This document shows, one piece after another, positions 1 to 64,000 of a DNA stretch of 64,000 bases (the first letter of the stretch is position 1; each line of letters opens with the position of its first letter). A program made the translations under genes and the position numbers. Source of the DNA: a virus. The stretch is from the IMG/VR virus record IMGVR_UViG_3300032268_000986, positions 46,259 through 110,258 of that record; one strand, written 5' to 3'. The notes beneath the pieces were generated by a model that did no database searches, had not been told where the DNA came from, and saw only the letters and a list, made by a program, of their open reading frames with translations.

Positions 1-246
1 TTGACAAAAGCACCTATCGCAATGACTTTGCCCTGAGCATTGCAATAGGTATAGTGAGTGGACATGTTGGCAAAGTGGATGAAATACCTTGGCCTTTGAT
101 GAGTGTCATGCCTGATGCAACTCTGAGCAAAATTGACACAGATGCCTACTGTATTACCTATCAAGATCTAGATACCAAACTAAAGCAAGTGACCTGGCAC
201 GGTACAGATTTTCATGCCATGGGCAAACGACATCTGGAGATGATAA

Positions 247-1026
247 TTGCGTCCCGTTGAAGAACAAGGTTACGTCATACCAGCATTCAACACAGGCACT
301 GTGGACTATGTGGATTGTGCTAGAACCTTGGCCAAAACACTGTTGTTGCACAATCCCAGTGCTAGAATCTGTTTGCTCACAAACGAACCCTATGCCGCAG
401 ACACACATCTGTTTGCCTATACTCACACCGTGGCAATCACCACTGACAACATGTTTGCCAACGACTCATTGGTGTTTCACAACACACCATTCCGTGAAAC
501 AATCAAGCTAGAAGCAGACATGCTGATTGCTACACCCATTGATCACTGGTGGACCATGTTTAGACATCAAGATGTTGTGATCAGCACAGGTTGCAGAAAC
601 TGGCACGGAGACATCTCCACAGCACGACACTACCGATCAGTGTTTGACCACAATCATTTACCAGATGTGTACAACGCCATAACATACTGGCGCCGGAGTA
701 CAACAGCCAAAGAGTTCTTTGATCTTGTGCGTGACATATTTGCCAACTGGGATCAATTCAAAACACTGTTGAAATATGCTCCAGACGTTCCCGACACAGA
801 CCTGGTGTATGCCATGGCAGCACAGATCATGGGCCCAGAACGTGTGACTCAGCCCTGGGCCGAGTACCCACAAATTGTGCATATGAAACGGCATCATGCA
901 GGAACTCAAACTCAAGACTGGACACAGGAGCTGGTGTGGGAAATGTATCCGTTACGAGTGCAAACTCAGGCACAGTGGGGTGCGTTTCACTACCATGTAA
1001 AAAGGTGGACCAATGAACTGGAATGA
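247..1026 (+). CDS. hypothetical protein (TTG start; possible frameshifted continuation of ORF 54-260)
   Basis: 259-aa ORF with TAA at 244-246 directly upstream and no early in-frame ATG; ORF 54-260 in another frame abuts it. Confidence 0.4.
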   Translation: MRPVEEQGYVIPAFNTGTVDYVDCARTLAKTLLLHNPSARICLLTNEPYAADTHLFAYTHTVAITTDNMFANDSLVFHNTPFRETIKLEADMLIATPIDHWWTMFRHQDVVISTGCRNWHGDISTARHYRSVFDHNHLPDVYNAITYWRRSTTAKEFFDLVRDIFANWDQFKTLLKYAPDVPDTDLVYAMAAQIMGPERVTQPWAEYPQIVHMKRHHAGTQTQDWTQELVWEMYPLRVQTQAQWGAFHYHVKRWTNELE

Positions 1027-1345
1027 TCTAATAGACATACATGCAGCCATGCCAGGGCCTCAACCGGTATTTTATCGATTGTACTACGATGATCAAGGAC
1101 ACCCGCTATTCTACAGCATGGAGCATCGGCCTGGTAACTACATTGAAATCACACAGGAACAGTATGCCAAAAACGCCAGCAACGTGCGTGTGCGTGATGG
1201 CAAACTGGTGCCAGTGACCTGGACCACTTCAGAAAAGATTGTACCTGGAGACTCCGGAGTTGCCTGTGATCCACGGGATGTGGCTGTGGTAGTTGCACAG
1301 GAACCTTCAACCAAATGGAGCAAACGAACTTATGAAACAAATTGA
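1013..1345 (+). CDS. hypothetical protein (110 aa)
   Basis: ORF in operon-like overlap with neighbours. Confidence 0.35.
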   Translation: MNWNDLIDIHAAMPGPQPVFYRLYYDDQGHPLFYSMEHRPGNYIEITQEQYAKNASNVRVRDGKLVPVTWTTSEKIVPGDSGVACDPRDVAVVVAQEPSTKWSKRTYETN

Positions 1346-2255
1346 CGTTGCAGATCTAGACTGCATTTATCTCAGCTATGATGAACCCCAAAAAGAAGAA
1401 TTCTGGGTCAAGATCAAAAACACAGTGCCCTGGGCCCGCAGAGTAGATGGCATCAAGGGATCAGACGCAGCACACAAGGCCGCGGCCGCTGCCAGTGAAA
1501 CTGAACGATTCATTCTCATTGACGGCGACAACTTGCCAGACCCGGCATTTTTCAATCAGACACTGACATTTCCCACAGTGGACTATGAACAAGCTGTGTT
1601 TAGATGGCGTGCTCGCAACACCATCAATGGCCTGATGTACGGCAATGGTGGGCTCAGCTCATGGACACGGGAGTTTGTGATGAACATGAAAACACATGAA
1701 AACACCGACGGTCGCACAGAAACTGAAGTGGAGTTTTGTTTTGATCCCTTGTACTGGGCCATGCATGACTGCTATTCAAACACCTATCCCAATGGTTCAG
1801 CATTTCAGGCCTGGCGTGCTGGATTCCGTGAAGGTGTCAAGATGTGTTTGCAACGAGGCCGCAAGCCCACTGTGGAAGAATTTAAAAATCAAGTGCTACG
1901 CAATCTTGATAACCTTACCATCTGGCACAACGTGGGCACAGATGCGGAATACGGTGAGTGGGCCATTGCAGGCAGTCGCCAAGGCACATACATGACCATG
2001 CTCACAAGCTGGGACCATACTCAAGTGCAAGACTTTGACGCTTTGGCTGAATTGTGGTCAACTGTTGAAAATTCACAGCCCAGGATACTCAGCAATCAAC
2101 TGGGCCCTGAATTGGGCGCACAACTGGACTTGCCCATGGCCATTCTAGAAGCTGAACAGAGTGCATTTTTCAAGCATCACTATCGTGGCAACTGGCAGAA
2201 TCGTGGCGTCATGACACGAGAAATTGATGTGATTAGACAGCAAGAAGGCTGGTAA
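1293..2255 (+). CDS. putative GT-A-like glycosyltransferase (DxD motif)
   Basis: VDGIKGSDAAHKAAAAASETERFILIDGDN with DxD; paralogous to C-terminal domain of giant protein 20191-24561 (DGVTGRERAYKAAATMSET..., N.INGL.YG); true start may be ATG at 1332. Confidence 0.5.
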   Translation: MHRNLQPNGANELMKQIDVADLDCIYLSYDEPQKEEFWVKIKNTVPWARRVDGIKGSDAAHKAAAAASETERFILIDGDNLPDPAFFNQTLTFPTVDYEQAVFRWRARNTINGLMYGNGGLSSWTREFVMNMKTHENTDGRTETEVEFCFDPLYWAMHDCYSNTYPNGSAFQAWRAGFREGVKMCLQRGRKPTVEEFKNQVLRNLDNLTIWHNVGTDAEYGEWAIAGSRQGTYMTMLTSWDHTQVQDFDALAELWSTVENSQPRILSNQLGPELGAQLDLPMAILEAEQSAFFKHHYRGNWQNRGVMTREIDVIRQQEGW

Positions 2256-2931
2256 ACTGTTGTGCTAGATACTGATGGGTTTTAATACCATAATGAAATC
2301 CATCACGTGCCCGATCCTGGATTGTGCAAGGTAACAGTAGATTCTGCATAACTGGATATTCAACCTTACCTGGGTGCCAGTTGGGTATAAAGCTGTGTAC
2401 TATTTTGCACGACTGTTTAGAGATTGATTCAAAATTCTGCTGCCAACTGGCATAGTTTTCTTGATCACTGTGTGTGGCTTCGCATAGTGTGCGTTCGTCA
2501 TCGTGCCATGATGTATCTGCATGTTCTCGACGATGACTAAACGTATAATGTATTACTATAGCCCATGGGGTAACCAGTTCAAGCACATCTGCTACTCGTC
2601 TGGCAATCCAATTGTTACTAGCACCGTTTAGACTGATGTTAAATACCTTGCGGTTTAACTGTTGTTGCATTATATCACTAAACCGTTCTGACGCATTTAC
2701 TCCCAGGCCTAGAGTAAAACTATCTCCAAATACAACAACAGACTCTGAATCCAGTTCTCCTAACTCGTGTGTTCTAAATCCCAATGAGTTAAACTTATAC
2801 TGAACCGTGCCGTATTGATCAAATCGTTTGCCAGCATACCGGGCACTGTCGAGTCCCAGTTCAGAGCACACTAGATTTGAATACCGAGGAATTATAATAT
2901 TGTGCATAGAGTATCTATAAATATTTGCCAA
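2233..2931 (-). CDS. SGNH/GDSL-family hydrolase
   Basis: block I motif VVFGDSFTLGLG. Confidence 0.6.
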   Translation of the reverse strand: MANIYRYSMHNIIIPRYSNLVCSELGLDSARYAGKRFDQYGTVQYKFNSLGFRTHELGELDSESVVVFGDSFTLGLGVNASERFSDIMQQQLNRKVFNISLNGASNNWIARRVADVLELVTPWAIVIHYTFSHRREHADTSWHDDERTLCEATHSDQENYASWQQNFESISKQSCKIVHSFIPNWHPGKVEYPVMQNLLLPCTIQDRARDGFHYGIKTHQYLAQQFTSLLAV

Positions 2932-4016
2932 TGAACGTCCTTATACTTACTCCTGACCGTGTGGGTAGTACATTATTGCAGCGACTCATCACTGTATACG
3001 CTAATATAAACGAAAACCAAAGTCCTTTAACGGTTAACCTACACGAACTAACCAACGGGTTAGTAGAGTACCCCAACAAATGCTACAACCAGACCATGCT
3101 GGGCAAAAAGCCTGATGCCTGGGGATATCATCAAAGTTTAAGTACAGTTACGCAGATGTTGTCATCTGCCAAGCACGATGTAGTAAGCAGACTTGCACAC
3201 TATCACATAAAGAATAGAAAAGATAGTTTAAGTGATCAGTTGAGCTTTTATCAGTGGCTCAACGAAAACTTTTATATCATTGCTGCTCGTCGAGAAAACT
3301 TGTTTGAACATGCCATGAGTTGGTGTATAGCAGCAGAAAGCAAAAAGCTCAATGTATACAGCTTTGAAGAAAAGTATAGCACCTTTGCAGAATTACAACA
3401 ACACGGTCTTGACATACAACCTGATGTAATACACAAGTATCTCAATACCTATCAAGATTACATAACATGGGTAGAGTCGCATTTTACTGTAAATGCTTAT
3501 TTTGAATACGAAAGAGACTTGCCCAATATTGAAAACTTTATCACAGGACTCAGTTGCTTTAAAAAGTTCAAGAACCCACTCAAGTGGCAGGATCGTTTTG
3601 ATATCAGCTGGACAGATTGGAACCGCATGCACTACCTGTTGAGTCTTGTGAGCTTCGACTACCAGTTCAGTGCCGAGGAAGACCAGTTCATGACAACCAA
3701 CATTGATTTATACAGTGCTGCTAGAATACACATACAGGATCTCCAGGATCAGGGCATATTGGTTTCAGGTATCCCTATCAAATTGCACACACTCAAAGAA
3801 AAGGCCAGCCTAATTCACAACATTGATCAGTGTTTGTTGCATTACAACAAATGGGTGAATACTATTCAACCACATTGTGGCTTGACGTATACTCCGCAAC
3901 ACCTGGAGCAAGTTGCATTATTAGAACACCATGCCTGGCGTGGTAATTCTGAAACTTTGCTCACATCAACTATTCCCGAAACTAAATTACTATCTTCAGA
4001 CTTGAAGTTTTGTTAA
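2925..4016 (+). CDS. hypothetical protein with sulfotransferase-like N-terminal P-loop (ILTPDRVGSTLL)
   Basis: 363-aa ORF; motif resembles PAPS-binding xRxGST of sulfotransferases; weak. Confidence 0.35.
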   Translation: MPMNVLILTPDRVGSTLLQRLITVYANINENQSPLTVNLHELTNGLVEYPNKCYNQTMLGKKPDAWGYHQSLSTVTQMLSSAKHDVVSRLAHYHIKNRKDSLSDQLSFYQWLNENFYIIAARRENLFEHAMSWCIAAESKKLNVYSFEEKYSTFAELQQHGLDIQPDVIHKYLNTYQDYITWVESHFTVNAYFEYERDLPNIENFITGLSCFKKFKNPLKWQDRFDISWTDWNRMHYLLSLVSFDYQFSAEEDQFMTTNIDLYSAARIHIQDLQDQGILVSGIPIKLHTLKEKASLIHNIDQCLLHYNKWVNTIQPHCGLTYTPQHLEQVALLEHHAWRGNSETLLTSTIPETKLLSSDLKFC

Positions 4017-4030
4017 TTCTATGTTATAAT
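4002..4030 (+). promoter_or_regulatory. candidate promoter TTGAAG-N17-TATAAT just upstream of first radical-SAM gene
   Basis: TTGAAGttttgttaattctatgtTATAAT; -10 ends 6 nt before ATG 4036, so leaderless or true start further downstream. Confidence 0.35.
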
Positions 4031-4035
4031 ACTAT

Positions 4036-5964
4036 ATGATTATTGCCTTTTATCCGGGCAGCGGCGGTAACCGCTACTACCAAATGCTCACAGGTACAAC
4101 TGAATTTGATTCCGGTGTTACCTATGACCATTTATTAAAAACATCACAGCGTTTTCCTTATCGTTATCCCGACAAGAACAGTGTTCTGCCTGATCAACAG
4201 TTGATACTAACACACTGCATGAATGTACCGCTGCTCAAGCAGTTATGGCCAGGTCACGAAGTTCATGTTATTCTAGCAAACCGCACAGCAAGTATACGCA
4301 GAGAATGGGTGTTAGAAGGAAAACACAGAGAACACAACATGCCCGACCTTTTGGAAAACGCACTGGCTACCATAGGGCATCACGACAGATACTACCAAGA
4401 ATACCCTGTAGATACCAACGGTGCAGACATTGTCGTGGATATAGACACAGATCCCGGGACATTTGCCACAATGATGCAGGCTGAACTTGCCGCTTGCACA
4501 AGTGAAATATTTGATCAAGCAGCAGGTGAATACCGCCCCGGGGACCTACGCGATATACCTGGCGATCAAATGGTAGAAGGATTCAAAAGTAAGTTTTTAG
4601 ACGACGCTGAAAAGATGCGTATGCGTTTGGATCAAGTTAGTCCCAGCATGTGTTTGGCCAAATGGAAACAAGTTAGCTTACACTTGCAAACAGGCATGAA
4701 TAATAGCTGCTATCATCCTCCCTTACATGCAATTCCTATAGATGCTATACAACGCAACCCTGGGTCACTGCATAACACACCCTACAAAAAAGAACAGCGC
4801 AAGATGATGCTCAACGGCGAAAAGCCCGCAGAATGCTCTTACTGCTGGAACATGGAAGCTGAAGGCAAACTCAGTGATCGCCACTATAGATCAGCAGAGT
4901 CCTGGGCAGCACAAGATTTTGGTAAAATTATTAGTTCAGAGTACTCTAATGACATTATTCCATCCTATGTAGAAGTTAACTTTAACAATGCTTGCAACCT
5001 CAAGTGCAGTTATTGCAGTCCTCAGTTCTCCAGCAGCTGGGCTGATGAAATCAGCCGCCATGGTGGGTATCCTACTTCAACTGTTCATAATTCCCCTGAG
5101 CATTTTTCCGGATCACGAAGGGTCATACCTGCCCGTGAACACAATCCCTATGTTGAAGCGTTTTGGTCTTGGTGGCCAACACTATACCCCGAGCTCAAGC
5201 ACTTTAGAATGACAGGTGGTGAGCCTTTGCTGGACAAAAACACATACCGAGTTTTTGATTACGTACTAGAGCATCCCAAGCCAGACTTGCACTTGAATGT
5301 CACATCAAACTTTTCAGTAGACGAAAAGTCATGGCAGAAATATCTAGGCTATGTGAAACGACTGTGTCAAGAAGGCAACCTAGAACACTTCATGCAGTAT
5401 GTGAGCCTAGACGGCTGGGGCACTCAAGCAGAATACATGCGTCATGGCATGGACTTTGATCTAGTATGGGACAGAGTAAATCAATTTCTCACTGAAGTTC
5501 CCAGCTACAACAGCTTGACATTCATTGTCACAATGAACAACCTCAGTGTAACGTCACTGGAAAACTTATTTGCAGGCATCCTAGGACTTCGAAAAATACA
5601 CAGTACCACATACCAACGTGTATGGTTTGATACTCCTGTGCTGCGTGAACCTGCTTGGCAAAGTCTGCAAATCTTGCCTGAACCCTATGCTGACCGCCTG
5701 GAACACTTGTGGGCCTGGATGATACGCCAGATAGAAACTCCTGAAGATCCATTTCATGGCTTCAAGGACTATGAACTGGCACGATTAGATCGTGACATTG
5801 CTTGGATGCGAGCTGGACAAAAACAAGACCATGCACAGGCCCGAGCCGACTTCTATCGTTTCTTCAGCGAACATGATCGTCGCCGCGGTACAGATTTTTT
5901 AAAAACATTTCCCGAAATGAGTGCTTGGTGGAACGAGTGTGCGTATCATGCTAGGAACACATAA
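4036..5964 (+). CDS. radical SAM/SPASM-domain enzyme with ~290-aa N-terminal extension
   Basis: CX3CX2C (NNACNLKCSYCSP); N-proximal C..KW...GMNNSCYH motif shared with four paralogs; TGGEPL motif. Confidence 0.7.
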   Translation: MIIAFYPGSGGNRYYQMLTGTTEFDSGVTYDHLLKTSQRFPYRYPDKNSVLPDQQLILTHCMNVPLLKQLWPGHEVHVILANRTASIRREWVLEGKHREHNMPDLLENALATIGHHDRYYQEYPVDTNGADIVVDIDTDPGTFATMMQAELAACTSEIFDQAAGEYRPGDLRDIPGDQMVEGFKSKFLDDAEKMRMRLDQVSPSMCLAKWKQVSLHLQTGMNNSCYHPPLHAIPIDAIQRNPGSLHNTPYKKEQRKMMLNGEKPAECSYCWNMEAEGKLSDRHYRSAESWAAQDFGKIISSEYSNDIIPSYVEVNFNNACNLKCSYCSPQFSSSWADEISRHGGYPTSTVHNSPEHFSGSRRVIPAREHNPYVEAFWSWWPTLYPELKHFRMTGGEPLLDKNTYRVFDYVLEHPKPDLHLNVTSNFSVDEKSWQKYLGYVKRLCQEGNLEHFMQYVSLDGWGTQAEYMRHGMDFDLVWDRVNQFLTEVPSYNSLTFIVTMNNLSVTSLENLFAGILGLRKIHSTTYQRVWFDTPVLREPAWQSLQILPEPYADRLEHLWAWMIRQIETPEDPFHGFKDYELARLDRDIAWMRAGQKQDHAQARADFYRFFSEHDRRRGTDFLKTFPEMSAWWNECAYHARNT

Positions 5965-7054
5965 GCTCATAGTTGATGAATGGGCCGAAGTCTGGGACCT
6001 GCTGAAATCCTATGCCGATGATTCATTTTGGCAGTGGCCTGACACATTTGATCCTGACGCCACGTACATTGTGGGTCGTGTGGTGCTGAAAGAAAACTGG
6101 CAGAAGATCACAGACCTGGCCACTCGGTATCCAGGAAGAATAATCTTTAGTAATCCTGCCGAGGGGTCTGAAACTGTGCTACTACAGTTGAAAAGACTGC
6201 GCATTGCTGATCATGTGCAGGACCGGCGTATGGGCCTGTTGACTTCTGGTGATCTAGAGCCTGGAATTGACTACTGCCGAACAGACTGTTACTTCTCTAA
6301 CATAGTGGAATACACAGAAAACAAACAGGCACAGTTACAAGCCGCCCTGGATCACAAACAACACCGTCCTTATGAATTTTTGTTCTTGAATGGCCGACTG
6401 CGCCCGCATCGCAAATATCTAATAGATCGATTGCGTGAAACCGGCATGTTGGACTGCGCACTGTGGACCAACTTGGGCGCACATGTTGAACTGGGTTTTA
6501 CCAGCTGTCTTGACGTGGCACAAACTGAATACATACGCTTGTTGCCCCCGGAATACGAAATAGATCGTGCTGTGCCCAACATGGCTTCGGCTGCCGAACA
6601 TGCATTTTGCAAGCATCATTTGTTTGGCAACACCTGGGGCGATGCCATTGTGAATCCGCGGTGTTATACTGACTCTTGGTACAGTTTGGTAACAGAAACC
6701 ATTTTTGATTATGCTCACACCTTTCGCACAGAAAAGATCTGGAAACCCATATTAATGGCACACCCATTTGTTGTGGCTGCCAATTCTGGCTACTTGCGAG
6801 ATTTAAGGGCTGCAGGATTTCGCACGTTTGGTCATTTAATAGATGAAGGTTACGACAAAATTGACAATCCGCACTACAGAATTGAACGTGTAATAGACAC
6901 CGTGCGCGACATTGGTCAGCAGGGTGCTGCTGAATTCTGGCAGGCCAGCCGCGATGTCTGTAAATACAATCAGCAACATCTTGTGGAGTACAACCGTGAA
7001 CAACGGTCTCAACTTCCTATTGACCTAGAAAAATATCTAAATGAACGATCTTGA
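5921..7054 (+). CDS. glycosyltransferase-like protein, TEK-motif family (paralog 1)
   Basis: FRTEKIWKPI..HPF...GFRTFG...DEGYD motif shared with 11394-12383, 17945-19120, 19101-20192; resembles GT10 YxTEK motif. Confidence 0.5.
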   Translation: MLGGTSVRIMLGTHKLIVDEWAEVWDLLKSYADDSFWQWPDTFDPDATYIVGRVVLKENWQKITDLATRYPGRIIFSNPAEGSETVLLQLKRLRIADHVQDRRMGLLTSGDLEPGIDYCRTDCYFSNIVEYTENKQAQLQAALDHKQHRPYEFLFLNGRLRPHRKYLIDRLRETGMLDCALWTNLGAHVELGFTSCLDVAQTEYIRLLPPEYEIDRAVPNMASAAEHAFCKHHLFGNTWGDAIVNPRCYTDSWYSLVTETIFDYAHTFRTEKIWKPILMAHPFVVAANSGYLRDLRAAGFRTFGHLIDEGYDKIDNPHYRIERVIDTVRDIGQQGAAEFWQASRDVCKYNQQHLVEYNREQRSQLPIDLEKYLNERS

Positions 7055-8366
7055 ATTTCGACGAGAAGTATTAGACAATATATCCGACAGTTTTTGTGCA
7101 GCCAAGTGGTACAACGCCACCATTTGGCTGGGTTCCGGCATGACCACATCATGTCATCACCCACCGGCCCATTTGGTGGACAAAGATAAAGTCCAGGCCA
7201 ACCCTAGGCTGTTGCACAATACTGATCAGAAAAAAGCAGATCGTGCCCTGATGTTAAAGGGCGAACGTCCCAGTGGTTGTGAATACTGCTGGAAAATTGA
7301 AGACATTGGTCGCGACAACATTTCGGACCGTGTGTACAAATCACGAATTTATCCCATAAAGGCCCTACATGAAGCAGCAAACACTCCCACAGATCAAGAC
7401 GTCAATCTTCGCACACTTGAAATTGCATTCGACCGCACTTGCCAATTTGCTTGTAGCTATTGTAACCCTGCTTTTTCTAGCACATGGGTTAACGACATCA
7501 AGCGCAACGGGCCTTACCAGTCCCTGGTGTCTGATGGGCGCAACCACTTTACTCATGCTCACGACAGTGCTCAACTATACCGGTTTGGCGAAACTAATCC
7601 GTATGTTGAAGCCTTCTTTGAGTGGTGGGAGACAGACCTCTACCAAACCCTGCAAGAACTGAGAATCACCGGAGGTGAGCCCCTGATGTCAGCGCACACC
7701 TGGCGACTGATTGACTGGTTCCGTGACAATCAAGGCCGCAGTGCAACACGCCTGGCCATTAACTCAAATCTGGGTGCGGATGTGGATGTTGATCGACTGT
7801 TGAACAGCACTCAAGGCCTGCCAGTGGAGATCTACACCAGCATGGAAGCCACGGGTGTAGCAGCCGAATACATTCGTGATGGCCTGGACTATGCAGCCTG
7901 GATCGCCAATGTTGAAAAGCTCTTGGCCGCAGGCGTCACAGTACATTGCATGTGTACCATTAATGCCCTGTGCTTGACCACACTGCCTGCACACCTGGAT
8001 CAACTGGTCACATGGAAAAAACAACACGGACATGATCGTGTGAACTTTACACTAAACATCCTGCGCTTCCCCAGCTTTCAATCACCCCTGGTGTTGCCCA
8101 ACACACTGCGCCAGCAGTTCCAGCAGGCGTTGACTCAGTGGCTAGAGGATCATCAAGGTCACAGCCATTTGCAAGAGCACGAAATCAATCACACACAGCG
8201 TCTAATAGACTATCTTGATGTAGTAAAGACTCCGCACAGTGATGCGTTTGACCTGCCCCGATTGCTGAATGATTTCCAGAAATTTCATGCACAATATGAC
8301 CAGCGCAGAAATAAAGATTTTGGAACAGCATTTCCCATGTTAAAGGAATGGTATGACAGCTTATAA
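7041..8366 (+). CDS. radical SAM/SPASM-domain enzyme
   Basis: CQFACSYCNP CX3CX2C; ITGGEPL; N-terminal C..KW...GMTTSCHH. Confidence 0.7.
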   Translation: MNDLEFRREVLDNISDSFCAAKWYNATIWLGSGMTTSCHHPPAHLVDKDKVQANPRLLHNTDQKKADRALMLKGERPSGCEYCWKIEDIGRDNISDRVYKSRIYPIKALHEAANTPTDQDVNLRTLEIAFDRTCQFACSYCNPAFSSTWVNDIKRNGPYQSLVSDGRNHFTHAHDSAQLYRFGETNPYVEAFFEWWETDLYQTLQELRITGGEPLMSAHTWRLIDWFRDNQGRSATRLAINSNLGADVDVDRLLNSTQGLPVEIYTSMEATGVAAEYIRDGLDYAAWIANVEKLLAAGVTVHCMCTINALCLTTLPAHLDQLVTWKKQHGHDRVNFTLNILRFPSFQSPLVLPNTLRQQFQQALTQWLEDHQGHSHLQEHEINHTQRLIDYLDVVKTPHSDAFDLPRLLNDFQKFHAQYDQRRNKDFGTAFPMLKEWYDSL

Positions 8367-9615
8367 TTACAACTCCGCAGACCTAGTACGACCTGTGGAT
8401 CTCACTGCTCGTGAGGAATTCTTGTTGAAAGATTCTAAAACCTTTTGCATCTATCCTTGGATTCATTTACATGCTTACCCCACTGGCGAAGCATACCCCT
8501 GTTGTCATGCCGAAATGAAACCGGGTGTAGTGGGCAACTGTCGTGAGAATACTCTGGCGGAAATATGGCGTGGTGAGCCCATGCAGAAACTGCGCAATGA
8601 CATGTTGACTGAAACTCCGCATGCTGCCTGCACACGTTGTTATGAACAAGAAGAGTCAGGTTTCTTTTCGGGCCGCCGTAGTGCCAACAAGCATCATGGA
8701 CACCACATAAAGAAGCTGGAAGAAAACCCATTTGAAATGACATACTGGGACATTCGTTTCTCAAACCTTTGCAACTTAAAATGTCGCAGTTGCGGACATA
8801 TCTTTAGCTCACAGTGGTATCAAGATCAAGCCAAGCTGGCTGGTGGAGACTGGAAAGAGCGCAACACAGTTCTTAACTATGCCGGCCGCACCGAAACTGA
8901 CATGTGGTCGCAGTTGGAACCGCACCTGGACTATGTGGAGCAAATCTATTTTGCCGGTGGCGAACCCCTGCTCATGGAAGAACACTATCGCATCCTGGAC
9001 GAGCTGGTGAAAAGAAAACGTTTTGATGTTAGATTGATCTACAACACCAACTTCACACACACTGATCTCAAGGGCCGTTCAGTGTTTGAATACTGGCGAC
9101 AATTCAACAGTGTGGCCGTGGGGGCAAGTCTGGACGCCTCGGGTGCCCGGGGTGAGTACATTCGCAAAGGCACTGACTGGGCTGTGGTAGAGAAAAATCG
9201 TCAAGACATGATCAATATCTGCCCTCAAGTGGACTTTTACATCTCACCTACTCTGAGCATCATGAATGCACATCACCTGCCTGAGTTCCATCGTGACTGG
9301 GTGGAAAAAGGACTGATTCGAGCACAAGATCTAAACGTAAACATCTTGCAAGATCCCCCACACTACCGCATAGACATAGCCCCGGCTGAATACAAATCAG
9401 AACTCACCGAGCTGTATCAAGAGCATATCAAGTGGCTGACAGCACAAGATCCCCTGGGCCGTGCCACACAGGGATTTGAGTCAGCTGTGACCTACATGAA
9501 TGCCACAGACAACACACATCTAATAGACACATTCTGGCGCAAGACCCATGAACTAGACAGTATCAGAAATGAAAATTGTCTCACAGTTATTCCTGAATTA
9601 AAGGCATTGCTATGA
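8353..9615 (+). CDS. radical SAM/SPASM-domain enzyme
   Basis: CNLKCRSCG; N-terminal CIYPW....YPCCH; AGGEPL. Confidence 0.7.
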   Translation: MTAYNYNSADLVRPVDLTAREEFLLKDSKTFCIYPWIHLHAYPTGEAYPCCHAEMKPGVVGNCRENTLAEIWRGEPMQKLRNDMLTETPHAACTRCYEQEESGFFSGRRSANKHHGHHIKKLEENPFEMTYWDIRFSNLCNLKCRSCGHIFSSQWYQDQAKLAGGDWKERNTVLNYAGRTETDMWSQLEPHLDYVEQIYFAGGEPLLMEEHYRILDELVKRKRFDVRLIYNTNFTHTDLKGRSVFEYWRQFNSVAVGASLDASGARGEYIRKGTDWAVVEKNRQDMINICPQVDFYISPTLSIMNAHHLPEFHRDWVEKGLIRAQDLNVNILQDPPHYRIDIAPAEYKSELTELYQEHIKWLTAQDPLGRATQGFESAVTYMNATDNTHLIDTFWRKTHELDSIRNENCLTVIPELKALL

Positions 9616-10196
9616 CAGCCGTTGCGCTAGGATGCAGTCACACTGCCGGAGTTGGTGTTGACTCACAGCACTGCTATGTATCAGTGCTGGGCCAGCTGCT
9701 GAATACACATATTAAAAATCTAGGAGTACCTGGCGGAAATTGTTCACATGTACAACATACCCTGGTCGCTGAATTAAAATTATCTCAGCGGCCAGACTTT
9801 GTGATTGCACAATGGCCCAATCCTGTTAGACTCACTGTATGGCATGGCGACCAGGCCAGAAATGAAAATTTAAACCATGCCAGCCCGGCCTTTAAACAAC
9901 TACTGCGCACCGGCGAACAAAATTTTTATCAACCCTGGATTGCAGCCATTGTTGTGTGTAATTTGCTGTGCCAACAGGCAGGAGTACCAATAATAAACAT
10001 CATGATTGAAGATGTTGACTCTCAATATTACACTGTGCTAGCCCGTGAAAACATTGTGCTGCATGTGGACCGCAAACTGCCTGATCAAACTTGGTTAATG
10101 GACTCAGCAGCCAGTGACAATTTGCATCATTCAGCCCGTTGTCACCAACAATGGGCCAATCGATTACATGGATTATTAAATGAATATACCACATAA
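9612..10196 (+). CDS. SGNH-like hydrolase-fold protein (GCSHTAG motif family)
   Basis: ALGCSHTAGVG and NLGVPGGN blocks; paralogous to C-terminal domain of 27797-28771. Confidence 0.4.
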   Translation: MTAVALGCSHTAGVGVDSQHCYVSVLGQLLNTHIKNLGVPGGNCSHVQHTLVAELKLSQRPDFVIAQWPNPVRLTVWHGDQARNENLNHASPAFKQLLRTGEQNFYQPWIAAIVVCNLLCQQAGVPIINIMIEDVDSQYYTVLARENIVLHVDRKLPDQTWLMDSAASDNLHHSARCHQQWANRLHGLLNEYTT

Positions 10197-11397
10197 TAAA
10201 TTCTGCGTGTTGCCCTGGGTAAGCCTGGAAGCGTCACCCATTGGCACAGTACGTCCGTGCTGCCTGGCCGATGATGAGCTGGTGGACAACAGCGGCACCA
10301 AGTTCTCGTTGTTGACTGCGGATTTTGCGGACATACAAAACAGTGATTCCATGCGCAGTCTGCGTGAGCAGTTCCTGGCAGGTGAACAACCTCAAACCTG
10401 TCGCAAGTGCTGGAACGAAGAACGTGCCGGCCGCACATCAAAACGCATGCACACCCTAAATCGTCTCAAGCATGTGATTGGTGATGATCCCTGGACTGCA
10501 GATGCCCGACCCCTGATGTTCCTGGATCTCAAACTGGGCAACATCTGCAACTTGAAATGTCGTATCTGCGGCTCATGGTCATCAAGCCAATTTGCCACAG
10601 AAGAACTCAATGACATGCATCCCGATGATGACAAGAAAAAAACATATCCATATCAGATGCTGCGAGCCGGTGCATGGCCCCGAGAGAATCAGCAGTTTTG
10701 GCAACAGATTGATTCAGTACTGAATGACATTCGATATATTGAATTCACTGGCGGTGAGCCATTCATGATTCGCGAACACTTTGCCATGCTGCAAGGCATT
10801 GTGGACCGTGGCATTGCTCATCAAGTCGAAATTCATTACAACACCAATGGCACTCAGTATCCTGCAGAAGCCATTGAAATCTGGCGCCATTTTAAAACAG
10901 TGGAAATTGCATTCAGCATTGATGACCTGGGTGCCAGATTTGAATACCAACGCACCAATGCTGTGTGGTCAGAAGTGGAACAAAATATTCAACGTTTTCG
11001 ACTGTTGCGTCGACAGTTGCCCATGATTCAACTACAGTGTTGCAGCACAGTGAACATTTTCAACATACACTACATAGATCAACTGGCCGCCTGGATTGTG
11101 CGCCAAGAATTTGATTTTGTGTACTGGAACATCATGCACGACGCCTGGTATTTTTCCATTGGCTGTTTGCCAGCCCCGGCCAAACAAGCCCTGGAGCATC
11201 ATTTGCGCACAGCCGCTGTGCCTGCGGTGTACCGCGAAGAATTTGATCGCATAATTGATTTCATGCAACGTGGAGCCACAACCGATGGATTCATGACTCG
11301 AATGAAAATACGTGATCTAGACCGCAAGCGCAATCAAAACATGCTGGACACGCAGCCAGAAATGGCAGCACTGCTGGGCTACAACTTCAACCAATGA
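10180..11397 (+). CDS. radical SAM/SPASM-domain enzyme
   Basis: CNLKCRICG; N-terminal CVLPW....RPCC; TGGEPF. Confidence 0.7.
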   Translation: MNIPHNKFCVLPWVSLEASPIGTVRPCCLADDELVDNSGTKFSLLTADFADIQNSDSMRSLREQFLAGEQPQTCRKCWNEERAGRTSKRMHTLNRLKHVIGDDPWTADARPLMFLDLKLGNICNLKCRICGSWSSSQFATEELNDMHPDDDKKKTYPYQMLRAGAWPRENQQFWQQIDSVLNDIRYIEFTGGEPFMIREHFAMLQGIVDRGIAHQVEIHYNTNGTQYPAEAIEIWRHFKTVEIAFSIDDLGARFEYQRTNAVWSEVEQNIQRFRLLRRQLPMIQLQCCSTVNIFNIHYIDQLAAWIVRQEFDFVYWNIMHDAWYFSIGCLPAPAKQALEHHLRTAAVPAVYREEFDRIIDFMQRGATTDGFMTRMKIRDLDRKRNQNMLDTQPEMAALLGYNFNQ

Positions 11398-12383
11398 AAA
11401 CACTGTTGTACGATAATCATACCAGTTTAGCATTGGACTGCTGTGCAGACCTGACTCAGCAGTATTTCAAAGTAGAACAGTATGATGCTGGCCGTGTGTA
11501 TGATCCTGCTGATACCTTGGTAGTGATACCATTCTTTGGCGCAGGTGACTGGGCGTTTGACCTGCATGCTCAGGGATTTCGTGTGGCAGTAGATAATCTA
11601 TGGGAACCCACCAGTCGCTATCTTGCCAGTCCAGGGTATGGCAAACTGGATCCTGATCGCACATTTGAAATTCACAGCGACTTGTGGTTTTGGTATTATG
11701 AATCCTGGAGCCTTTCTTATGCTCGAGCTCGCAATCAACATCTAGAGTACACACCACGCCGAACCTATAAAAAACTGGCGCTCATGCCCATGCGTCTTGA
11801 AAGAATGCATCGTGACTGGCTGTTTGACGCCATGACACCCTGGCTTGATGACTTCTACTACAGCTACCAAGCCAGGGGTATCAGTCTGCCCTGGGACCTG
11901 CCCTACGAAGATCCCACTGCACAACGCTACTATGATCCGCGTTGGTATGACGACACTTGGTTCAGCATAGTGGCCGAAAGCTATGTGGATGAAATGAATA
12001 TCACAACATGGGGAACCAACCGCACGCCTTATCTAGGACCTTGGCCATTTATCACAGAAAAAACCTTTAAACCCATTGCGTTTCAACATCCATTTCAGGT
12101 TCTGGGTCATTCAGGCACCTTGGCTCGACTGCGTGAACTGGGGTTTGAAACATTTCCAGAAATGTTTGATGAATCATATGACCAGGCACCTACCGAACAA
12201 AAGAAATTGTCTATTTTGAAAAATAATGTCGCCAATTTTGATCGCGGTGCCGGTGGTTACAGTCAACTAACACTGGATAAATTAACACACAACCACCAAT
12301 TGTTTTTTGACTCTAAGAGAGTTGAGCAGGGTTTTTATCAAGACATTATTGAACCACTATTGGCCTATGCAGAATCGACCTGA
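11394..12383 (+). CDS. glycosyltransferase-like protein, TEK-motif family (paralog 2)
   Basis: FITEKTFKPIAFQHPF...GFETF...DESYD. Confidence 0.5.
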   Translation: MKTLLYDNHTSLALDCCADLTQQYFKVEQYDAGRVYDPADTLVVIPFFGAGDWAFDLHAQGFRVAVDNLWEPTSRYLASPGYGKLDPDRTFEIHSDLWFWYYESWSLSYARARNQHLEYTPRRTYKKLALMPMRLERMHRDWLFDAMTPWLDDFYYSYQARGISLPWDLPYEDPTAQRYYDPRWYDDTWFSIVAESYVDEMNITTWGTNRTPYLGPWPFITEKTFKPIAFQHPFQVLGHSGTLARLRELGFETFPEMFDESYDQAPTEQKKLSILKNNVANFDRGAGGYSQLTLDKLTHNHQLFFDSKRVEQGFYQDIIEPLLAYAEST

Positions 12384-13662
12384 CACCATGTGCATGGCAC
12401 CCTGGGTGCATACCTATCTTTCACCACAGACCGAACGGCGTTTGTGTTGTGCCAGCCGTGAGCCTGCACAGAATTTTCGTCAGTACATAGACACTGCTGC
12501 TGGCACCGGCCGGTATATTCCCATTACCTTGGATCAACACTGGAATTCCGACCACATGCAGAGTGTGCGTCGACGCATGATGGCCGGAGAAACTCTGCCT
12601 GAATGCGATGTATGCAACAGCAAATTGCTGAATACTTCAGTGTATCGAGACTATTTTTGGCATCTGTTCCAGCACAAATTACCCGAAGTGTATGACAGCA
12701 CTGATGCCCAGGGCCGTACCACCATGCAACCAGTGTCATGGGATTATCGCTTTAGTAATCTCTGCAATTTCAAATGTAGGACCTGTGGTGACATGCTAAG
12801 TAGTTCATGGGAAAGCGAGCAAAAGATCAACAACATGGTCAATTGGAGCGACCCAAAAAACAACTGGATGCTGCCCCAGGTTCGACAACAAATCTCACAG
12901 TTCCAAGACAGTCAAATTGAACAAGAATTCAGTGACGCAGTGGAACAACACCGAGTGGAAGAGATTTACTGGGTAGGCGGTGAACCACTCATGTACGAAC
13001 AGCACTGGCGGTACATGAAAAGAATCATTGAACTAGGAGACGGAAAAAATGTTTACGCTAGATATAACACAAACCTCAGTCGTGTTCATTATCGCAACAC
13101 TGATCTTTATAGGGATCTGTTGGTTAACCTACGTGACTGGCAAATCTGCGCCAGCCTCGACGGAACAGGAGAAATCGGAGAATACATCCGCACAGGTCTG
13201 GAATATTCCACCTTTTTAAACAACTTTGAACAGGGTTTGACTATACAAACAAATCCGCGTCAGATGCGCCTGGACTTTACACTCACATTGCCGGGCATGT
13301 TTGAAGTTGACCGCATGCAACAGCTGGCTCAGCAGTATGGGGTGGAACTCTTGGCCAAGGTGATATTCTCGTTTACCCCGGACATTGTGATGAGTCCCTT
13401 GGCCCTGCCACGTGAATTACTGGATGCCTGGGTAGACGAGCTGGTGCCCAACTGCACCAGCAATGCCATGCGTGATGTGCTGACACAGTTGAAAACCCGT
13501 CCCACGTTTGAACAACAGTGGCCAGACACGTATCGTGTGGCTCTTGCTCGTGGCCGCGATCGTGTGTTAAAATTAGAATCTATTCGTCCCGGCACTACAA
13601 CCATGGAATCCATACTTGATGCCAGGCCAGAAATACGGAAATGGTGGAATGAAATTGCTTGA
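12367..13662 (+). CDS. radical SAM/SPASM-domain enzyme
   Basis: CNFKCRTCG; N-terminal CMAPW....RLCC; VGGEPL; ORF open from 12307, ATG 12367 chosen to limit overlap. Confidence 0.65.
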   Translation: MQNRPDTMCMAPWVHTYLSPQTERRLCCASREPAQNFRQYIDTAAGTGRYIPITLDQHWNSDHMQSVRRRMMAGETLPECDVCNSKLLNTSVYRDYFWHLFQHKLPEVYDSTDAQGRTTMQPVSWDYRFSNLCNFKCRTCGDMLSSSWESEQKINNMVNWSDPKNNWMLPQVRQQISQFQDSQIEQEFSDAVEQHRVEEIYWVGGEPLMYEQHWRYMKRIIELGDGKNVYARYNTNLSRVHYRNTDLYRDLLVNLRDWQICASLDGTGEIGEYIRTGLEYSTFLNNFEQGLTIQTNPRQMRLDFTLTLPGMFEVDRMQQLAQQYGVELLAKVIFSFTPDIVMSPLALPRELLDAWVDELVPNCTSNAMRDVLTQLKTRPTFEQQWPDTYRVALARGRDRVLKLESIRPGTTTMESILDARPEIRKWWNEIA

Positions 13663-14698
13663 TGAATTCACAATTGAACTACGCAGTCGGCAAGACAACA
13701 GTCAGTTAACCCTCTATGTCAATGTAGATGACAACAGCTTGAGCCGTAAATGGCTCACGGCCTTGAATCACCTGGTGAGCAACAACTACCATTTGGAAAA
13801 GAACTATTGTTTTTTTGGATTCCCCGACAGTGATCGCAACAAAGAATACCTGTGTGAACAGATCAATGCATCAATTGCAGCCATCAATGCCTCGGCACTC
13901 ACATACAAAATAAATGATCATTTCACTGTGGACAACACAGTGCAGCCGGACACAGGCAAATTGATTCATGACCGATTGAATCAATTGCACTGTTATTTTG
14001 AAGATCTGCAGGGAGTGTCGGGCCGCATGAGTCCCCACTATCAGTCAGCTGATGATGTCACACGCTGGCACATTCGACAATTAAATTTGCTGTGTCACGA
14101 ATATGAAAGTCTGATCTTGAGCCAACGCAAGAGTTGGCAAGCGCCAGAATGGATCAGACCCAGCCAGCTGATGTGCTGGCTCAATGCGCCGAGATTTGAA
14201 CTGGACTCTGCAGACTACGAACTGTTTGGAGTGGACACCATATCTCGGGGCACTGGACAGGTGTTTGTGGGTGTGAACAAAGCAGTGGGCAAGCATCACT
14301 GGGAAGTGTTCAATGATGAAGGCAGAGACAGCCGCATAGATGAACTCACCACGTCCACACTGAAAACTCAAACCGAAGCCGCTGGCGATTTTGACATTGA
14401 GTGGGGTCAAGACCCTGCTCCCTATGAATTTCAGCAGACAAAACTGGCAGACTTTAGAACATGGCTGCGAGCCAATGGATTTGACCCTGAGGATCCCACA
14501 CTCACAATTGGCCATCCCAGAGTGGCACAAGTGGATCTCCAGCGCAGTTTTGGTACCTTGGAATATCGCAAGATCTGGGATCAGTTGGAGCATCACATGG
14601 ATGTGTATAAAATACGTACCAGTGACGCTCGAGCTACATATGAGTATCGCTGGAGCGATGCTGATTATGCTGCAAGGCAAATAAAGGAATTGAAATGA
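13649..14698 (+). CDS. hypothetical protein
   Basis: long ORF (open from 13616), no recognisable motif. Confidence 0.45.
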   Translation: MKLLDEFTIELRSRQDNSQLTLYVNVDDNSLSRKWLTALNHLVSNNYHLEKNYCFFGFPDSDRNKEYLCEQINASIAAINASALTYKINDHFTVDNTVQPDTGKLIHDRLNQLHCYFEDLQGVSGRMSPHYQSADDVTRWHIRQLNLLCHEYESLILSQRKSWQAPEWIRPSQLMCWLNAPRFELDSADYELFGVDTISRGTGQVFVGVNKAVGKHHWEVFNDEGRDSRIDELTTSTLKTQTEAAGDFDIEWGQDPAPYEFQQTKLADFRTWLRANGFDPEDPTLTIGHPRVAQVDLQRSFGTLEYRKIWDQLEHHMDVYKIRTSDARATYEYRWSDADYAARQIKELK

Positions 14699-14792
14699 AT
14701 TGGATCAAACGAATCTACAACAGAATTGTCATGGAAATACGCTATCGTAAAAAGCTAAAAGAGCTGCGCAAACGAGATCCCTTTATCTACAA

Positions 14793-16268
14793 ATGAATAT
14801 ACTGGGAATTAGTGCAGGCTTTCATGATGCAGCCGCTACTGTGATTTCACCCGACGGTGAGATTTTGTTTGCCGGCCATTCAGAGCGTTACAGCAAAAAG
14901 AAAAACGACTCAGATATTTCCGTGGCGTTGCTGAACGAAATAGACATGAGTCAAATTGACACCATTGCATACTATGAACGTCCCTGGGTCAAACAACTGC
15001 GTCAATTGTACGCAGGTCAGGGCATTGAGTGGCACAAACTCACCACACGGCAAATACTACAAGCACAGCTGGGCCGCCGCAGAGTTTCTGGACGCACATT
15101 AAAGAACTACAATCACCATCAGTGTCATGCTGCTGCGGGATTTCAGACCAGCCCCCATCAACGGGCCACAGTGGTGGTGATTGATGCCATTGGCGAATTA
15201 GATACCATAAGCATCTGGGGCGCACAATATGTCAACGGCCGTGCTGTGTATAAACAACTGTGGCGACAGCGATATCCACACTCAATTGGCTTGTTTTATT
15301 CGGCAGCCACGGCCAGTGTTGGCCTGCGACCCTTGGACGAAGAATACATCTTGATGGGCATGGCCGCATACGGTGACGCCGCACAAGCCATCGGCATGCA
15401 TGCTCTGGTAAAAGACACTGACAAAATTGAATTTAGTGAAAACCTACATGCTGGAATAGACCCCAAGTACCTGCAGGATCTAGAGGAATTTGACATTGCT
15501 GCCGGAGCACAGTCCATGGCAGAGTGTCTGATCTATTCAGTTGTGCGCAGAGCAAAGGACTTTGGTTGGAGCGACAACTTGGTGTACATGGGCGGTGTTG
15601 CTCTCAACTGCTCGGCCAATCGCAATTTGGGGAAATACTTTGATAACATTTGGATTATGCCTTGTCCCGGCGATGCTGGTAGTAGCCTGGGTGCGGCAGC
15701 ACTTGCACATGGCCAACAGATACATTGGACCAATGCCTATCTGGGCACAGATATCCCTGGTGCTTATCCTGTCAACGACATTGTGGACGGTCTGCTACAT
15801 GATCAAATTGTGGGTGTGGCCTCGGGTCGTGCCGAGTTTGGACCCAGGGCTCTGGGCAACAGAAGTTTGCTCGCAGACCCCAGAGGCAGCGAGATCAAGG
15901 GGAAAGTAAATGCAATCAAACGCAGACAACAATTTAGACCATTTGCGCCGGTTATTCTGGAAGAGCTGGCTGATCAGTACTTTGATATGCCTAGGGGTTT
16001 CGGTCACAGTAGGTATATGCAGTCAGTCGCTCGTTGCCGGCATCCTGACCTATTTCCTGCTGTCATTCATCATGACGGTACTAGTCGTGTACAAACTGTA
16101 CCCCAGGATGGATCGGGAATTAGACAACTTTTGGAAAAGTGGTATGCCTTGACCGGTTGTCCCATGTTGCTCAACACCAGTTTGAACATACGTGGCGAGC
16201 CCATGGTCAATGACCGATCAGACGCTGACAGATTTGAAATGCTGTACGGTGTGCGAGTTTGCAGTTGA
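14793..16268 (+). CDS. carbamoyltransferase (NodU/CmcH/TobZ family)
   Basis: N-terminus MNILGISAGFHDAAATV typical of carbamoyltransferase Kae1-like domain; 491 aa. Confidence 0.8.
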   Translation: MNILGISAGFHDAAATVISPDGEILFAGHSERYSKKKNDSDISVALLNEIDMSQIDTIAYYERPWVKQLRQLYAGQGIEWHKLTTRQILQAQLGRRRVSGRTLKNYNHHQCHAAAGFQTSPHQRATVVVIDAIGELDTISIWGAQYVNGRAVYKQLWRQRYPHSIGLFYSAATASVGLRPLDEEYILMGMAAYGDAAQAIGMHALVKDTDKIEFSENLHAGIDPKYLQDLEEFDIAAGAQSMAECLIYSVVRRAKDFGWSDNLVYMGGVALNCSANRNLGKYFDNIWIMPCPGDAGSSLGAAALAHGQQIHWTNAYLGTDIPGAYPVNDIVDGLLHDQIVGVASGRAEFGPRALGNRSLLADPRGSEIKGKVNAIKRRQQFRPFAPVILEELADQYFDMPRGFGHSRYMQSVARCRHPDLFPAVIHHDGTSRVQTVPQDGSGIRQLLEKWYALTGCPMLLNTSLNIRGEPMVNDRSDADRFEMLYGVRVCS

Positions 16269-16272
16269 AATG

Positions 16273-16884
16273 TCAAGAATATACATCACTGGCGACAGTT
16301 TTTGTGCCTATCGTACAGATCCAGATCAACATTGGCCGGCTAGACTAGCAAAAAATCTTGGACTAACATTAGAGGGTCGCGGCTATCCTGGTCAAGGTTG
16401 GTGGCCTTCCTGTCAGGATTTCAATTGGTACATAGGGTCAAGGAAATTTTCAGAAACATCAGTGTTTGTATTTTGCCATACAGACTTAAATCGCCCAATA
16501 ACCAATAATGAGTATTGCAAATTGGGTCTGACAAAAGAACAGCAAGAGTTTTATTTTAGATATCTCCATGACCCTGCTGTTAACCAATGGTCCGCTAACA
16601 AATGGTATCGAGAGATTGCTACATCATTGATCAACAAAACTGTGTTGCATTTGCATTTTGGTAGCAGTAATCAGAGATTGAGATCTCAACTGCCTGGCAA
16701 GCATCTAACACCAGAACTTGTGACCATGACATCATGGTTCAGCAACGGCAACACAGGACTGTTGCAGATGCATGAAGGGTACCCAAACCATTTTACTCCC
16801 AAAGTCAATGCCAAATTGGCTGACCTTATAGCTGCCAAATGGCAGCACAATGTCATTGACATTGCCAAGAGTGAGTTAGAATAA
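16273..16884 (+). CDS. SGNH/GDSL-like hydrolase
   Basis: MSRIYITGDSFCAY block I at proposed start (ORF open from 16192). Confidence 0.45.
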   Translation, partial: SRIYITGDSFCAYRTDPDQHWPARLAKNLGLTLEGRGYPGQGWWPSCQDFNWYIGSRKFSETSVFVFCHTDLNRPITNNEYCKLGLTKEQQEFYFRYLHDPAVNQWSANKWYREIATSLINKTVLHLHFGSSNQRLRSQLPGKHLTPELVTMTSWFSNGNTGLLQMHEGYPNHFTPKVNAKLADLIAAKWQHNVIDIAKSELE

Positions 16885-16917
16885 TAAATATCTTTATTGC
16901 AAGGAATAAAGGTATGT

Positions 16918-17961
16918 TCAGAGGTAACTTTCTAGCCCACCGCGTCGACGAATGTCTTGTGTGCAGCATGAGATGCCACCGTCCCAGAAATAGCTGTGAC
17001 GCAGTTCTGAGATGATGGGTTCAATGCCGTGTCTGCGACAGTAGTCAAACACCTGTTTGTTGTAGGCTGAGAAAATCACATGTGATTCGTCCAGCACAAG
17101 ACAATTGACATCAAACACAGTTTCAGCCACAAAGCCAGTCCAGTTCTTGAGATAGGTGTTCACAAAGTCAGTGAACTCAGGTGTGGGTGTTTGTCCTTGC
17201 ACGTACCATGCCCCAGGATTGTTTTCATACTTGAACTTGCCCACTTCCATAGCAGCCCAGATTGAACTGTCCCATACCTTGCACACATCCCAGCCCGGGA
17301 AGTCGGCAGCAAGGTCCAGATTTACATCATGCTTGCTGCTCAACAACACACCGGGTTTTAGGATAGCAAACACAGCATCGCCGTGTCCGTCTGTGATGGC
17401 TTCGTGTATGCGATATTCAGCACCCAGCACATTGTCCACGATCCAACGTGTTTGATCCGGGCGCAAAAAATCTGAGTTGTCAAAGAACACATCACGACCC
17501 ACTCGCACAATGCATGATGCCGACGCACCATTTAGGATGCAGTTCTCATCCCAGCCTGTGGCACCGTGTGGATTGATCACACTGCCCGGCTGTGCTGCTG
17601 CATACTCGGCACAGAGTGAATCAAGTTCCTGCATGGGCAACACACGCAACAATTTATCGCCCAGTGTGATCTGCCAGTCTCTTGGTGTGAGTGGCGGCAG
17701 TGGAGCACCACTGCCGTTTATTTGTCCTTGAATGAATTGATCACGATCGGGAAGATCTGGGCGGCGCACCCGAGCACCTGACTGCTCAATGGTGCGTTGC
17801 AGGTTGTCCAAGTCTTCGGCAGTTTCGTAAAGAATCTGTTGCAGTTGATTGCGAACTTGTGGGTTTTCAATAAAGTCAAAATAGTCCGGCGTGTAGGCCT
17901 GCCCCACAATGACTTCTTCCAGGGGTTGCCACGATGTGTAGCTGTTAACAATGTTGCTCAT
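16918..17961 (-). CDS. amidinotransferase-superfamily enzyme
   Basis: C-terminal GGISCCTQDIRRRG matches amidinotransferase active-site GGxHCxTxDxxRxG pattern. Confidence 0.55.
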   Translation of the reverse strand: MSNIVNSYTSWQPLEEVIVGQAYTPDYFDFIENPQVRNQLQQILYETAEDLDNLQRTIEQSGARVRRPDLPDRDQFIQGQINGSGAPLPPLTPRDWQITLGDKLLRVLPMQELDSLCAEYAAAQPGSVINPHGATGWDENCILNGASASCIVRVGRDVFFDNSDFLRPDQTRWIVDNVLGAEYRIHEAITDGHGDAVFAILKPGVLLSSKHDVNLDLAADFPGWDVCKVWDSSIWAAMEVGKFKYENNPGAWYVQGQTPTPEFTDFVNTYLKNWTGFVAETVFDVNCLVLDESHVIFSAYNKQVFDYCRRHGIEPIISELRHSYFWDGGISCCTQDIRRRGGLESYL

Positions 17962-19120
17962 GCAGTCTCCTAATCAAGGTATTTAAACGCTCGCGCTTGC
18001 TGGCCATGAATAATTCCTGGTTGTGTGCAATGTCGCTTTGGGCTTGTATATTCAGTTCATGTAGGCAGGGCTGGGCTGCGTTGACCGCCTCAACCAGTCG
18101 TTGCCATCGCAGTGTGTGCGATGTTTCTAGATCATAACTGTTGTCTAGGATACCATCAAACACACGATACCCCAGATCACGTAGCACTTGCAAGCTGCCG
18201 GCGGCCCCGGCTATGAAAAACATCTGACCATGCTTGATGGGCTTGAATGTTTTTTCCGTGATATATGATCCGCCACTTTGATCCACATCAAACTGGCTTT
18301 CCAGCACAATGTTGCAGTAGGAGTTAAGGTGGTATTTGGGCTCCAGTTGGCTGTGATCATTGCGCTGGTCTTGGCTTAGTTCATCAATAATATAGGGCAT
18401 GCCGGCCATGAAACGTTCGCGATTCCAGCGCAAGCGTGGAATCATGTCTACTTCAATGGGGGAATCTTCTTCACCTGACGCAGGCTCGCAGTAACTCCAA
18501 TAGGCATTGTCTAACAGTCCTTGAGTGTGTAAATCTGCCATGGCCGTGGCACGCCACCACCGGTGCAGTCTAACTAAAGCAGTGAACTCACGTTCACGAA
18601 TGTTAGTATGCGGGCGCAGTGGCAATGCAGATTGATTGCGTTGATAATACCATAACTCAATTTCATGAAAAGTCACAAAGCCTGGCAACTGATCTGCGGC
18701 AGAATTGGCACTGACAAACACATACCATGAACTATCTCTCAAGGAATCTAAGCGGCGTTTGATGCGCTGTGGATTGTCGCCTTCGTGGTACATGAACAAC
18801 ACCTTTAGTTGCCCATGTTCAACAGCTGACTTCACAGCCGGGGGCAGCAGTTCAAAGTAATTGATATCAAAATCAAAAAATCCCAGGCAAATGGGATAGT
18901 AACTGTTGTCAGGATAATCAGTATCTATGGCATAGTTGTTGATCACAACACCATGCTCGCGGCAGTACTCTTCTATGCGCAGGGGAGTGGTATAGGGCCA
19001 ATGCTGGCCAAACTCACGCCAGCTCTGAGTATATGGTCGGCCTTGATGAATGGCCAAGGCCGGGTATATGCGGCCTTTGATGGTGCTGTCAACTACAAAA
19101 TTAAACTCTAAATTCATCAA
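17945..19120 (-). CDS. glycosyltransferase-like protein, TEK-motif family (paralog 3)
   Basis: SYITEKTFKPIKHGQMFFIAGAAGSLQVLRDLGYRVFDGILDNSYD. Confidence 0.5.
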   Translation of the reverse strand: MMNLEFNFVVDSTIKGRIYPALAIHQGRPYTQSWREFGQHWPYTTPLRIEEYCREHGVVINNYAIDTDYPDNSYYPICLGFFDFDINYFELLPPAVKSAVEHGQLKVLFMYHEGDNPQRIKRRLDSLRDSSWYVFVSANSAADQLPGFVTFHEIELWYYQRNQSALPLRPHTNIREREFTALVRLHRWWRATAMADLHTQGLLDNAYWSYCEPASGEEDSPIEVDMIPRLRWNRERFMAGMPYIIDELSQDQRNDHSQLEPKYHLNSYCNIVLESQFDVDQSGGSYITEKTFKPIKHGQMFFIAGAAGSLQVLRDLGYRVFDGILDNSYDLETSHTLRWQRLVEAVNAAQPCLHELNIQAQSDIAHNQELFMASKRERLNTLIRRLHEQHC

Positions 19121-20192
19121 GCATGCCCAGGAGCTCTTGCCATAGTATCTTGGTCAGGCCACCGTTGTAGAAGTGATTGAAATTGTGTTCCACAATTTCA
19201 ACGCAGGCCTGGTGTATGCGTTGACGTTCTTCAACGCCTAGATTTTCTAGATGTTTCAACAACTGAGTGACCTTTTCCACTCGCAGTATGTCATCGGTTT
19301 CCAAGTCATAGCTCTCATCAAACACCGAGTCAAATGTGCGGAACCCATATTCTCGCATGTAGGCCAGGCTGCCAGCAGGAGCCACCAACACAAACGGCAT
19401 TTCCATGGCAATGGCCTTGAAGGTCTTTTCTGTGATGTGTGTGCGGCGTCCAAAGTACACAGTTTCAGTGGGCACGTATAGCAGGCTGTCGGCTGCTTCG
19501 TCGAAGTTTGTGAGCCAGCACGATGCCATTTGCTGAGTTTCTTCGCCGGGAAACAATTTAGGCAATGGCGCTGCCTCAAACACTTGCTCAATGTCGGGAT
19601 ATATGTTATTATACTTACGAGCTATCTCACTGATGTCGACACCTTCATAGGTGCAGGTCCTAGGAGCTGATATCCAGTTGTGATCCAGCCCATGTTTGAA
19701 TACATTATACAAGAACAACACACGATGATCACGCTTGCCGGCCACAATACGATTGGGACTCATAAAAGTCCGTGTGGGCTGCCGATCCCGTGCTCGAGGA
19801 ATCAAGAAACTCTTGTCGTAGCCTCGAAACCAATCCTGACAGGCCCAACCATGATAAAAATAGTAATGTGGTGTCCAACCGTACACCCGACACATTTCTT
19901 CCACATGCTCGCCCTTTTCGCTAACTACTACATGACCTGGCGGTTGAACCCAAATATCATCGTTGCGGCGAATCACATCTTGAAACAACGGTTTGTGCAA
20001 GTCCATGTGAACAGGTTCTTGGTCATGCATGAATATATAATCAATTTCACGCACGTCGTCTCCGCCGTAGTTGAACAAACTTTCAGGATCACTACGTCCC
20101 GGGGGATCGCAAAAAAATACTCTAGTGCCCGGAACATGTCGTTGGATCCAGGGCCAAAATGTGTTGTTGTAAATTTCGTCAATTCTAATCAT
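19101..20192 (-). CDS. glycosyltransferase-like protein, TEK-motif family (paralog 4)
   Basis: THITEKTFKAIAMEMPFVLVAPAGSLAYMREYGFRTFDSVFDESYD. Confidence 0.5.
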   Translation of the reverse strand: MIRIDEIYNNTFWPWIQRHVPGTRVFFCDPPGRSDPESLFNYGGDDVREIDYIFMHDQEPVHMDLHKPLFQDVIRRNDDIWVQPPGHVVVSEKGEHVEEMCRVYGWTPHYYFYHGWACQDWFRGYDKSFLIPRARDRQPTRTFMSPNRIVAGKRDHRVLFLYNVFKHGLDHNWISAPRTCTYEGVDISEIARKYNNIYPDIEQVFEAAPLPKLFPGEETQQMASCWLTNFDEAADSLLYVPTETVYFGRRTHITEKTFKAIAMEMPFVLVAPAGSLAYMREYGFRTFDSVFDESYDLETDDILRVEKVTQLLKHLENLGVEERQRIHQACVEIVEHNFNHFYNGGLTKILWQELLGMLDEFRV

Positions 20193-23100
20193 GTTTGATA
20201 TATTTTATATTGGTAAGAAACCAAATCTATTTGCGCACGAACAAGCTGTGGACAGTATTCAGCAGGCACAGCAACTGAGTCGCACACGTTTCTTCTGGAT
20301 AGTCAACTACTTAGCGGTGCTGGATCACTGGGACTTTCTTTGGGAGCCTGCACCATGGCAAGCGCATCAACGACATGCCTGGCCTGATCAACATCAGCCT
20401 GATTCAGGAGTGTATCTGGTGCCCCGCACCTGGGACGGTCAGGAAACCAATTATCATGTTCATCCCCGGGTGTGCCATCGCACAGATCCAGAGTTCTGGC
20501 ATGTACCAGACTGGATTGATCCTGCCAGCATTGACCAGACCTGGAGTCCAGATTCTGGCGCACCACCTTATATCTATGAGTTTCCCGTGGAATGGGGCTG
20601 GGACAGAGTGGGAGGTCCACAGTATTGCATGCCCGGTGCTACCAACATCAAGTACATGGACAACTTTGTTGCTCGCACACAGCACACAGCTCTGCCCTGG
20701 TATCAACACTGTGCAGTAGAGTGGACTGATGATGTGCAGCGTTGGAGACCCAATCCTGCAGATCCTCCCTACAACTATGTGTTTGGTAACCAATGGTATT
20801 CAGCTGAAGTCATGCCCACTGTGGAGTACCGCATGCCCGGTGCAGTGAGCAAAAAGTACATGGATCTTCAAGTACGACTGCCCGAACATCATGACAATCG
20901 CTGGCACACTCTGTATGACTGTGAATGGGACTACAGCTGGGTTCCTGATCCCGGTGACCCGCCTTACATCTATGTGTGGGGCAACCAGTGGTGGAGTGCT
21001 GAAATCATGCCCACTGTGGAGTATCATGTGCCCGGCGCCACTGAACGCAAGTACATGACCTGGCCAGCCCGGCTATGCAAAGATCGCACCAACTGGCAAG
21101 TGCCCAACGGGGTTGACATCAACAGCATAGACTTTAGCTGGCAGCCTGATCCCGGTGACCCGCCTTACATATATGAGTTTGCTACTCAGTGGCAACCCAC
21201 AGGCGGTGCTAGATATGTAGTACCCGGCGCCACTGAAGTCAAATATGTGGACATACAGCATCAACGACTGAGTGATCGCACCAACTGGCAGGTGCCCAAC
21301 GGGGTTGACATCAACAGCATAGACTTTTCCTGGCACCCAGATGTCACTGAGCAACCTTATATCTATGAGTTTGCTACTCAGTGGCAGTCCAACGGTGGCG
21401 CACAATACACAGTGCCCGGTGCAACTGAACGCAAGTATGTGGACATACAACACCGCAGGCTGGCTGATAGCACCAATTGGACTATTCCAGATTTTGTTGA
21501 TGTTGACAGCATAGACTTTAGCTGGCACCCGGATGCTACAGAGCAACCCTATATCTATGAGTTTGCTACACAGTGGCAACCCACGGGTGGTGCTAGATAT
21601 CATGTGCCGGGTGCGACTGAGCACAAGTATGTGGACATAGAACATCGTAGGCTGGCTGATAGCACCAATTGGACAATCCCAGATCTAGTTGATGCCAACA
21701 GCGTGGACACATCCTGGCATCCCGGCAATACAGAACAGCCCTATATCTATGAGTTTGCTACACAGTGGCAACCCACGGGTGGTGCTGTGTACACAGTACC
21801 AGGCGCAACAGAACGCAAGTATGTAGACATACAGCATCGTAGACTACCTGACAAAACTGCGTGGACACTGTTGGAGGCTGTTGCTAGTTTTGATTACTCA
21901 TGGCATCCGGACAACACTGAACCGCCTTACAACTATGTGTTTGGCAATCAGCACTGGCCGGCTACAGAAATGCCTACCACGGTGTACAAAATGCCAGACG
22001 CTGTGTCGGACAAGTTTGTGGATGTACTGGTTGCACGCCTGTGGGGTTGCATGGGCAACTGGGAGTTGTGTGAAGATATCGATGATGCCGCATGGGACTG
22101 GTCCTGGGTACCCAATCCCAAGGATCCACCTTACATCTATGTGTTTGGTAATCAATGGAATCCGCCTGAATTTAAAGCCAGTGTCAAATATCATGTGCCA
22201 GGTGCAACCGAAGTCAAATACATGGATCGTCGCACAACAAGATTGCCTCAACCGCAGTTGTTTGCACACAACATTGCTGTGAGCAAGTTTGATTACTCGT
22301 GGGAACCAAATCCATTTGATCCACCGATGACGTATGTGTTTGGCAATCAATGGAACTCGGCTGTGCTAGAACCCACTGTGGTATACAATGCCGGAGGCAC
22401 CGAAATCAAGTATGTGGATGACATCATTGCCACTGTGGCACAAGATGTCACTGCGTGGGAACTGCTAGACGATATTGAACAGTTTGATTACTCGTGGCGG
22501 CCCAATCCCAAGGATCCACCATATATCTATGTGTTTGGTAATCAATGGCTGCGCCCTGAACAACGTCCTGCTCTGAAATATCATGTCGCTGGTGCAACTG
22601 AAATCAAATACATGGATCACCCACAAGCTCGCCGCAGAGGTGATCACACAAGATTTCATCAGCACTGTGCTGTGGAGTTTGATTGGAGTTGGGAACCTGA
22701 TCCAGGTGCGCCGGTCTACAACTATGTGTTTGGTAATCAGTGGCATTCGGCTGAGATCATGCCCACAGTTGAATATCGCATGCCCGGTGCCACCGAACGC
22801 AAATACATGCATGAGCCAACAGCCAAGTTACCTGAGAACCCTAACCGACCTTGGTACAATGTAGTTGAAAGCGACATGGATTATTCTTGGGTACCTGACC
22901 CAGGAGACCCTCCATACATTTATGTGTTTGGTAATCAATGGCATGCTGCCGAAGTAATGCCCACTGTGGAGTATCGCATGCCCGGTGCCACCGAACGCAA
23001 ATACATGGACTCACCAGTTGCTGAATTGTCGGCGGACATGACACACTGGTATGTGCCCGAACATGTTGATGTAACTGACATGGACTTTAGTTGGCAGCCT

Positions 23101-24561
23101 GATCCAGGCGAACCAGCCTACATCTATCAGTTTGCCACACAGCACCAAAAGACTGGTGGACCACAATATCGCATGCCCGGTGCCACAGAGTTCAAGTACG
23201 TGGACATAATGCGAGCCGAAGTTAAACGGGAAGCTGTGCCCATCTTTGAAATTGATCACTTGGATGGTGCAGCCGGACAGATTCCAGACACAGTTCGACG
23301 AGTACGTTATTTTGACAACTACAGAGATACACTGATACGCTTGGCCAAGAGTCTTGTGGGAGAGTATGAGCATGTGTGGGTGTGTAGCAGCATCTGCGAC
23401 TACACCAACTTTGACTTCTCATGGCATCCCGAAACATGGCAGAGCACAATGTTGCATGTGTTTGCCAGTGATGAACAAAAGTTTGGAGACACATTCTACA
23501 TGCATGTTCCGACCTTTGCCAACCGTGCAGAAAAGAAACAGTTGTTGGAATGGTACAGTGTGAACTATGTACGTGGTCGATCAGTCCCTCGACGTCCTAT
23601 ACCAGTAATATGTCATGCACAAGACACGCATGTCAATGCAGTGATCAACAGTGATTTTGCAGGCCCTCTAGCACTGTTTACTACAGATACTGCAACAGTT
23701 GTGCCAACCGCAACGGTTGCTTTATGGAGAGCCGATACCAAGGCAATTACTCCTCTAACCAAGGGCGCAGTATCAGTGGTGGTGCCAAAGATAGCAGTAC
23801 CAAGCATCTGCACACAGTTATATGATTATTCCAACATTGACAAGTCAAAGATGACTCATCCAGGCCGGCCACATGATGTTATTTTTATCAGCAACGGGGA
23901 AAGCATGGCCGATGAGAATTGGCACCATCTCAAGTCAATGTGCAGTCGAGCCAAACGCAGTGACGGGGTAACCGGCCGAGAACGAGCATACAAAGCCGCA
24001 GCCACCATGAGTGAAACTCCATGGTTTTTTGCTGTGTTTGCCAAGACAGAAGTTCTGCCCAGTTTCAAGTTTGATTTTCAAGCTGACTTGATGCAGCAGC
24101 CCAAACATTATATTTTCCACAGTCGCAATCCCTTGAATGGTCTTGAGTATGGTGCCATGAACATTAACTTGTACAACCGGCAGTTGGTGCTAGACACCAA
24201 GCCGGGAATTGACTTTACTTTAAGTGCTGCTCACGACGTGGTGCCAATCTGTGCCAGTGTCAGTCGGTTCAATACCGACCCCTGGGTTACTTGGCGCAGT
24301 GCATTTAGAGAAGTATTAAAACTCAAACAAGAAGTTGACCAAGGCGCGGATGTGGAGATTCAGTACCGACTCAAAGTTTGGACCACAGTGGCTGTTGGAG
24401 AGAATGCCGATTGGTGTTTGCGTGGGAGCGAAGATGCATTGGAATATTATGCATCAGTCCTGGGTGACTACAACAAGTTGATGTTGAGTTTTGACTGGGC
24501 CTGGTTGCAAGAATACTACTACTCTAAATACCAGACTCAGCCTTGGTTAGAATCTGCCTAG
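20191..24561 (+). CDS. giant repeat protein (1456 aa): ~14 tandem ~64-aa repeats plus C-terminal degenerate GT-A-like domain
   Basis: repeat consensus W.PDxxDPPYIYVFGNQWxxAExMPTVEYRMPGATERKYMD; C-terminal region paralogous to 1293-2255 product. Confidence 0.75.
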   Translation: MFDIFYIGKKPNLFAHEQAVDSIQQAQQLSRTRFFWIVNYLAVLDHWDFLWEPAPWQAHQRHAWPDQHQPDSGVYLVPRTWDGQETNYHVHPRVCHRTDPEFWHVPDWIDPASIDQTWSPDSGAPPYIYEFPVEWGWDRVGGPQYCMPGATNIKYMDNFVARTQHTALPWYQHCAVEWTDDVQRWRPNPADPPYNYVFGNQWYSAEVMPTVEYRMPGAVSKKYMDLQVRLPEHHDNRWHTLYDCEWDYSWVPDPGDPPYIYVWGNQWWSAEIMPTVEYHVPGATERKYMTWPARLCKDRTNWQVPNGVDINSIDFSWQPDPGDPPYIYEFATQWQPTGGARYVVPGATEVKYVDIQHQRLSDRTNWQVPNGVDINSIDFSWHPDVTEQPYIYEFATQWQSNGGAQYTVPGATERKYVDIQHRRLADSTNWTIPDFVDVDSIDFSWHPDATEQPYIYEFATQWQPTGGARYHVPGATEHKYVDIEHRRLADSTNWTIPDLVDANSVDTSWHPGNTEQPYIYEFATQWQPTGGAVYTVPGATERKYVDIQHRRLPDKTAWTLLEAVASFDYSWHPDNTEPPYNYVFGNQHWPATEMPTTVYKMPDAVSDKFVDVLVARLWGCMGNWELCEDIDDAAWDWSWVPNPKDPPYIYVFGNQWNPPEFKASVKYHVPGATEVKYMDRRTTRLPQPQLFAHNIAVSKFDYSWEPNPFDPPMTYVFGNQWNSAVLEPTVVYNAGGTEIKYVDDIIATVAQDVTAWELLDDIEQFDYSWRPNPKDPPYIYVFGNQWLRPEQRPALKYHVAGATEIKYMDHPQARRRGDHTRFHQHCAVEFDWSWEPDPGAPVYNYVFGNQWHSAEIMPTVEYRMPGATERKYMHEPTAKLPENPNRPWYNVVESDMDYSWVPDPGDPPYIYVFGNQWHAAEVMPTVEYRMPGATERKYMDSPVAELSADMTHWYVPEHVDVTDMDFSWQPDPGEPAYIYQFATQHQKTGGPQYRMPGATEFKYVDIMRAEVKREAVPIFEIDHLDGAAGQIPDTVRRVRYFDNYRDTLIRLAKSLVGEYEHVWVCSSICDYTNFDFSWHPETWQSTMLHVFASDEQKFGDTFYMHVPTFANRAEKKQLLEWYSVNYVRGRSVPRRPIPVICHAQDTHVNAVINSDFAGPLALFTTDTATVVPTATVALWRADTKAITPLTKGAVSVVVPKIAVPSICTQLYDYSNIDKSKMTHPGRPHDVIFISNGESMADENWHHLKSMCSRAKRSDGVTGRERAYKAAATMSETPWFFAVFAKTEVLPSFKFDFQADLMQQPKHYIFHSRNPLNGLEYGAMNINLYNRQLVLDTKPGIDFTLSAAHDVVPICASVSRFNTDPWVTWRSAFREVLKLKQEVDQGADVEIQYRLKVWTTVAVGENADWCLRGSEDALEYYASVLGDYNKLMLSFDWAWLQEYYYSKYQTQPWLESA
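20560..23220 (+). repeat. in-frame tandem coding repeats (period ~192 bp); four near-identical copies at ~21069-21836
   Basis: agactgagtgatcgcaccaactggca(a/g)gtgcccaacggggttgacatcaacagcatagacttt recurs at 21069/21261; diverged copies through 23.2 kb. Confidence 0.8.
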
Positions 24562-25509
24562 GTAAGGCTGTTTCAAGAACCAGTCTAGGTATGTTGGTAT
24601 ACCTTGTTCAATGTCAGTAACAGGGTTCCAGTCAGTGACTTGTTTCAACAAGTTGCTGTCCAGGGTATCTCGACTGGGGTAAAAATTGTCGTGTGGAGCC
24701 AGTATGATTTCAGCAGGTATAATAGACCTAACAATTTCAGCAGCCTCGATGATCTTTCTTCCATTGCCACGTGTGCAGTTGAATATTGAGTTTTCACATG
24801 CCTGATGTGTAGCAGCTTGAAAAAATGCTGACGCCACATCTTCGACCCAGCTGAAGTCAAGTCGGTTATCGGGACCATTGACATGAATTTTTCCAGTCTT
24901 GAGTGCATCCACAGCCATCTTGCTGATTACTCTAACCACCATGTCTCGGATGCCGTACAATGCACTGGGTCGCAGGATCACATATTCAAGCCCATGCTCT
25001 TTGTGCCAAATCTTGCACATTTGTTCGCATTGTAGTTTGTAGCTGCCATACAGTGTTAGAGGATTACACACAGCAGTTTCATCGGGAATCTTGCCGCCAA
25101 ACTCTCCGTATACCATGCTGGAACTGGCCAGCACAAACCGCCGAACCTGATGCTGAGCACACAGATCAAGTGCAATGGCAGTGGCAGTGATCATGTTGTT
25201 GGTGGCATCCACTAGATTCTTCTTGACCATTTTTGCGTTTGGATACGTGGCCAAATCAATCACAACTTCGGGCTTGACGGAGTCAAATACTGACGCCATG
25301 AACTGTGGGTCTACCACATTTCCTTGAAAATGCTCATGAACACCCATGTGCTCTAGTCTTTGTTCTATCACTGGCTGATATTCCCAGTCCTGATATTCAC
25401 CGTAACGGTGATGGCAATCTACTGTGAACACCTGATGTCCGGCCCCACTGAGTTGACGCACAGTGTTATGGCCAATAAATCCATGGCCTCCTAAAATTAA
25501 AATCTTCAT
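24547..25509 (-). CDS. NAD-dependent sugar epimerase/dehydratase (extended SDR)
   Basis: MKILILGGHGFIGHN Rossmann motif; YGSYK catalytic motif. Confidence 0.8.
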   Translation of the reverse strand: MKILILGGHGFIGHNTVRQLSGAGHQVFTVDCHHRYGEYQDWEYQPVIEQRLEHMGVHEHFQGNVVDPQFMASVFDSVKPEVVIDLATYPNAKMVKKNLVDATNNMITATAIALDLCAQHQVRRFVLASSSMVYGEFGGKIPDETAVCNPLTLYGSYKLQCEQMCKIWHKEHGLEYVILRPSALYGIRDMVVRVISKMAVDALKTGKIHVNGPDNRLDFSWVEDVASAFFQAATHQACENSIFNCTRGNGRKIIEAAEIVRSIIPAEIILAPHDNFYPSRDTLDSNLLKQVTDWNPVTDIEQGIPTYLDWFLKQPYLGRF

Positions 25510-26549
25510 GTCAATGCCTTTGCAATAGTTTCAACTTCACTGTCGGTCAGTGTGTGTTGGTTGGGAACAGTAAATGAAATGTCTCTCAGATACTGACTGT
25601 TAGTCAAGCTGTTGTTGGATGTGTATATAGTTTCGTCAGCAACCAACAAGTTATAATGTACTGGACAATCAATGCCACGATTTTTAAAATGTTTGACCAC
25701 ATGATCTCTATCTTTGGCCTGAAATACCAATTTACTAAATGTGTTTTGATCTAGACCAAAATCGTTGGCACAAGCATGCCTGCTGTGATCACGCAGGTAT
25801 TGTGCTATCTGGGTTCTTCTTTGAAGCCACCGCGGCGCATACTTTAGTCCAGTGAGCACTGCTGCAACCTCAAAGCTACTCATCATGCTGTTGAGTCCTG
25901 GTCCCATGGACATCTGACTATTTTTGAGTTTACCATGCAGTCTAAGTGTACGACATCGGTTGGCCAAGTAGTCACTGTCAGTCAACACAGCACCTCCACT
26001 GCCCCAACTACTGACAGTTTTACTTGGACTAAAACTCAAACAACTCAACATGCCGTGTTGTGCCGAGTACTTGCCTTGTGAGATACTTTCAAGACTTTGA
26101 GCAGCATCCACAATAACCGGCACCCCCAGTTCTTGCAGTTTCTGGTGAGAAGACATGTTACCAAACAAGTCGACTGCAACCACTGCTGCCGAAGACTTTG
26201 GAATGCCGGCAGCATCTATGCAATAAGTCGAATCAACATCCACAGCAACTACTTCATGGCCAGCACGTTTGATTGCATGTGCGCTGGCAGTAAATGTATA
26301 ATTGCTCACAGCAATGTTTGAACCCCTGGGAAGCTCTATGGCCTGAATGGCAATATCCAAGGCGTCGGTGCCACAGCCTGTGGTGATACAATGTTTTCTA
26401 CCAAGGTGCTGAGCCAGCTGTTGTTCCAACGTCTCGGTCAATGGCCCGTTTTGTGCATACCCCTGAGCATGCATACTGTTGGCCAATTCAGTTATTTCGT
26501 TACCTATGCTGCTCCAAATTCGATCGTTTTGAAATAGCTTAATTGACAT
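25506..26549 (-). CDS. DegT/DnrJ/EryC1/StrS-family PLP-dependent sugar aminotransferase
   Basis: TTGCGTDALDIAI and SFSPSK lysine motif; ORF open to 26579. Confidence 0.8.
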   Translation of the reverse strand: MSIKLFQNDRIWSSIGNEITELANSMHAQGYAQNGPLTETLEQQLAQHLGRKHCITTGCGTDALDIAIQAIELPRGSNIAVSNYTFTASAHAIKRAGHEVVAVDVDSTYCIDAAGIPKSSAAVVAVDLFGNMSSHQKLQELGVPVIVDAAQSLESISQGKYSAQHGMLSCLSFSPSKTVSSWGSGGAVLTDSDYLANRCRTLRLHGKLKNSQMSMGPGLNSMMSSFEVAAVLTGLKYAPRWLQRRTQIAQYLRDHSRHACANDFGLDQNTFSKLVFQAKDRDHVVKHFKNRGIDCPVHYNLLVADETIYTSNNSLTNSQYLRDISFTVPNQHTLTDSEVETIAKALT

Positions 26550-27171
26550 TTTTTTGAACAATGGTAAAAGCTTCGGCAAGTTCAGATCCAGACCTCAAAC
26601 CGTTGTAGTGGTTGCACAGACGAATATCGGCAACTTGTGAGGCTGACAACGCACTGGGGTAACATTCCAAAAGGCGTTGTTTGAATAGCCAAGGCTCGCC
26701 ACTGATGTTATAGAACAGGTTGGCAGTGTTCTCTTTGTATCGCAAAGAATACGGATAGCTATCCATTAACCATATTTCCTTGGCCATTTTGGCCAGTACC
26801 GGATACACAAGATGGTAAGTGGCACGATGATCCTGATGACTGTCTTGTGGGTTGGGAATAATTGCAATATCGCACGGCTCAAGCAACTTGCTGATCCTGG
26901 TCATTGTGATATTATCTGCTATCAAGCAGGGTCTCAAATTTGGATGCAAATCAGTGTCAAACATTCTTAACTCAAACCCGCTTGACCGGTAACTATTTTC
27001 AAGTTCAGCCCGCACAATGGATTGAGTTCGATTGGGATTGGCCTCGCCGCTGGGCTTGACAGTGACCACTGACACGATGGAATAACCTTGATCTTGCAGA
27101 CGTTTCAATGTGCCCGAACATGAAATCTCTAGGTCATCAGGGTGTGCAGATACTACCAATACTTTCTTCAT
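26539..27171 (-). CDS. LmbE/PIG-L family N-acetylglucosaminyl deacetylase-like
   Basis: MKKVLVVSAHPDDLEI signature. Confidence 0.7.
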   Translation of the reverse strand: MKKVLVVSAHPDDLEISCSGTLKRLQDQGYSIVSVVTVKPSGEANPNRTQSIVRAELENSYRSSGFELRMFDTDLHPNLRPCLIADNITMTRISKLLEPCDIAIIPNPQDSHQDHRATYHLVYPVLAKMAKEIWLMDSYPYSLRYKENTANLFYNISGEPWLFKQRLLECYPSALSASQVADIRLCNHYNGLRSGSELAEAFTIVQKNVN

Positions 27172-27446
27172 TTGTTACCCCATTTCATTTGATACCATAC
27201 GTATACTTGTTCATCCATCACAGTGAAGTCACCGGCTCTGCTGTAATCCCAATACCGTCCGTTTTTGTATATTCCTGCATGCCCAAAACTTTTGAGCAGC
27301 CAATTCTCTGCTGCCATTCCAGGCCAGCCTTTGAATTTGTACAACGTCATGGGCACAAACTTCTCACCGTCCCATACTTGTTTCCGCACAGGAGGCGGTA
27401 GTGTGACTTCTGCATCCGCATATTCTATTTGTTGAGTCCACCCCAT
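27168..27446 (-). CDS. hypothetical protein (92 aa)
   Basis: ORF in same-strand operon. Confidence 0.4.
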   Translation of the reverse strand: MGWTQQIEYADAEVTLPPPVRKQVWDGEKFVPMTLYKFKGWPGMAAENWLLKSFGHAGIYKNGRYWDYSRAGDFTVMDEQVYVWYQMKWGNK

Positions 27447-27775
27447 TTGAGCCTCCAGAATGTTTCGTGTTGTTCGCTGACACGAGCCATGATACGATAC
27501 ACATGTCCATAACTGTAAGGGTCAACTGCACGAATCCAATAAGGTTTTTCCACAGCATGTTCCATCACAAACTTACCAGCATCGGTTTGCTGCCAGTCCC
27601 AGATTGGACTGGCTATCATCAGATCAGGATCTTCAACATCGCCCATGCGGATTTCCAGCACACATACATCGCGAAAACACACTGGTCGATCATCGATGAG
27701 TTTTACTTCTTCGGCCTGCCAGTGCGTATATTCGGCTAGTTCGTTATGTGTCATTGCCATAACATATTTTAGCAA
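27425..27775 (-). CDS. hypothetical protein (116 aa)
   Basis: ORF. Confidence 0.45.
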   Translation of the reverse strand: MLKYVMAMTHNELAEYTHWQAEEVKLIDDRPVCFRDVCVLEIRMGDVEDPDLMIASPIWDWQQTDAGKFVMEHAVEKPYWIRAVDPYSYGHVYRIMARVSEQHETFWRLKWGGLNK

Positions 27776-27796
27776 ATTATTTTATCAAGGTCAAAT

Positions 27797-28771
27797 TCAT
27801 TGGAGAAATCTTAGCTGATTTATTTTTTTGAGAATTGCGGCGGTGTAAAATTCATGAGTTTTTGGTCCAGGGTGCTGTTGATCATGGGCTATGTCTGGCC
27901 ATGGTTGATCTTGGTCTCTTCCCCATAACTGATACAGCATGAGATAATCCACATCGGTATCTTTTATATAATTGAACAAAGTACCATCATCTAACATTGA
28001 TACTAGCAGTAGTTTTGCCTTGATTTTCTTGCAGTAGTTGATCACTTGAAACATAGACACCACGGATCTATATTTCACATCTTCGCTGATAAAATAATCA
28101 AAATCAAGTTCGTGACCGGGTGTTTGTTTTGTGTATGTCGATGCTCTGACGTTGGATAATTTGCCGTTGTAAAAATGTGGAATTCTTGGCAAGGTAGTAA
28201 CTCCCCAAACCACTAGATCATTTTCACGTATGTCTGATCTTAGAATTTGATCAGCTGCCCATACCACTGAGCTGCCGGGTGTAGTTAAAAAACTCACTGG
28301 CAAATTCAATTGATTGGACAATAGATGACCATAGCGTTGATCTAGTTCAACACCGGTGCCATGACTGAAACTACATCCTGCTATCCACAGTTGTTGATCA
28401 TTGGTTTTTCTTGTGTCCACTAGCTGTAACATTTCCGGCTTGTCGTCGGGAGACTCAACAGCAAAGTTTTCAACTTGAGTATAAAAGCTGAAAACTGACA
28501 AATAGTCTTCAAGCCAGGTTTTCATAATGCTCTTGCCGTTTTTGCTGTCACTCCACTGATTGTCAGGCGGCGGCGAATACACAACACAATCAGCACTGCG
28601 CAAAACCGTGGCCAAGTGTGTTATATCACCCAGGTCTCCCAGACTGGTATAGTATGTGCCTGGTGCTAGATCTTTGTAATTTTGCTGGGTGATTAATTGC
28701 GAGTCTGGATCAGCTGCCCGGACCTGTTGGCTCAAGTACTCAGACACATCACCGAGGTATACTGTGATCAT
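27797..28771 (-). CDS. hypothetical protein with C-terminal SGNH-like domain (AGCSFSHGTG)
   Basis: WIAGCSFSHGTGVELD...LNLPVSF..PGSS paralogous to 9612-10196. Confidence 0.5.
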   Translation of the reverse strand: MITVYLGDVSEYLSQQVRAADPDSQLITQQNYKDLAPGTYYTSLGDLGDITHLATVLRSADCVVYSPPPDNQWSDSKNGKSIMKTWLEDYLSVFSFYTQVENFAVESPDDKPEMLQLVDTRKTNDQQLWIAGCSFSHGTGVELDQRYGHLLSNQLNLPVSFLTTPGSSVVWAADQILRSDIRENDLVVWGVTTLPRIPHFYNGKLSNVRASTYTKQTPGHELDFDYFISEDVKYRSVVSMFQVINYCKKIKAKLLLVSMLDDGTLFNYIKDTDVDYLMLYQLWGRDQDQPWPDIAHDQQHPGPKTHEFYTAAILKKINQLRFLQ

Positions 28772-29457
28772 TGGCCGGCTATTGAGGATGCCAAGGGAAA
28801 AATTGCCGTAATTGCCCGAGCACAGGCACGAGCAACCTCTTGGTGTTCTTTTTGGGTGCCATTGCTGGCTCGTAATTCAATAAAGTGAATCCATGAACGT
28901 AGAGTACCATTCATGTACATACGGCTCACAGTGAGTCCTTCGGGCAACACAGCACGAGCTTGTTCTTTGGCAATACCGTTGTCAATGGCCCACTTGTACT
29001 CTTTTTTGACAGCATACAACACACGCTTCTGAGCACGTTCCCACTCATATGCCAAGAGCCGTTGTGCCTCGTCTGTCATGTCAAACTCTACGCTGTTCTG
29101 TCGATTCTTGGTGTCCTGGAATCGTGCCTCACGTAGCACAAACGCTTCATCGAGTTCAGCTGTAGGATCAGCATATCGCTGGGAGAACTCTTGAAAGCTG
29201 AAACTTCTGTGACGTAGAATCTGTCGGGCGATGTCACGGGTGGTGACAATTTCGCAACAGGCGGAGACCATTTCCAGTGGGCTCCAGTGTTGGTGTCGCA
29301 CCAGGTACTGTATGAGTCGTTCGCTTGTTTCAGTGTTGAATTGGTTGGCTGGATTGGACACACGGGCGCAGTACGCAATGAGTTCTTGTGCATCTGTGAT
29401 GCCCATGTTTGAGAATTCTGCTGTGGGTTGGCTGTGGGATACAAGGGTAACATTCAT
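28768..29457 (-). CDS. thyX: flavin-dependent thymidylate synthase ThyX
   Basis: ThyX signature RHRSFSFQEFSQRY and overall similarity. Confidence 0.85.
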   Translation of the reverse strand: MNVTLVSHSQPTAEFSNMGITDAQELIAYCARVSNPANQFNTETSERLIQYLVRHQHWSPLEMVSACCEIVTTRDIARQILRHRSFSFQEFSQRYADPTAELDEAFVLREARFQDTKNRQNSVEFDMTDEAQRLLAYEWERAQKRVLYAVKKEYKWAIDNGIAKEQARAVLPEGLTVSRMYMNGTLRSWIHFIELRASNGTQKEHQEVARACARAITAIFPLASSIAGQ

Positions 29458-29645
29458 TGCTGTGCTTGGTAATAGGATAGCTCAGCAGTGGGAACCCATT
29501 CTTCAATGAGTCCACCTGCTTGAGTCATTTTGAGAAACGAATAATCAGTAAAATCAAACTCACTGGATTTTACAATGCTCACCCACTCAACATCAGGTGC
29601 GCCTGGACCACGAACCAACGCTAATTCAGTTGCAGGTGCGGTCAT
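29454..29645 (-). CDS. hypothetical protein (63 aa)
   Basis: ORF, overlapping stop/start with neighbours. Confidence 0.4.
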   Translation of the reverse strand: MTAPATELALVRGPGAPDVEWVSIVKSSEFDFTDYSFLKMTQAGGLIEEWVPTAELSYYQAQQ

Positions 29646-29944
29646 AACTTGCTCAAAATTTTGTCAGTTGCAGGTTGTGCAATGGCCGCGACTGCTGCCG
29701 CGTCAACTACAAATTCAAGATCCACTACTTGTTCGCCAAGGTCTCCCAGTGTACGAGTTAGGAACAATTCTAGCTCGTCTACATCCAGGCCCTGCTTGCG
29801 AAGCGAGTGCAGATTGATAGTGCGCTGTCGGCGACCCTCTAGCTTGAGAATCACCTTTTTTAGGCACTCTAGCGGGATTTCAGTTTTGTCGACATCACCG
29901 ATCAAACATTCCCACTTGCTGAGGAATTCATCACTGAACTGCAT
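29642..29944 (-). CDS. hypothetical protein (100 aa)
   Basis: ORF. Confidence 0.45.
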   Translation of the reverse strand: MQFSDEFLSKWECLIGDVDKTEIPLECLKKVILKLEGRRQRTINLHSLRKQGLDVDELELFLTRTLGDLGEQVVDLEFVVDAAAVAAIAQPATDKILSKL

Positions 29945-30677
29945 CTGCAGACACTACCTGGCTCTTGGGTGGACGACCACGACGTGGTGATTTTTCACTT
30001 GCCGGGGCAACTGTTACATTGGGTGTGTCAACAAATCCTTGTAGGTTTACCTTGGGGTACATGCGCTGTGCATCTTTTTTCATTCTAGCAGCTTCGGCAA
30101 TGAGACCCTTGGCCTCAATTTCCATCTTCTTGGCCTGACTCAACATGTTGGTGGCAATTGAACGATCGTCTAGAGCATCAGTTGAGCTGGCCTGAACCGG
30201 TGGCTCATAGTTGGATGTTTGACGTTCCTGACCACGTTTGTATTCAGCCTCGGCCTTGCGTTTGGTATAAGGGTCCACCATGCCGGAACTGTTGTCCAGT
30301 TCTTTGAGACGGTCAATTGCGGCCTGCCCAGTTTCCATCTCTTTGAGGATACGGTTGAGCTCATCAAGTTTGACATTGCTGGAAGCATTGGGAGTTACAA
30401 TCACTTGATTGGTGGGAATCTTTTTAATCATGCCTTCATGATGCAAGGCCACCAACTGCACACGACCATCTGGCAAAAGATTACGGTGCAACGCATCGGC
30501 CAGATTTGTGGCCTGTTGTCCAATTTCACTTTCCAGAGTTTTCATGATTGAGTCATGAATATGAGTGGGCAGTGTTTCGGGATAGATCACAAGGCACATG
30601 TGGTCCTCGTTGGGTACTTCTCGGAATAGGATGGCTACTTTTCGATCGCCATGTCTACCAATGTGTTTTAATGCCAT
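29931..30677 (-). CDS. hypothetical protein (248 aa)
   Basis: ORF. Confidence 0.5.
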   Translation of the reverse strand: MALKHIGRHGDRKVAILFREVPNEDHMCLVIYPETLPTHIHDSIMKTLESEIGQQATNLADALHRNLLPDGRVQLVALHHEGMIKKIPTNQVIVTPNASSNVKLDELNRILKEMETGQAAIDRLKELDNSSGMVDPYTKRKAEAEYKRGQERQTSNYEPPVQASSTDALDDRSIATNMLSQAKKMEIEAKGLIAEAARMKKDAQRMYPKVNLQGFVDTPNVTVAPASEKSPRRGRPPKSQVVSADAVQ

Positions 30678-30916
30678 TATGCATCTCCTTGGGGTTGTTC
30701 CACGGGCTCGGGGCTCTGTCCTTGTTCAGCTTGAGCTGCTTCGGCTGCGGCCTGTTGCGCCTGAATGGAATTGGTAACAAACGTGTTCAGTTTGTTGTAC
30801 AGTTCGCCTATTGACTGCATCTCGTCAGCTTTGAAAGCACCGCGAGTACATGCGGTGTCAATAATTGTGCAGACTGCACCTAGGTCTTGAAGTGTGAGTG
30901 ATGTGGGGTTTTCCAT
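30677..30916 (-). CDS. hypothetical protein (79 aa, Q/A-rich C-terminus)
   Basis: ORF. Confidence 0.4.
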   Translation of the reverse strand: MENPTSLTLQDLGAVCTIIDTACTRGAFKADEMQSIGELYNKLNTFVTNSIQAQQAAAEAAQAEQGQSPEPVEQPQGDA

Positions 30917-30954
30917 GCAGATATTTACTGCCGGAAAACCCCACCGTGTTTTTT

Positions 30955-31248
30955 TCAGAGCTGTTTTGTGTGTACCAGTTGCTCAAACGTGTCCCACAAA
31001 CGATCAAACTTTCGCTCGTAGTATTCGGCCAGCACTTTGAAATCTTGAGTTTGGGCACCTTGCTCTACGTACATCTGGATGTCGTTGACAACTTTCCAAC
31101 ACTCCATGATTTCTTGCTCAAGATCAAAACGGTCTCGGGTCTTGATCATCTCGGTCTCTTCGACCACCGGGGGGATTACGCCATTCATTTTTTGCTTCCT
31201 TTGCTTCATGTACAATCTTCTTTGCCAGGTCCCACAGTGGAACAGCAA
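30955..31248 (-). CDS. hypothetical protein (start uncertain)
   Basis: ORF overlapping 31124-31318 in another frame; only one of the two is likely real. Confidence 0.3.
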   Translation of the reverse strand: MLFHCGTWQRRLYMKQRKQKMNGVIPPVVEETEMIKTRDRFDLEQEIMECWKVVNDIQMYVEQGAQTQDFKVLAEYYERKFDRLWDTFEQLVHTKQL

Positions 31249-31294
31249 ACCATCCTGCTACAAGTCCATAAACAAACCATTCAATCTGGATCAT
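31124..31294 (-). CDS. hypothetical small membrane protein (MIQIEWFVYGLVAGWFAVPLW...)
   Basis: single TM helix plus charged tail; ATG at 31294 overlaps stop of upstream gene. Confidence 0.3.
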   Translation of the reverse strand: MIQIEWFVYGLVAGWFAVPLWDLAKKIVHEAKEAKNEWRNPPGGRRDRDDQDPRPF

Positions 31295-31512
31295 AACACT
31301 CGACCCAAGCCCAGCCAAATCAGCTGATCCAACTCAGATTGATACTCCTGACCCAGCCTACGCTTTTCATAGATTGCTCGCAGTACTTCTGTTCCGTTAC
31401 CATACTCTACAGTACCGGTGCCACGCCGTTCTAGTTCTTCAATTAAGTCGTCAGTGTCAAAATCTTCGAGCTCGACATCTACTTCAACTTCTTTGTAGAT
31501 AGTTTTGTACAT
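31291..31512 (-). CDS. hypothetical acidic protein (73 aa)
   Basis: ORF. Confidence 0.45.
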   Translation of the reverse strand: MYKTIYKEVEVDVELEDFDTDDLIEELERRGTGTVEYGNGTEVLRAIYEKRRLGQEYQSELDQLIWLGLGRVL

Positions 31513-31513
31513 T

Positions 31514-32308
31514 TTACTTGGGCATCATGAGTGCATTGAAGTTTGAAGGCACCACAATGGTCTGAACTTGGCCGTTCTTGATACCTTCCGAGATATTGAG
31601 CATGGCCTGTGCCTGCATGAATGCAATTGACGCACCCGAGTTGTTGGCCAAGGCTGCCATACGTCGGCTTTCGGCCTGGGCTGTTTGCACTTCAACTTCC
31701 TTCTGCTTGAGTTCGTTCTTGCTACGAACCAGGGCATTGGCACTCTCCACAACTGCATCTGCTGGCACAACATTACGAATCAGGACTTGGCTGATCATGA
31801 TGGTGCCGTCCAGCTTTTCTTCTGCTAAGTTACGAATAATCTCGTCCTTAATGAAGTTTTCCATGTCGCTACGAGCGTCGGCCATGTCCAAGGCTTCGTA
31901 CTTGCGAGCTGCCTTATAGATGGCATTGCGAGCATTTTGCACAATGTAGTTGTACATCACATAGGTGTCGCCTTTGAACTCAGCATGGAAGGCCCGGTTC
32001 TTGGTGCTATACAGTTCGGCCACTTGTTGCGGGTTGATGTTATAGACCACAACTGCATCAAAATCTTTCATTGTGCTGTTGTCTTTGGCCACCGGAGTCA
32101 TGTCGTTCAATTGTACGTTGACATCCTTGATGGGAAAGGTCAAGACCTCGCCAATGATGGTTTGGTTAAAGCTACCCGGCAACAGTTCACCAGGTTGAAC
32201 CTGCTTGTCAAAACCCACTCGCACACCGACTTCGCCGGTTTCAATACGAGTGCAACCTGCGGCCAAAACGGCAGCAGCCAAAATAGAGAGAGTGAAAATA
32301 CGCTTCAT
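31514..32308 (-). CDS. SPFH/band-7 (prohibitin/HflC-like) domain lipoprotein
   Basis: MKRIFTLSILAAAVLAAGCTRIETGEVGVRV: lipobox signal then SPFH-type N-terminus; AAAGG SD before ATG 32308. Confidence 0.7.
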   Translation of the reverse strand: MKRIFTLSILAAAVLAAGCTRIETGEVGVRVGFDKQVQPGELLPGSFNQTIIGEVLTFPIKDVNVQLNDMTPVAKDNSTMKDFDAVVVYNINPQQVAELYSTKNRAFHAEFKGDTYVMYNYIVQNARNAIYKAARKYEALDMADARSDMENFIKDEIIRNLAEEKLDGTIMISQVLIRNVVPADAVVESANALVRSKNELKQKEVEVQTAQAESRRMAALANNSGASIAFMQAQAMLNISEGIKNGQVQTIVVPSNFNALMMPK

Positions 32309-32316
32309 GTGTGCCT

Positions 32317-32493
32317 TTAAAATAAAACTACCACGGCTGTCATTGCCATCAACGCCAGCAGTGCAACAATTATACTGTACCCTATGCTTTTTGTCAAGGC
32401 TAGTTGTTCTTTTCCTTCCATCTTTCTCCAAGCAGTAATGCCAAAGTGAATCAACGCTGCCAGGACCGCAAATGCCAACCAAAGTCTAATCAT
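32317..32493 (-). CDS. small membrane protein (58 aa, two TM segments)
   Basis: not in ORF track (<60 aa); MIRLWLAFAVLAALIHFGITAWRKMEGK...; GGAG SD 9 nt upstream; ATGA overlap with upstream gene. Confidence 0.4.
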   Translation of the reverse strand: MIRLWLAFAVLAALIHFGITAWRKMEGKEQLALTKSIGYSIIVALLALMAMTAVVVLF

Positions 32494-32711
32494 AGTTCAA
32501 CTCCAAAATGTTCTCTAATCTGTTTAGCAATGATAGCACCCATATCATCATCACGGTGGCTATTTTTTAGTGATACTTGTTCACATTTCTGCACAATCAA
32601 CTCGGCGAACTTTTCTGGATTATCAATTGTATACTGTGGCCAAGTGTGTTGATTACCACCATCATAATTCCCGCCAGCCTGTGCCCAAAGTTCTCGAATT
32701 CGTTCGTTCAT
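32490..32711 (-). CDS. hypothetical protein (73 aa)
   Basis: ORF. Confidence 0.5.
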   Translation of the reverse strand: MNERIRELWAQAGGNYDGGNQHTWPQYTIDNPEKFAELIVQKCEQVSLKNSHRDDDMGAIIAKQIREHFGVEL

Positions 32712-32722
32712 TTTGGCACTCC

Positions 32723-34006
32723 TTAGTTTTTCTCTTCCTCATAGTAGGCGTATTGACCCCAGGGCGGAACAATGGTAGTGGTGCCATGCAAGATCCATAC
32801 AGTGTCTGCATAATTCTCATCGCCCCACGAACCAAACGGGTAACCATCTGTAAACACCACAAGACGCTTGGGCTCAATTTCTTCTGCCTTCAAGTAGTTG
32901 TAGATGGCATCAAAGTCTGTACCACCACCGCCCTTGACTTCGTAGTCGCAGATTGAATCCAAGTTGTCTGAATCATACTGAGCAGGATTGTATGCCTCAG
33001 TATCAAACGTGATCACATGAATTCGGTATGCCGGGAACGAGTCCATGATGCCTTGGATCTCACCCAAGAAGTCCTTGAGCATGGTCTCGCTGATCGAGCC
33101 CGAAGCGTCCAAGGCAACTGCAATGTCAATCATGGGATCCAGTTTCATGCCAGGCATGATGGCATCTTGGTGCCAGCCTTTGCGTCCGGCTCGCATCCAA
33201 GTGTAGTCGCTCTTGATGGTGCTCTCCAACTGCATGCGAAGCAGTTCGCGCCAGTTCATCTTGGGCTCAGTGAGCTCCTCGATCAGTCGCTTGACACCGG
33301 CTGGGATATTGCCGGCACCGTCCACTGTGGCCGCAGCCGCCAGCATGGCTTCTTTGATCTCGTCCTTGATGGCCTGGCGATCAGACTCGCTTAACCGGGG
33401 ACGGCCTTTGCCACTGCCGTCAACTTCTTCTCCATCTCCATCACCGTCGGGGTCACCATTGCCGTCCAGGTGCTCGTCAATCATTTGATCCAGCAATTTG
33501 CCAATGTCAATTTTTTCGGCTTTTTCGTACAAGATATCGTAGATCTCTTCCGAGCTCATGCCGTCATACTTGGGATCATGCAGGCAAGGCACTGTGGTGA
33601 TCTTTTCACCCACCTTGTGTTTGATCAAGTCTGCGTTCACAGCAAAGTCATTGGCAATGTTAAACAGCTGAGGATCACGCTCACCACGACGTCCAAAGTG
33701 ATCATAAACACAATGCAACACTTCGTGTCCAAACAAGAACTCAATCTCTTTGGGACGAAGCATCTGAATAAAGCGAGAATTGTAATAGAAATTTCTGCCA
33801 TCAGTTGCGGCTGTGCCACACCATTCATCGGCATTTATCAGTTTGAGTCGAGTTGCCAAATTACCAAAGAAGCTGGCACGGAGCAACAGGCCCACACGAG
33901 CAGTGATCAGTTTTTCACGTACCTCGCGATCTATCTTGGGATCAGTCTTGCCAATGAGATTTTTAAACTTGGCTTTGTCTTCTTTGTTAGCGGTGGTTGC
34001 AGTCAT
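32723..34006 (-). CDS. CobT-like protein with von Willebrand factor A domain
   Basis: MIDAS motif DASGSISE; partner of adjacent CobS-like ATPase. Confidence 0.7.
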   Translation of the reverse strand: MTATTANKEDKAKFKNLIGKTDPKIDREVREKLITARVGLLLRASFFGNLATRLKLINADEWCGTAATDGRNFYYNSRFIQMLRPKEIEFLFGHEVLHCVYDHFGRRGERDPQLFNIANDFAVNADLIKHKVGEKITTVPCLHDPKYDGMSSEEIYDILYEKAEKIDIGKLLDQMIDEHLDGNGDPDGDGDGEEVDGSGKGRPRLSESDRQAIKDEIKEAMLAAAATVDGAGNIPAGVKRLIEELTEPKMNWRELLRMQLESTIKSDYTWMRAGRKGWHQDAIMPGMKLDPMIDIAVALDASGSISETMLKDFLGEIQGIMDSFPAYRIHVITFDTEAYNPAQYDSDNLDSICDYEVKGGGGTDFDAIYNYLKAEEIEPKRLVVFTDGYPFGSWGDENYADTVWILHGTTTIVPPWGQYAYYEEEKN

Positions 34007-34032
34007 GCGAGTCCTTTGTTTGGTATGTGTAT

Positions 34033-34061
34033 ATTATAGCAGATTGCAGTTTATCAGTCAA
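34033..34061 (-). promoter_or_regulatory. sigma70-type promoter TTGACT-N17-TATAAT (TGn extended -10), upstream of CobT-like gene
   Basis: rc reads TTGACTgataaactgcaatctgcTATAAT. Confidence 0.6.
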
Positions 34062-34356
34062 TGTCTGCAGAAACCCGGCCTTCCGCAGGGTCATATGTCA
34101 GGTAAACCTTGGTACTGTCACGGCCGCCTTGCTCATCGACCTTGTAGACCACAGTGTAGCAAAATTGTCCACCATTGGTGATGCCCAGGAACCGAGCACC
34201 TGTAAACTCCATGTCTTGAGCCTTTTTGTCCAGAGCCCGTTGCAGGGCCTGGTGTGTGAATGTTGTGAGTGTTTTGAGTTTCTCTGCTGTGATCATATCA
34301 CATGCTCCAGTAAGTTTCGCTAGCCGGGTTGCAACACCAAGGTGTGTCTGCGTCAA
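34054..34356 (-). CDS. hypothetical protein
   Basis: ORF (start uncertain). Confidence 0.4.
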   Translation of the reverse strand: MTQTHLGVATRLAKLTGACDMITAEKLKTLTTFTHQALQRALDKKAQDMEFTGARFLGITNGGQFCYTVVYKVDEQGGRDSTKVYLTYDPAEGRVSADID

Positions 34357-34576
34357 TCTCCACAGACTTGCCCGACATCAAATTCTTCACAGTGATCTTG
34401 GGAGCCTGGTAGGTGTCGCGAGCCACAATGTGCAATTGGCTTTCGTTCCAACCTGCTTTGCGGCAGAGTCGAGTGCGGGTGGCCTGTGCGGCACCCCAAG
34501 TTTTGTATGCACGGGTCTTGTTGGGACCGTCTGTAACAATTAAACCAGTACCTTTTGCAACAATCACATAACTCAT
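34298..34576 (-). CDS. hypothetical protein (92 aa, MSYVIVAKGTG...)
   Basis: ATG 34576 with AAAGGAG SD 8 nt upstream, directly downstream of promoter 34597-34625. Confidence 0.5.
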   Translation of the reverse strand: MSYVIVAKGTGLIVTDGPNKTRAYKTWGAAQATRTRLCRKAGWNESQLHIVARDTYQAPKITVKNLMSGKSVEIDADTPWCCNPASETYWSM

Positions 34577-34596
34577 TTGGGGCTCCTTTTTGCTGT

Positions 34597-34625
34597 CTAT
34601 GTGTATATTATAGCAAAATGGCGAA
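34597..34625 (-). promoter_or_regulatory. sigma70-type promoter TTGACC-N17-TATAAT + conserved AAAGGAG leader
   Basis: rc TTGACCgaaattcgccattttgcTATAAT; ~22-nt leader to ATG 34576. Confidence 0.65.
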
Positions 34626-34671
34626 TTTCGGTCAACCAAAAAAAGTGTTGTAAAAATGTAACACTTTAGTA

Positions 34672-34968
34672 CTACAAATTCAAGTACTTTAGCTGGAACC
34701 AAGACTGTGCTGGTTCACTGTAAAAATCCAGATGAACCTGCTCTTCGTAGTACATGCTGGGACCATTGGGAGTTGGGGGTTCCGCTGGCACTAGGCCTTT
34801 GTGATAGCGATACACAAACCCCAGCTCACGTCGCATGCGTGGGCGTATGGCCATGCCCATGCCGTAGTCTCGTAGAATCTGAGCATACACATCCGACCAC
34901 TCTCCAGGCCGGTGAAAAACAATCAAGTTCTTTTTTACGGTGATACGGGGTGGCATAGTACAAACCAA
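34672..34968 (-). CDS. hypothetical protein (98 aa)
   Basis: ORF. Confidence 0.4.
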   Translation of the reverse strand: MVCTMPPRITVKKNLIVFHRPGEWSDVYAQILRDYGMGMAIRPRMRRELGFVYRYHKGLVPAEPPTPNGPSMYYEEQVHLDFYSEPAQSWFQLKYLNL

Positions 34969-35264
34969 CTCAGTGTTTTGTCTTCGTCTATATAGATACG
35001 ATAGTCGCCGTACTTGACAGCATACGCCCAGGTGGAATTGATGTCGTCCTCTTGATAGTCCTCTTGATTGCGAATTTTGTTGCGCATCATTTGATAACGA
35101 GTCTCAACATCTTGGCTCCACCCAAATTGCTGGTTGAACCAACGCCGGCAACGATCAAAGTCCAACACGCCAGTGCCATGACCATGGTCTTTGTTGAACT
35201 CCACAAGGTACCGGTAACCATGCCGAGTGTACCGGTTGTCCATCTTGGTAATTTTATATTTCAT
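34935..35264 (-). CDS. hypothetical protein (109 aa)
   Basis: ORF. Confidence 0.45.
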   Translation of the reverse strand: MKYKITKMDNRYTRHGYRYLVEFNKDHGHGTGVLDFDRCRRWFNQQFGWSQDVETRYQMMRNKIRNQEDYQEDDINSTWAYAVKYGDYRIYIDEDKTLSWFVLCHPVSP

Positions 35265-35334
35265 ATGATGTCAAGTAGAAAAGGGCTGTGTAGCACACAG
35301 CCCGTGTATTTGATCTACACAGCCCTTCCCTGAC

Positions 35335-36417
35335 TTAGGCCGAAGCCTGCAAGATGTACTTGCCAAAGCGCGAGTGGAACTCGTCAAAGTTCTTGAGCTT
35401 GGTGGGCAGGAAGGGCAAGTCGTATGTGGTCAATGCAATACGAGCACCCATCACTGTCAACTCAGTCTCAAAGTTCTTCATCATGTAGCCCAGGAAGTTG
35501 TCGGCCATTTCATGGAACTTCTTGTCTTCCACTTTGTTTTCAACTGCACTCTTGAGCTCATAGCACATGGAGATCACCAGGCTGTACATGGCCGACACTT
35601 CTTTGACCTGCAAGTCCTTGACCTTGCCTGCCAAGATGTCTGCAGGATTGGGCATGCGGCTTGCAACCTTGCGGTGAGCCATGAACTTCACTGCCAAGCC
35701 TTCACCAATTGTGCCTGCAATCAAGTTGGTCAGGGTATCGTTGTCGCCGTCGTCATCCAACAGCTGGCTCACAAAGGTCCATGAGCGCGGTGTAGCAAAC
35801 GAACGCGAGCTAGACTTGGAATCAAAGTCATACAAGTCTTGCTTGGCAAAACTCAGGTAACCCACCACGTCTTTGTGGATGCGGTTTTGCACTGCCCACT
35901 CTTGCCAAGATGCAAAGTCCACCTTCATCTCTTGGTGGATAAAGCGGTTGGCCAACGGAGTCGGCATGCGATATGTAACACCTTTGTCGCTTTCACGGTT
36001 GCCTGCGGCAACCATCACAACATTGTCGGGCAAGAAATACTTGCCAATGCGTCGATTCAAAATCAACTGATAAGCCGCACTCTGCACACTCGGAGCAGCC
36101 GAGTTCATCTCGTCCAAGAACAGCACCACAATAGGATACTGGCTGGCAGTTTCTGCATCGGGCAAGTCCACTGGAGCCGCCCAGTCCATTTTACCCGAGT
36201 CTTTGTTGTAGAAAGGAATACCACGAATGTCTGTGGGCTCCATCTGACCCAGGCGCAGATCATACATGATGCCGCCAAGATCTCGAGTGATGCCTTCCAC
36301 CAGCTCACTCTTGCCAATTCCGGGAGGACCCCACAGGAACAAAGGACGCTTGACTTGGAATGCTTTGAGCAGGGATTTTTTTGCTTGAACAGCGGTAACG
36401 GTGCGTGTATCTGACAT
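35335..36417 (-). CDS. CobS-like / MoxR-type AAA+ ATPase
   Basis: Walker A LFLWGPPGIGKSEL; adjacent CobT-like VWA partner. Confidence 0.8.
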   Translation of the reverse strand: MSDTRTVTAVQAKKSLLKAFQVKRPLFLWGPPGIGKSELVEGITRDLGGIMYDLRLGQMEPTDIRGIPFYNKDSGKMDWAAPVDLPDAETASQYPIVVLFLDEMNSAAPSVQSAAYQLILNRRIGKYFLPDNVVMVAAGNRESDKGVTYRMPTPLANRFIHQEMKVDFASWQEWAVQNRIHKDVVGYLSFAKQDLYDFDSKSSSRSFATPRSWTFVSQLLDDDGDNDTLTNLIAGTIGEGLAVKFMAHRKVASRMPNPADILAGKVKDLQVKEVSAMYSLVISMCYELKSAVENKVEDKKFHEMADNFLGYMMKNFETELTVMGARIALTTYDLPFLPTKLKNFDEFHSRFGKYILQASA

Positions 36418-36452
36418 GGGCTGTGCCTTTAAAAGTTTGTTGCTAAGTGTTA

Positions 36453-36481
36453 ATTGTAGTTGAAACTGAAATATCTGTCAA
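36453..36481 (-). promoter_or_regulatory. sigma70-type promoter TTGACA-N17-TACAAT upstream of CobS-like gene
   Basis: rc TTGACAgatatttcagtttcaacTACAAT. Confidence 0.55.
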
Positions 36482-36648
36482 CTGTTGACAGTGTCAAAAG
36501 GACTAAACATTTCTTCGTTGGTTTCCTGCGACAGTTCTTCGTAGACCCACTCCACAGGGATCTCAAGATATCGTGCAATGGTACGGGGTTCGTATCCTTC
36601 TTCCAACATCCCTTGAATGTCCAGGCTAAGTTCGCTCATCTTGCTCAT
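36478..36648 (-). CDS. small protein (56 aa) with helix-turn-helix-like segment (PRTIARYLEIPVEWVYEEL)
   Basis: not in ORF track; GGAG SD 8 nt upstream; ATGA overlap with 36648-36926; stop overlaps -35 of CobS promoter. Confidence 0.45.
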   Translation of the reverse strand: MSKMSELSLDIQGMLEEGYEPRTIARYLEIPVEWVYEELSQETNEEMFSPFDTVNS

Positions 36649-36926
36649 TATGCAGTCTCCTTGTCCATGATGTAAGTGAATAAAACAAATTTGGCGCGGT
36701 TCAGTTGCTGACGAGCATCTTCGGCTCGCATGCTGTCAACTTCACCGTATTCGGTATTGACCATTTCTTGTGCATCACTCATCATTGATGCCACAACCAT
36801 TGCAGGTCCTGAAAAACGGAAACTAGGACTAGATTCCACTGCTTCACGCATCTGCGCTTCGGTGCAACCGTACATGCGGACCTCGTTGATTTCGCGAGTG
36901 GTAAGTCCTTGAAATGCTGTTCTCAT
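36648..36926 (-). CDS. hypothetical protein (92 aa)
   Basis: ORF downstream of promoter 36958-36986. Confidence 0.5.
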   Translation of the reverse strand: MRTAFQGLTTREINEVRMYGCTEAQMREAVESSPSFRFSGPAMVVASMMSDAQEMVNTEYGEVDSMRAEDARQQLNRAKFVLFTYIMDKETA

Positions 36927-36957
36927 TGCTGGCTCCTTTTTGTTACACTATGCCTAT

Positions 36958-36986
36958 ATTATAGCAAATTGTGAATAATTGGTCAA
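36958..36986 (-). promoter_or_regulatory. sigma70-type promoter TTGACC-N17-TATAAT
   Basis: rc TTGACCaattattcacaatttgcTATAAT. Confidence 0.65.
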
Positions 36987-37002
36987 CCGTTTTGTTCTGG
37001 CA

Positions 37003-37398
37003 TTAGTTATTAAATGTCTGTGTAAACACTCGCCCGCGATAGCTAAATGTGACTATTTCACCTTGCTGAATCTGTACAGGAATAAATCGGCACACTTGTC
37101 TTTGTTCTATTCTAGACGAATCACGACCAACCTCATTGCCAATGGCGCCACCTATCAATGCTCCAATCACAGTGCCAGCCAATTGGTCATTTCGATTGCT
37201 GCCTAGTGTACTTCCCAACAGGCCGCCGGCCACAGCACCGACGGTGCCTGGCCCAGAACTGCCCTCTCGTTGAAATTCCTGCATGTGGCATTGTTGTTGT
37301 TGCACAGTGACCAGTCTCGGCTGTACATTTACCACATAGACATCTTGTGCCGCTGCCGCCAATGGAAGGGTTAGTAATATTGTCAATAACTTTTTCAT
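37003..37398 (-). CDS. secreted/lipoprotein-like glycine-zipper protein (17-kDa-antigen-like)
   Basis: signal peptide MKKLLTILLTLPLAAAA; GGLLGSTLGS...GALIGGAIG glycine zipper. Confidence 0.6.
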   Translation of the reverse strand: MKKLLTILLTLPLAAAAQDVYVVNVQPRLVTVQQQQCHMQEFQREGSSGPGTVGAVAGGLLGSTLGSNRNDQLAGTVIGALIGGAIGNEVGRDSSRIEQRQVCRFIPVQIQQGEIVTFSYRGRVFTQTFNN

Positions 37399-37421
37399 TA
37401 AAATCTCCTTGTTGCTGTTTA

Positions 37422-37450
37422 ATTATAGCAAATTGGGAATTCCTGGTCAA
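37422..37450 (-). promoter_or_regulatory. sigma70-type promoter TTGACC-N17-TATAAT
   Basis: rc TTGACCaggaattcccaatttgcTATAAT. Confidence 0.65.
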
Positions 37451-37456
37451 CCAAAA

Positions 37457-37708
37457 TCAATTGGCCATCAAATCAATTTGAACTTGAATGCCTTCGTGCG
37501 TGATACCCACACCTACTGGACGAGCTTCGCCGCGATTGGGACTGACTCGGCGGATGTAAGCCAGGTGATTGATTGCCTTGCGCAGAGCATCACCATGCGA
37601 AACTGTGGCTGTTTTTGTAAACAGATCGTTTATAGTTCCGTACATGCCAAAACCGTTGACAATGTAGCGAATTCGGGTGCTGTTGCTAAAACCGGTAACG
37701 TGTCGCAT
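37457..37708 (-). CDS. hypothetical protein (83 aa)
   Basis: AAAGGAG SD; promoter 37740-37768 immediately upstream. Confidence 0.5.
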   Translation of the reverse strand: MRHVTGFSNSTRIRYIVNGFGMYGTINDLFTKTATVSHGDALRKAINHLAYIRRVSPNRGEARPVGVGITHEGIQVQIDLMAN

Positions 37709-37739
37709 CTGGGGCTCCTTTGTTGCTGTCTATGTGTAT

Positions 37740-37768
37740 ATTATAGCAAATTGGGCATTTCTGGTCAA
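37740..37768 (-). promoter_or_regulatory. sigma70-type promoter TTGACC-N17-TATAAT
   Basis: rc TTGACCagaaatgcccaatttgcTATAAT; leader nearly identical to 34561-34596. Confidence 0.65.
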
Positions 37769-37803
37769 CCAGTAAAAATGTTGTATTTTTACAACATTAA
37801 TAC

Positions 37804-38004
37804 TCAAGTAGTACGATAAAATTCTACTTTGTTGCGCAGGGATTCAATCTCGTCGGCGGCCTCTTCCAAAAGATCACTGATGCGATCTCGGGCGCCCTCT
37901 TGCACACTTTTTCTGTCTTGATTTTGCCTGCGTATTTCGGCACGTTTTCGTAGACGGAACACCAGACTTTGTTCGCTGACCGGCAGGTGTGATTCGTCGT
38001 TCAT
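37804..38004 (-). CDS. hypothetical protein (66 aa, basic/acidic)
   Basis: ORF. Confidence 0.4.
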   Translation of the reverse strand: MNDESHLPVSEQSLVFRLRKRAEIRRQNQDRKSVQEGARDRISDLLEEAADEIESLRNKVEFYRTT

Positions 38005-38125
38005 TGTTTTACCTTTTGCAGATCTACTAGGTGATATCTGCTGAAGGGATAATTTTCATTAAGCCACTCCAGCAGATCTGGTTCCCAAGGAAATTGTATG
38101 CTACCATCATGGTTGGTAATAATAA

Positions 38126-38635
38126 TCATGATTTCACACGAGTGATAACACTGGCATGCTGCCACAACACACGATCACCACGGGTCATTACTTCCAACAA
38201 CAATCTCTTTTCTTCCAAGTATGTGCGAGCAAACTTTGCGTCATGCTCAACAATGCTTCTAGTGTTAGAGATCAAATCAGCCAACTTGACGGTCTGAGCC
38301 TCAGCCGGTGCTGCCGCTGTATGAGCACGATCAATGGCCTTGCGTGTGGTACGATTGCCTTGTTCAGGCCTTGACACATCGGTCAACCATCCCACCAATT
38401 CAGCAACCTTGTCACCAAATTCAGCACGAATTACTTCGTTGGTGACACCAGTGTCTTCGACTACATCATGCAACCAGGCCGCTGCCAACATCTCGGGAGT
38501 GTGATCCACTGTTGCAACAATGCCAGCAACTTCACGAGGGTGAACGATGTAAGGCTCCATGGTGTACTTGCGCAATTGAGCCACGGCCGAATGAGCCGCA
38601 GTGGCAAATATTCTAGCACGTTCAACTATTTCCAT
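38126..38635 (-). CDS. HD-domain hydrolase, RelA/SpoT-type (p)ppGpp hydrolase-like (small alarmone hydrolase)
   Basis: WLHDVVEDT HD motif; 169 aa. Confidence 0.75.
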   Translation of the reverse strand: MEIVERARIFATAAHSAVAQLRKYTMEPYIVHPREVAGIVATVDHTPEMLAAAWLHDVVEDTGVTNEVIRAEFGDKVAELVGWLTDVSRPEQGNRTTRKAIDRAHTAAAPAEAQTVKLADLISNTRSIVEHDAKFARTYLEEKRLLLEVMTRGDRVLWQHASVITRVKS

Positions 38636-38657
38636 GATATCTCCTTAACAATGCTGT

Positions 38658-38686
38658 ATTATAGCACATGAGCGAATTTCGGTCAA
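38658..38686 (-). promoter_or_regulatory. sigma70-type promoter TTGACC-N17-TATAAT upstream of HD hydrolase gene
   Basis: rc TTGACCgaaattcgctcatgtgcTATAAT. Confidence 0.65.
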
Positions 38687-39144
38687 GCGTACCAGATTTC
38701 ACTAAACCCTTCCTCGTGTGTGGGCATTTCAAAGTTCCATACCATGTCCCACAGCACAGCTTCGGGGATGACTTTGCCCGGCCGAGTCTTTAGTCTACGC
38801 TGATGTTCCTCTTCGTCTGGAGTCTGAAACACCACAGCAATGTGCTCATAGTCCGGCAACATGCGGAATTTACGCCTGCGGCTAGCAAAACTAGTTGACG
38901 TTTGATCCCAGATAATATCATGCCCGTGATTGCGAGCATGTACAACAACCTTGGACATTAGGTCCACTGCTGTGGGCATGTATTCTTCAAACACTTCTGA
39001 ATAAGTTTTGCCTTGAGCTCTAGCATAGTCTTCCACAAATGAATCTGTGCTGACCACAGTCAGTCCCAGAGCCCAGATTTGATTCTGGACCCAGGTACTC
39101 TTGCCCGATGCCGGAACTCCAATCAGTTGATAACATCTAGGCAT
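38683..39144 (-). CDS. P-loop kinase (polynucleotide kinase / zeta-toxin-like AAA domain)
   Basis: Walker A GVPASGKST. Confidence 0.6.
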   Translation of the reverse strand: MPRCYQLIGVPASGKSTWVQNQIWALGLTVVSTDSFVEDYARAQGKTYSEVFEEYMPTAVDLMSKVVVHARNHGHDIIWDQTSTSFASRRRKFRMLPDYEHIAVVFQTPDEEEHQRRLKTRPGKVIPEAVLWDMVWNFEMPTHEEGFSEIWYA

Positions 39145-39153
39145 ACACTCTCC

Positions 39154-39702
39154 TCAATAGTGAGATCGAATCTCACCCTTTAATGCATCTGCAATCAATC
39201 GGTCCATGTCACTGGCCACACATCCTGTGGCATCAAATGCCACATCTCTAGCACGATATTTTTCCAGGCCAGTTTTGTTGCCATGCACATGACCATAGAA
39301 GTGTACTGATCCACGATGCATTTGGTCCCATTCCCAGATGGGATAGTGAAACATTATCACCAACTGACCATTGTGAACATAACGCAGATACTGATGTGTT
39401 TCACGAAAACATTCCCGGAATTTTTGATCCTTGATCAGCTTGGCATCATGATTACCTTCAATCAAAATCTTGTCACCATTGAGTCGTTGCAGTATTGACA
39501 CTGCTCGTTCCGCGTTACAAAATGCAACATCACCAAGAATAAACGTTTGATCACCAGGATGCACAATCTGATTCCATTCTTGAATCAAACATTCATTCAT
39601 GTGATCTACATCTCGAAACCCAGCACGAGTCACAGGACAAAACTTCATGATGTTGGTGTGTCCAAAATGTAGATCACTTGTGATATAGGTCTTCATCATT
39701 TC
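39154..39702 (-). CDS. calcineurin-like metallophosphoesterase
   Basis: DLHFGH, GDVAF, GNHD motifs; ORF open to 39741. Confidence 0.75.
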   Translation of the reverse strand, partial: EMMKTYITSDLHFGHTNIMKFCPVTRAGFRDVDHMNECLIQEWNQIVHPGDQTFILGDVAFCNAERAVSILQRLNGDKILIEGNHDAKLIKDQKFRECFRETHQYLRYVHNGQLVIMFHYPIWEWDQMHRGSVHFYGHVHGNKTGLEKYRARDVAFDATGCVASDMDRLIADALKGEIRSHY

Positions 39703-39706
39703 CTTT

Positions 39707-40174
39707 TTAATAATTGTTTTTAAATGTGCGCCAATCATCAATGTTGGGCTTTTCTTGTTCGTCGTATGTCCAACCCAGGGCCTTCATCATGCTATGCTTG
39801 ACCATCAAGTTTGGACTACGAAAACGCTTGGTATCATCAAAGCCCATCATGACACCAACCTCGGTCACTGCACCCGACCGGCAAATACCTGCCATGCAAT
39901 GCACGACCACGTTCATGCGATTGTCTAGCGCATGTTTTAACAAACTAACAATCTCCTGAGCCTGTGCATCACTGATCTTGGCATCGTCGGGAAAGATGTC
40001 AGACTTTTCGGCATCAAGAAATTCAAACCGATGTGTTTCTTTGAAGTCATGGGCTGGAGTGGGCCACCAACTGGGTGCAGGATCCATGATCTGAATCAGC
40101 ATGCTATTCGCACCAGCATCGTGATGGAACTTCATGGGCACATCAGCGGCGGCTACGTTTTCAATCCAGGGCAT
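39707..40174 (-). CDS. protein tyrosine / dual-specificity phosphatase
   Basis: CX5R active site HCMAGICRSGA. Confidence 0.7.
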   Translation of the reverse strand: MPWIENVAAADVPMKFHHDAGANSMLIQIMDPAPSWWPTPAHDFKETHRFEFLDAEKSDIFPDDAKISDAQAQEIVSLLKHALDNRMNVVVHCMAGICRSGAVTEVGVMMGFDDTKRFRSPNLMVKHSMMKALGWTYDEQEKPNIDDWRTFKNNY

Positions 40175-40194
40175 AAAATTCTCCTCAATGTTGT

Positions 40195-40223
40195 ATTATA
40201 ACACAAAGGAGATTTTTGGTCAA
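40195..40223 (-). promoter_or_regulatory. sigma70-type promoter TTGACC-N17-TATAAT upstream of phosphatase gene
   Basis: rc TTGACCaaaaatctcctttgtgtTATAAT. Confidence 0.65.
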
Positions 40224-41008
40224 GTGTCTTTGTGATGATTAGAGTGTGTGACCAGCCATGCTCGTAACCCGTCAACTGAGTTGAGTTCACGATTCATCTG
40301 GTGCCAGTTCTCTAGTACTTTTGTTTGGCCAGTGGTGGCCCACTCGGCTACTCCAGCAAGACCAGTTTCGTTGCCCCGACGAATGCCATAGTTGAAGTGC
40401 AAACTCTCGCGAGCAAATCCCGGCGGCACCATTCGAGTCTTGTGCAGTTTACGATAACGATTGTCGTTGATGTAACCCCAGTTTCTACGGAACGGCACAG
40501 TGTAGTATTCATTGTCGTCAACTGCCACTGGCAGCGAGTTACCCTGCTCGTCAAACCCTTCATTCACAGTGCTGTTGATCTCTTCTTCCAGCACAAACTG
40601 TGTGCCCAATTCTGGCATGTCAACATCTGACAGATAAACCTGAACATTCATGGCCCACTCGGCAGCGTCAAAGTGCGGGTAAAAGTTAGCCCCGCTGAGA
40701 TCAAGATAACCGCGGCATGTGGCCAAACTCAACCGCTCACCAGTGAGTTCTTCCAGATAAGGGATCAAGGCAGATCCAAACAGTATAGCATCCAGCCAGT
40801 GGTTGTTTTCCATCACAAGACGGTTTGGATACCGGCTGCTCCACAGGCTTTCAGTTCTACGAAAATTGTTCTTGATTCTGGTCAACCACTCGTCGTTTAG
40901 GAAGTTTTCCAACTGCCACAGGGTGGGGCAAACTGATCGCTTGTTGTCCCAGTTGAACATGGTGTTCTCTGGATAAGTTAAATTTGGGGGATAAATGGGT
41001 TCTGACAT
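40220..41008 (-). CDS. hypothetical protein (possible 2OG-Fe(II) oxygenase-like, YPHFD)
   Basis: 262-aa ORF; HxD-like YPHFDAAE. Confidence 0.4.
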   Translation of the reverse strand: MSEPIYPPNLTYPENTMFNWDNKRSVCPTLWQLENFLNDEWLTRIKNNFRRTESLWSSRYPNRLVMENNHWLDAILFGSALIPYLEELTGERLSLATCRGYLDLSGANFYPHFDAAEWAMNVQVYLSDVDMPELGTQFVLEEEINSTVNEGFDEQGNSLPVAVDDNEYYTVPFRRNWGYINDNRYRKLHKTRMVPPGFARESLHFNYGIRRGNETGLAGVAEWATTGQTKVLENWHQMNRELNSVDGLRAWLVTHSNHHKDT

Positions 41009-41012
41009 GTGC

Positions 41013-41264
41013 TTATTTACGATAGGTGCGACGACGTGGTGCCGGCTCTACCACTTTGGTAAGGTACTCGTTGCCAACTTTGCCTTGCTCAATTTCCAAC
41101 AATGCAGTGAGAATGGGACCATGCTTGGAAGTGACTCGGGGCATGTCTCCACGAGACAGTTCTCGAATTCGATTGCTGGCAATCAGCACCAGATTGTATC
41201 GATTGCCCACCATGGCCACTGCGTCTTCACTGGTGAGACCAAGAGTTTGAATGTTAGAGTTCAT
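41013..41264 (-). CDS. rpoZ: RNA polymerase omega subunit (RpoZ) homolog
   Basis: MVGNRYNLVLIASNRIRELSRG...ILTALLEIEQGKV aligns with bacterial RpoZ GNRFDLVLVAARRARQ...ALREIEEG. Confidence 0.6.
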   Translation of the reverse strand: MNSNIQTLGLTSEDAVAMVGNRYNLVLIASNRIRELSRGDMPRVTSKHGPILTALLEIEQGKVGNEYLTKVVEPAPRRRTYRK

Positions 41265-41292
41265 GTATGTCCTTGTGAGTTACAAAGTATTT

Positions 41293-41321
41293 ATTATACA
41301 CAACTTGTTGATTAAACACAA
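41293..41321 (-). promoter_or_regulatory. weaker sigma70-like promoter TTGTGT-N17-TATAAT upstream of rpoZ-like gene
   Basis: rc TTGTGTttaatcaacaagttgtgTATAAT. Confidence 0.35.
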
Positions 41322-41350
41322 CCTCAGTTGCCCCGTTTATAAGTACTGTC

Positions 41351-41836
41351 ATGCCCATGCTACGTTTCTATATCGAATACCATTGGGGGCGACGTCGCCC
41401 AAATTTGGAATTTTACATGAACAACCAACAGCTATCCCCGCAACTGATCTGGTGTGATCGTGTGCTGCCTCATCAAGAAAACATCATACTTGAAACCACG
41501 TGCGAATTGGCAAAGCACAATCAATTGCAGGTGGTCATGCGGGACAAGACTGATCATGATCTAGTGTTTGAAGATTCTGGCATGATTGATCACTGGGCCA
41601 AGATACAGGAAGTTGAAATTGATGGCATTCTGGCACAGACGGCATTGTACTTTTGTTCCAACTTTCGTCATGCCATGAGCAGTGATTGGGTGGAACACAT
41701 GCGTCAACAAGGGCACACAATTGAACCAGTGTATGCCGGGGGAACTGACATTAGACTCAATGGCGCATGGACCATGAATTTTAGCACCCCGGTATGGGAG
41801 TGGTATGTTAACAACTATGAACAAACTAACAGCTGA
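41351..41836 (+). CDS. hypothetical protein (161 aa)
   Basis: ORF. Confidence 0.45.
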   Translation: MPMLRFYIEYHWGRRRPNLEFYMNNQQLSPQLIWCDRVLPHQENIILETTCELAKHNQLQVVMRDKTDHDLVFEDSGMIDHWAKIQEVEIDGILAQTALYFCSNFRHAMSSDWVEHMRQQGHTIEPVYAGGTDIRLNGAWTMNFSTPVWEWYVNNYEQTNS

Positions 41837-42539
41837 TTTTTTTGCCGCCGAGTTTCCTAGATATCAAGTGCCGGGCACTTATGAAAATGCCGTTGCAACT
41901 TTTTGGCAAAACACCAAGATACCCTTTGTCGAACTTGACCTTGACCTGGACATGGACTCCACATACCAATGGTGTGTCAACAACTCAGATAATTTTGATC
42001 TAGCATGGAACCAAAGAAAATGGAATCAACACAATCAACACCAGGGTTCTACATGGTTCAAACGACCACACAGTGAACACCGGTATGATTTAGAAATTCA
42101 AGGAAAACGTTTTGCCAGTAAAGTTGACTCGGCTACCAATCTCACTAGAATTGCCAGGCCCGATGGCGCAACTGATTTGCAAATTCAATTGAAAAAATTA
42201 GGAATTGAATATTCTTCTCTCAAACTGGCTAGATTGGATCCAGGTGGGTACCTTGAACCCCACAAGGACGCATTTCAAGACCCTGACTGTTTGTCTCATG
42301 TATGGATTCCCATACACAGCTCTGAGGCCGAGTTAAAAATTTATCCCTGGGGCAAACTGCCACATCGCGTGGGATGTGTATATTTGCTGAACAATCAATC
42401 TTTTATTCACAGCATTGTCAACACATCTACTCAACCAAGATTTGTTGCCACCATGCGCTTGATTGTAGACACTGTGCCTGAAAGTATTTGGAACTTGATA
42501 AAGCATCAAGTTCAACATCAATGGTTTGACCATGGTTAA
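41805..42539 (+). CDS. 2OG-Fe(II) oxygenase-like (aspartyl/asparaginyl hydroxylase-type cupin)
   Basis: GGYLEPHKD HxD motif, second His in HVWIPIH. Confidence 0.55.
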   Translation: MLTTMNKLTADFFAAEFPRYQVPGTYENAVATFWQNTKIPFVELDLDLDMDSTYQWCVNNSDNFDLAWNQRKWNQHNQHQGSTWFKRPHSEHRYDLEIQGKRFASKVDSATNLTRIARPDGATDLQIQLKKLGIEYSSLKLARLDPGGYLEPHKDAFQDPDCLSHVWIPIHSSEAELKIYPWGKLPHRVGCVYLLNNQSFIHSIVNTSTQPRFVATMRLIVDTVPESIWNLIKHQVQHQWFDHG

Positions 42540-43045
42540 CTGTTGAGAACCTTGGCCACTGAATTCATAACACTGGCGATACGTCCAATGTCACGAAGTT
42601 GTTCCACTGTGTATCCTTCTGAGTTCTTTAGTGTGTCATAGTGTGCCTTCACACAGAAATGACATTTGCCAACAATACTTGCTGCCAAACTAAATGCTTC
42701 AAAGTTGGCCTTGGTAGTTCCGCCATGTGACGCAATAGCGTTCATGCGCAACTGTGCTGGCAATCCTTTCAATGCAGGATCTTCAGCCATCTCAACATAG
42801 GGATACCAAACATTGTTCTGTGCCATAATTGAAGCGGCTGTCATTGCAGATTCTGAATGCACTGGAGCATCTGCCAACAGCACTGCAAGTACCCGGCCGT
42901 TGCCGGTTGCAGCCAACGCGGCCACAGCACAGCCCATGGCCACATCTGCATCCAGTGTGCTACGTAATAACACAGCATCAAGATTTAACTTGGTGTCCTT
43001 GGCATAGTCAGGCAGTGCGCCCTTGATTGATTCAATAAAACTCAT
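42536..43045 (-). CDS. AhpD-like / carboxymuconolactone decarboxylase family protein
   Basis: GKCHFCVKAH matches CMD/AhpD CxxC..H motif. Confidence 0.65.
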   Translation of the reverse strand: MSFIESIKGALPDYAKDTKLNLDAVLLRSTLDADVAMGCAVAALAATGNGRVLAVLLADAPVHSESAMTAASIMAQNNVWYPYVEMAEDPALKGLPAQLRMNAIASHGGTTKANFEAFSLAASIVGKCHFCVKAHYDTLKNSEGYTVEQLRDIGRIASVMNSVAKVLNS

Positions 43046-43452
43046 CGGGTCTGTTCTCCTAAAATTTTATACCCGCGACCAGTGGGGTGAACACCGTCGG
43101 CACTCATATGATTCTTTGGACGTGGAAGAATGGTGTCTCCGTATTCTTTGGCAATCTGAACAATTGCCTCATGTGGAATAGGTTTACGATCCTGCCCTGG
43201 ATCAATCCAAAAAACTCGAGCTGTGGTTCCGATCTTCTCACGAACACGTTGCAACTCTGCCTTTGTCCTAACGCCTTTGTGATCATTGGCACCTAGACTA
43301 ATGATGACCGTTTTTGCAGATAAATCATTTTTCAAATAGTCTTTATTCCATTGCCATGTGTTCCAGCCGCCTTTGGAATAACTTACACATTCTGGTCTAG
43401 CCTGATGTATGCCCACAGCAATGCTATCGCCTAGTATTAAACATTCTAACAT
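43042..43452 (-). CDS. SGNH/GDSL hydrolase
   Basis: MLECLILGDSIAVGI block I. Confidence 0.55.
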   Translation of the reverse strand: MLECLILGDSIAVGIHQARPECVSYSKGGWNTWQWNKDYLKNDLSAKTVIISLGANDHKGVRTKAELQRVREKIGTTARVFWIDPGQDRKPIPHEAIVQIAKEYGDTILPRPKNHMSADGVHPTGRGYKILGEQTR

Positions 43453-43453
43453 T

Positions 43454-43909
43454 TTATGCTACCTCATCTTTTTTATCACTGGGGAATTTTGCACTGGTGT
43501 ATCGGATAACCAGTACACTGATGGCAATAACAAATGTGGACCCGGACACCGCCAGCATTTCACTAATGTTAATAGGCTGATGACTCATGATGTCTACCAT
43601 GTGTCGGGTCAATGCCGTTATTGCTATGTAAAGTAGAAACCTAACAGGCATATGGTTGGTTTTAAAATAAATTCCAACCATGGCCCCTATTTCTAAATAG
43701 ATAAACATCAGCAATAGGTCGCCAACTGTGGCATGGTGTTTCTGGAACATTTCAAAAAATGTCCATCCTGCGGCCCATACTGTTGCGGCGCCTATGCCAA
43801 AAAGTGCCAATCGATGGAATATATCAACTAGTGTATTTCCAACTCGATCAACATTTTTTGTGTCTAACATTACAGTGTCTCGCCACCAACTGTGCGGTTG
43901 CATGCACAA
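43454..43909 (-). CDS. PsiE-like inner-membrane protein
   Basis: 151 aa, 4 predicted TM helices; size/topology like phosphate-starvation-inducible PsiE. Confidence 0.4.
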   Translation of the reverse strand: MCMQPHSWWRDTVMLDTKNVDRVGNTLVDIFHRLALFGIGAATVWAAGWTFFEMFQKHHATVGDLLLMFIYLEIGAMVGIYFKTNHMPVRFLLYIAITALTRHMVDIMSHQPINISEMLAVSGSTFVIAISVLVIRYTSAKFPSDKKDEVA

Positions 43910-44475
43910 AGTTCGCCAGTTTGCAATGCGTCAAGAACACGGAGTGTTTCTTCTGGGCTACGACCCACGTTCAAGTTGTTGACAGTGACGTGTTGGATAA
44001 CGTTGTCTGGGTCAACAATGAATGTGGCACGAAGTGCGGCACCTGCTGGAGCATAGAACACGCCCAGTTGTTCGATCAAACTTACGCCACCGCGCTCTTC
44101 ACCGGGTTGGTGACGAGCAGTGTCAGCAAACTGGTGATGTGTGATCTTACGCAAGTCATCGTGGCTCTTTTGCCATGCTACCTTGCAGAACTCGTTGTCT
44201 GTTGATCCTGTGAGCAACACTGCATCACGATCCGCAAAGTCCTGTGCCAGTTTGTCATAGGCCACAATTTCTGTGGGGCAAACAAATGTGAAGTCTTTGG
44301 GGTAGTATACAATTACTTTCCACTTGCCAGGGAAGCTGGTTGCAGTGATGTCATAAAATGCATCATCAGGTTGTCCAGGCTTGACGCCTGTGATTGTGAA
44401 CGGGGTCAATTTATCGCCAACTGTTTTCATAATTTCTCCTTGTGCTTGAAAACCAATAACTCTCAGTATAAACAC
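43870..44475 (-). CDS. peroxiredoxin (AhpC/TSA, 2-Cys type)
   Basis: FTFVCPTEI peroxidatic Cys motif. Confidence 0.85.
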   Translation of the reverse strand: MFILRVIGFQAQGEIMKTVGDKLTPFTITGVKPGQPDDAFYDITATSFPGKWKVIVYYPKDFTFVCPTEIVAYDKLAQDFADRDAVLLTGSTDNEFCKVAWQKSHDDLRKITHHQFADTARHQPGEERGGVSLIEQLGVFYAPAGAALRATFIVDPDNVIQHVTVNNLNVGRSPEETLRVLDALQTGELCACNRTVGGETL

Positions 44476-44557
44476 TGATACGCTATTATAATAGTATGTA
44501 TCAATGAAGTCAAGTGAAAAATAGAATTTTTGCTATTGTATTTTTCAATAGCAACCA

Positions 44558-44770
44558 TTAAACTTTTTTATAGGGAGGATCAGCAGTCCACACAGCAGGC
44601 GGTGTATTTAAAATTGGGTCAGGCACAAACGACGAGTGGGCGTTATCCAACAACGGATAACTGCCCACAAATTCTTTGACACAGGTATATGACAGCGGAT
44701 TTGATGCTGGGCGTGATCCAACCCGGCGCAACCGTGCCATCATTTCCTGATCACGTACTGAAAAGTCCAT
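44558..44770 (-). CDS. hypothetical protein (70 aa)
   Basis: ORF just downstream of tRNA-Arg. Confidence 0.3.
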   Translation of the reverse strand: MDFSVRDQEMMARLRRVGSRPASNPLSYTCVKEFVGSYPLLDNAHSSFVPDPILNTPPAVWTADPPYKKV

Positions 44771-44781
44771 GCTGTATTTAA

Positions 44782-44857
44782 TGGTCTCACTGCCAGGACT
44801 TGAACCTGGATCTACTGCTTAGGAGGCAGTGGTTCTATCCAGTTGAACTACAGCGAG
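44782..44857 (-). tRNA. tRNA-Arg(CCT)
   Basis: cloverleaf by hand; anticodon loop CTCCTAA; T-arm CCAGGTTCAAGTCCTGG; CCA encoded. Confidence 0.7.
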
Positions 44858-45484
44858 TCAGCGCCAAAACGTACACACTTGACCATTGTGCTCGGCACGG
44901 ATATTTGTGACATGGTCGTAGATCTTGTCAAAAATTGTAGAGTATGTTTTGGTTGTAAAATGTGGAGCCACTGATGTAAACACTATACCATGTGGGCTGT
45001 GTTGGGCAAGGGCCAACATGAGATGATTTTGCATGGCCTTGCCACCGGCATAGCCAGCTGCCCAGGTGCTGTAGTCTCTTTGGTGTTCCCATGACATACC
45101 CGAGGTCATGAATACAACACTGCTGCCTGGCTTCAAGTATTGCATTGCACACAGTGAGACGGCATGTGGTATTCCGGCATGTATTCTCACAGTGTCTTGC
45201 CAGGCATGTTCTTGATAATGCTGTGTGCCGTCAAAACATCCAGGTTGGTCAGGCCAGCTGGCGGCAGTGGTATTGTACAGCACCAGATCCAAGGGTATGG
45301 CAGCGGCCACGGACTGAAATTTATCAACCACATCTTGGGTATTGCCAAAATTGGCAGTTATGCTGTGGGGATGATCACAGTGTGATATAGTGTGAACTGT
45401 GTGCCCTTGATTTCTGGCACGGCTGCAAAAATCAGGACCAAATTTACCGGTTGGTCCACCTCCCCCAAAAACGCAAATGTTCAT
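44858..45484 (-). CDS. NAD(P)-binding Rossmann-fold protein (SDR/NmrA-like)
   Basis: MNICVFGGGGPTGKFG dinucleotide-binding motif. Confidence 0.55.
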   Translation of the reverse strand: MNICVFGGGGPTGKFGPDFCSRARNQGHTVHTISHCDHPHSITANFGNTQDVVDKFQSVAAAIPLDLVLYNTTAASWPDQPGCFDGTQHYQEHAWQDTVRIHAGIPHAVSLCAMQYLKPGSSVVFMTSGMSWEHQRDYSTWAAGYAGGKAMQNHLMLALAQHSPHGIVFTSVAPHFTTKTYSTIFDKIYDHVTNIRAEHNGQVCTFWR

Positions 45485-45655
45485 GACTGTTAGCTGGGAA
45501 TAAGTCTGGGAAGGTAAGGAACTGCACGTGGTCCGTAGCGGGATTGCAGTAAGAGACGAGCCTCTTGGGCTGTTTGAGCACCCACACGGTCTTTGAATTC
45601 TTTGCCATCGGGTGTGCGTATAGTGGCTTCAAAAAGTTTCATACCACTATTTATA

Positions 45656-45730
45656 TGGCCGGCCCTGCAGGAATCGAACCCACACCGCTTGGTTCGAAGC
45701 CAAGCATTCTATCCATTGAACTAAGGGCCG
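45656..45730 (-). tRNA. tRNA-Arg(TCG)
   Basis: anticodon loop CTTCGAA in CTTGG/CCAAG stem; CCA encoded. Confidence 0.6.
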
Positions 45731-45747
45731 TGTTTGATAAGTAATTT

Positions 45748-46449
45748 ATGCAAACAATTTTATATATTCTCATTGTAACACACATTACCATTGCATGTGT
45801 TACGCTATTTTTACATCGAAGTCAAGCACACCGAGGAGTTGAGTTTCATCCTGTGGTGAGTCATTTCATGCGATTCTGGCTATGGCTAACGACTGGCATG
45901 GTCACTCGCCAATGGGTTGCCGTACACCGCAAGCATCATAGATTTACCGAACAGGATGGTGATCCGCACAGTCCACATGTGCATGGTTTTTGGCGTGTGC
46001 TGTTCACAGGTGCAGGTCTGTACCACTTGGCCAGCAAGGACTCGGCCATGGTCACACAATACGGCGCAGGAACACCCGATGACTGGGTAGAGCGCAACAT
46101 ATACTCCAAACACAGCAAACTAGGTATCTTGCTCATGTTGCTGATAGACATGGTATTGTTTGGTTGGTGGGGGTTGGTGGTATGGGGCATACAAATGATA
46201 TGGATCCCATTCTGGGCAGCAGGAGTTATCAATGGAATTGGACACTGGACCGGATACCGTAATGGTATTACTAAAGATCATAGTCGTAATATTAGTCCAC
46301 TGGGCATTGTTATTGGTGGCGAAGAACTACACAACAATCACCACTTGGATCCAGCAAATCCTCGTCTCAGTCGTCGCTGGTTTGAATTTGATATAGGCTG
46401 GGCGTACATACGCCTGTTGAGTGTGCTGAGACTGGCACACACGAGATAA
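45748..46449 (+). CDS. membrane fatty-acid (Delta9-type acyl) desaturase
   Basis: His boxes HRKHHRFTEQDGDPHSP and HNNHHLDP matching stearoyl-CoA/DesC-type desaturase boxes. Confidence 0.75.
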   Translation: MQTILYILIVTHITIACVTLFLHRSQAHRGVEFHPVVSHFMRFWLWLTTGMVTRQWVAVHRKHHRFTEQDGDPHSPHVHGFWRVLFTGAGLYHLASKDSAMVTQYGAGTPDDWVERNIYSKHSKLGILLMLLIDMVLFGWWGLVVWGIQMIWIPFWAAGVINGIGHWTGYRNGITKDHSRNISPLGIVIGGEELHNNHHLDPANPRLSRRWFEFDIGWAYIRLLSVLRLAHTR

Positions 46450-46450
46450 C

Positions 46451-46526
<76 letters not shown>

Positions 46527-46570
46527 ATGAAAGAAAAACCCTTGCCATGACCTCATTGAGCATCACGCAA

Positions 46571-46644
46571 GGGCCATGTCTGGAGCGGGATAGGAGAATC
46601 GAACTCCTAACTAAACCTTGGCAAGGTTTCGTTTGACCATTAAA
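46571..46644 (-). tRNA. tRNA-Gly(GCC)
   Basis: loop TTGCCAA in AAACC/GGTTT stem; acceptor GCGGGAT. Confidence 0.7.
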
Positions 46645-46880
46645 CTAATCCCGCGATAACTTTATAATAAAAAGTGTCCGGCTACTCACACCACATGAGC
46701 CCCGGACTGAGCGGTTACTCTGTCCACTACATTTATTCTTTTGGAATGGCGTTAGTACCACACCCTAGGCAGTTTTCAGGATCTCCGAAAGGGAGACTGT
46801 AAGGTCAGGTCCTAGTGTACCCCCTGGTCTATCGTTACAGGGACGCTATTTCGTTAACGTAGAAATAGTAAGACGGGATA

Positions 46881-47447
46881 TTACACCAAGCCTTGACTGG
46901 TCAACACAGCCTGGGTACTGGCACTCACAGCAATCTCAGTGCGAACATTGAGCTCTAGGATTTCGTCCTGAGTTTTCTGTTTGGCTTTCTTGAGTTGGGC
47001 CACTTCCTTTCGAAAACCATCAAGGTCTTCTTGTGCAAACACCGAAGTGTCCACTGTGGATTCAAAGCCGTACACACGACTGGTTTCAGTGCGAGTACGC
47101 ATCTTTTCCAGCTTGCCAGCAACCACAGCCGCACTCTCACGAACCTTTTGACTCACAAGGTTGGTGTACAGCTGGATCAGTTTGTCCTGGTGCGCAACTT
47201 GCGCCAGCTTGGCGTCAATGCCGGCTGTGTGGTTGGCTGTGCTCACAGCCTGGCGAATTTCGTACAAGGCATTGTACAAGTACTTGCGAGTGTCCAGCTG
47301 ACTTAGAGTCTGCACACGAACACGAGCAATTTCTGCTTCGGCGTCCTGGAATTCATTCAGGCCAACCACTGGGTTAGACTCAAGACTCTTGATGGCATCA
47401 TTGATGGAGTTTTGCAAGGCATTGGCTTTACGCAGGGAAATATTCAT
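46881..47447 (-). CDS. hypothetical coiled-coil protein (188 aa)
   Basis: ORF. Confidence 0.45.
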   Translation of the reverse strand: MNISLRKANALQNSINDAIKSLESNPVVGLNEFQDAEAEIARVRVQTLSQLDTRKYLYNALYEIRQAVSTANHTAGIDAKLAQVAHQDKLIQLYTNLVSQKVRESAAVVAGKLEKMRTRTETSRVYGFESTVDTSVFAQEDLDGFRKEVAQLKKAKQKTQDEILELNVRTEIAVSASTQAVLTSQGLV

Positions 47448-47732
47448 GGTATTCTCTTTTCAAAGTAAAAATAACGATGTTGCAAAAGGTCAAGTAACAG
47501 ACTGGACAACATGCAAACATCAAGTCACAACATGCAAAGCACAGTGACCTGTATATGTCTGGCTAGCAAATCACAAATCCGATACAGTAATTCCAGAGCA
47601 CACAAGTACGATCCGGTTGTTACACCGGAGGCCATAATTGTTCATTTTAGCATGAAGCTAAAACGTTTTTGTCTGTCCTCATCTACCTTTTGCTTCACCG
47701 GTTGACACAGTGTGTCAACAAACACAATTATA

Positions 47733-47762
47733 GCAAAACACTAGAGGTTAGTCTAGTGTTTT
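47733..47762 (-). terminator. rho-independent terminator hairpin downstream of 47769-48239
   Basis: stem aacactaga/tctagtgtt, loop ggttag; T-run on minus strand (TTTTGCTATAA). Confidence 0.5.
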
Positions 47763-47768
47763 GGAGAT

Positions 47769-48239
47769 CTATGCGGCTTGCAGACCTTTGAATCGGTCGG
47801 CAGCATAGCTGGCAGCAAATGCATAGGGCTTCACAAACGGAATCACGTTGCATGTGCCTTTGATGTAGCCCACGGCCTGCGAAATCACACAGCTTGAGCC
47901 ATGCATTTCGTCAGGGTTGATGTCCAGGTGAACTTCAACATCCCGACCTTCCAACACTTCGGCCAGTTTGAGATACAGTTCCGAAACCTTGTAGACTTCG
48001 GTCATGAGTCGCATGGCAGGCTTACCGGGTTTTTGATCCCACACCCGTTCACGCTGAACTTCGCCAAAGATTTTGCAACCATTGTTGCCGTTGATGTGAA
48101 CCACAATGGCCAACACATAATCGGCCCACCACTCATTGTTGATCTTGATACGTTCCGAGTCGCATCCAAGATAGATGCGAGTTTCGGGCGTTTGTGCCTC
48201 GATAAAAGTCTTGACTTCTTCTAGATTGAGCTTTTTCAT
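47769..48239 (-). CDS. hypothetical protein (156 aa)
   Basis: ORF followed by terminator hairpin. Confidence 0.45.
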   Translation of the reverse strand: MKKLNLEEVKTFIEAQTPETRIYLGCDSERIKINNEWWADYVLAIVVHINGNNGCKIFGEVQRERVWDQKPGKPAMRLMTEVYKVSELYLKLAEVLEGRDVEVHLDINPDEMHGSSCVISQAVGYIKGTCNVIPFVKPYAFAASYAADRFKGLQAA

Positions 48240-48265
48240 AAGTGCCCTGTAATATTTAGCTATTG

Positions 48266-48347
48266 TGGTACCCCAACCCGGACTTGAACCGGGACGCCGA
48301 AGCAGTAGATTTTGAGTCTACCGTGTCTACCATTCCACCATCGGGGC
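48266..48347 (-). tRNA. tRNA-Leu(CAA)
   Basis: loop CTCAAAA; long variable arm. Confidence 0.7.
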
Positions 48348-48363
48348 ATGGGTCCAATATAAA

Positions 48364-48945
48364 TTATATTGGAATCCAGTGATTTAATCTATCTCTGGGA
48401 TCAATACGGGCAGCTGGTACAATATCAAATGCTATGGTAATGCGAGGCTCAGGCAAGTGCCATGGCCAAGTACGATGGGAATCGCCTTGATTTTCACTCA
48501 ACACCAATAGATTATTTTTTCCAACCACATCAAATTCTGTTTCATCAGGCAATCGATACGTGGTGTTGCTGGGCTCGGTGTCCACACAAAAAAATCCATG
48601 CCAACCACAATGCAATGAAAGATTGTGCCTGTGCCAATCTATGTATTCATCTGTGTGACAGTAATTTAACCAAGCCTGACAATAGTATGCAGTGTTGTCG
48701 CAATGTTCTCTAAACATTGTTTTTAGTTCTAAATACAATTGATGAAATTCTGGATAAGGGTACATAAAAATATTGTAATTCTTAAACAGTTGAGTTACTA
48801 ACGAATTGGTTATCCTTGTCGTGCCAGGATCTTGTTTCTCAGGCCATGTATCAAGCACCAGTTGCCGCATCAACTCACAACTTGATTTTAGCTGTGCAAG
48901 ATCTAGCTTCAGTTCTTTTGTTAGAATATAGTTGTGATGATTCAT
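48364..48945 (-). CDS. hypothetical protein (His-rich; possible cupin/oxygenase)
   Basis: ORF open to 49038 but that part overlaps tRNA-Pro; ATG 48945 (MNHHNYILT) chosen. Confidence 0.45.
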   Translation of the reverse strand: MNHHNYILTKELKLDLAQLKSSCELMRQLVLDTWPEKQDPGTTRITNSLVTQLFKNYNIFMYPYPEFHQLYLELKTMFREHCDNTAYYCQAWLNYCHTDEYIDWHRHNLSLHCGWHGFFCVDTEPSNTTYRLPDETEFDVVGKNNLLVLSENQGDSHRTWPWHLPEPRITIAFDIVPAARIDPRDRLNHWIPI

Positions 48946-48965
48946 AAAATTAAACACTCTAAAAT

Positions 48966-49042
48966 TGGTCTCTGTAGCAGGATTCGAACCTGCGACCCCT
49001 TGCACCCCATGCAAGTGCGCTACCAGGCTGCGCCACACAGAG
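48966..49042 (-). tRNA. tRNA-Pro(GGG)
   Basis: loop ATGGGGT; C1-G72; backbone near-identical to tRNA-Pro(TGG). Confidence 0.55.
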
Positions 49043-49322
49043 ATTTATTTTTACATACAAAAATAAAAAATGCAAACAATCCGGTTTCGCCAGGGCCTCT
49101 GCAAGTCATCGACAATAGATAACTTTTCACACCGGAAACAGAGATAGACCTCTCATCTACCCAACTGGTCCATGTTAGATTAGTCGGATTACCAGTCCAA
49201 GAGCTAACTGGGGTATTACCCCCGCACGAGTCTTTGTTTGCAAAAATGGCGGGCCTGTACAGGAATCGAACCTGCCATCCGGCGCTTTGGACACGCCACG
49301 AATCTCCAGAGTGACCCATGAT

Positions 49323-49396
49323 TGGTGGACCGTGGGAGAGTCGAACTCCCGATGCTGCCATGCCATGGCAGAGTTATCCCATTTAACTAACAGCCC
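49323..49396 (-). tRNA. tRNA-Ala(GGC)
   Basis: G3-U70 in acceptor GGGCTGT; loop ATGGCAT. Confidence 0.65.
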
Positions 49397-49400
49397 GTTG

Positions 49401-49484
49401 TGGTACGAGAGACGGGACTCGAACCCGTATGCCTTGCGACGGGAGATTTTAAGTCTCCTGAGTATACCATTTCTCCACTCTCGC
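49401..49484 (-). tRNA. tRNA-Leu(TAA)
   Basis: loop CTTAAAA; long variable arm; acceptor GCGAGAG. Confidence 0.7.
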
Positions 49485-49488
49485 ATTT

Positions 49489-49564
49489 TGGTGCGTGATG
49501 ACGGAGTCGAACCGCCGGCATCCAACGAGTCAAATTGGCACTCTACCAACTGAGTTAATCACGC
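49489..49564 (-). tRNA. tRNA-Val(GAC) (anticodon assignment uncertain; T at position 37)
   Basis: canonical acceptor GCGTGAT/ATCACGC, D and T arms; loop TTGACTC. Confidence 0.45.
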
Positions 49565-49570
49565 AAGACT

Positions 49571-49647
49571 TGGTGCCCCAGAGGAGACTCGAACTCCTAA
49601 AATTTGGTTTCTAAGACCAACACGTATACCAATTCCGTCACCGGGGC
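49571..49647 (-). tRNA. tRNA with anticodon TAG but class-I (short variable arm) architecture
   Basis: loop CTTAGAA in TTGGT/ACCAA stem; 5-nt variable arm; good acceptor and T-arm. Confidence 0.5.
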
Positions 49648-49661
49648 AAATTTCAATAACA

Positions 49662-49737
49662 TGGTACCACGAGCTGGACTCGAACCAGCCACACACAGAT
49701 TTTCAGTCTGCTGCTCTACCTGATGAGCTACCGCGGC
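49662..49737 (-). tRNA. tRNA-Phe(GAA)
   Basis: loop CTGAAAA; D-arm GCTCATCAGGTAGAGC. Confidence 0.65.
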
Positions 49738-49742
49738 AAAAA

Positions 49743-49831
49743 TGGAGGAAGGCTAGTAGAATCGAACTCTATGCGCTTTCGCACACCTTCTGTTTTCAAG
49801 ACAGAGTCAGGCCCAGCCTGATTAACCTTCC
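49743..49831 (-). tRNA. tRNA-Ser(TGA)
   Basis: loop CTTGAAA; long variable arm. Confidence 0.7.
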
Positions 49832-49840
49832 ATTATTCAA

Positions 49841-50010
49841 TTACTTTTTTTCTCGACGTGTGCTTTTTTGATGCACTTGTTCTTGAGCAACTTTCACATA
49901 ACTGCGAATAAATGCACCACGTCTATGGTTATCCAAAATGGTGCAAGCCAGAGTTTTAACTGGTTTGCCAATCTTTACTGCACGTGAATCATAACCTCTG
50001 CAAGTCATAT
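49841..50010 (-). CDS. small basic protein (56 aa) embedded in tRNA array
   Basis: AAAGGAAC SD 7 nt before ATG; MTCRGYDSRAVKIGKPVKTLACTILDNHRRGAFIRSYVKVAQEQVHQKSTRREKK; ribosomal-protein-like composition, no confident family. Confidence 0.4.
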
Positions 50011-50028
50011 TTGTTCCTTTAAATTTTT

Positions 50029-50105
50029 TGGTCGGAGTACAAGGATTCGAACCTTGGACCCCCTGGTCCCAAACCAGGTGCGCTACCAGACTGCGCCACA
50101 CTCCG
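50029..50105 (-). tRNA. tRNA-Pro(TGG)
   Basis: loop TTTGGGA; C1-G72. Confidence 0.7.
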
Positions 50106-50111
50106 AAATAC

Positions 50112-50186
50112 TGGTACCTGGACACGGTTTCGAACCGCGGACCCTCTCGGTGTAAACGAGATGCTCTACCCCTGAGCTATCCAGGC
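50112..50186 (-). tRNA. tRNA-Val(TAC)
   Basis: loop TTTACAC; D-arm GCTCAGGGGTAGAGC. Confidence 0.7.
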
Positions 50187-50191
50187 AATCA

Positions 50192-50265
50192 TGGAGCGGG
50201 ATGGGGGAATCGAACCCCCGACTTTAGCTTGGAAGGCTAAGGTAATACCATTTTACGAATCCCGC
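50192..50265 (-). tRNA. tRNA-Gly(TCC)
   Basis: loop CTTCCAA; acceptor GCGGGAT. Confidence 0.7.
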
Positions 50266-50309
50266 ATGTTTGTATTATACAGCCGACAATCGCAGTTGTC
50301 AACATTATC

Positions 50310-50384
50310 TGGTGGATGTAAGTAGATTCGAACTACTGACCTGCCGCGTATGAAGCGGATGCACTACCGCTGTGCTATACATCC
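50310..50384 (-). tRNA. tRNA-Met or tRNA-Ile2 (CAT), elongator type
   Basis: loop TTCATAC; G1-C72 acceptor GGATGTA. Confidence 0.65.
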
Positions 50385-50389
50385 AAAAT

Positions 50390-50464
50390 TGGGGTGTCGT
50401 ATGAGAATCGAACTCATGACAGCGGAATCACAACCCGCGGTTTTGCCACTAAACTAACGTCACC
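50390..50464 (-). tRNA. tRNA-His(GTG)
   Basis: loop TTGTGAT; extra G-1 pairing with C73. Confidence 0.7.
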
Positions 50465-50583
50465 ATATAGAAACACTTTCAATATCAGTTCCTTGCTGGC
50501 ACAAAGAACCTTTCGCCTCTGCCAGGAGACCGAACATTGGCCGCGCTCATTGGCGGTTACTGTCCGTCAAAAATGTTTTTATA

Positions 50584-50657
50584 TGGTAGGGGCACAGAGA
50601 ATCGAACTCTGATTAATAGGTTAAAAGCCTACTACTTTGCCGTTAAGTTATACCCCC
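50584..50657 (-). tRNA. tRNA-Lys(TTT)
   Basis: loop CTTTTAA. Confidence 0.65.
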
Positions 50658-50660
50658 ATA

Positions 50661-50735
50661 TGGTCCCTCCGGTGAGATTTGAACTCACACTTCTCGGATT
50701 AAGAGTCCGGTATGCTACCGTAACATCTCAGAGGG
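50661..50735 (-). tRNA. tRNA-Lys(CTT)
   Basis: loop CTCTTAA; T-arm GTGAGTTCAAATCTCAC. Confidence 0.6.
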
Positions 50736-50840
50736 ATGGATCGTAAAGAATTGTCTTTCACGTGCCATCCCTGACCATACGGGGTCAAGAATGACACTAA
50801 CGTTTGGCACGTTTCATGTCGTTCTCCTTGTTTAAAAAAT

Positions 50841-50917
50841 TGGTGCCGCGTGAGAGATTCGAACTCCCCGCCCCTGCGTTCGTAGCACAGTGCTCTATCC
50901 AAATGAGCTAACGCGAC
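50841..50917 (-). tRNA. tRNA-Arg(ACG)
   Basis: loop CTACGAA; D-arm GCTCATTTGGATAGAGC. Confidence 0.65.
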
Positions 50918-50974
50918 CTAGAAAAGAATAGCCCAGGGACCTAACTCGTCAAAGGAGAGTATGGACTATGTTTG

Positions 50975-51049
50975 TGGTGCCCCGGGGGTGAATCGAACAC
51001 CCGACCTCGGATTACAAAACCGATGTTTTACCACTAGAACTAACGGGGC
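50975..51049 (-). tRNA. tRNA-Thr(TGT) (uncertain; T-T at 31-39, alternative TTG)
   Basis: loop TTTGTAA; T-arm GGGTGTTCGATTCACCC. Confidence 0.45.
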
Positions 51050-51056
51050 ATGTTGT

Positions 51057-51146
51057 TGGCGGTGCGACTGAGACTCGAACTCAGAAAGCGGCTTTCACCA
51101 CTCGACGGATTAGCAATCCGCTCCAATACCATTATGGGACCGCACC
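51057..51146 (-). tRNA. tRNA-Ser(GCT)
   Basis: loop TTGCTAA; long variable arm. Confidence 0.7.
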
Positions 51147-51154
51147 TCAAAAAT

Positions 51155-51230
51155 TGGCTCCCCAGGGTGGGATCGAACCACCGACACCTTGATTAACAGT
51201 CAAGTGCAACTACCGCTGTGCTACTAGGGA
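51155..51230 (-). tRNA. tRNA-Asn(GTT)
   Basis: loop CTGTTAA in CTTGA/TCAAG stem. Confidence 0.7.
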
Positions 51231-51275
51231 ATAATACAATTATATAGTCAACAGGTGTTGCTGTCAACTAAAACT

Positions 51276-51350
51276 TGGTGCCGCCACATGGGATCGAACC
51301 ATGGACCTACGCCTTATCAAGACGGTGCTCTACCACTGAGCTATGGAGGC
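51276..51350 (-). tRNA. tRNA-Ile(GAT)
   Basis: loop TTGATAA; D-arm GCTCAGTGGTAGAGC. Confidence 0.65.
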
Positions 51351-51358
51351 ATAAAAAC

Positions 51359-51432
51359 TGGCACGGGAACTAGGGATCGAACCTAGGACGACAGAGTCAA
51401 AGTCTGTTGTGTTACCTCTACACCATTCCCGA
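51359..51432 (-). tRNA. tRNA-Gln(TTG)
   Basis: loop CTTTGAC in ACAGA/TCTGT stem; imperfect acceptor top pair. Confidence 0.55.
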
Positions 51433-51440
51433 ACAAAACT

Positions 51441-51515
51441 TGGTGGACCGTGGGAGAATCGAACTCCCGCCCGAGCCGTGCAAAAGCCCTGTGCTACCAC
51501 TATCACTAACAGCCC
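51441..51515 (-). tRNA. tRNA-Ala(TGC)
   Basis: G3-U70; loop TTTGCAC; near-identical ends to tRNA-Ala(GGC). Confidence 0.7.
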
Positions 51516-51523
51516 AAAAAACT

Positions 51524-51597
51524 TGGCATCCCGCCAGGGACTCGAACCCCGACCAACGGTTTTGGAGACCGACATGCTGCCATTACACCAGCGAGAC
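51524..51597 (-). tRNA. tRNA-Trp(CCA)
   Basis: loop CTCCAAA; acceptor GTCTCGC with G-U pairs. Confidence 0.6.
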
Positions 51598-51611
51598 ACG
51601 TTAAATACTAC

Positions 51612-52226
51612 ATGAAAATCAATTTTACCACTGCATCACCTGCCATCTATTATCTTGACACTGTGGAACCCCCGCAACCTTGGCCCACCTTGTTACACGA
51701 ATTGCAACAGTTATTATGGCAACAGGAACCAACCATTGGCGGTCAAGATCACTTTGCTGTGAGTTGCCTGGGCGCACATACCATACCATACCATTCTGCA
51801 CCGCATAAATTTCAACAACACTTTGTTGCAGACACGTTCAAACAACAAGTGCTAGATCAGCTGTTTGACAATGAAGAATTCATGATGCAGTGGGCCAACC
51901 CTGAACGCAAACATGTCAATGACATAACTGTGTTATGTGTGAATTGGGTTGCAACCCCGCCAAGATATCGCAATCATCCTTGGCATGTTGACAGTCGCTG
52001 TCAAATGGCACATGGCATGATCTATATCACCGAGCAAGACAATGTTTTACACAGCACTTGGTTCGATACTGGGCGTAACGGACATTTGTTGCGCATTCCG
52101 TCGGCACCGGGGCAAGGTTGGATGGTAGTAAACACTGACCAAGCCAGACACTGTGCTATGAACGACACTGACCGCACACGTTACAGTCTCAAATTCAGTC
52201 TTGAGCTAAAAGTGAGAAAATTTTAA
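51612..52226 (+). CDS. 2OG-Fe(II) oxygenase-like protein
   Basis: NHPWHVDSR HxD motif and distal His. Confidence 0.45.
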   Translation: MKINFTTASPAIYYLDTVEPPQPWPTLLHELQQLLWQQEPTIGGQDHFAVSCLGAHTIPYHSAPHKFQQHFVADTFKQQVLDQLFDNEEFMMQWANPERKHVNDITVLCVNWVATPPRYRNHPWHVDSRCQMAHGMIYITEQDNVLHSTWFDTGRNGHLLRIPSAPGQGWMVVNTDQARHCAMNDTDRTRYSLKFSLELKVRKF

Positions 52227-52426
52227 CACACTCTTTGGAATGTGTGTATTAAAACAGACTGTATGCTTAGGGAATAACATTTCTGTCAAGCGACCGGCAA
52301 CGGGTACGCAATCTGTTTTAATACGCTCGGATTTTTTTATGTACAAGAACATAAGCCATCCCCGAGGCCGCCCATTTGAAGCATGTTTAGAGTGCGCTTC
52401 GGGATCTCGTTTCCCATGTACACTAA

Positions 52427-52470
52427 ATGAAAAACCCTGGAGTTTTTAGTTCCAGGGTCTTTTGAATTTT
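52427..52470. terminator. bidirectional rho-independent terminator
   Basis: stem ccctgga/tccaggg flanked by A-run and T-run (tcttttgaattttt). Confidence 0.55.
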
Positions 52471-52632
52471 TCTTGAGTCAGTTAATCTAGTTAACCATCC
52501 CAACCTTCAAAGGACCCCGACACTCCTGGAATACTATTCAAGCCCGCAAAACCGCGTGACCAGACAGACGCTGTCTGGAGCATTGTGGATTTTGTCAGCA
52601 GTGAATGATTCGTTGTGTTCATCATAAGTCCT

Positions 52633-52661
52633 ATTGTATAGTATTTAGCAATTGTTGTCAA
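52633..52661 (-). promoter_or_regulatory. sigma70-type promoter TTGACA-N17-TACAAT driving unannotated leftward transcript
   Basis: rc TTGACAacaattgctaaatactaTACAAT. Confidence 0.5.
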
Positions 52662-52678
52662 CCACTAAAGTGTTTTAT

Positions 52679-52861
52679 TTATCCATTTGTAGTCATTGTG
52701 TATGTTTCACTCATGTGAACCATGTACGCACGACTGGTGTTTGTTTCGTTATGGCTCTTGATAAAATCTCGAGCCAAGGCCTCACTATCAAAATACACAG
52801 TGCCACCAACAGTCATGTCGGTTTCTCTTTGTTCGTTGACAATAACAACTTTGTATTTCAT
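52679..52861 (-). CDS. hypothetical protein (60 aa)
   Basis: ORF abutting tRNA-fMet-like gene; no SD. Confidence 0.3.
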   Translation of the reverse strand: MKYKVVIVNEQRETDMTVGGTVYFDSEALARDFIKSHNETNTSRAYMVHMSETYTMTTNG

Positions 52862-52868
52862 AGTTAAT

Positions 52869-52944
52869 TGGTTGCGGGACTTGGATTCGAACCAAGGATG
52901 GCAAAGGCTTATGAGACCTCGCTAGTGACCAGACCTTCCCCGCG
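52869..52944 (-). tRNA. initiator-like tRNA-fMet(CAT) with degenerate D-arm
   Basis: 5' CGCGGGG and 3' CCCGCAACCA as in bacterial tRNA-fMet (C1-A72 mismatch); loop CTCATAA; D-stem poorly paired. Confidence 0.6.
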
Positions 52945-52969
52945 CTATTCAGTTACAGTTATTTATACA

Positions 52970-53047
52970 TGGAGTCTCGGGAGGGATTTGAACCCACGAA
53001 TCAACGGATTTGCAATCCGAGCCATTGAGCCACTCTGGTACCGAGAC
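52970..53047 (-). tRNA. tRNA-Cys(GCA)
   Basis: perfect acceptor GTCTCGG/CCGAGAC; loop TTGCAAA. Confidence 0.65.
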
Positions 53048-53803
53048 ATTACCCTATATGTAAACACACTGTCATCACCACCATACTTCCACGTCTTACG
53101 GCAGATGTGTCTGTCCTGTGTGTTTACATATAAGCATGTTGAATTTGAGAGCCTACGCCGCTTTTATCGTAGATTTATTCAGGACTTACCGGCCGCCTAG
53201 CCTGACCTCGAGCACGATGGATATCACTTGGGCTTCGTCCAGCGTAGTCTCCTTTACAGACCTCCGCAGTTGCCCGCGGGTGGGAGTTGAACCCATTTGC
53301 CTTTTACTGCTTTGGTCCTTCGAAGAAACCTAGACAGCGTGACTTCACTTGCTGACACTCTCAAAACTTGGCGGTCCTAGGGGGTAACGATCCCCACTCT
53401 TACGGCGTGACAAGCCGTCGTGCGTCCATGAACACTTTAGGACCAATTTTTATAGTCAAGCACCGAGAATGCCAATTTAGGAGTCCGGTGCTTCCGTTCC
53501 AAAGCCGATGCAGTTATGTCAGGATCCGTTCCCGGCCGGTTGGACCCGAATAGTGTATGCGTCCATACACGATACCTTATCGATGCTTGACTATAAAAAC
53601 AAAAATGCTCTGCATCCCCCGGCGGTAATTGTAGTGCATCATCTCTTGGATTTCTCCGCAATTCTCACACACCTTCCACCCGCTTCCCGACAGGGACCGT
53701 TATCGCATTGCCAGCGGCCTTTCGGTAAGAAGACTACCACCCTTGGCTATCACACCACTTCTCATCTTGCGGGTCACAATATCTGCTGATTAGGCAGAAC
53801 GTT

Positions 53804-53890
53804 TTGGTGGAGACGGATGGATTCGAACCACCGCGCTTTTTAGGGGCCAGATTTACAGTCTGGTGCAATCAACCACTCTGCCACATCTCC
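53804..53890 (-). tRNA. tRNA-Tyr(GTA)
   Basis: loop CTGTAAA; long variable arm. Confidence 0.7.
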
Positions 53891-53963
53891 AAAAAAGGTA
53901 GGATCACGGTTGCAGGACCTAGTGCTCTTGCGAGGAAGTATCCAGGCGATGTGATCCTAAAAA

Positions 53964-54038
53964 TGGTACACGATACGGGAATCGAACCCGTCTTACCAAC
54001 GTGAAAGGCTGGTGTCCTAAACCGATAGACGAATCGTG
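53964..54038 (-). tRNA. tRNA-Glu(TTC)
   Basis: loop CTTTCAC; T-arm ACGGGTTCGATTCCCGT. Confidence 0.65.
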
Positions 54039-54499
54039 CATGCTATATGCAACCACATTAGGGAAGTTCTTGACACGCATCACCAACTTGCATCAAGACC
54101 TCATTACGGGCCTAGTAGTTCCGCCGCCTTCCTGGAGTTTGGTGTAGCCCTATCCCTCACGCTCGATGGTGTCTCGCGCTACTCTTAGGCCCTCCTGCTT
54201 CATGGGTATCCGGCTCGAATCAGCCTTTTGTTCACCCCTAACGGACTAGGTAACCCTAATGTGTTTGCATATAGTAGCTGGGCAAACCCAGCACCATATG
54301 AAAATAACTGTAACTTGTTAAAGAACTCTGGAACTAGTTGTGATCAACTATTTCCTAACTAGCCACTAGTATAACATCATCTGCCATACCGGTCAACTTG
54401 TTTTGTAAAAGCCCCGCCTTGTTGCAGGGTCTTTACAAACTCAGCTGTCTTTCCCGACTTGTTTCTATTGTAACACTCTACTCAATTTTGGTCTAGCAC

Positions 54500-54540
54500 T
54501 AAAAGAAAAACCCGCATCATGTGCGGGTCTTTGGTTGTTA
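54500..54540. terminator. bidirectional rho-independent terminator (stronger on minus)
   Basis: stem cccgca/tgcggg between aaaagaaaaa and tctttggtt. Confidence 0.55.
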
Positions 54541-54722
54541 GTACTTTCTACTTAGGGTGTTACACCCGCTGTAACACCTGTACCGTTGACGATGGCTCGC
54601 AATCGCTCTCATAGGCTATTGCTGTCCAATAATTCAAGGTGATTAGTTGTGTCATCATAGTGTTATTATATATGCCTGTGCAATAAATGTCTATACTTTT
54701 CTGGGTCTTTTTGTCCATTTTG

Positions 54723-55799
54723 TCAGAGATCCAACAACACATGATGCTCGCTCACGCTGCCGATGTAGTCACACCGAACTTGGCTCTGGTTGAACCAACC
54801 AGGGTGCTGGTGTTGCAATAGGTCACAGTAGGCTTCAAACTTTGCCAATGTGGTTTGACCCTGGGAACTCAGCGCACAGTTATTGATCAACAGCAGTTCC
54901 TTGCGGTCAAATTGCCAGTCATGTTGATGTGACACTGTGCCATTGATTCTTGGAAACCCCCACTTTTTATCCAGGCAGTTTCCTGGTGTGGGGAACCCCA
55001 AGGCAGCTTTGATGTCAAGCCCCTGCACTCCCTGTTGCGCAAGATCATGTAGGCCGTATGCATACGCAAACGCTAGGTTAGGGTTGCGTTGGTCACAGAA
55101 AAAGTGAATCATGCGAGGAGTCATGAAATTCAAATTGAACCGGTTGTCCATCCAGTAAAATTTGTTGCCATCTAACACTGGCATGGCAGCACCACCAACA
55201 TTGACATAATTATCTTGTTGTAGATGTGGATAACACTCAATGGCCTGCAACGGGTTAGTGGTGCATGGGCGCAGTGTTTTGTGTCGCAACCACCGATGTT
55301 CTACATCTTCCATGTACCAAGCATAGTGCTCGGGCAAGATATCATAGTACACCACTTGAGCTCGACTGCGGTATTGTTGCAGAGTCTTGGCCAGCACGGA
55401 CCTAAAGGGAAACACATCAATTTCTATATTGACATACTCATCCACAGCACCAGGGAATCTACGATACACTGCAATTTCATCAACATCTGCCCCAGTTTCT
55501 AAAAATGCCATCAGGGCAGCATGACTGTCCATGCCACCGCTGTACCACAGGCGTATGCGACTGTGATGATCACGTATGAGTTGGGCCTGATCCAAGCACA
55601 GTTGCCAAAAAGTTTTTTGCGGTCGTAATCCGGCTAGGCTGTGGGACCAAACACGAAACCCCGGTGCGGCATGCCCCAGTTCTTGAGCTTTTCTCAGCGC
55701 ATCAATCTTGCTGTGTCCATGCCATGTGCTCACATGGTAATGAGGTCCTGTGTAGCCCTGCCCTGGATCAATCTTTTCTGTGACTTTTACTGGTGTCAT
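54723..55799 (-). CDS. PP-loop ATP pyrophosphatase-family enzyme (QueC/TilS/asparagine synthetase-like)
   Basis: SGGMDS PP-loop motif at ~aa 88. Confidence 0.6.
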   Translation of the reverse strand: MTPVKVTEKIDPGQGYTGPHYHVSTWHGHSKIDALRKAQELGHAAPGFRVWSHSLAGLRPQKTFWQLCLDQAQLIRDHHSRIRLWYSGGMDSHAALMAFLETGADVDEIAVYRRFPGAVDEYVNIEIDVFPFRSVLAKTLQQYRSRAQVVYYDILPEHYAWYMEDVEHRWLRHKTLRPCTTNPLQAIECYPHLQQDNYVNVGGAAMPVLDGNKFYWMDNRFNLNFMTPRMIHFFCDQRNPNLAFAYAYGLHDLAQQGVQGLDIKAALGFPTPGNCLDKKWGFPRINGTVSHQHDWQFDRKELLLINNCALSSQGQTTLAKFEAYCDLLQHQHPGWFNQSQVRCDYIGSVSEHHVLLDL

Positions 55800-57097
55800 G
55801 AGTATAGTTGAATCAATCGATTCGTTATGCCATTGAGTTGATTTTCTAACAGCAGCACCAGCACCAAGGGCATGAAATCCACTCGACGAGCTGTAATCCA
55901 GCCCACTGCACCACTGGCTGCAAACACCAGCATGTAGTACAGAGTCTGATCGCTACGCCAGCCCTGATACATCACAGTGGCAGTCAACAGCACAATCAAC
56001 ACTGATACTATGGCATTGTAGTACTGTTGGAACCAGCTCAGTAATTGTTTTACCACTGACGAGCACACCCAGGCCACAACAGCACATCCGATCAGTAAAC
56101 TTGCAGTTACCAGGCCCACCATGTTCCAGTCAAGATTGGTGGCACGCCACCCATGACTGGCCAAGATATCCAATATCACCAACTCACTGGGCTGTACCGC
56201 TAGGCCCAACAACACAAACGGAATCAGGCTTGAAACCTGGCTGGCATTGTTGGCAGCTTCTGCAGCCGTGAGACGAGACAGACTGTCTGTGAGATGCGGT
56301 TGTTTGCGAAATCTTGATTCCACAGAGTGTGCCAAATTGGATGTGATGATACCGCCCACGTATGGCACAAGCCCACACACAAATCCCACTGCACTGCCGC
56401 GCAGTGCAGATAGCCAGGCAAACGATCTTTGCGTGTGACCATTGATGTCAATGGGCATGCCCATGGGGGATTGCTGGTGCTTGATCAACAGCATGGTGGG
56501 CACTGCATACACTCCCAGTATCACCGGGGTAATTGGTATGCCTCCGGCCAAGTACACATTGCCCAGAGTCAAAAAGTCCTGACCAGTCTGCATGTTGTGT
56601 CCTACTGCGCCTATAATCCAGCCCAGTGCAATCAACCCAAGATTTATCATGGCTCTGTTGCCGGGCCATGCAGTGACAAATGTCAGTGTGACAAACAACA
56701 ACACTGCCATGACTTCGGTTCTAAACAGCATGGGCCAGGCCTGTCCTTGGTGCAAGCAAATCAACATTGCGGAGAGACTCGCTGCCATGCCAATCAAGCT
56801 GGCTCGGGCAGTGTCTTTCAATGCTTGCTGGATAGCATTGTGACCAATAATGATATTGCGTTCACGCAAGGCAGGTGCAGATGTTACTTCACCTAGAGTG
56901 CCAAAGCACAGCGCAGCCACTGATCCTGAAAAGTCTCGAGCCGAAATCATCACAGCGTAAAATGCAATCAACACAGCCGGACTCATCATGTTCAGCATGG
57001 GATACAGTATCAACAACATAAACACCGGACCCAGACCAGGCATGAGCCCTACCAAGATTCCAATGGCTGGTGCCAACAGCAACAACAGCAGTTCCAT
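55796..57097 (-). CDS. TctA-like tripartite tricarboxylate transporter large permease
   Basis: ~12 TM segments; GLMPGLGPV resembles TctA LPG(I/L)GP motif. Confidence 0.55.
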   Translation of the reverse strand: MELLLLLLAPAIGILVGLMPGLGPVFMLLILYPMLNMMSPAVLIAFYAVMISARDFSGSVAALCFGTLGEVTSAPALRERNIIIGHNAIQQALKDTARASLIGMAASLSAMLICLHQGQAWPMLFRTEVMAVLLFVTLTFVTAWPGNRAMINLGLIALGWIIGAVGHNMQTGQDFLTLGNVYLAGGIPITPVILGVYAVPTMLLIKHQQSPMGMPIDINGHTQRSFAWLSALRGSAVGFVCGLVPYVGGIITSNLAHSVESRFRKQPHLTDSLSRLTAAEAANNASQVSSLIPFVLLGLAVQPSELVILDILASHGWRATNLDWNMVGLVTASLLIGCAVVAWVCSSVVKQLLSWFQQYYNAIVSVLIVLLTATVMYQGWRSDQTLYYMLVFAASGAVGWITARRVDFMPLVLVLLLENQLNGITNRLIQLYS

Positions 57098-57951
57098 TAT
57101 TGTGTTACTTCGCTATAACTTTTTAGCAGTTGAAGTTGACCCGCAGGTGTCAACGGAGGCATTGGGTTGAAATTTCGCTGTTGGTACTGAGCATAACTGA
57201 CCAAGTTTTTTTGCACGTCTAAAATATCTTGGCGCAGCCGATTCAGGGTAGCGGCGTCAAAATTCTTGGCCCTGAGATAGGTCACTGCTGCAAAGTCACG
57301 GTATTCAAAGTGCGGAAGAGCATCCTGCACAGCCGGGATGTTCAAGATTGAGTATGTGCTGGAGTTGTACAAACACTGTGCTTGTGATTGACTTTGCCAT
57401 TTGGCCCCAATGCTACTGAACACAAAATCAACCTCGTTGGCAGCAAATGCCAGCTCGATTTCTTTGCTGTTGTTGTATTTGATCACGCGGTGGCGAGTGC
57501 CTAGATGCTGATTCAGTGCCAGGATATAGCGTTCGTCAAATGGCAACACAATGGTGCCAATGGTATAGCTGGCACCTCGACGTTCAAAGTCTTGTCTGGT
57601 AATGTTTTTTGTAGTGCAAGTGAACCTTGGCACCAGGTACACCACGGTCAGTAATTCTGCAGCACTGGGCGGTGGCAAATACGCCGGGTCACGCTCACTT
57701 TCGGCCAAGTCGTTGCCCCATGCCAACAAAAATGGTCGGGTAGCTGAATTAAAAGTGGCCTTGCTCAGTCTAGGATTGTGAGTCACACGAATGTCAAAGG
57801 CCCAGCCGCGTGTGGCAAGTTCGGTAGTGAGCATTCTTGTCAGGGCCTGAGCATTGCCGGTCTGACTGTAAGGGATATGCACCACAATGGGATCAGCCCA
57901 GGCAGCAAAGCTGATCATGGCTGCCAGCACAAAAGAAACGATGGATTTCAT
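57097..57951 (-). CDS. secreted periplasmic substrate-binding protein (TctC/Bug-like candidate)
   Basis: signal peptide MKSIVSFVLAAMISFAAWA; adjacent to TctA-like gene with overlapping stop/start. Confidence 0.4.
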   Translation of the reverse strand: MKSIVSFVLAAMISFAAWADPIVVHIPYSQTGNAQALTRMLTTELATRGWAFDIRVTHNPRLSKATFNSATRPFLLAWGNDLAESERDPAYLPPPSAAELLTVVYLVPRFTCTTKNITRQDFERRGASYTIGTIVLPFDERYILALNQHLGTRHRVIKYNNSKEIELAFAANEVDFVFSSIGAKWQSQSQAQCLYNSSTYSILNIPAVQDALPHFEYRDFAAVTYLRAKNFDAATLNRLRQDILDVQKNLVSYAQYQQRNFNPMPPLTPAGQLQLLKSYSEVTQ

Positions 57952-58188
57952 GTTATTCCTTGAGGTAGTAAATCTAGCTCTGGGAAACCCATCACGGTCG
58001 GCGTTCTGAGTGTATCACATCAGTAAAGGAGTTGCACTACTCCAGGCGTCAATTTGATCCGACGTCAGCACCTGCTGGCGTTGCTGGACTTACTTAGTGT
58101 TTGATTTTACGCTTGACCAAAAAAAATGTCAAGAAAACTGGGCCAAAAAAAACAGGGCTCTGAGCCCTGTTTTTGAACACAGTGTGAA

Positions 58189-58740
58189 TTAGAAACGCAC
58201 ACTGATGCCTAGGCCGTATGACCGTTCTCTAATGGTTTCCATTGAACGTCCAACAGTGGCAGTCAGGGATACTTTGTTAGCAATTGGATATGCGTATTGT
58301 GCAAACACCACTGTTTGCTTGGTTTCTTTGGCTGCTGTGGTAAGAGCTCGAGTGTTGATCCCGGTCAGTGCGTAACCTGGACCAATCGCTGTTCCGGCAT
58401 TGATGCCCACTTTACCGTAATTGTATGGGTTGCCGGCCCCATTTCGAGTGTTGTCGTATCCAATGCCCACATAAGGAGTGATGGTTACACCGTTGGTTGA
58501 AAGATTTTTTCCAACTGTGCCTTCGAGACCATTGAGCAGACCGCCGTTGTCGTAACGAGCGGTACGTGACTGAACTCCGTATTGAACCCCGTCAATTTCT
58601 TTGCCAAATCTAACAAACTGTGCTGTGCTATTGGCCCCAGTTTTGAGATCAGTCACACGTTCAACAGTGACCGAAGCAAAGTCTGCGGCAAACACGCTGG
58701 TGGACAATGCCAACATCAGCATTACAAAAATTTTCTTCAT
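58189..58740 (-). CDS. outer-membrane beta-barrel protein (OmpW/OmpA-like)
   Basis: signal peptide MKKIFVMLMLALSTSVFA; alternating amphipathic beta-strands; C-terminal Phe (..GISVRF). Confidence 0.65.
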   Translation of the reverse strand: MKKIFVMLMLALSTSVFAADFASVTVERVTDLKTGANSTAQFVRFGKEIDGVQYGVQSRTARYDNGGLLNGLEGTVGKNLSTNGVTITPYVGIGYDNTRNGAGNPYNYGKVGINAGTAIGPGYALTGINTRALTTAAKETKQTVVFAQYAYPIANKVSLTATVGRSMETIRERSYGLGISVRF

Positions 58741-58780
58741 TGTTTTTCCTTATAAAAGTAAGGGCTTTTGACCCTGAGCA

Positions 58781-58810
58781 ATTATATATGCAACTGCATG
58801 TTGCAGTCAA
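58781..58810 (-). promoter_or_regulatory. candidate promoter TTGACT-N18-TATAAT upstream of OMP gene
   Basis: rc TTGACTgcaacatgcagttgcataTATAAT. Confidence 0.4.
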
Positions 58811-58850
58811 GAAGAAAGGTCAGATTAACTGACCTTTCTGGTGGTTTCTG
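58811..58850. terminator. hairpin terminator candidate
   Basis: 10-bp stem gaaaggtcag/ctgacctttc, loop attaa, T-rich flanks. Confidence 0.4.
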
Positions 58851-59637
58851 TTACGAGGTATTTCCTACCCTAAGCAGTGTTTAGGCTGCTAATGCGAACT
58901 GTGAGTCGTTTGCGTTTACTTTTTTGCTTGATTAACGGTCATCGCCTACCGTGCTGTCCACTCTGTTACTTGTTGCCCTGTCGAAACTATGCAGGCCCAT
59001 CATAAAGAAACTTCTTCAAATCTAGATGCCAAAAGCACAATACGCAAACCGGCATCTGTTTGAATTACTACTCCATTACCCATGGTATAGACAATATCAT
59101 AGTCTTTGCCAATTGTTAGTTCCTTATGCACAGCTTTAACATCAGGTAATGATTTAAGTATCATAAACTTCCTTATGGTGGACCTGGGGGGATTCGCACC
59201 CCCGTCCAGAACACTGTTCTCATCACTTCATACAGCAATAACTTTTAGATCTGCACCACGGTCCATTTGGTTGTAAATGGTTTGCCTTCGGCCTTGTGTT
59301 TCAGTATCTTCGCAAACTCTTTTTCACGGAGTTTGGCAATGGTTTCTGTATCGTGGTCGAAGCAAGCCTTGTACAAACGAGAAACCAATTTCTTTTGTTT
59401 CATAGCTTACCCCTCCTTGACAATTATTTATGCAAATTATACAGCATTGTCTGTTGGTTTGTCAACCGCCAATTTGGTCACAATGTCATACACTTGAGAG
59501 TACACGTTGGTGATTTTGTCCAGTTGTTCGTCACTGACTTGTGTTTCAAAATACACTAGATCTCGTGCTAGATTTTCTTGTAGCTGTTTGAGTTGATTTT
59601 GGTCATGCATGGCAGTATCCTGTTGGGATACTGTTAT

Positions 59638-60228
59638 TTAGTAACTGACCGATTGCCGGTCTGCCAGAGAAAATTCACCGTTTCTCACAAACGCAGTCAA
59701 GATCTGTTTGGTGCCAGCAGTGACCACTTCGCCTTGATGCACCAAGGGATTGGCAACGTCATAATAATACACCAGAGCACTGCCACGCTTGGGCTGAATT
59801 CTTAAATTCAGCTTGGGAAAATAAGTGCAACCACCCTCAAAATCATCATTGAGGTACATGATCATGCTGGCAATTCTTTGAGTCTGGAACCCACCAGTCA
59901 AGTCACTGTGGCAATTGAAGTAGTCGCCACTGCTGTACTTTATCATGGGCAGTGGTTCAACATGACTCAGGGGCACCTTGAAAAAATTGGCCACTCGTTG
60001 AGCAACGGAATCAAAGTATTCATCACGGCCATATTCAATCCGGTGAGTCATGCACTGCCTGACAGGTCTAAGTTCCAACTCACCTGACCCAAGGCGAACC
60101 CGCCCGGGTACCAGGTCAAGCTCTTTGCTCAGGATCAGTTCAAGCTCGGTTGGACTCAACCAGTTATCATACTGTGCAATCCATGGCTGCTGACTGTACA
60201 CCTTGGACGCCAACACATCAGGTGTCAT
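59638..60228 (-). CDS. prolyl 4-hydroxylase-like 2OG-Fe(II) oxygenase
   Basis: FNCHSDLTGG...ASMIMYLNDDFEGGCTYFP matches P4Hc HxD...YLN..GGxT.FP pattern; ORF open to 60318. Confidence 0.65.
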   Translation of the reverse strand: MTPDVLASKVYSQQPWIAQYDNWLSPTELELILSKELDLVPGRVRLGSGELELRPVRQCMTHRIEYGRDEYFDSVAQRVANFFKVPLSHVEPLPMIKYSSGDYFNCHSDLTGGFQTQRIASMIMYLNDDFEGGCTYFPKLNLRIQPKRGSALVYYYDVANPLVHQGEVVTAGTKQILTAFVRNGEFSLADRQSVSY

Positions 60229-60781
60229 CACTGTCAACCACCAACCAACCCAGCTGAAACAGATCCTGACGTACCTCGTCAGTGACCAGGCCCTCGCCCA
60301 CATAGGCCTGGCATTCAAGATAATATTCTTTTTGGTCTTCGGTCAACTCAGCAAATTCTTGATCACTCAGCGGGCCTCCGCGTATGCCCGAACAGTACCA
60401 TTCAATGTAGTCGCCCTTTTCCAGCATGTCAGCAACAATGCCTCCGGCATAGCGCCAGCTGCAACTCCAGGTCTGACTCTTTAACAGGGGCATGACCTCG
60501 TTGCGTTGAAAATCATTGTTGCACATGGCAGCATAGAGATTTTGAGCATACACATGACTGCTACGTGTCTTGGCCAAGATCCAGTCAGTGGTTCTCAAGT
60601 CCCACTCAAGGTTGTTTTTCTGCCACTCGGGATCTTGTTCCTGGGCCAGTCGGTCAAAGTCCATATCTTCAATCATTTTGATATAGTCCTGGTTGAGTTC
60701 TTGGTTGGTTTCGTCGCACCTTTCAACATACTTATCTCGTTGAAAGGTGTTACGCTCGGGGCTTCTTGAAAGTTTCAACAT
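60218..60781 (-). CDS. hypothetical protein (187 aa)
   Basis: ORF. Confidence 0.5.
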   Translation of the reverse strand: MLKLSRSPERNTFQRDKYVERCDETNQELNQDYIKMIEDMDFDRLAQEQDPEWQKNNLEWDLRTTDWILAKTRSSHVYAQNLYAAMCNNDFQRNEVMPLLKSQTWSCSWRYAGGIVADMLEKGDYIEWYCSGIRGGPLSDQEFAELTEDQKEYYLECQAYVGEGLVTDEVRQDLFQLGWLVVDSDDT

Positions 60782-61085
60782 CTTCCACAGCTTTCTTTAG
60801 AGTTTCTGCATAGTTGATGGCCTGTTGCTGAGTCATGATCATGCTGGCTTCGTATTCAACATAGCCACGAGTCAGCAAGATCCACATGGTCTGCCAGCGA
60901 TTCATACTCCACCATTTGCTTTTTTGTTGGGTGTATGTGGTCACAGTGATGTTGTGATCCTCGGCTTCGATCCAGACATTATGATCGTGATTGCTATCCC
61001 CACACTCGCATACCACTTGATAGGCCATGGCGTCGCCCCAGTCGTTGCGTTTTAGTATGCCCTGTGCTGGCAGTTCCGGAGTCAT
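60750..61085 (-). CDS. hypothetical protein (111 aa)
   Basis: ORF. Confidence 0.45.
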   Translation of the reverse strand: MTPELPAQGILKRNDWGDAMAYQVVCECGDSNHDHNVWIEAEDHNITVTTYTQQKSKWWSMNRWQTMWILLTRGYVEYEASMIMTQQQAINYAETLKKAVEDVETFKKPRA

Positions 61086-61318
61086 TGCAGTCGATCCCCA
61101 CGGCCTGCACTGCGCATCAAGGCCTCTACCACAGCTTCGTCACCACGAGCAATCAGCTGGTCGATGTCCACAGGACTACTCTGAGCCTCAAGTTCTTCAG
61201 GAGTCAGGTTGGCAAACATGTCAGTGATCTCTTTCATGAGATCATCAAGCTCTTGTTGTGTGCCTTCAAAGTCGTCAAATGCCCCCGGGGCAAATTCAAT
61301 GCGCAGTGGCTTGGTCAT
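61082..61318 (-). CDS. hypothetical acidic protein (78 aa)
   Basis: ORF. Confidence 0.45.
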   Translation of the reverse strand: MTKPLRIEFAPGAFDDFEGTQQELDDLMKEITDMFANLTPEELEAQSSPVDIDQLIARGDEAVVEALMRSAGRGDRLQ

Positions 61319-62220
61319 TGTGATTCCTTGGTTGATACGAGTGGAGAAATGTGAGACATAATTCTATTGAAAATTGGATCCAGATTTTCTTGTTCAACGA
61401 CTGTACTTGATTTTATACAAACACAATTAAACTTGTCAATGTTATCTAGTTTTAGAAATTCTTCAATGGTGTAGTAGTCAGGATGCCCTTGCCACCAGCA
61501 GCTGGTGGTGTCATCATAAAGGCTTAACCGATGTTGAAATTGAAATCCAGCGTTGGGATTTTTTTGTAAACCTAGGTTGCCCAGCAGTTCATATTCGCTG
61601 AACCAAAATGGGGGAGAATTGTCGGGATTGACATCAGCAGAAAACACCTGTTCCATGGCCAGTAACCAGTTACATCCGTATGTTTGTTCCATGTGGGTTT
61701 TCAGCGCCACCCAGTCTTTCTTTAGCACAGGCATAAACTCTGTGACAAAACAATGACTGGTTTGCCGTTCCTGGCCTGTGAACTTTTTTACGTATTGATA
61801 ATACCCTTGACTCTGAGTGGTGTTTTCTATCACGTAATATCTTGGGGTTGACCCATCAAAATACTGATAAGGTATTAACGAAAATGTATCGCAATCTTGA
61901 ATCAACACACGATCGCTGTTGACTTGATCCAGTGCTAGTAATTTAAAAAATTGCTGAGCTATCCATCCTGAGAATTGATAATAGTCAAACTCTGGAAGCA
62001 ACTGTTGTCTCATCAGCTGCTGGTCAAAAATAACAGTCATGTTTGAAGTATCAATGCCATGATCTCGATAAATCTGTAATACATCAACGGGTTCGCGATC
62101 ATGGCCCAGGCCAAAACAAACGTATGTGTGATCAGGTTGAGGGTCAAGAAAGTGATCAAACTTCAGGGTAAGTATTGAATCTGCAATTCTTGAACTTGCA
62201 ACAAAAAATAATCTTATCAT
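61315..62220 (-). CDS. hypothetical protein (possible nucleotide-sugar transferase, IQDCDTF DxD-like)
   Basis: 301-aa ORF. Confidence 0.45.
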   Translation of the reverse strand: MIRLFFVASSRIADSILTLKFDHFLDPQPDHTYVCFGLGHDREPVDVLQIYRDHGIDTSNMTVIFDQQLMRQQLLPEFDYYQFSGWIAQQFFKLLALDQVNSDRVLIQDCDTFSLIPYQYFDGSTPRYYVIENTTQSQGYYQYVKKFTGQERQTSHCFVTEFMPVLKKDWVALKTHMEQTYGCNWLLAMEQVFSADVNPDNSPPFWFSEYELLGNLGLQKNPNAGFQFQHRLSLYDDTTSCWWQGHPDYYTIEEFLKLDNIDKFNCVCIKSSTVVEQENLDPIFNRIMSHISPLVSTKESQ

Positions 62221-62242
62221 TTTGTATTTTTATGACATTGTG

Positions 62243-62818
62243 TCATGATCCTTGTGCGTCTGATCCATTATACAATGAAAAGGGATTTGTTGTCAACAGT
62301 TCTTGATTGATTTTGATGTTGTGCTGTATTCTTTCCAGCTGTTGAGTATTTAATTTTTTGTTGTGTATTTCTTGATACAGCTGATGTACAAATTCCACAG
62401 ACCATAAATCACTGTAGTTTATGGTGCGATCAAATCTGCAACGCTGATATTCAGTTTGTAAATTTTTTGTCAGCCAGTATCTACCGTAAATGGTTCGCCA
62501 AGTCAGCTCGTCATGGTCCGGACGTTTGTTGAAATTGAGCCAGGCCACGTCCCAAGATTCTTGATCAGTATTGACCCATATGCACCAGGAATACCACTGG
62601 CGCAGGCTGGCCGGGGAAACAGGTATTTTTTTATACTGAGATGGGCCAAAACCATGAATTTTGTCACAGTGGCGGTGATGCGCCGACGGGTTAAATTCGT
62701 CATCAATTGAGTGTAGATGCCAGGTGGTTTCGAGTACATCGCCATAGAGTACGCTGCTTAGAAAATCGCCTCGAGCACCGGGCGCAAACACAAACAAGGG
62801 CACACGATTATTTTTCAT
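62243..62818 (-). CDS. hypothetical protein (191 aa)
   Basis: ORF. Confidence 0.5.
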   Translation of the reverse strand: MKNNRVPLFVFAPGARGDFLSSVLYGDVLETTWHLHSIDDEFNPSAHHRHCDKIHGFGPSQYKKIPVSPASLRQWYSWCIWVNTDQESWDVAWLNFNKRPDHDELTWRTIYGRYWLTKNLQTEYQRCRFDRTINYSDLWSVEFVHQLYQEIHNKKLNTQQLERIQHNIKINQELLTTNPFSLYNGSDAQGS

Positions 62819-62826
62819 GACATAAC

Positions 62827-62901
62827 TGGCCCGGCGTGAGGGAATCGAACCCCCATAATGACTTTAGAAGAATCATGTCCTATCCATTGAACGAACGCCA
62901 G
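62827..62901 (-). tRNA. tRNA-Arg(TCT)
   Basis: loop CTTCTAA; T-arm GGGGGTTCGATTCCCTC. Confidence 0.65.
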
Positions 62902-62905
62902 ATTC

Positions 62906-62980
62906 TGGTGGGCCCACTAGGAATTGAACCTAGACTCAATCGATTATGAGTCGACTGCTTTACCATTAAGCTATAAGCCC
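62906..62980 (-). tRNA. tRNA-Met or tRNA-Ile2 (CAT), second copy
   Basis: loop CTCATAA in GTCGA/TCGAT stem; acceptor GGGCTTA. Confidence 0.65.
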
Positions 62981-63003
62981 AAGTGTGTATTATACTGGAA
63001 AAA

Positions 63004-63384
63004 TTATTTAGTGTCAACAGTGCCGTCGGCCAAGTGGTCCTGCTTGATTTCTCGCACGGGATGGCCCAGGATAGTGGCAATGGAGTTCTTGTAGGCTATA
63101 CGCCGATTGTTGAAATCTCTAATGGCAATGGCTCTGCGGCCAATTTCTTGCAGGCTCAGCATTTGCTCAACGCCAGATTTCAGTTGCCATTCTAGATCCC
63201 AGATGGCATGGTGGATATCGGTCATGGCCTGGATGTCGGCATCCAGCTCGGGACTGTGTGGTAATTGTTGATATTTGTCCTCGTACCAGTCCAATTCAAT
63301 TTGATTGGCTCCATTGGTACGGGCATGTTTGACTCGTGCAATGCACAAGCGATCGATCAATTCAAGTACAGGTAAAAATTCCAT
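63004..63384 (-). CDS. hypothetical protein (126 aa)
   Basis: ORF. Confidence 0.45.
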   Translation of the reverse strand: MEFLPVLELIDRLCIARVKHARTNGANQIELDWYEDKYQQLPHSPELDADIQAMTDIHHAIWDLEWQLKSGVEQMLSLQEIGRRAIAIRDFNNRRIAYKNSIATILGHPVREIKQDHLADGTVDTK

Positions 63385-63426
63385 TGGTAACTCTTTCTTT
63401 TGTGAACTGGGTACTTATTGCCCAGA

Positions 63427-63705
63427 TCATTCCCACTGATTTTTTTCATAATCCCAGTGTCGAGTATCGTAGATCATAAAGGACAAACTATACCCCAACA
63501 CGGCCAGTGCCACTGTGAGTCCGGCGTGACTTTGTTGCCGAGTAAGACTGAATTCAAATCCAATCAGTTGGTTGGTTTGCAGTAGTTCTGCTTCCCAGGC
63601 CTTGTGGCGGGCAATTGGTCCTGAACGATTCCACAAGTTCTCAAAGGGCCTACCCCAAGGATTGCTCAATCCAAAACTAATATGAATCATGCCAGTTCTG
63701 GTCAA
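63427..63705 (-). CDS. hypothetical protein (92 aa)
   Basis: ORF. Confidence 0.4.
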   Translation of the reverse strand: MTRTGMIHISFGLSNPWGRPFENLWNRSGPIARHKAWEAELLQTNQLIGFEFSLTRQQSHAGLTVALAVLGYSLSFMIYDTRHWDYEKNQWE

Positions 63706-63875
63706 TAGACTTCTTTTATGATGTCAAATTGATCAGCGGGCCACTGGGCCTTGAATTCGTCAGACTTGACATATTCATTGTAGGCCTTGGCATCAAAAAA
63801 CATCTTGTGGAACACAGTTTTAAACTGTCCCTTGGGGTTGATTGTCAGGTAAATTGATTTTGCTTTTCCGGCCAT
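63702..63875 (-). CDS. small hypothetical protein (57 aa)
   Basis: not in ORF track; AAAGGAAC SD before ATG 63875; stop overlaps start of 63427-63705. Confidence 0.4.
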   Translation of the reverse strand: MAGKAKSIYLTINPKGQFKTVFHKMFFDAKAYNEYVKSDEFKAQWPADQFDIIKEVY

Positions 63876-63890
63876 GATGGTTCCTTTGTG

Positions 63891-64000
63891 TTAATCTTTG
63901 ATTTCAAAATTGTCTAGCAGTTGAGCACCAATTCCCGTGCGGCCTTGATGTTCCATCAAGCCAGCGGTAAGGGCACAGTGCCGAACAATCAACTCGGCGA
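63891..64000 (-). CDS. partial CDS (C-terminal 35 aa; N-terminus beyond window)
   Basis: open frame to window edge ending ...LLDNFEIKD*. Confidence 0.3.
   Translation of the reverse strand, partial: AELIVRHCALTAGLMEHQGRTGIGAQLLDNFEIKD

Follow-up and report, generated by a model that had tools for sequence, protein, structure and literature searches.

The stretch of DNA analysed here (the window, 64 kb or about 20% of an uncultured jumbo phage genome of ~300 kb) raises the question of what a set of near-identical, promoter-like sites on one of its strands represents and which RNA polymerase would read them. An exact search of the window for TTGAC-N15-TGNTATAAT (TTGAC-N15-TGnTATAAT) returned seven sites between 34033 and 40223, all on the minus strand, against 0.00 expected in dinucleotide shuffles, and allowing up to two mismatches gave 20 sites where 1.8 were expected, 18 of them on the minus (gene) strand. 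At all seven sites the -10 hexamer TATAAT is matched at six of six positions, the spacer is 17 nt long and an extended -10 TG stands at -15/-14, with TGC or TGT preceding TATAAT; the -35 hexamer is TTGACC at six sites and TTGACT at one, with five of six consensus positions matched in all. A Shine-Dalgarno sequence and an ATG follow 20-35 nt downstream of each site. The original prediction of seven minus-strand sites with both hexamers, exact 17-nt spacing and the extended -10 TG was thus borne out by the exact search, with some corrections of detail: the second site, placed at 34597, begins at 34607, and the leader described as a conserved AAAGGAG holds that sequence exactly in three of the seven leaders, AGGAG being present in six. 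The description of the set as "unusually regular" overstated the case, as T4 early promoters likewise combine a UP/-35/TGn/-10 consensus with extra conserved positions (PMC2988021). A position-weight-matrix scan, which had been proposed as a check, offers no gain over the consensus search, a matrix built from only seven sites being over-fitted, and a search for the T4-type late promoter TATAAATA gave three sites against one expected and was not informative.

The arrangement of the sites along the minus strand outlines a series of short transcription units. The first in the direction of transcription (TTGACC-N17-TGTTATAAT, 40195-40223) heads a DSP-type phosphatase (39707-40174), a metallophosphoesterase (39154-39696) and an AAA_33 kinase (38683-39144); the TGA within its TTGAC is the stop codon of an upstream 262-aa ORF, and the promoter is kept in 13 of 21 orthologous loci by strict and 17 of 21 by relaxed matching, with a visible footprint. 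The five sites that follow all read TTGACC-N17-TGCTATAAT. That at 38658-38686 precedes an HD_4 gene (SpoT-like hydrolase domain, 38126-38635) and two small ORFs extending down to 37804, and an AT-rich, terminator-like stem-loop followed by a T-run (37771-37804, minus strand; MFE -13 kcal/mol, z = -4.35, with none of 200 shuffles folding as well) abuts the next promoter. This promoter (37740-37768), with the leader ATACACATAGACAGCAA..AGGAG, heads a single ORF (37457-37708, 83 aa), and the one at 37422-37450 heads a glycine-zipper lipoprotein-like ORF (37003-37398, 131 aa), neither of which has a homologue in any of 80 related loci. The site at 36958-36986, kept in 6 (strict) or 10 (relaxed) of 11 orthologues, serves two ORFs of 92 aa (36648-36926) and 56 aa (36478-36648) and, by read-through, a MoxR-like ATPase gene (35335-36417), directly upstream of which lies a weaker internal promoter, TTGACA-N17-TACAAT without the TG (36453-36481, minus strand), found at that position in 11 (strict) or 56 (relaxed) of 79 relatives. 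The ATPase unit is closed by an intrinsic terminator, a GC-rich hairpin followed by TTTTCT (35283-35303, minus strand; -16.2 kcal/mol, z = -5.4). Two ORFs (34298-34576 and 34054-34302) follow the site at 34607-34635, and the last of the seven (TTGACT-N17-TGCTATAAT, 34033-34061), in which the TGA of TTGAC again closes the upstream ORF as its stop codon, heads a DUF2201/VWA metallopeptidase-like gene (32723-34006) and is kept in 31 (strict) or 52 (relaxed) of 70 orthologues. A probable family member with one mismatch, TTGACC-N17-TGCTAAAAT (27766-27794, minus strand), falls outside the interval originally reported; similar one-mismatch sites occur on the minus strand at 44485-44513, 47727-47755 and 54368-54396, and TTGACA-N17-TATAAT without TG occurs at 32369-32397.

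The phage encodes 33 tRNAs and a tmRNA, and an Rfam scan of the window returned tRNAs, the tmRNA and a borderline tRNA-Sec match, all outside the promoter leaders, with no RNA family found in the leaders themselves. Pseudomonas phage PA5oct is the cultured phage most closely related to it (MoxR ATPase, 49.9% amino acid identity); megablast of the region gave no DNA match to cultured phages, PA5oct included, and the only blastn hits of a 78-nt cassette among cultured phages were short, promoter-like and non-significant (E >= 0.01). More than 575 related stretches were found in IMG/VR, and the comparisons reported here are based on 80 related IMG/VR loci (1.31 Mb), with L001 as the closest relative of the window (86-90% nucleotide identity). 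Contigs of one relative are binned in a MAG of Haliscomenobacter (Bacteroidota); if this were the true host, a TTGACC/TATAAT promoter with a strong Shine-Dalgarno sequence would be unexpected, and mis-binning is the more likely explanation. When bacterial genomes were scanned for the promoter pattern, most of what came back was mis-binned phage contigs rather than host promoters.

Across the 80 related loci the exact motif occurs 163 times, always on the gene strand and never on the opposite one. Gene-strand copies of TGNTATAAT (n = 241) carry TTGAC at a 17-nt spacer in 163 cases, at an 18-nt spacer in nine and at other spacings in none, and no opposite-strand copy (n = 26) carries TTGAC at the 17-nt spacer. 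A Shine-Dalgarno sequence and an ORF start lie 18-32 nt after the -10 element at 135 of 154 unique sites, and at 41 of 153 unique sites an upstream open frame of 60 codons or more ends in the TGA of TTGAC. The motif heads at least 55 different downstream gene families, and its consensus persists when each of 55 unrelated downstream gene clusters is represented once. Upstream of an orthologous gene, conservation sets in abruptly and precisely at the -35 element: for the VWA gene, compared over 62 relatives, it stays near 0 before -35 and is 90% or higher at -35, TGn, -10, +1 and in the Shine-Dalgarno sequence. Orthologues of the promoter-headed window genes keep the promoter, and those of promoter-less genes are without one. 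Furthermore, a motif-only search of viral contigs yielded 228 sites in 118 loci, none of which carried sites on both strands. The strand bias of all 163 copies, the fixed 17-nt spacer, the position of the Shine-Dalgarno sequence and ORF, and the footprint at -35 support the earlier proposal that short operons are headed by sigma70-type promoters. Across the lineage the consensus reads GGTTGACC-aaaAATtcCCaaTT-TGC-TATAATA-N5-cATA, with a conserved A at -6, directly after TATAAT (84%), and a downstream C-A-T-A that includes an A 7 nt after the -10 element (76%). The 55 non-orthologous promoters further conserve GG at -37/-36, C-30, A-26 (1.5 bit), A-25, T-24, C-13, A-6 and ATA at +1 to +3, and no A/T-rich UP element was found at about -40 to -60, positions -38 to -60 holding at most 0.23 bit each.

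These observations are best explained by sigma70-type -35/TGn/-10 promoters that are read by host RNA polymerase and drive units of one to three genes, a reading to which we assign a probability of about 0.85. We infer that the host enzyme recognizes the sites and, from the promoter type, the accessory, host-takeover-like genes and the analogy with T4, T5 and PA5oct, that expression probably falls early in infection. TTGACC would be contacted by sigma region 4.2, TG by region 3.0 and TATAAT by region 2.4 of the host holoenzyme, with the start of transcription predicted at the conserved A, ~7 nt downstream of the -10 element. The resulting mRNA would have a short, A-rich leader of ~20-25 nt, with AAGGAG as its Shine-Dalgarno sequence. 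Each promoter would drive a unit of one to three genes in a gene-shuffled accessory region of this uncultured jumbo phage. Among the putatively driven genes are those for phosphatases, a kinase, a SpoT-like HD hydrolase and a MoxR ATPase together with its VWA partner, besides small ORFans, and a few units are set apart by intrinsic terminators. The feature is real and of an ordinary kind, that of strong phage promoters for capturing host RNA polymerase, and our knowledge of phage transcription is unchanged by it. What it provides, for a large uncultured lineage of jumbo phages, is a promoter consensus and a map of transcription units, both well supported, and it implies dependence of these phages on the host sigma70 holoenzyme, at least in the accessory region. 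In practice, the consensus GGTTGACC-N12-TTTGCTATAATA is a marker for finding and orienting contigs of the lineage and could supply strong, portable promoters.

Host-RNAP promoters at or near consensus that are used immediately after DNA entry are familiar from T5 (PN25, P26), T7 (A1-A3) and lambda (PL). In those phages a few promoters are clustered at a genome end, whereas many dispersed copies head small units here; in a review, T7 PA1 and lambda PL appear as similar phage promoters of very high strength, and T5 P207 as another strong one, unaffected by Alt. T4 early promoters (Pe), the "uber" UP/-35/TGn/-10 promoters (Hinton 2010, PMC2988021), resemble the present set in joining a near-consensus -35, TGn and -10 with extra conserved positions outside the core. 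The resemblance extends to the many copies, placed in front of short units whose genes are small and look non-essential, and to the presumed purpose of out-competing host promoters for the sigma70 holoenzyme. Differences lie in the -35 element, which is TTGACC here and GTTTAC in the T4-type variant, in the A/T-rich UP element, which is absent here, and in the phage itself, which is PA5oct-like and not T4-like. PA5oct is rifampicin-sensitive, encodes no RNAP and depends on host RNAP for transcription (Lood et al. 2020, PMC7318152); 32 promoters with the boxes TTGAC and TATAATA are associated with its TSSs, and it is without strictly contiguous temporal regions (PMC7318152). The likeness to PA5oct is one of boxes (TTGAC and TATAATA, the A after TATAAT being conserved here too), and no enrichment of the motif was found in a 13-kb PA5oct stretch.

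The promoter-early stem-loop (PeSL) cassettes of T4-type phages (Arbiol et al. 2010, PMC2839356; Comeau et al. 2014, PMC4122927) suggest an added role beside promoter function, in which the cassettes double as portable recombination linkers and homologous exchange between conserved elements of ~60-90 nt inserts, deletes and moves promoter-plus-gene modules; we regard this as possible, though unlikely. As in PeSL cassettes, a strong sigma70-like promoter fills the gap between the stop codon upstream and the Shine-Dalgarno sequence and ATG, and the cassettes crowd into a hyperplastic region that holds ORFans, two promoter-headed genes being unique to the window. The duplicated promoter-leader cassette of the original prediction was also recovered, as 66 nt (37720-37785; family D5) that are 85% identical, with a small indel, to the leader of the 34607 site and stand ahead of a different gene; the two genes show no evident similarity by eye, and that at 37457-37708 is one of those without homologues. 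The 36-mer quoted at 34571 and 37717 in fact lies at 34582-34617 and occurs exactly once, its partner being this imperfect copy. Between conserved anchors, the 80 relatives differ widely in the genes they carry. L001 is without window positions 37739-36664, a cassette-bounded indel of three promoter-gene cassettes with one junction between the -10 element and the Shine-Dalgarno sequence, and the gene behind the 34607 promoter (cassette 34298-34656) lies upstream and not downstream of the ATPase in the three relatives that have it. The linker role is further favoured by homology blocks that often start exactly at -35 and by a slightly greater similarity of non-orthologous promoters within a locus than between loci (0.411 vs 0.380), although this excess is small and its pairs are non-independent.

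The indel record is less favourable to recombination at the cassettes: nine of 22 indels between close relatives touch one, which is about the expectation for intergenic boundaries because ~40-50% of gene starts in the region carry the promoter. Measured against random positions, the indel boundaries look enriched; against an intergenic null they do not. Gene order also changes at promoter-less junctions, as in a kinase/metallophosphatase swap. Stem-loops are inconsistent as well, with the hairpin at 37771-37804 the sole clear PeSL-style one among the seven sites and a weak one at a second; folding of the stretches 34636-34682, 36987-37030 and 37451-37494 is not significant, and the 55 nt upstream of the relatives' sites fold at -9.2 kcal/mol against -7.7 kcal/mol for shuffles. 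The phage is, in addition, not T4-like, and the sites fit the PeSL class only in part. A more far-reaching proposal, that the cassettes are linkers of integron-like, PeSL-type gene shuffling in a widespread freshwater, non-T4-like jumbo-phage lineage, their spacer and +1 consensus being kept by concerted evolution and/or a phage factor that acts on the host's RNA polymerase, appears rather doubtful.

The conserved spacer might be an operator for a phage or host regulator, superimposed on the promoter, for example for shutting off the set later in infection. Position-specific conservation of the spacer (-29 to -16) across the 55 non-orthologous promoters and short palindromes in some copies, such as GGAATTCC at the 37422 site, could be read in this way, but no covariation or dyad symmetry between half-sites was found beyond column composition, and the idea of an operator dyad was rejected for this reason. 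The preference for T-17/T-16 is typical of extended -10 promoters and counts against an operator. T4 early promoters carry extra consensus positions with no known operator (PMC2988021), and overall we consider an operator improbable. It is more improbable again that the sites are read by a sigma factor or RNA polymerase of the phage itself and not by the host housekeeping holoenzyme. The positions conserved beyond the core, from GG at -37/-36 to ATA at +1 to +3, exceed generic sigma70 needs, the phage encodes an omega-like protein, and the window covers only part of the genome; against this, the core elements are the bacterial sigma70 consensus at canonical 17-nt spacing and the cultured relative PA5oct needs host RNAP. 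Moreover, none of 54 further window ORFs scanned holds a sigma or RNAP (including RNAP-beta) Pfam domain, and ten genes of the region scanned separately hold none except the RNA_pol_Rpb6 (omega) domain of the RpoZ-like protein. Chance matches or a non-functional dispersed repeat are effectively refuted by the seven sites against 0.00 expected, by the strict strand, spacing and position specificity of more than 160 copies in relatives and by the phylogenetic footprint that begins at -35.

The gene at 41013-41264 is RpoZ/Rpb6-like (PF01192, RNA_pol_Rpb6, omega; 3.5e-11), and its unit had been counted in the promoter family; 28 nt upstream, however, stands only TTGTGT-N17-TATAAT (41293-41321, minus strand) with no TG in register, plausibly a weaker promoter and not a strict family member. 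A family promoter precedes rpoZ in none of the 26 orthologues with an aligned 5' end, and most relatives have rpoZ at an internal position of an operon. The lineage's own omega-like subunit is encoded next to a SpoT-like hydrolase.

The exact pattern TTGAC-N15-TGNTATAAT occurs seven times in the window, always on the minus strand (34033, 34607, 36958, 37422, 37740, 38658 and 40195), where dinucleotide-preserving shuffles give an expectation of 0.00. This agrees with the original prediction of seven near-consensus sites with 17-nt spacing and an extended -10 TG on that strand, except that the second, placed at 34597, starts at 34607. A generic promoter scan gave each site 11 of 12 hexamer matches, a 17-nt spacer and the TG, and with up to two mismatches allowed there were 20 sites against 1.8 expected, 18 of them on the minus strand, which is the gene-bearing strand from about 24.5 kb to 64 kb. 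The ATG follows each promoter at a distance of 20-35 nt and is preceded by an AGGAG-type Shine-Dalgarno sequence at every site, while the AAAGGAG leader described earlier as conserved is exact in only three of the seven. Likewise, the 36-mer said to be shared at 34571 and 37717 was located once only, at 34582, but a 66-nt copy with 85% identity does lie at 37720-37785. At three sites (34056-34061, 38681-38686 and 40218-40223) the TGA within the -35 TTGAC is also the stop codon of the preceding gene, so that the promoter overlaps the 3' end of that ORF, an arrangement that recurs in related loci, at 41 of 153 unique sites.

As predicted, the promoters head short operons, here of one to three genes. 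In minus-strand order, the interval opens with an RpoZ/Rpb6-like ORF and a 262-aa ORF, to which a 2OG-Fe(II) oxygenase match from a pooled search (ORF not specified) may belong. Promoter 40195 then heads a DSP-type phosphatase, a metallophosphoesterase and an AAA_33 kinase; promoter 38658 an HD_4 (SpoT-like) protein plus two small ORFs, with a hairpin after them; promoter 37740 an 83-aa ORF; and promoter 37422 a glycine-zipper lipoprotein-like ORF. Promoter 36958 precedes 92-aa and 56-aa ORFs, after which come a weaker TTGACA-N17-TACAAT site, the MoxR-like ATPase (35335-36417) and a strong terminator (35283-35303). Two ORFs with no family promoter separate this terminator from promoter 34607, which heads two small ORFs, and promoter 34033 heads a DUF2201/VWA protein.

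No near-identical match to the window was found among cultured phages. The MoxR-like ATPase shares 49.9% identity with its counterpart in the Pseudomonas jumbo phage PA5oct and less with those of Sinorhizobium phage Phosso and Agrobacterium phage Atu_ph07, and more than 575 stretches in IMG/VR are related, many of them from contigs of 200-350 kb. The window further carries 33 tRNA genes and a permuted (two-piece) tmRNA (58790-59280, minus strand, tag ANDSQFALAA), which together span 44782-62980 on the minus strand. Because of these features, the window is, judged by its sequence, a piece of an uncultured jumbo phage of a large lineage. A freshwater origin of the lineage is assumed, with freshwater-typical MAG names as its sole basis. 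A borderline tRNA-Sec (49747-49831, minus strand) scored 48.0 bits in Rfam against a gathering score of 47 and received no ARAGORN call.

Conservation was examined in 80 related loci totaling 1.31 Mb, oriented with the ATPase on the plus strand. The exact motif is present in 163 copies, every one of them on the gene strand, with a chance expectation of about 0.04 by our own estimate. When every TGNTATAAT was taken, thus avoiding selection on the -35, 241 lay on the gene strand versus 26 on the other, and a TTGAC stood before the gene-strand copies at a spacing of 17 nt in 163 cases, 18 nt in nine, and 14-16 or 19-20 nt in none. Of 154 unique sites, 135 are followed by a Shine-Dalgarno sequence and an ORF of 35 codons or more that begin 18-32 nt past the -10, and at least 55 distinct gene clusters lie downstream. 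The consensus from one representative per cluster (the larger site set is biased by the search pattern) is tgGTTGACCaaaAAT.cCc.attTGCTATAATA.a.a.ATa, after which come an A-rich leader and GGA. In 62 distinct relatives, the sequence ahead of the orthologous VWA gene has essentially zero conservation before the -35 but reaches 90% or more at TTGAC, TGCTATAAT, the +1 region, the Shine-Dalgarno sequence and the ATG. Where a gene has the promoter in the window, its orthologues usually retain one, as counted by strict and relaxed matches, respectively, for the DSP phosphatase (13/21 and 17/21), the VWA protein (31/70 and 52/70), the 92-aa ORF (6/11 and 10/11) and the MoxR ATPase (11/79 and 56/79), and none was found ahead of orthologues of genes that lack it in the window (0/47, 0/43, 0/10 and 0/7; rpoZ 0/26). 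A motif-only scan of IMG/VR added 118 loci with 228 sites, none with sites on both strands, and 51 of these loci encode protein homologues of the window. A real regulatory feature, namely a family of consensus sigma70-type promoters that extends across the lineage and heads small gene cassettes, is thus very well supported by these comparisons. Strong host-type phage promoters are an already known kind, of which this family is a further case of modest significance.

The core elements all follow the sigma70 consensus at canonical spacing, and the host housekeeping holoenzyme is therefore the expected reader; we put the probability that the seven sites serve it as promoters at roughly 0.85. Sigma region 4.2 would contact TTGACC, region 3.0 the TG and region 2.4 TATAAT, as is established for sigma70 promoters. 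Transcription would start at the conserved A 7 nt past the -10 (76% A, with C/T immediately before), giving mRNAs whose A-rich leaders are short and whose ribosome-binding sites are strong. A Pfam search of 54 other window ORFs detected neither a sigma nor an RNAP domain. PA5oct, the closest cultured relative by the ATPase, is rifampicin-sensitive, encodes no RNAP and has TTGAC and TATAATA boxes at 32 TSS-associated promoters (PMC7318152). Clear intrinsic terminators occur at two places only, after the ATPase (z = -5.4) and before promoter 37740 (z = -4.35), so read-through between units is likely. Owing to the promoter type and the accessory, host-takeover-like genes, analogy with T4 leans toward expression early in infection. 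T4 early promoters are described as 'uber' UP/-35/TGn/-10 promoters that have further consensus regions (PMC2988021). The family resembles them in being conserved, among non-orthologous promoters, outside the known sigma contacts (GG -37/-36, C-30, A-26/A-25/T-24, C-21/C-20, C-13, A-6 and ATA at +1 to +3). The aligned site set had no UP element, and no dyad covariation indicative of an operator or hairpin was found in the spacer.

The cassettes might also double as gene-shuffling elements like the promoter-early stem-loop (PeSL) cassettes of T4-type phages, possibly with a phage factor acting on RNA polymerase, which we consider unlikely. PeSLs border the ORFans of hyperplastic regions and bring about modular shuffling (PMC2839356, PMC4122927), and the present region is hyperplastic, with common anchors (ATPase, VWA gene and thymidylate-synthase block) and differing content between them. 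Two of the promoter-headed genes are absent from the 80 related loci, the cassette at 34298-34656 lies on the opposite side of the ATPase in relatives, and homology blocks often start exactly at the -35. The closest relative (locus L001) lacks window positions 37739-36664, amounting to three promoter-gene cassettes, with one indel junction between the -10 and the Shine-Dalgarno sequence. However, of 22 indels that separate close relatives, only 9 touch a cassette, a count that far exceeds a random-position null (about one event) but roughly equals the intergenic-gap expectation, because 7-9 of 17 gene starts here have the promoter. Moreover, gene order also changes at promoter-less junctions, and just one of the seven promoters has a significant stem-loop beside it. 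On balance, the cassettes thus behave as PeSLs do in their promoter function, while membership of that family and a role in recombination are tentative. The metallophosphoesterase and AAA_33 kinase (38683-39696, minus strand) are reversed in three related loci (L024, L015 and L020; order DSP, kinase, metallophosphatase), and the swap junctions carry no family promoter in the window.

Returning to the sigma70-type family, the RpoZ unit had been included in it, but the site at 41293-41321 reads TTGTGT-N17-TATAAT with no in-register TG and, on that match, should not be counted. It is a plausible but weaker promoter, kept in L001 as TTGCGT-N17-TATAAT; in most relatives, rpoZ follows another coding sequence with no promoter. 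The omega/Rpb6-like ORF itself (41013-41264, minus strand, 83 aa; PF01192, 3.5e-11) has homologues in 45 of the 80 related loci, and omega encoded by a phage would be unusual. In the cultured-phage collection, it matched two annotated rpoZ genes on Salmonella genome records, two unannotated 1.5-1.7-kb records bearing phage names and two unannotated Campylobacter phage records with the same 39.7% identity, and no clear phage genome record. Its N-terminus is longer than that of E. coli omega, whose N-terminal part helps form ppGpp site 1. The HD_4 protein (169 aa, 38126-38635, minus strand), a RelA/SpoT-type hydrolase domain behind a family promoter, suggests, in combination with the omega-like gene, a phage that manipulates the host stringent response.

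Elsewhere in the window, in 4036-16268 (plus strand) and 24547-25509 (minus strand), five of the consecutive ORFs tested match radical-SAM PHROGs (phrog_14086/1802); a Nol-like carbamoyltransferase (9e-91) comes after them and a nucleotide-sugar epimerase lies further along. Pfam also found DegT aminotransferase, PIG-L deacetylase and GDSL lipase domains among window ORFs, and by these matches the stretch resembles a large biosynthetic cluster of the sugar or secondary-metabolite type, carried here by a phage. A family-like promoter with one mismatch (TTGAAG-N17-TGTTATAAT, 4002-4030, plus strand) ends just 5 nt short of the first radical-SAM-like ORF, whose ATG is at 4036; this spacing would imply a leaderless or nearly leaderless mRNA. 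Pooled Pfam searches of ORFs in 42536-47447 and 54723-62818, in which domains are not tied to single ORFs, matched, among others, a TctA transporter subunit, PsiE, fatty-acid desaturase, CMD-family and RNaseH-like domains, an unusual set of host-like auxiliary genes. Finally, the promoter motif occurs on five contigs (loci L201, L204, L205, L210 and L212) of the Haliscomenobacter sp. MAG EUL_031 (NZ_JBBAKG01), and L204 encodes the ATPase (90.6% amino acid identity) and the VWA protein (83%). This relative of the phage is probably mis-binned, because TTGACC/TATAAT promoters and strong Shine-Dalgarno sequences are atypical of Bacteroidota.

Follow-up and report, generated by a model that had tools for sequence, protein, structure and literature searches.

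INTRODUCTION

Bacteriophages are known to control the host RNA polymerase (RNAP) through small proteins with novel folds, through covalent modification or by supplying polymerases of their own; to encode a viral version of one of the enzyme's core subunits would be another approach. T4 AsiA and T7 Gp2 are phage proteins that bind and reprogram host RNAP. Homologs of Rpb6/omega are encoded by nucleocytoplasmic large DNA viruses, where they belong to the complete viral RNA polymerase of these eukaryotic viruses. P23-45 gp39 (PMC3950348) and Xp10 P7 (PMC6624301) are also small early phage proteins that alter host RNAP.

What omega does has been a matter of long debate. In Escherichia coli the subunit binds the enzyme tightly and is not essential. 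Omega residues 2-5 coordinate the phosphates of ppGpp, and RNAP containing omega without these residues binds ppGpp with a Kd of >100 uM (PMC7676912). R3 and R52 of omega face the 5' and 3' phosphates of ppGpp (bioRxiv 10.1101/188680), and the MAR motif is a predictor of ppGpp binding at site 1 of the polymerase (PMC6912228). The stringent response can restrict phage growth (PMC13483052), and phages counter it (PMC13483052; PMC7824862), among them by the SSU5 hydrolase and the T7 portal protein Gp8. Here we describe an omega homolog encoded by a phage and compare it with these systems.

RESULTS AND DISCUSSION

The window encodes a genuine omega homolog

The window, i.e. the whole stretch of viral DNA analysed here (64 kb), had been given an initial annotation from sequence, according to which an ORF with an 83-aa product encodes a homolog of RpoZ. 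The ORF is present as described, and its product is MNSNIQTLGLTSEDAVAMVGNRYNLVLIASNRIRELSRGDMPRVTSKHGPILTALLEIEQGKVGNEYLTKVVEPAPRRRTYRK (83 aa). The gene and its local signals are as follows:

41013..41264 (including the stop codon), minus strand: rpoZ-like gene with an ATG start, encoding the 83-aa phage omega homolog
41270..41274, minus strand: Shine-Dalgarno sequence AAGGA, 5 nt before the omega ATG, read from the sequence
41293..41321, minus strand: candidate own promoter of the omega gene, TTGTGT - 17 nt - TATAAT, with a perfect -10 and a weak -35 element

The ATG is the sole start codon 5' of the conserved first helix. The TTGTGT/TATAAT pair may be the gene's own promoter; it scores below the threshold of our consensus scan and is absent from the scan list. 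An antisense ORF of 106 aa (40995..41315, plus strand) covers the gene and was treated as spurious; the substitution pattern fits the omega frame, in which dN/dS is 0.13-0.25.

Two curated RpoZ-family models matched the product above their cut-offs: PF01192 (RNA_pol_Rpb6) with 43.4 bits (E 3.5e-11, gathering cut-off 26), in an alignment spanning 49 of the 53 model positions (3-51), and TIGR00690 (rpoZ) with 31.7 bits (cut-off 23.6). The narrower equivalog NF001579 was not reached (24.2 vs 58). HMMER aligned residues 10-68 of the phage protein with residues 4-64 of E. coli omega (E 2e-7), and this alignment contains both conserved RpoZ blocks quoted in the initial annotation. A sequence search of the PDB returned 23 matches, omega chains only. 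The AlphaFold (AF2) model, with a mean pLDDT of 76.9, has helices at residues 13-19, 22-38, 50-59 and 65-68. When it was compared with the PDB by Foldseek, the top 50 matches were again omega chains only (probability 0.82-1.00), with TM-scores, normalised to the target chain, of 0.43-0.70 in the top 50 and 0.56-0.70 in the top 20, and the best matches had an rmsd of ~2.4 A across 58 residues. The similarity is thus well above chance and wider than a single low-complexity helix, to which the initial annotation had considered that it might be confined. The product of 41013..41264 is a genuine RpoZ/omega homolog. It belongs to the same HMM family as bacterial RpoZ (E. coli omega, PDB 4JK1), has the same fold and a similar size, and shares with it the core motifs GNR(F/Y)xLVLxAxxRxR and ALxEIExG.

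The window is jumbo-phage DNA with promoters of the host type

The phage origin assumed in the initial annotation was borne out by several lines of evidence. The window carries 33 tRNAs and a permuted tmRNA, and the genes neighbouring omega match PHROG families. The closest cultured matches (to a MoxR-type ATPase and one large ORF) are the jumbo phages PA5oct, Phosso, Atu_ph07, SCTP-2 and RsoM2USA, all of which lie outside the nucleus-forming group, and a related omega-bearing contig in IMG/VR encodes a gp32-like SSB and UvsX. No capsid or terminase gene was found within the window, which covers ~19% of a genome of ~343 kb. The window is jumbo-phage DNA.

A promoter scan of the window yielded 12 near-consensus sigma-70 promoters (TTGAC-N18-TATAAT), all on the gene strand, vs 0.04 expected, and all promoters found were of the sigma-70 type, indicating that the phage uses the host RNA polymerase. 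This dense array agrees with the earlier description of the locus as an early-promoter region beside phosphatase and kinase genes, since two phosphatase genes and an AAA_33 kinase gene are present (listed below). We also considered that the phage promoters might be of the stringent type and need protection from ppGpp. This was not supported: all 12 have A/T-rich discriminators and are thus not of the classic ppGpp-inhibited type, which makes a direct benefit to phage transcription from a polymerase insensitive to ppGpp less obvious.

Some jumbo phages encode multisubunit RNAPs of their own (PMC12619734), and the phage omega could be a subunit of such an enzyme encoded elsewhere in the genome, of which the window represents only 19%. 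We consider this very improbable. Consensus host sigma-70 promoters abound in the window, and none of the large ORFs scanned in it resembles an RNAP gene. Moreover, the phage omega is 41-49% identical to proteobacterial omegas (46-48% to beta-type and gamma-type representatives), whereas phage RNAP subunits are far less similar to their cellular counterparts. When viral contigs of IMG/VR were scanned for the catalytic RNAP motif NADFDGD, giant-virus bins dominated, and none of the omega-bearing contigs was among the 80 contigs listed of at least 120 matches. The closest cultured matches, being jumbo phages outside the nucleus-forming group, also speak against a phage-encoded polymerase. The Rpb6/omega proteins of nucleocytoplasmic large DNA viruses are likewise virus-encoded and of the same superfamily, but the window shows host-type promoters and no viral catalytic subunits.

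Phage omegas form a large family in uncultivated phages

A first search of IMG/VR returned 28 relatives of the phage omega, and the number then rose to at least 535 stretches; the relatives sit on contigs of 200-524 kb. JGI, ENA and Logan data together supplied 7 independent contigs that encode an identical protein, in each case beside the same phage genes. Among 50,697 GenBank phage records we found no omega besides bacterial contaminants, and tblastn searches of cultured phages with two divergent family members recovered mislabelled bacterial sequence or unverified records only. Omega has no PHROG family, our literature search returned no description of a phage-encoded omega, and in a survey of jumbo phages the alarmone hydrolase is mentioned whereas omega is not. 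The omega of the window thus belongs to a large family that has so far been seen in uncultivated phages only; being absent from cultured phages and PHROGs, this family has gone unexamined, although annotation pipelines label it automatically.

As the omega matches in GenBank phage records are bacterial contamination only, we asked whether the gene could itself stem from contamination or chimeric assembly, or be a host gene that was captured recently and is decaying. This explanation can practically be dismissed: it is refuted by the 7 contigs with identical protein and phage neighbours, by the 535 related stretches, by the conserved synteny, by the purifying selection and by the distance to the nearest cellular omega, which is at most 49% identical. 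Two points go beyond the initial annotation, namely the large family in uncultivated phages and what the phage copy has lost. The role suggested there, to remodel or stabilise host RNAP, would be compatible with our results and can be made more specific from the lost ppGpp site-1 residues and the nearby hydrolase gene.

The residues contacting ppGpp at site 1 are replaced in most phage omegas

We compared 84 cellular with 70 unique phage omegas, using 28 positions that are at least 90% conserved in the cellular set. In the phage set, N15, R16, L19, L21, A23, R26, R28, G34, L51, E53, I54 and G57 are retained at a frequency of at least 0.9, and the window omega carries the core residues N15, R16, L19, L21, A23, R26, R28, L51, E53, I54 and G57 (E. 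coli numbering). Lost in the phage omegas are M1, A2, R3, V6, D8, A27, N43, K45 and R52. Two features of the window gene correspond to the lost ppGpp contacts:

41238..41264, codons 1-9, minus strand: N-terminal extension MNSNIQT followed by L8-G9, in place of the proteobacterial M1-A2-R3 (HMMER maps L10 to V4 and G9 to R3)
41097..41099, minus strand: Leu codon 56, aligned by HMMER with E. coli R52, which makes the second contact to the ppGpp phosphates

Both site-1 arginines are therefore substituted in the window omega (R3 by G9, R52 by L56). The protein begins with MNSNIQTLGLT; it has no terminal MAR, and the position of this motif lies under a 6-residue extension (residues 1-6), for which the AF2 model has a pLDDT of <50. 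By contrast, a MAR start 13 residues before GNRF is present in all 67 gamma-type and all correctly called beta-type cellular omegas, and R52 is found in 100% of the 84 cellular omegas vs 10% of the 70 phage omegas. Compared with E. coli RpoZ, the phage protein has an extended N-terminus without MAR, replacements of R3 and R52, and a loop 2 residues shorter.

The two losses go together. Among the 70 unique phage omegas, R52 is kept in 7 of the 8 with MAR and in none of the 62 without it (Fisher p 7e-9, a statistic that ignores shared ancestry), and on a rough tree MAR and R52 each change ~20 times. In the clade of the window (43 of the 70 phage omegas) a conserved Gly takes the place of R3, which argues for selection rather than drift. 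About 11% of the phage omegas retain MAR and R52, so that not all members of the family can serve to make RNAP blind to ppGpp; the series, in which most members lack both arginines and a minority has both, amounts to a natural mutational experiment on site 1.

A functional analogue of the window protein is the engineered E. coli omega lacking residues 2-5, with which specific ppGpp binding at site 1 is abolished while omega still assembles into RNAP (PMC7676912). That deletion is a laboratory construct, whereas the phage omega, known here from its sequence, extends and substitutes the N-terminus and also alters R52.

The conserved core could also mean that the phage merely tops up omega for RNAP assembly, stability, processivity or sigma-70 preference during host shutdown, the loss of the ppGpp residues being a by-product of relaxed constraint. 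Such a supply role would fit the known activities of omega as an assembly chaperone, a modulator of sigma competition and, according to a 2026 preprint, a stabiliser of the transcribing enzyme (PMC5811629, PMC7700224, PMC13192885). It also agrees with purifying selection on the beta-prime-binding core, with the exclusively sigma-70-type promoters of the window and with the retention of MAR and R52 in some phage omegas, by which the family is not defined by ppGpp blindness. However, omega is dispensable and RNAP long-lived, so there is little obvious gain from a top-up, and drift alone leaves unexplained the joint loss of R3 and R52, the fixed Gly at the R3 position and the association with a ppGpp hydrolase gene described below. 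We regard a supply role as unlikely, though as an explanation with real weight.

The omega gene is linked to a predicted alarmone hydrolase gene

The omega gene lies outside the chromosomal gmk-rpoZ-spoT neighbourhood, a typical though not strictly defining feature of rpoZ in Proteobacteria, and adjoins phage genes instead. Downstream of it, the following features were identified:

40220..41008, minus strand: 262-aa protein with no assigned family, beginning 4 nt after the omega stop codon
40195..40223, minus strand: near-consensus sigma-70 promoter TTGACC-N17-TATAAT, upstream of the phosphatase gene
39707..40174, minus strand: Cys-based dual-specificity/PTP-type phosphatase (HCMAGICRSG P-loop; PF22785, 28.7 bits; phrog_5614)
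39154..39741, minus strand: calcineurin-type metallophosphoesterase (phrog_547, E 5.5e-51; PF12850 weak)
38683..39144, minus strand: AAA_33 P-loop kinase, polynucleotide-kinase-like (PF13671, 72.2 bits; phrog_6931, phrog_505)
38658..38686, minus strand: near-consensus sigma-70 promoter with an extended -10 element, upstream of the hydrolase gene
38126..38635, minus strand: predicted small alarmone hydrolase of 169 aa, a stand-alone SpoT/RelA-type (p)ppGpp HD domain (PF13328 HD_4, 63.2 bits; phrog_990)

The 262-aa gene is probably co-transcribed with omega. Its product had no match in Pfam, NCBIfam, PHROG or the PDB, and the gene occurs in 9 of 109 related loci, in the closest relatives only; in other lineages the slot after omega holds an AdoHcy hydrolase gene. 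We therefore rejected the immediate downstream gene as a conserved partner of omega. For the dual-specificity phosphatase, the match to PF00782 was below the cut-off.

The 169-aa protein aligns only to the hydrolase part of TIGR00691 (4-122 of 687) and of SpoT NF008303; the HP, HD, ED and KLADxxxN motifs are present and the synthetase domain is absent, consistent with its prediction as a small alarmone hydrolase. The gene lies 2.4 kb downstream of omega in the same early promoter-rich block, and homologs are carried by 237 cultured phage records. In the 109 related loci, many of which are partial, the genes after omega include HD_4 in 28, the dual-specificity phosphatase in 57, the metallophosphoesterase in 70 and the kinase in 48. 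In bacteria, spoT directly follows rpoZ in 78 of 80 loci, a pairing that is mirrored by the linkage of omega and hydrolase in the phage.

We propose that the phage omega is a ppGpp-blind replacement subunit that blunts the host stringent response, a reading to which we assign a probability of roughly 45%. The protein would be made early, by host sigma-70 RNA polymerase transcription, and would most likely take the omega site on the host beta-prime subunit, either in newly assembled enzyme or by competition with host omega. The intact helical core, by which omega is defined, makes occupancy of this site possible, and the conservation of this helical core likewise suggests association with beta-prime in the RNAP core. 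With R3 and R52 replaced and the position of MAR buried, RNAP containing the phage omega should lack ppGpp site 1. The hydrolase would destroy the alarmone and the phage omega would deafen the polymerase, and together they would blunt the stringent response. We infer that the protein may bind host beta-prime, displace host omega, fail to bind ppGpp and benefit the phage. Further points count against the ppGpp-blind reading: host omega, judging from E. coli, is firmly bound and not essential, site 2, formed with DksA, would remain, and the losses of R3, R52 and MAR could reflect relaxed constraint and not selection.

With the SSU5 hydrolase and T7 Gp8 the phage omega would share the proposed goal of neutralising (p)ppGpp signalling, and a hydrolase of this kind is predicted in the omega block itself. 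These anti-stringent factors act on the alarmone level, by degradation or by inhibition of the synthetase, whereas the phage omega would act on the receptor, RNAP, and is not homologous to them. The omega and hydrolase genes would thus link polymerase-level and alarmone-level countermeasures to the stringent response. Similarly, AsiA, Gp2, gp39 and P7 are novel folds bound on top of RNAP, but the phage omega is a homolog of a core subunit and would take that subunit's place.

A broader proposal, that through a widespread gene family uncultivated jumbo phages swap a host RNAP core subunit for a viral copy devoid of the alarmone-binding residues, in many lineages together with a translationally coupled small Cys-rich partner of phrog_4499, is advanced tentatively, and we would rather bet against it. 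If it is correct, the polymerase of infected cells would be deaf to ppGpp at site 1, and phages would for the first time be seen to reprogram host RNAP through a substituted homologous subunit and not through a foreign binding protein. A small protein with such an effect on site 1 could also be used experimentally to decouple transcription from starvation signals.

Basic tail, possible partner gene and cellular relatives

At its C-terminus the phage omega carries a further feature:

41013..41051, codons 72-83 and stop codon, minus strand: short basic C-terminal tail VEPAPRRRTYRK, defined from alignments, with PRRR conserved in the close clade

This tail differs from the long acidic tail of gammaproteobacterial omegas, and the median pI is 10.1 for phage omegas vs 4.5 for gammaproteobacterial omegas. 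In 53 of the 109 related loci, a gene of phrog_4499, encoding a conserved Cys-rich basic protein of ~100 aa, ends exactly at the omega start.

The phage omega might accordingly be an adaptor that docks on host RNAP and, through its N-terminal extension and basic tail, recruits a phage regulator or nucleic acid and so turns the enzyme towards phage genes. The extension and the conserved PRRR tail are clade-specific, the phrog_4499 gene is placed as expected of a partner, and a precedent exists in a phage-like gene transfer agent, whose regulator acts through omega binding (PMC9638019). However, the phrog_4499 gene is absent from the window's own lineage, both tail and extension are modelled with low confidence and show no recognisable motif, the phage omega has no DNA-binding domain, and basicity alone is not new. 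An adaptor role appears rather improbable to us; our preferred reading remains the ppGpp-blind replacement subunit.

Basic charge had been considered as a phage-specific novelty, which we dropped because the beta-type omegas of cells share both the short length and the basicity; only the PRRR extension is clade-specific. Gammaproteobacteria as the nearest cellular relatives were dropped as well, since the scan pattern [GE]NR[YF][ND]L[VI]L had left out beta-type omegas (PNRFQLVL), which score at least equally. The host can only be called proteobacterial at most, and the permuted tmRNA of the window does not settle its group. In an exhaustive search, the closest cellular type was a short basic omega of 67 aa (MARITVEDCL..PNRFQLVLAATYRARM..GKVGLEMLKKVPG), which we take to be betaproteobacterial, with ~46-48% identity and E ~1e-8. 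Both this type and the phage omega are short and basic and have the GxVGxE(M/Y)LxK ending in common, but all beta-type omegas that we examined have MAR and R52, whereas the phage clade lacks them and adds the PRRR tail.

Identity and fold of the window protein

Two ORFs on opposite strands overlap in this region:

41013..41264, minus strand: omega ORF, ATG start, 83 codons
40995-41315, plus strand: antisense ORF of 106 aa, overlapping the whole omega gene

An AAGGA ribosome-binding site lies 5 nt 5' of the omega ATG, which is the only start codon found in the ORF 5' of the first conserved helix. Pairwise comparison with relatives gave dN/dS values of 0.13-0.25 in the omega frame, so the omega gene is under purifying selection; the dN/dS pattern favours this frame, and the antisense ORF was rejected as spurious. 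The antisense ORF is the longer of the two and would be chosen by naive longest-ORF gene calling.

The initial annotation had proposed an RpoZ homolog, and this was borne out by the database comparisons. PF01192 (RNA_pol_Rpb6) matched residues 16-63 significantly, with 43.4 bits (gathering cut-off 26 bits, E 3.5e-11, 49/53 model positions), and the NCBIfam rpoZ equivalog TIGR00690 reached 31.7 bits, above its cut-off of 23.6. A PDB sequence search returned 23 distinct chains, every one annotated as RNA polymerase omega. The HMMER alignment to E. coli omega spans residues 10 to 68 of the window protein and contains both conserved blocks cited in that annotation. The AlphaFold2 model, built with 24 family members as input, comprises four helices (mean pLDDT 76.9), and its best 50 Foldseek matches in the PDB are omega chains without exception (rmsd ~2.4 Å over 58 residues). 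Since HMM, fold and core residues all place the protein in the RpoZ family, we regard its membership as nearly certain.

Residues kept and lost at ppGpp site 1

Seventy unique phage omegas and 84 omegas of cellular origin (67 gamma-type, 17 beta-type) were compared position by position, using E. coli omega numbering. Conservation reaches 90% or more at 28 positions of the cellular set. Among the phage omegas N15, R16, L19, L21, A23, R26, R28, G34, L51, E53, I54 and G57, which form the family's helical core, are kept at a frequency of at least 0.9, and M1, A2, R3, V6, D8, A27, N43, K45 and R52 have been lost. The lost positions include contact residues described in the literature: omega residues 2-5 coordinate the ppGpp phosphates (PMC7676912), and R3 faces the 5' diphosphate of ppGpp and R52 the 3' diphosphate (bioRxiv 10.1101/188680). 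Therefore, the phage omega keeps the family-defining core and loses features of the ppGpp receptor. RNAP with an engineered omega lacking residues 2-5 binds ppGpp at background level (Kd >100 µM; PMC7676912), and by analogy the window omega would have the same effect.

The MAR motif is predictive, by species, of ppGpp binding at RNAP site 1 (PMC6912228). In 67/67 gammaproteobacterial omegas the MARVTV start lies exactly 13 residues before GNRF. The window protein begins with MNSNIQTLGLTSEDAV, and its L8, G9 and L56 align in HMMER with A2, R3 and R52 of E. coli omega; it thus lacks both features that define a ppGpp-competent proteobacterial omega, the N-terminal MAR and R52. A MAR start occurs in 8 of the 70 phage omegas, seven of which also keep R52, and R52 is found in none of the 62 others (Fisher p 7e-9, uncorrected for shared ancestry). 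On a rough tree MAR and R52 each change ~20 times, so their co-variation does not reflect a single event. In the clade of the window protein the R3 position is occupied by a conserved Gly (43/70), and this looks more like selection than drift. Since a minority of the phage omegas look site-1 competent, ppGpp blindness would be a trait of most family members, those of the window's clade among them, and not of all.

The phage omega could also be a plain supply or chaperone subunit whose ppGpp residues are under relaxed constraint. We consider this rather unlikely: it is consistent with the conserved core and with the MAR-bearing members, but leaves unexplained the coupled loss of MAR and R52, the fixed Gly and the linkage to a hydrolase gene.

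Phage origin and distribution of the omega family

Because the 64-kb window has neither a capsid nor a terminase gene, its viral assignment draws on several lines of evidence combined. The window carries 33 tRNA genes and one tmRNA, together with numerous small ORFs and PHROG-typed genes:

44782-62980, minus strand: array of 33 tRNA genes, most amino acids covered
58790-59268, minus strand: permuted two-piece tmRNA, tag ANDSQFALAA (Rfam tmRNA_permuted, 135.9 bits)
20191-24561, plus strand: 1456-aa ORF without family match

The two-piece tmRNA may point to the host lineage. Consensus sigma-70 promoters precede several genes of the tRNA array. The closest cultured relatives of a MoxR-type ATPase are from jumbo phages, the Pseudomonas PA5oct group first (50%), followed by Sinorhizobium Phosso, Agrobacterium Atu_ph07 and Salicola SCTP-2, and the sole match of the 1456-aa ORF is a hypothetical protein of the Ralstonia jumbo phage RsoM2USA (36% identity over the last 220 residues).

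Seven independent contigs, drawn from three data sources and up to 342,865 bp long, encode the identical omega protein with the same neighbours. This recurrence, the conserved synteny and the selection acting on the gene refute the idea of an artefact or a decaying capture. IMG/VR contains 28 close relatives, and a broader profile retrieved 535 stretches, several of them on contigs of 200-524 kb; on one contig from this broad set, T4-type gp32 and UvsX genes adjoin omega.

When 1.84 billion representatives were searched exhaustively with HMMER, only 305 proteins reached E <= 0.001. The top matches are diverse small basic omega-like proteins that interleave with the IMG/VR copies in clustering; next come short basic omegas ~46-48% identical, which we take to be betaproteobacterial, and then gammaproteobacterial omegas. 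The best cellular omegas in GTDB genomes, scanned with a pattern biased to gamma-type sequences, are 41-49% identical. A 58% identical omega filed under a Haliscomenobacter sp. MAG (NZ_JBBAKG010000090.1, 23 kb) lies in phage synteny (AhpC, CMD, omega, phosphatase, MoxR, DUF2201), and this contig is probably of phage origin and misbinned. The phage omegas are an old diversified lineage, not a recent capture.

No genuine phage omega was found among 50,697 GenBank phage records, where the 8-9 omega matches are bacterial sequence, or unverified or unannotated records. Two were rejected individually: 'Acinetobacter phage MD-2021a' (CAKLQH020000003.1) is a bacterial chromosome with pilW, ispH, gmk, rpoZ and spoT, and the record of Campylobacter phage A11a (MG065691.1), unverified and lacking annotation, carries an omega of enterobacterial type. 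We found no PHROG family for omega, and no description of a phage-encoded omega in the literature searched, jumbo-phage surveys included; the IMG pipeline automatically labels phage proteins of this family as omega. Alarmone hydrolases have already been noted in jumbo phages, and omega has not (PMC7824862).

Gene neighbourhood

Downstream of omega and on the same strand follow a 262-aa protein, a Cys-type phosphatase, a metallophosphoesterase, an AAA_33 kinase and a 169-aa hydrolase-domain protein (38126..38635), in agreement with the phosphatase and kinase neighbours reported initially. The genes around omega are:

40220-41008, minus strand: 262-aa protein without family match, beginning 4 nt past the omega stop codon
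41351-41836, plus strand: ORF without family match, flanking omega
41805-42539, plus strand: ORF without family match, flanking omega
42536-43045, minus strand: CMD/AhpD-like, upstream of omega
43042-43452, minus strand: GDSL-type hydrolase, upstream
43454-43909, minus strand: PsiE phosphate-starvation protein, upstream
43870-44475, minus strand: AhpC peroxiredoxin, upstream

The first three are restricted to the closest relatives of the window. The 262-aa protein has an H-x-D motif with a His further on, which suggest, by eye, a 2OG-oxygenase, and the 244-aa flanking ORF has a weak Asp/Arg-hydroxylase (cupin) match. The host-like stress-gene cluster at 42536-44475 is kept beside omega in many relatives.

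Across 109 related loci, many of which end early at contig ends, the phosphatase was found in 57, the kinase in 48, the metallophosphoesterase in 70 and the hydrolase in 28, and the order after omega is conserved. The 169-aa protein consists of a stand-alone RelA/SpoT hydrolase domain whose catalytic motifs are intact by sequence, and homologs of this protein occur in 237 cultured phage records. Since bacterial spoT lies immediately 3' of rpoZ (78/80 loci examined), the phage repeats the pairing of omega with a ppGpp hydrolase, here a hydrolase-only enzyme.

The slot after omega is variable, because other lineages hold there an S-adenosylhomocysteine hydrolase (PF05221, E 1e-129; L007 6267-7553 and L028 10237-11523, coordinates within each locus). 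On the other side, 53 of the 109 loci carry a conserved Cys-rich basic protein (phrog_4499, 95-104 aa) whose end coincides exactly with the start codon of omega:

L005 981-1268, L007 5695-5982, L010 3669-3983, L013 6063-6365 and 49 other loci: phrog_4499 protein

Its conserved motifs are ...HAMNCGDPRCMMCGNPRK...RLFQD...RHSNG, and it is a candidate partner of the phage omega. Such a partner would fit a role of omega as an adaptor acting through its N-extension and PRRR tail; the phrog_4499 gene is, however, absent from the window lineage, and we judge this role distinctly improbable.

Promoters and the polymerase used

TTGAC-N18-TATAAT matches the window 12 times, on the minus strand only, against a chance expectation of 0.04:

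32369-63017, minus strand: 12 promoter sites
34607-34635, 36958-36986, 37422-37450, 37740-37768, 38658-38686 and 40195-40223, minus strand: example promoters

The promoters are near-identical, TTGAC(C)-N-TTTGCTATAAT followed by A/T-rich discriminators of the ATACACATAG type, and seven of them have an extended -10 element. Eight lie between 32.3 and 40.3 kb, two of these directly within the block from omega through the hydrolase, which upholds the early-promoter setting first noted for omega. A weaker candidate promoter of omega itself is TTGTGT-17-TATAAT. The 12 sites resemble a family of phage early promoters served by host sigma-70 RNAP, a pattern that, judged by sequence, marks early genes transcribed by the unmodified host holoenzyme. 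These host-type promoters, and the closeness of the window omega to cellular omegas, make it highly improbable that omega is a subunit of a phage-encoded multisubunit RNAP; the scan of large window ORFs revealed no resemblance to RNAP subunits, and the window spans just 64 of ~343 kb, which leaves some room for such an enzyme.

Proposed role of the phage omega

We propose that the phage would make omega early, from host-type promoters, and that omega would occupy its site on host beta-prime in competition with host omega, giving RNAP without ppGpp site 1, while the hydrolase would bring ppGpp down. Together they would hold the infected cell outside the stringent state, which restricts phages (PMC13483052), to the benefit of the phage. 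Binding of the phage omega to host RNAP is likely. To the full model, site-1-less RNAP plus ppGpp hydrolase, we assign a probability of about 0.45. Against it, the A/T-rich discriminators of the phage promoters are not those of typical ppGpp targets, ppGpp site 2 with DksA would stay, and part of the family retains the ppGpp residues.

By analogy, the phage omega would serve the same purpose as phage alarmone hydrolases and T7 Gp8. The general strategy is similar to that of small RNAP-binding phage proteins, but unlike them the phage omega would act as a substitute homologous subunit. It offers a concrete, cheap test of a viral tactic without description in the literature searched, and the phage omegas constitute a naturally occurring series of alleles for ppGpp site 1.

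Other genes of the window

4036-13662, plus strand: run of at least 5 radical-SAM-domain proteins
14793-16268, plus strand: Nol-like carbamoyltransferase after the radical-SAM run (phrog_1601, E 9e-91)
55796-57097, minus strand: TctA-family tripartite tricarboxylate transporter membrane subunit (PF01970, E 5e-45)

The radical-SAM and carbamoyltransferase genes may form a pathway that modifies nucleotides, sugars or peptides. The TctA-family transporter gene is unusual phage cargo.

What the first reader, a model, noticed from the sequence alone, without database searches (positions are those of the whole stretch)
53048..53803. ~750-bp ORF-free, structure-rich segment inside the tRNA array (candidate structured ncRNA: tmRNA-like, intron or tRNA pseudogenes)
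No credible ORF. There is a 14-bp inverted repeat atatgtaaacacac/gtgtgtttacatat (53056/53118). A 13-bp IR tttatagtcaagc/gcttgactataaa lies at 53450/53586 around repeated gcgtccat motifs and a gtgtatg-cgtc-catacac hairpin. The palindrome cccgcggg lies next to a T-arm-like gggagttgaaccca at 53270-53296. It is flanked by tRNA-Cys and tRNA-Tyr.
Basis: seen in the sequence. Interest (0 to 1): 0.55.

Follow-up and report, generated by a model that had tools for sequence, protein, structure and literature searches.

The report
New structured RNAs between phage tRNAs
The apparently empty 750 bases inside this phage's tRNA gene cluster hold an unusual tRNA-Asp gene and three conserved, intricately folded non-coding RNA genes of unknown function that match no catalogued RNA family.

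Summary
But the segment is not one element.

B1, B2 and A recur in 138, 57 and 50 related environmental phage loci. They always lie on the tRNA strand, and where the nearest tRNA is within 30 nt (most contexts) they sit flush against it, next to many different tRNAs and in different orders.

Each has strong covariation: 96-99% of cells paired, and 16-23 pairs changed on both sides against 1-10 in slid controls. There are signs of tertiary contacts and no coding signal. None matches any of the 4227 Rfam families, T4 rnaC/rnaD, or the GOLLD RNA that some relatives carry in the same arrays.

Best reading: three new structured RNA gene families, co-transcribed with the tRNAs and released by tRNA processing. 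Their function is unknown. It is not a tmRNA, an intron or a set of tRNA pseudogenes.

The parts
53604..53804 (-). RNA B1 (~200 nt). It has three 5' hairpins: H1 at 53782-53799, H2 at 53767-53779 with an invariant GACCC loop, and H3 at 53744-53757. A long-range helix pairs GGUGGU (within 53734-53743) with ACCGCC (within 53619-53628) and encloses a multi-hairpin junction. A 29-nt invariant block ACGGUCCCUGUCGGGAAGCGGGUGGAAGG lies at 53672-53700. The conserved 3' tail GGGGGAUGCAGAGCAU lies at 53605-53621.
   Evidence: nhmmer gives 138 hits and 95 unique sequences. The 13-sequence alignment A1 has 43 pairs, 97.9% of cells paired, and 16 pairs changed on both sides against 1-5 in slid controls. 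Mutual-information analysis of 91 sequences recovers the helices and adds an H1-loop/H3-loop pair (GC:65, AU:19). No Rfam hit.
53445..53603 (-). RNA B2 (~157 nt).
   Evidence: The 16-sequence alignment A2 has 38 pairs, 99.0% of cells paired, and 23 pairs changed on both sides against 4-6 in slid controls. There are 57 hits and 35 unique sequences. Extra covarying pairs 70-99 and 71-98 suggest a loop-loop or pseudoknot contact. It occurs once in the window.
53369..53444 (-). tRNA-Asp (anticodon GUC), with encoded CCA. It is non-canonical: A8 and U14, and a T-loop AUCGUUA (A54, U58), in place of U8:A14 and T54:A58.
   Evidence: ARAGORN finds it but the Rfam tRNA model does not report it. It is 100% identical in L006, L008, L009 and L012. 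About 20 distinct relatives keep A8/U14/A54/U58 while their acceptor, anticodon and T stems change in a compensatory way.
53137..53368 (-). RNA A (~232 nt). The closing stem P1 pairs UUUUGAGAGU (53357-53366) with GCUCUCAAA (53144-53152). The invariant junction GUCAGCAAG lies at 53348-53356. A long hairpin with an invariant UUCGAA loop lies at 53306-53338. The T-arm-like hairpin UGGGUUCAACUCCCA lies at 53281-53295. A variable hairpin lies at 53246-53262, and the conserved 3' tail UUCAAC lies at 53137-53143.
   Evidence: The 13-sequence alignment A5 has 47 pairs, 96.4% of cells paired, and 22 pairs changed on both sides against 4-10 in slid controls. P1 covaries, including matched insertions. 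There are 50 hits and 34 unique sequences. No tRNA call from ARAGORN or Rfam.
53055..53132 (-). Hairpin A3, with 15-16 perfect bp plus an internal loop. It lies between RNA A and tRNA-Cys.
   Evidence: I6, and the MFE structure. No homologue in any of 201 related loci, so it is specific to this genome. Its role is unknown; an RNase III site or a recent insertion is possible.
53805..53890 (-). tRNA-Tyr (GUA). It is the upstream neighbour of B1 in the direction of transcription.
52970..53047 (-). tRNA-Cys (GCA), the downstream boundary of the segment.
53891..53963 (-). Conserved ~70-nt hairpin cassette C, between tRNA-Glu and tRNA-Tyr. It is outside the finding but in the same operon.
   Evidence: 49 nhmmer hits in related loci. 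It sits between tRNAs in many relatives.
54040..54280 (-). RNA D2 (~235 nt), a fourth structured RNA directly upstream of tRNA-Glu. Its 21-bp closing stem has arms at 54043-54063 and 54254-54274.
   Evidence: I2. The 7-sequence alignment A6 has 69 predicted pairs, 15 of them with compensatory changes. The 683-nt spacer that contains it folds with z = -5.3.
54293..54396 (-). Sigma-70-like promoter matches: TTGACC-17-TATACT (with a TG extension) at 54396-54368, and TTAACA-17-TATGGT at 54321-54293. They lie just upstream of D2 and downstream of a terminator-like hairpin at 54532-54506.
   Evidence: These are consensus matches only: 9 promoter-like sites were found against 3.2 expected.

Best explanation
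The segment is a densely packed stretch of the phage's minus-strand tRNA operon. It contains three independent non-coding RNA genes (B1 ~200 nt, B2 ~157 nt, A ~232 nt), a non-canonical tRNA-Asp, and one lineage-specific hairpin.

Shown:
- Each RNA is a discrete cassette conserved across many related uncultivated large phages.
- Each folds into a multi-helix structure maintained by compensatory substitutions, with signs of tertiary contacts and long invariant single-stranded blocks.
- Each is non-coding and matches no Rfam family.
- Each always lies on the tRNA strand. Where the nearest tRNA is within 30 nt (most contexts), the cassette abuts it within 0-5 nt, almost always within 2. Those neighbouring tRNAs are of many different identities and the cassettes occur in different orders.

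Inferred:
- The RNAs are co-transcribed with the tRNAs from promoter-like sites near 54300-54400.
- They are released by 'tRNA punctuation'. RNase P cutting at the 5' end of the downstream tRNA would make their 3' ends, and maturation of the encoded CCA end of the upstream tRNA would make their 5' ends. RNase III possibly cuts the 21-bp stems of B2 and D2.
- They then act in trans as stable folded RNAs.

Most likely, but unproven: they belong to the same functional sphere as the other RNAs that phages keep in tRNA islands (GOLLD, ROOL, T4 RNA C/D). That sphere is support or protection of the phage's own translation and tRNA system during infection. RNA A may present a tRNA-like T-arm or elbow to a tRNA-recognising partner.
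For: Discrete genes:
- blastn and nhmmer find B1, B2 and A separately and in different orders in relatives.
- B2 has B1 directly upstream in only 12 of 43 distinct cases.
- Where a same-strand tRNA lies within 30 nt, the gap from cassette to tRNA is -3 to +5 nt, almost always within 2. That covers about 60 of 84 upstream and 30 of 76 downstream contexts for B1, 26 of 26 downstream for B2, and 23 of 30 upstream and 22 of 31 downstream for A. At least 8 to 12 different tRNA identities occur on each side of B1 and A; B2's neighbours are fewer (2 upstream, 4 downstream).

Structure:
- Paired cells are 97.9%, 99.0% and 96.4%, against 21-48% when the partners are slid.
- 16, 23 and 22 pairs changed on both sides, against 1-10 in slid controls. 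0 of 500 shuffles reached the observed covariation score.
- The closing stem of RNA A covaries, with matched insertions.
- Mutual information on 91, 30 and 32 unique sequences recovers the helices and adds loop-loop pairs.

Non-coding: there is no periodicity, indels are mostly not multiples of 3, and no ORF is conserved.

Not a known family: there is no Rfam match at gathering score or at E<=10, in the window or in relative L015.

Phage-restricted:
- The B1 core 21-mer occurs in at least 119 IMG/VR contigs of up to 524 kb.
- Across 185,579 species genomes it occurs in 2 MAG contigs. One of these carries the same phage-type array with a real B1. In the other only the 21-mer itself matches the B1 profile.

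Same niche as known phage RNAs:
- Rfam finds GOLLD at 204 bits in relative L036. GOLLD homologues occur in 23 of 202 sequences (201 related loci plus the window) within the same arrays.
- The literature places GOLLD and ROOL near phage tRNA islands (PMC12286853).

Transcription unit: promoter-like sites lie upstream of D2, and no minus-strand terminator lies within 53048-54280.
Against: - There is no expression, end-mapping or processing data. Co-transcription and the processing enzymes are inferred from gene order and from general knowledge of bacterial tRNA maturation.
- Nothing indicates a function. No partner protein was found in the window. Complementarity between the cassettes, or to the tRNAs or tmRNA, does not exceed shuffles.
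- Cassette ends are defined by profile ends and ARAGORN calls, not by experiment.
- The metagenomic sequences are related to one another, so cell counts overstate the number of independent events. The slid controls and the number of pair types mitigate this.
- The H1/H3 kissing interaction in B1 rests on one covarying pair and is weak in the 13-sequence alignment.
- The promoter matches are consensus hits only.
Confidence: 0.72

Rival explanations
1. The cassettes are cis-acting structured spacers. They exist only to insulate neighbouring tRNAs from misfolding or to guide processing of the precursor (RNase III or RNase E entry sites), and they are degraded after cleavage. They have no function in trans.
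For: They are flush with tRNAs on both sides. B2 and D2 are closed by ~21-bp stems typical of RNase III sites. No partner or target was found.
Against: Most tRNA-tRNA junctions in the same array do without them, with 3-10 nt spacers. The same tRNA occurs with and without a given cassette, and the cassettes sit next to many different tRNAs. A simple spacer would not need a 29-nt invariant single-stranded block, multi-way junctions or loop-loop covariation.
Confidence: 0.15
2. B2 (and D2) are miniature inverted-repeat mobile elements (MITE-like). Their 'closing stem' is a pair of terminal inverted repeats.
For: They have 21-23 bp terminal inverted repeats with A/T-rich flanks, they are 157-235 bp long, and their position among relatives varies.
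Against: There is a single copy in the 64-kb window. They are found only inside tRNA arrays and only on the tRNA strand. Internal hairpins and a tertiary pair covary, and the stem changes by compensatory substitutions that keep pairing.
Confidence: 0.04
3. The segment is decayed tRNA genes, that is, pseudogenes or tRNA-derived junk.
For: RNA A contains a hairpin with a perfect T-loop consensus. It is 89% identical over 19 nt to the T-arm of tRNA-Cys. In relative L015, part of RNA A gives a 15.8-bit tRNA-Sec hit at E=5.4.
Against: There is no cloverleaf by ARAGORN or Rfam. The T-arm-like hairpin is one helix of a 232-nt fold whose closing stem and five other helices covary. B1 and B2 have no tRNA-like part. 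Purifying selection is as strong as on the tRNAs themselves.
Confidence: 0.03
4. It is a divergent or fragmented member of a known large RNA: GOLLD with an embedded tRNA, ROOL, a tmRNA, RNase P RNA, or a group I/II intron.
For: GOLLD linkers sometimes contain tRNAs (PMC12286853), and GOLLD occurs in relatives' arrays. A weak tmRNA_permuted match recurs in the window (17.9 bits) and in L015 (19.7 bits).
Against: No Rfam hit to GOLLD, ROOL, RNase P or introns appears even at E<=10. The window shows no blastn similarity to the relatives' ~950-nt GOLLD. B1, B2 and A assort independently and co-occur with a separate GOLLD in some loci. The tmRNA match is below the gathering score of 47 and starts inside tRNA-Tyr.
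Confidence: 0.03
5. The region encodes small proteins.
For: Mechanical ORFs of 61-110 aa overlap it.
Against: No ORF is conserved in frame or strand among relatives. Variable columns number 33/40/36, 35/32/30 and 46/52/47 by codon position. Most internal indels are not multiples of 3.
Confidence: 0.02

Closest known systems
GOLLD (RF02032) and ROOL RNAs: large ornate RNAs of phages and prophages, encoded near tRNA islands
   Same: They share the genomic niche (phage tRNA islands). GOLLD itself lies in the same arrays in relatives. They are also non-coding and elaborately structured with covariation, and their function is unknown (PMC12286853).
   Different: There is no sequence or model similarity. 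These RNAs are 3-5 times smaller (157-235 nt against ~600-950 nt). Whether they self-assemble into oligomers is untested. The window genome has the new RNAs but no GOLLD in these 64 kb.
Bacteriophage T4 stable RNAs rnaC (species 1, 139 nt) and rnaD (species 2, 119 nt) in the T4 tRNA cluster
   Same: They are small stable RNAs of unknown function, encoded directly next to phage tRNA genes on the same strand (PMC9697503). T4 rnaC, like RNA A, contains a T-arm-like hairpin.
   Different: There is no credible sequence similarity: at most 4.6 bits, and only over the generic T-arm. T4 rnaC carries its T-arm at the 3' end and rnaD ends in CCA. RNA A has its T-arm-like hairpin internally and ends in UUCAAY. 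B1 and B2 have no tRNA-like part.
tRNA punctuation of polycistronic transcripts (animal mitochondria; bacterial rRNA-tRNA operons)
   Same: Non-tRNA genes abut tRNAs within 0-2 nt, so tRNA end-processing alone would define their ends.
   Different: Here the released products would be structured non-coding RNAs of a phage, not mRNAs or rRNAs. The processing itself has not been observed.
tRNA-mimicking non-coding RNAs (bacterial and phage YrlA/Y RNAs, viral tRNA-like structures)
   Same: RNA A carries a conserved hairpin with a canonical T-loop sequence, and a second hairpin with an invariant UUCGAA loop.
   Different: There is no Rfam match to YrlA or tRNA-like families. No Ro/Rsr (TROVE) gene was seen among the 58 window proteins scanned. 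There is no acceptor-CCA end.

Membership tests
GOLLD RNA (RF02032) | Match to the conserved 3' domain covariance model at or above the gathering score (150 bits) | tested here: not met
   The whole window has no hit at gathering score, and 52900-54800 has none at E<=10. The positive control works: relative L036 scores 204 bits.
GOLLD RNA (RF02032) | Sequence homology to the GOLLD copies present in related phages | tested here: not met
   blastn of L036:2200-4300 against the window gives only a 59-nt hit at E=0.009 elsewhere in the window. The window is absent from the set of GOLLD homologues.
ROOL, RNase P RNA, group I/II introns, 6S, SRP, YrlA (Rfam 15) | Covariance-model match | tested here: not met
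   None is listed at E<=10 in window 52900-54800 or in L015 5400-6450.
tmRNA (including permuted two-piece forms) | tRNA-like domain plus tag reading frame, with a model score at or above the gathering score | tested here: not met
   17.9 bits against a gathering score of 47, covering model positions 36-95 only and anchored in the 3' half of tRNA-Tyr. The genuine tmRNA is at 58790-59268 with tag ANDSQFALAA.
tRNA intron (group I) or split tRNA | An interrupted tRNA whose halves flank the insert | tested here: not met
   tRNA-Tyr, tRNA-Asp and tRNA-Cys are all complete cloverleaves. Cassettes lie between tRNAs, not within them.
tRNA gene or pseudogene (for RNA A) | Cloverleaf with acceptor, D, anticodon and T arms | tested here: not met
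   Only a T-arm-like hairpin is present. ARAGORN and the Rfam tRNA model make no call. The covarying fold is a 232-nt multi-helix RNA.
tRNA gene (for 53369-53444) | Cloverleaf with anticodon and conserved helices maintained by compensatory change | tested here: met
   ARAGORN calls tRNA-Asp(gtc). About 20 distinct homologues keep the cloverleaf through compensatory stem changes. A8/U14 and A54/U58 replace the canonical tertiary pairs, which explains why the Rfam model misses it.
T4-type stable RNAs of the tRNA cluster (rnaC/rnaD) | Sequence homology to T4 rnaC or rnaD | tested here: not met
   nhmmer profiles of B1, B2, A, D2 and C were run against T4 rnaD+rnaC. Only two hits of 4.6 and 3.5 bits appeared, for RNA A. 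One covers the generic T-arm and the other runs into the end of tRNA-Arg.
T4-type stable RNAs of the tRNA cluster (rnaC/rnaD) | Co-transcription with tRNAs and accumulation as a stable processed RNA | not testable with these tools
   This needs RNA-seq or Northern data. Only gene order, strand and flush boundaries support it.
MITE-like mobile element (B2, D2) | Multiple dispersed copies in either orientation | tested here: not met
   There is one copy of each in the window, even at E<=10. Every full-length copy whose neighbourhood was examined lies in a tRNA array on the tRNA strand.

The most novel reading that the evidence does not exclude
B1, B2, A and the neighbouring D2 are founding members of several new classes of compact, tertiary-structured phage RNAs. 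They would be smaller companions of GOLLD and ROOL, with a biochemical activity of their own. Candidates are binding the tRNA elbow or 3' end, acting as decoys for host tRNA-targeting defence nucleases, self-assembly, or catalysis. On this reading, the tRNA islands of this clade of uncultivated large phages are general 'RNA gene islands' holding a dozen or more such families.
Probability: 0.3. Interest if true: 0.85.

Novelty: new variant of a known kind. Interest (0 to 1): 0.68.

Why it matters
Phage tRNA islands are already known to hide some of the most elaborate RNAs of unknown function, such as GOLLD, ROOL and T4 RNA C/D.

This window adds at least three well-supported structured RNA families, or four with D2. 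All are absent from Rfam 15. They are small enough (157-235 nt) for straightforward chemical probing, crystallography or cryo-EM, and binding assays.

They co-occur with GOLLD in relatives, and they sit beside a tRNA-Asp with swapped tertiary pairs. The same window also carries a tmRNA and RNA end-healing-like enzymes. Together these point to an RNA-level toolkit for translational autonomy or counter-defence in large phages.

If a function were found for any of these RNAs, it would give a handle on the long-open question of why phages place structured RNAs among their tRNAs.

Tried and rejected
- **Rfam.** At gathering score on the whole window, and at E<=10 on the region and on a relative, only tRNAs and noise appeared: sX4 over tRNA-Tyr, mir-30/mir-3149 on the A3 hairpin, and tmRNA_permuted at 17.9-19.7 bits.
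- **GenBank phages.** blastn of the region matched only tRNA-Tyr, and the neighbouring genes matched nothing.
- **First attempt at related loci.** The neighbouring 358-aa protein gave no match. The RNaseH-like (DUF458) gene in the array worked.
- **Cultured phages.** Those sharing the array gene (Stenotrophomonas DLP6, Synechococcus BUCT-ZZ01) have tRNA arrays but no B1, B2 or A by profile search. The weak hits were ordinary T-arms of unannotated tRNAs.
- **T4 rnaC/rnaD.** Tested as homologues and rejected. The shared AACGUUC in rnaC and B1 is not supported by any alignment.
- **Published catalogue.** I looked for the RNAs among the 8,495 candidate structured RNAs of IMG/VR (PMC10690425). No supplementary sequences are held, so they may be listed there without a name.
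- **Coding potential.** Rejected.
- **Inter-cassette pairing.** RNAduplex between cassettes, and from cassettes to tRNAs and the tmRNA, gave nothing beyond shuffles, with z >= -2.1.
- **B1 kissing loop.** On the 13-sequence alignment, support is only marginal.
- **Protein partners.** Pfam and PHROG scans of 58 window proteins found no RNA-binding partner (Ro/TROVE, reverse transcriptase, RtcB).
- **MFE closing stem of B1.** The stem GUUCUGC/GCAGAGC predicted for the window sequence is not conserved in relatives and was dropped.
Full report
**1. What is at the coordinates**

The window carries a long minus-strand tRNA array. ARAGORN genes, and there is a permuted tmRNA at 58790-59268.

So the 'gap' is really two spacers. 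Spacer A (53048-53368) is 321 nt and spacer B (53445-53804) is 360 nt.

The two long inverted repeats are far beyond chance. The region has two perfect repeats of at least 13 bp (longest 16), while 200 dinucleotide-preserving shuffles gave none (maximum 12). The repeated 8-mer gcgtccat is not significant by my own estimate.

Mechanical ORFs of up to 110 aa overlap the region, but none behaves like a gene (section 4).

**2. Known families were checked first**

Rfam 15 (4227 families) finds only tRNAs and the tmRNA in the window at gathering score.

At E<=10 on 52900-54800 it adds only noise:
- sX4 over tRNA-Tyr;
- two microRNA models on the 53055-53132 hairpin;
- a 17.9-bit tmRNA_permuted match (gathering score 47) that starts inside tRNA-Tyr.

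A relative gave the same picture. There was no hit to GOLLD, ROOL, RNase P, introns, 6S, SRP or YrlA.

GenBank phages share nothing with the spacers at the DNA level.

**3. Relatives show that the spacers are made of discrete cassettes**

An RNaseH-like (PF04308/DUF458) gene inside the array (47769-48239) retrieved 80 IMG/VR loci. They come from contigs of up to 364 kb.

blastn and nhmmer then showed that the spacers are conserved at 70-95% identity but in pieces:
- Spacer B is B1 (~200 nt) plus B2 (~157 nt).
- Spacer A is one ~232-nt RNA (A1+A2), followed by a hairpin (53055-53132) that has no homologue anywhere.

In relatives the pieces occur separately, in different orders, and next to different tRNAs.

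Over 201 loci, profile searches found:
- B1 in 138 loci (95 unique sequences);
- B2 in 57 loci (35 unique);
- A in 50 loci (34 unique).

Wherever a same-strand tRNA lies within 30 nt, the cassette abuts it within -3 to +5 nt, almost always within 2. This holds for about 60 of 84 upstream and 30 of 76 downstream contexts of B1. It holds for 23 of 30 upstream and 22 of 31 downstream contexts of A, and for all 26 downstream contexts of B2. In the other contexts the immediate neighbour is usually another cassette, as in the window. At least 8-12 different tRNA identities occur on each side of B1 and A. B2 has fewer neighbours: tRNA-Glu or tRNA-Tyr upstream, and mostly tRNA-Asp or tRNA-Cys downstream.

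B2 has B1 directly upstream in only 12 of 43 distinct cases. Each cassette occurs once in the window.

The same 21-mer occurs in only two contigs among one genome for each of 185,579 species, and both are MAG contigs. One is plainly the same phage-type array, with a tmRNA tag ANDEQFALAA and the order tRNA-Glu, B2, tRNA-Asp, B1. In the other only the 21-mer itself matches the B1 profile. These RNAs are therefore phage genes, not host genes.

**4. They are structured RNAs, not coding and not junk**

| RNA | Alignment | Pairs | Cells paired | Pairs changed on both sides | Same count in slid controls |
|---|---|---|---|---|---|
| B1 | 13 sequences | 43 | 97.9% | 16 | 1-5 |
| B2 | 16 sequences | 38 | 99.0% | 23 | 4-6 |
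| A | 13 sequences | 47 | 96.4% | 22 | 4-10 |

- In the slid controls only 21-48% of cells are paired.
- In all three cases 0 of 500 column shuffles reach the observed covariation score.

The closing stem of RNA A pairs UUUUGAGAGU with GCUCUCAAA in the window, UUUUGUAAGU with ACUUACAAA in L051, and UUUUGUUAGAGU with ACUCUAACAAA in L062. These include matched insertions.

With 91, 30 and 32 unique sequences, mutual information recovers the same helices and adds non-nested pairs:
- a pair between the H1 loop and the H3 loop of B1 (GC:65, AU:19);
- B2 columns 70-99 and 71-98 (CG/GC and GC/AU).

These suggest tertiary contacts. The B1 contact is only marginal in the small alignment.

B1 also has a 29-nt block, ACGGUCCCUGUCGGGAAGCGGGUGGAAGG, that is invariant in the 13-sequence alignment and 90-100% conserved at every position across 91 unique sequences.

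Coding is excluded:
- Variable columns are evenly spread over the three codon positions.
- Most indels are not multiples of three.
- No ORF is shared among relatives.

**5. Anatomy in the window (minus strand)**

- **B1 (53604-53804).** It has three 5' hairpins, a long-range helix GGUGGU/ACCGCC enclosing a junction of four hairpins, and a conserved G-rich 3' tail.
- **B2 (53445-53603).**
- **RNA A (53137-53368).** It has the closing stem P1 and the invariant junction GUCAGCAAG. A long hairpin is capped by an invariant UUCGAA loop. The cccgcggg palindrome is simply the 5' strand of a GCAA-loop hairpin. Three further helices follow, then a conserved tail UUCAAY.

**6. The tRNA-Asp**

The tRNA at 53369-53444 has a normal cloverleaf, a GUC anticodon and an encoded CCA. 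But it has A8 with U14, and a T-loop AUCGUUA (A54, U58). Both universal reverse-Hoogsteen pairs (U8:A14 and T54:A58) are swapped.

About 20 distinct relatives keep exactly this pattern while their stems change in a compensatory way. Other relatives carry canonical tRNA-Asp genes. This explains why the Rfam tRNA model does not report it.

**7. The surroundings**

The same operon continues upstream with three more elements:
- a conserved ~70-nt hairpin cassette C (53891-53963, 49 hits);
- tRNA-Glu;
- a fourth structured RNA, D2 (54040-54280), with a 21-bp closing stem and 69 predicted pairs, 15 of them compensatory in 7 sequences.

Sigma-70-like promoter matches lie just upstream of D2 at 54396-54368 and 54321-54293. 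They follow a terminator-like hairpin at 54532-54506, and no minus-strand terminator lies within the cluster.

In relatives the same arrays contain GOLLD. L036 scores 204 bits, and homologues occur in 23 of 202 sequences (201 related loci plus the window). The window has none.

I clustered 1051 unique inter-tRNA spacers from these loci. This gave 29 families with at least 5 distinct members. Many are ORF-poor and are none of B1, B2, A, C, D2 or GOLLD. Three other spacers in the window's own array are conserved in the same way. The finding is therefore one instance of a general property of this phage clade: its tRNA islands are islands of RNA genes.

**8. How it most likely works**

Shown:
- These are discrete, conserved, non-coding cassettes on the tRNA strand.
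- They are structurally constrained.
- They are flush with tRNAs and assort independently.

Inferred from established bacterial tRNA maturation:
- RNase P makes tRNA 5' ends.
- RNase E cleavage plus exonucleolytic trimming makes 3' ends when CCA is encoded.
- The cassettes would therefore be co-transcribed with the tRNAs and released by tRNA processing ('tRNA punctuation').
- RNase III is a plausible extra player at the 21-bp stems of B2 and D2.

Inferred from conservation of loops and junctions, and from independence of the neighbouring tRNAs: the cassettes act in trans as stable folded RNAs.

The function is unknown. My best guess is a role in the phage's own translation or tRNA system, or in its protection. 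I put this at about 0.3. The window also carries a near-complete tRNA set, a tmRNA, an odd tRNA-Asp and an RNA end-healing-like gene trio (HD phosphohydrolase, PNK-like kinase, phosphoesterase at 38126-39741). RNA A also presents tRNA-like T-loop hairpins.

The main rival is a purely cis-acting processing spacer, at about 0.15.

**9. Comparison with what is known**

The closest known things are GOLLD and ROOL, which share the niche. GOLLD even lies in the same arrays (PMC12286853). Also close are the T4 stable RNAs rnaC and rnaD, which are still of unknown function (PMC9697503).

Membership in each was tested and not met:
- No covariance-model match.
- No blastn similarity to the relatives' GOLLD.
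- At most 4.6 bits to T4 rnaC/rnaD, over a generic T-arm.

Cultured phages that share the array's DUF458 gene (DLP6, BUCT-ZZ01) lack the cassettes.

A 2023 survey predicted 8,495 unnamed candidate structured RNAs in IMG/VR (PMC10690425). I could not check whether these are among them, because no supplement is held.

**10. Verdict**

- The interpretation 'structured ncRNA' is right. 'tmRNA-like, intron or tRNA pseudogenes' is wrong.
- What is there is a non-canonical tRNA-Asp plus three new families of structured phage RNAs (four with D2). I rate them a new variant of a known kind, namely structured RNAs of phage tRNA islands.

Confidence:

| Claim | Confidence |
|---|---|
| These are genuine structured RNA genes | about 0.9 |
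| Biogenesis by tRNA punctuation | about 0.6 |
| Any specific function | no more than 0.3 |

Noticed in passing
window 53369-53444 (-): The tRNA-Asp(GUC) has both universal tertiary reverse-Hoogsteen pairs swapped: A8:U14 and A54:U58, with T-loop AUCGUUA. About 20 distinct relatives conserve this with compensatory stem changes, and the Rfam tRNA model misses it. It may evade host modification or tRNA-targeting nucleases.
   Followed up: partly
window 54040-54280 (-): RNA D2 is a fourth conserved structured RNA directly upstream of tRNA-Glu. It has a 21-bp closing stem and 69 predicted pairs, 15 of them compensatory in 7 sequences. No Rfam match.
   Followed up: partly
window 53891-53963 (-): A conserved ~70-nt hairpin cassette C lies between tRNA-Glu and tRNA-Tyr. 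It has 49 hits in related loci and is always positioned like a tRNA-sized gene.
   Followed up: partly
window 49043-49322, 50464-50583, 50736-50840 (-): Other inter-tRNA spacers of the same array are conserved in 5-17 related loci. Across the clade, 29 spacer families have at least 5 distinct members, many of them ORF-poor. These are probably more unclassified RNA cassettes.
   Followed up: no
L036 3737-4201; also L010, L014, L077, L013, L067, L041, L034, L032, L027, L065: GOLLD RNA (Rfam, 204 bits in L036; ~950-nt homologues elsewhere) sits in the tRNA arrays of relatives but is absent from this window.
   Followed up: yes
window 58790-59268 (-): A permuted (two-piece) tmRNA with tag ANDSQFALAA. 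Relatives score best on the beta-proteobacterial tmRNA model, which hints at the host group.
   Followed up: no
window 49747-49831 (-): Rfam calls this tRNA-Sec (48 bits against a gathering score of 47), and ARAGORN misses it. By eye it is a class II tRNA with anticodon UGA, that is tRNA-Ser(UGA), with a long variable arm and encoded CCA.
   Followed up: partly
window 52869-52944 (-): The ARAGORN tRNA-Met(CAU) has a C1 x A72 mismatch, which is initiator-like. It too is absent from the Rfam gathering-score list.
   Followed up: no
window 38126-39741 (-): Three adjacent genes: an HD phosphohydrolase (PF13328), a P-loop kinase resembling polynucleotide kinase (PF13671, phrog_505) and a phosphoesterase (phrog_547). 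This is an RNA end-healing-like set, consistent with tRNA repair.
   Followed up: partly
window 4036-13662 (+): A run of five radical-SAM proteins, two of them with SPASM domains. A carbamoyltransferase lies nearby, with sugar-modifying enzymes further along. This is an unusual auxiliary gene block for a phage.
   Followed up: no
window 55796-57097 (-) and 45748-46449 (+): A TctA-family tricarboxylate transporter subunit and a fatty-acid desaturase are encoded next to, or inside, the tRNA island.
   Followed up: no
L012 4189-4267; L034 1883-1975: ARAGORN 'tRNA-Pyl(cta)' calls in relatives are amber-suppressor-type tRNAs. In L034 the call sits directly upstream of RNA A; in L012 about 110 nt upstream. 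They may point to stop-codon recoding in part of the clade.
   Followed up: no
L036 1876-2049; L038 1467-1543; L039 1765-1841: Unassigned 77-170-nt segments are inserted between B1 and B2 in some relatives. Their nature is unknown.
   Followed up: no
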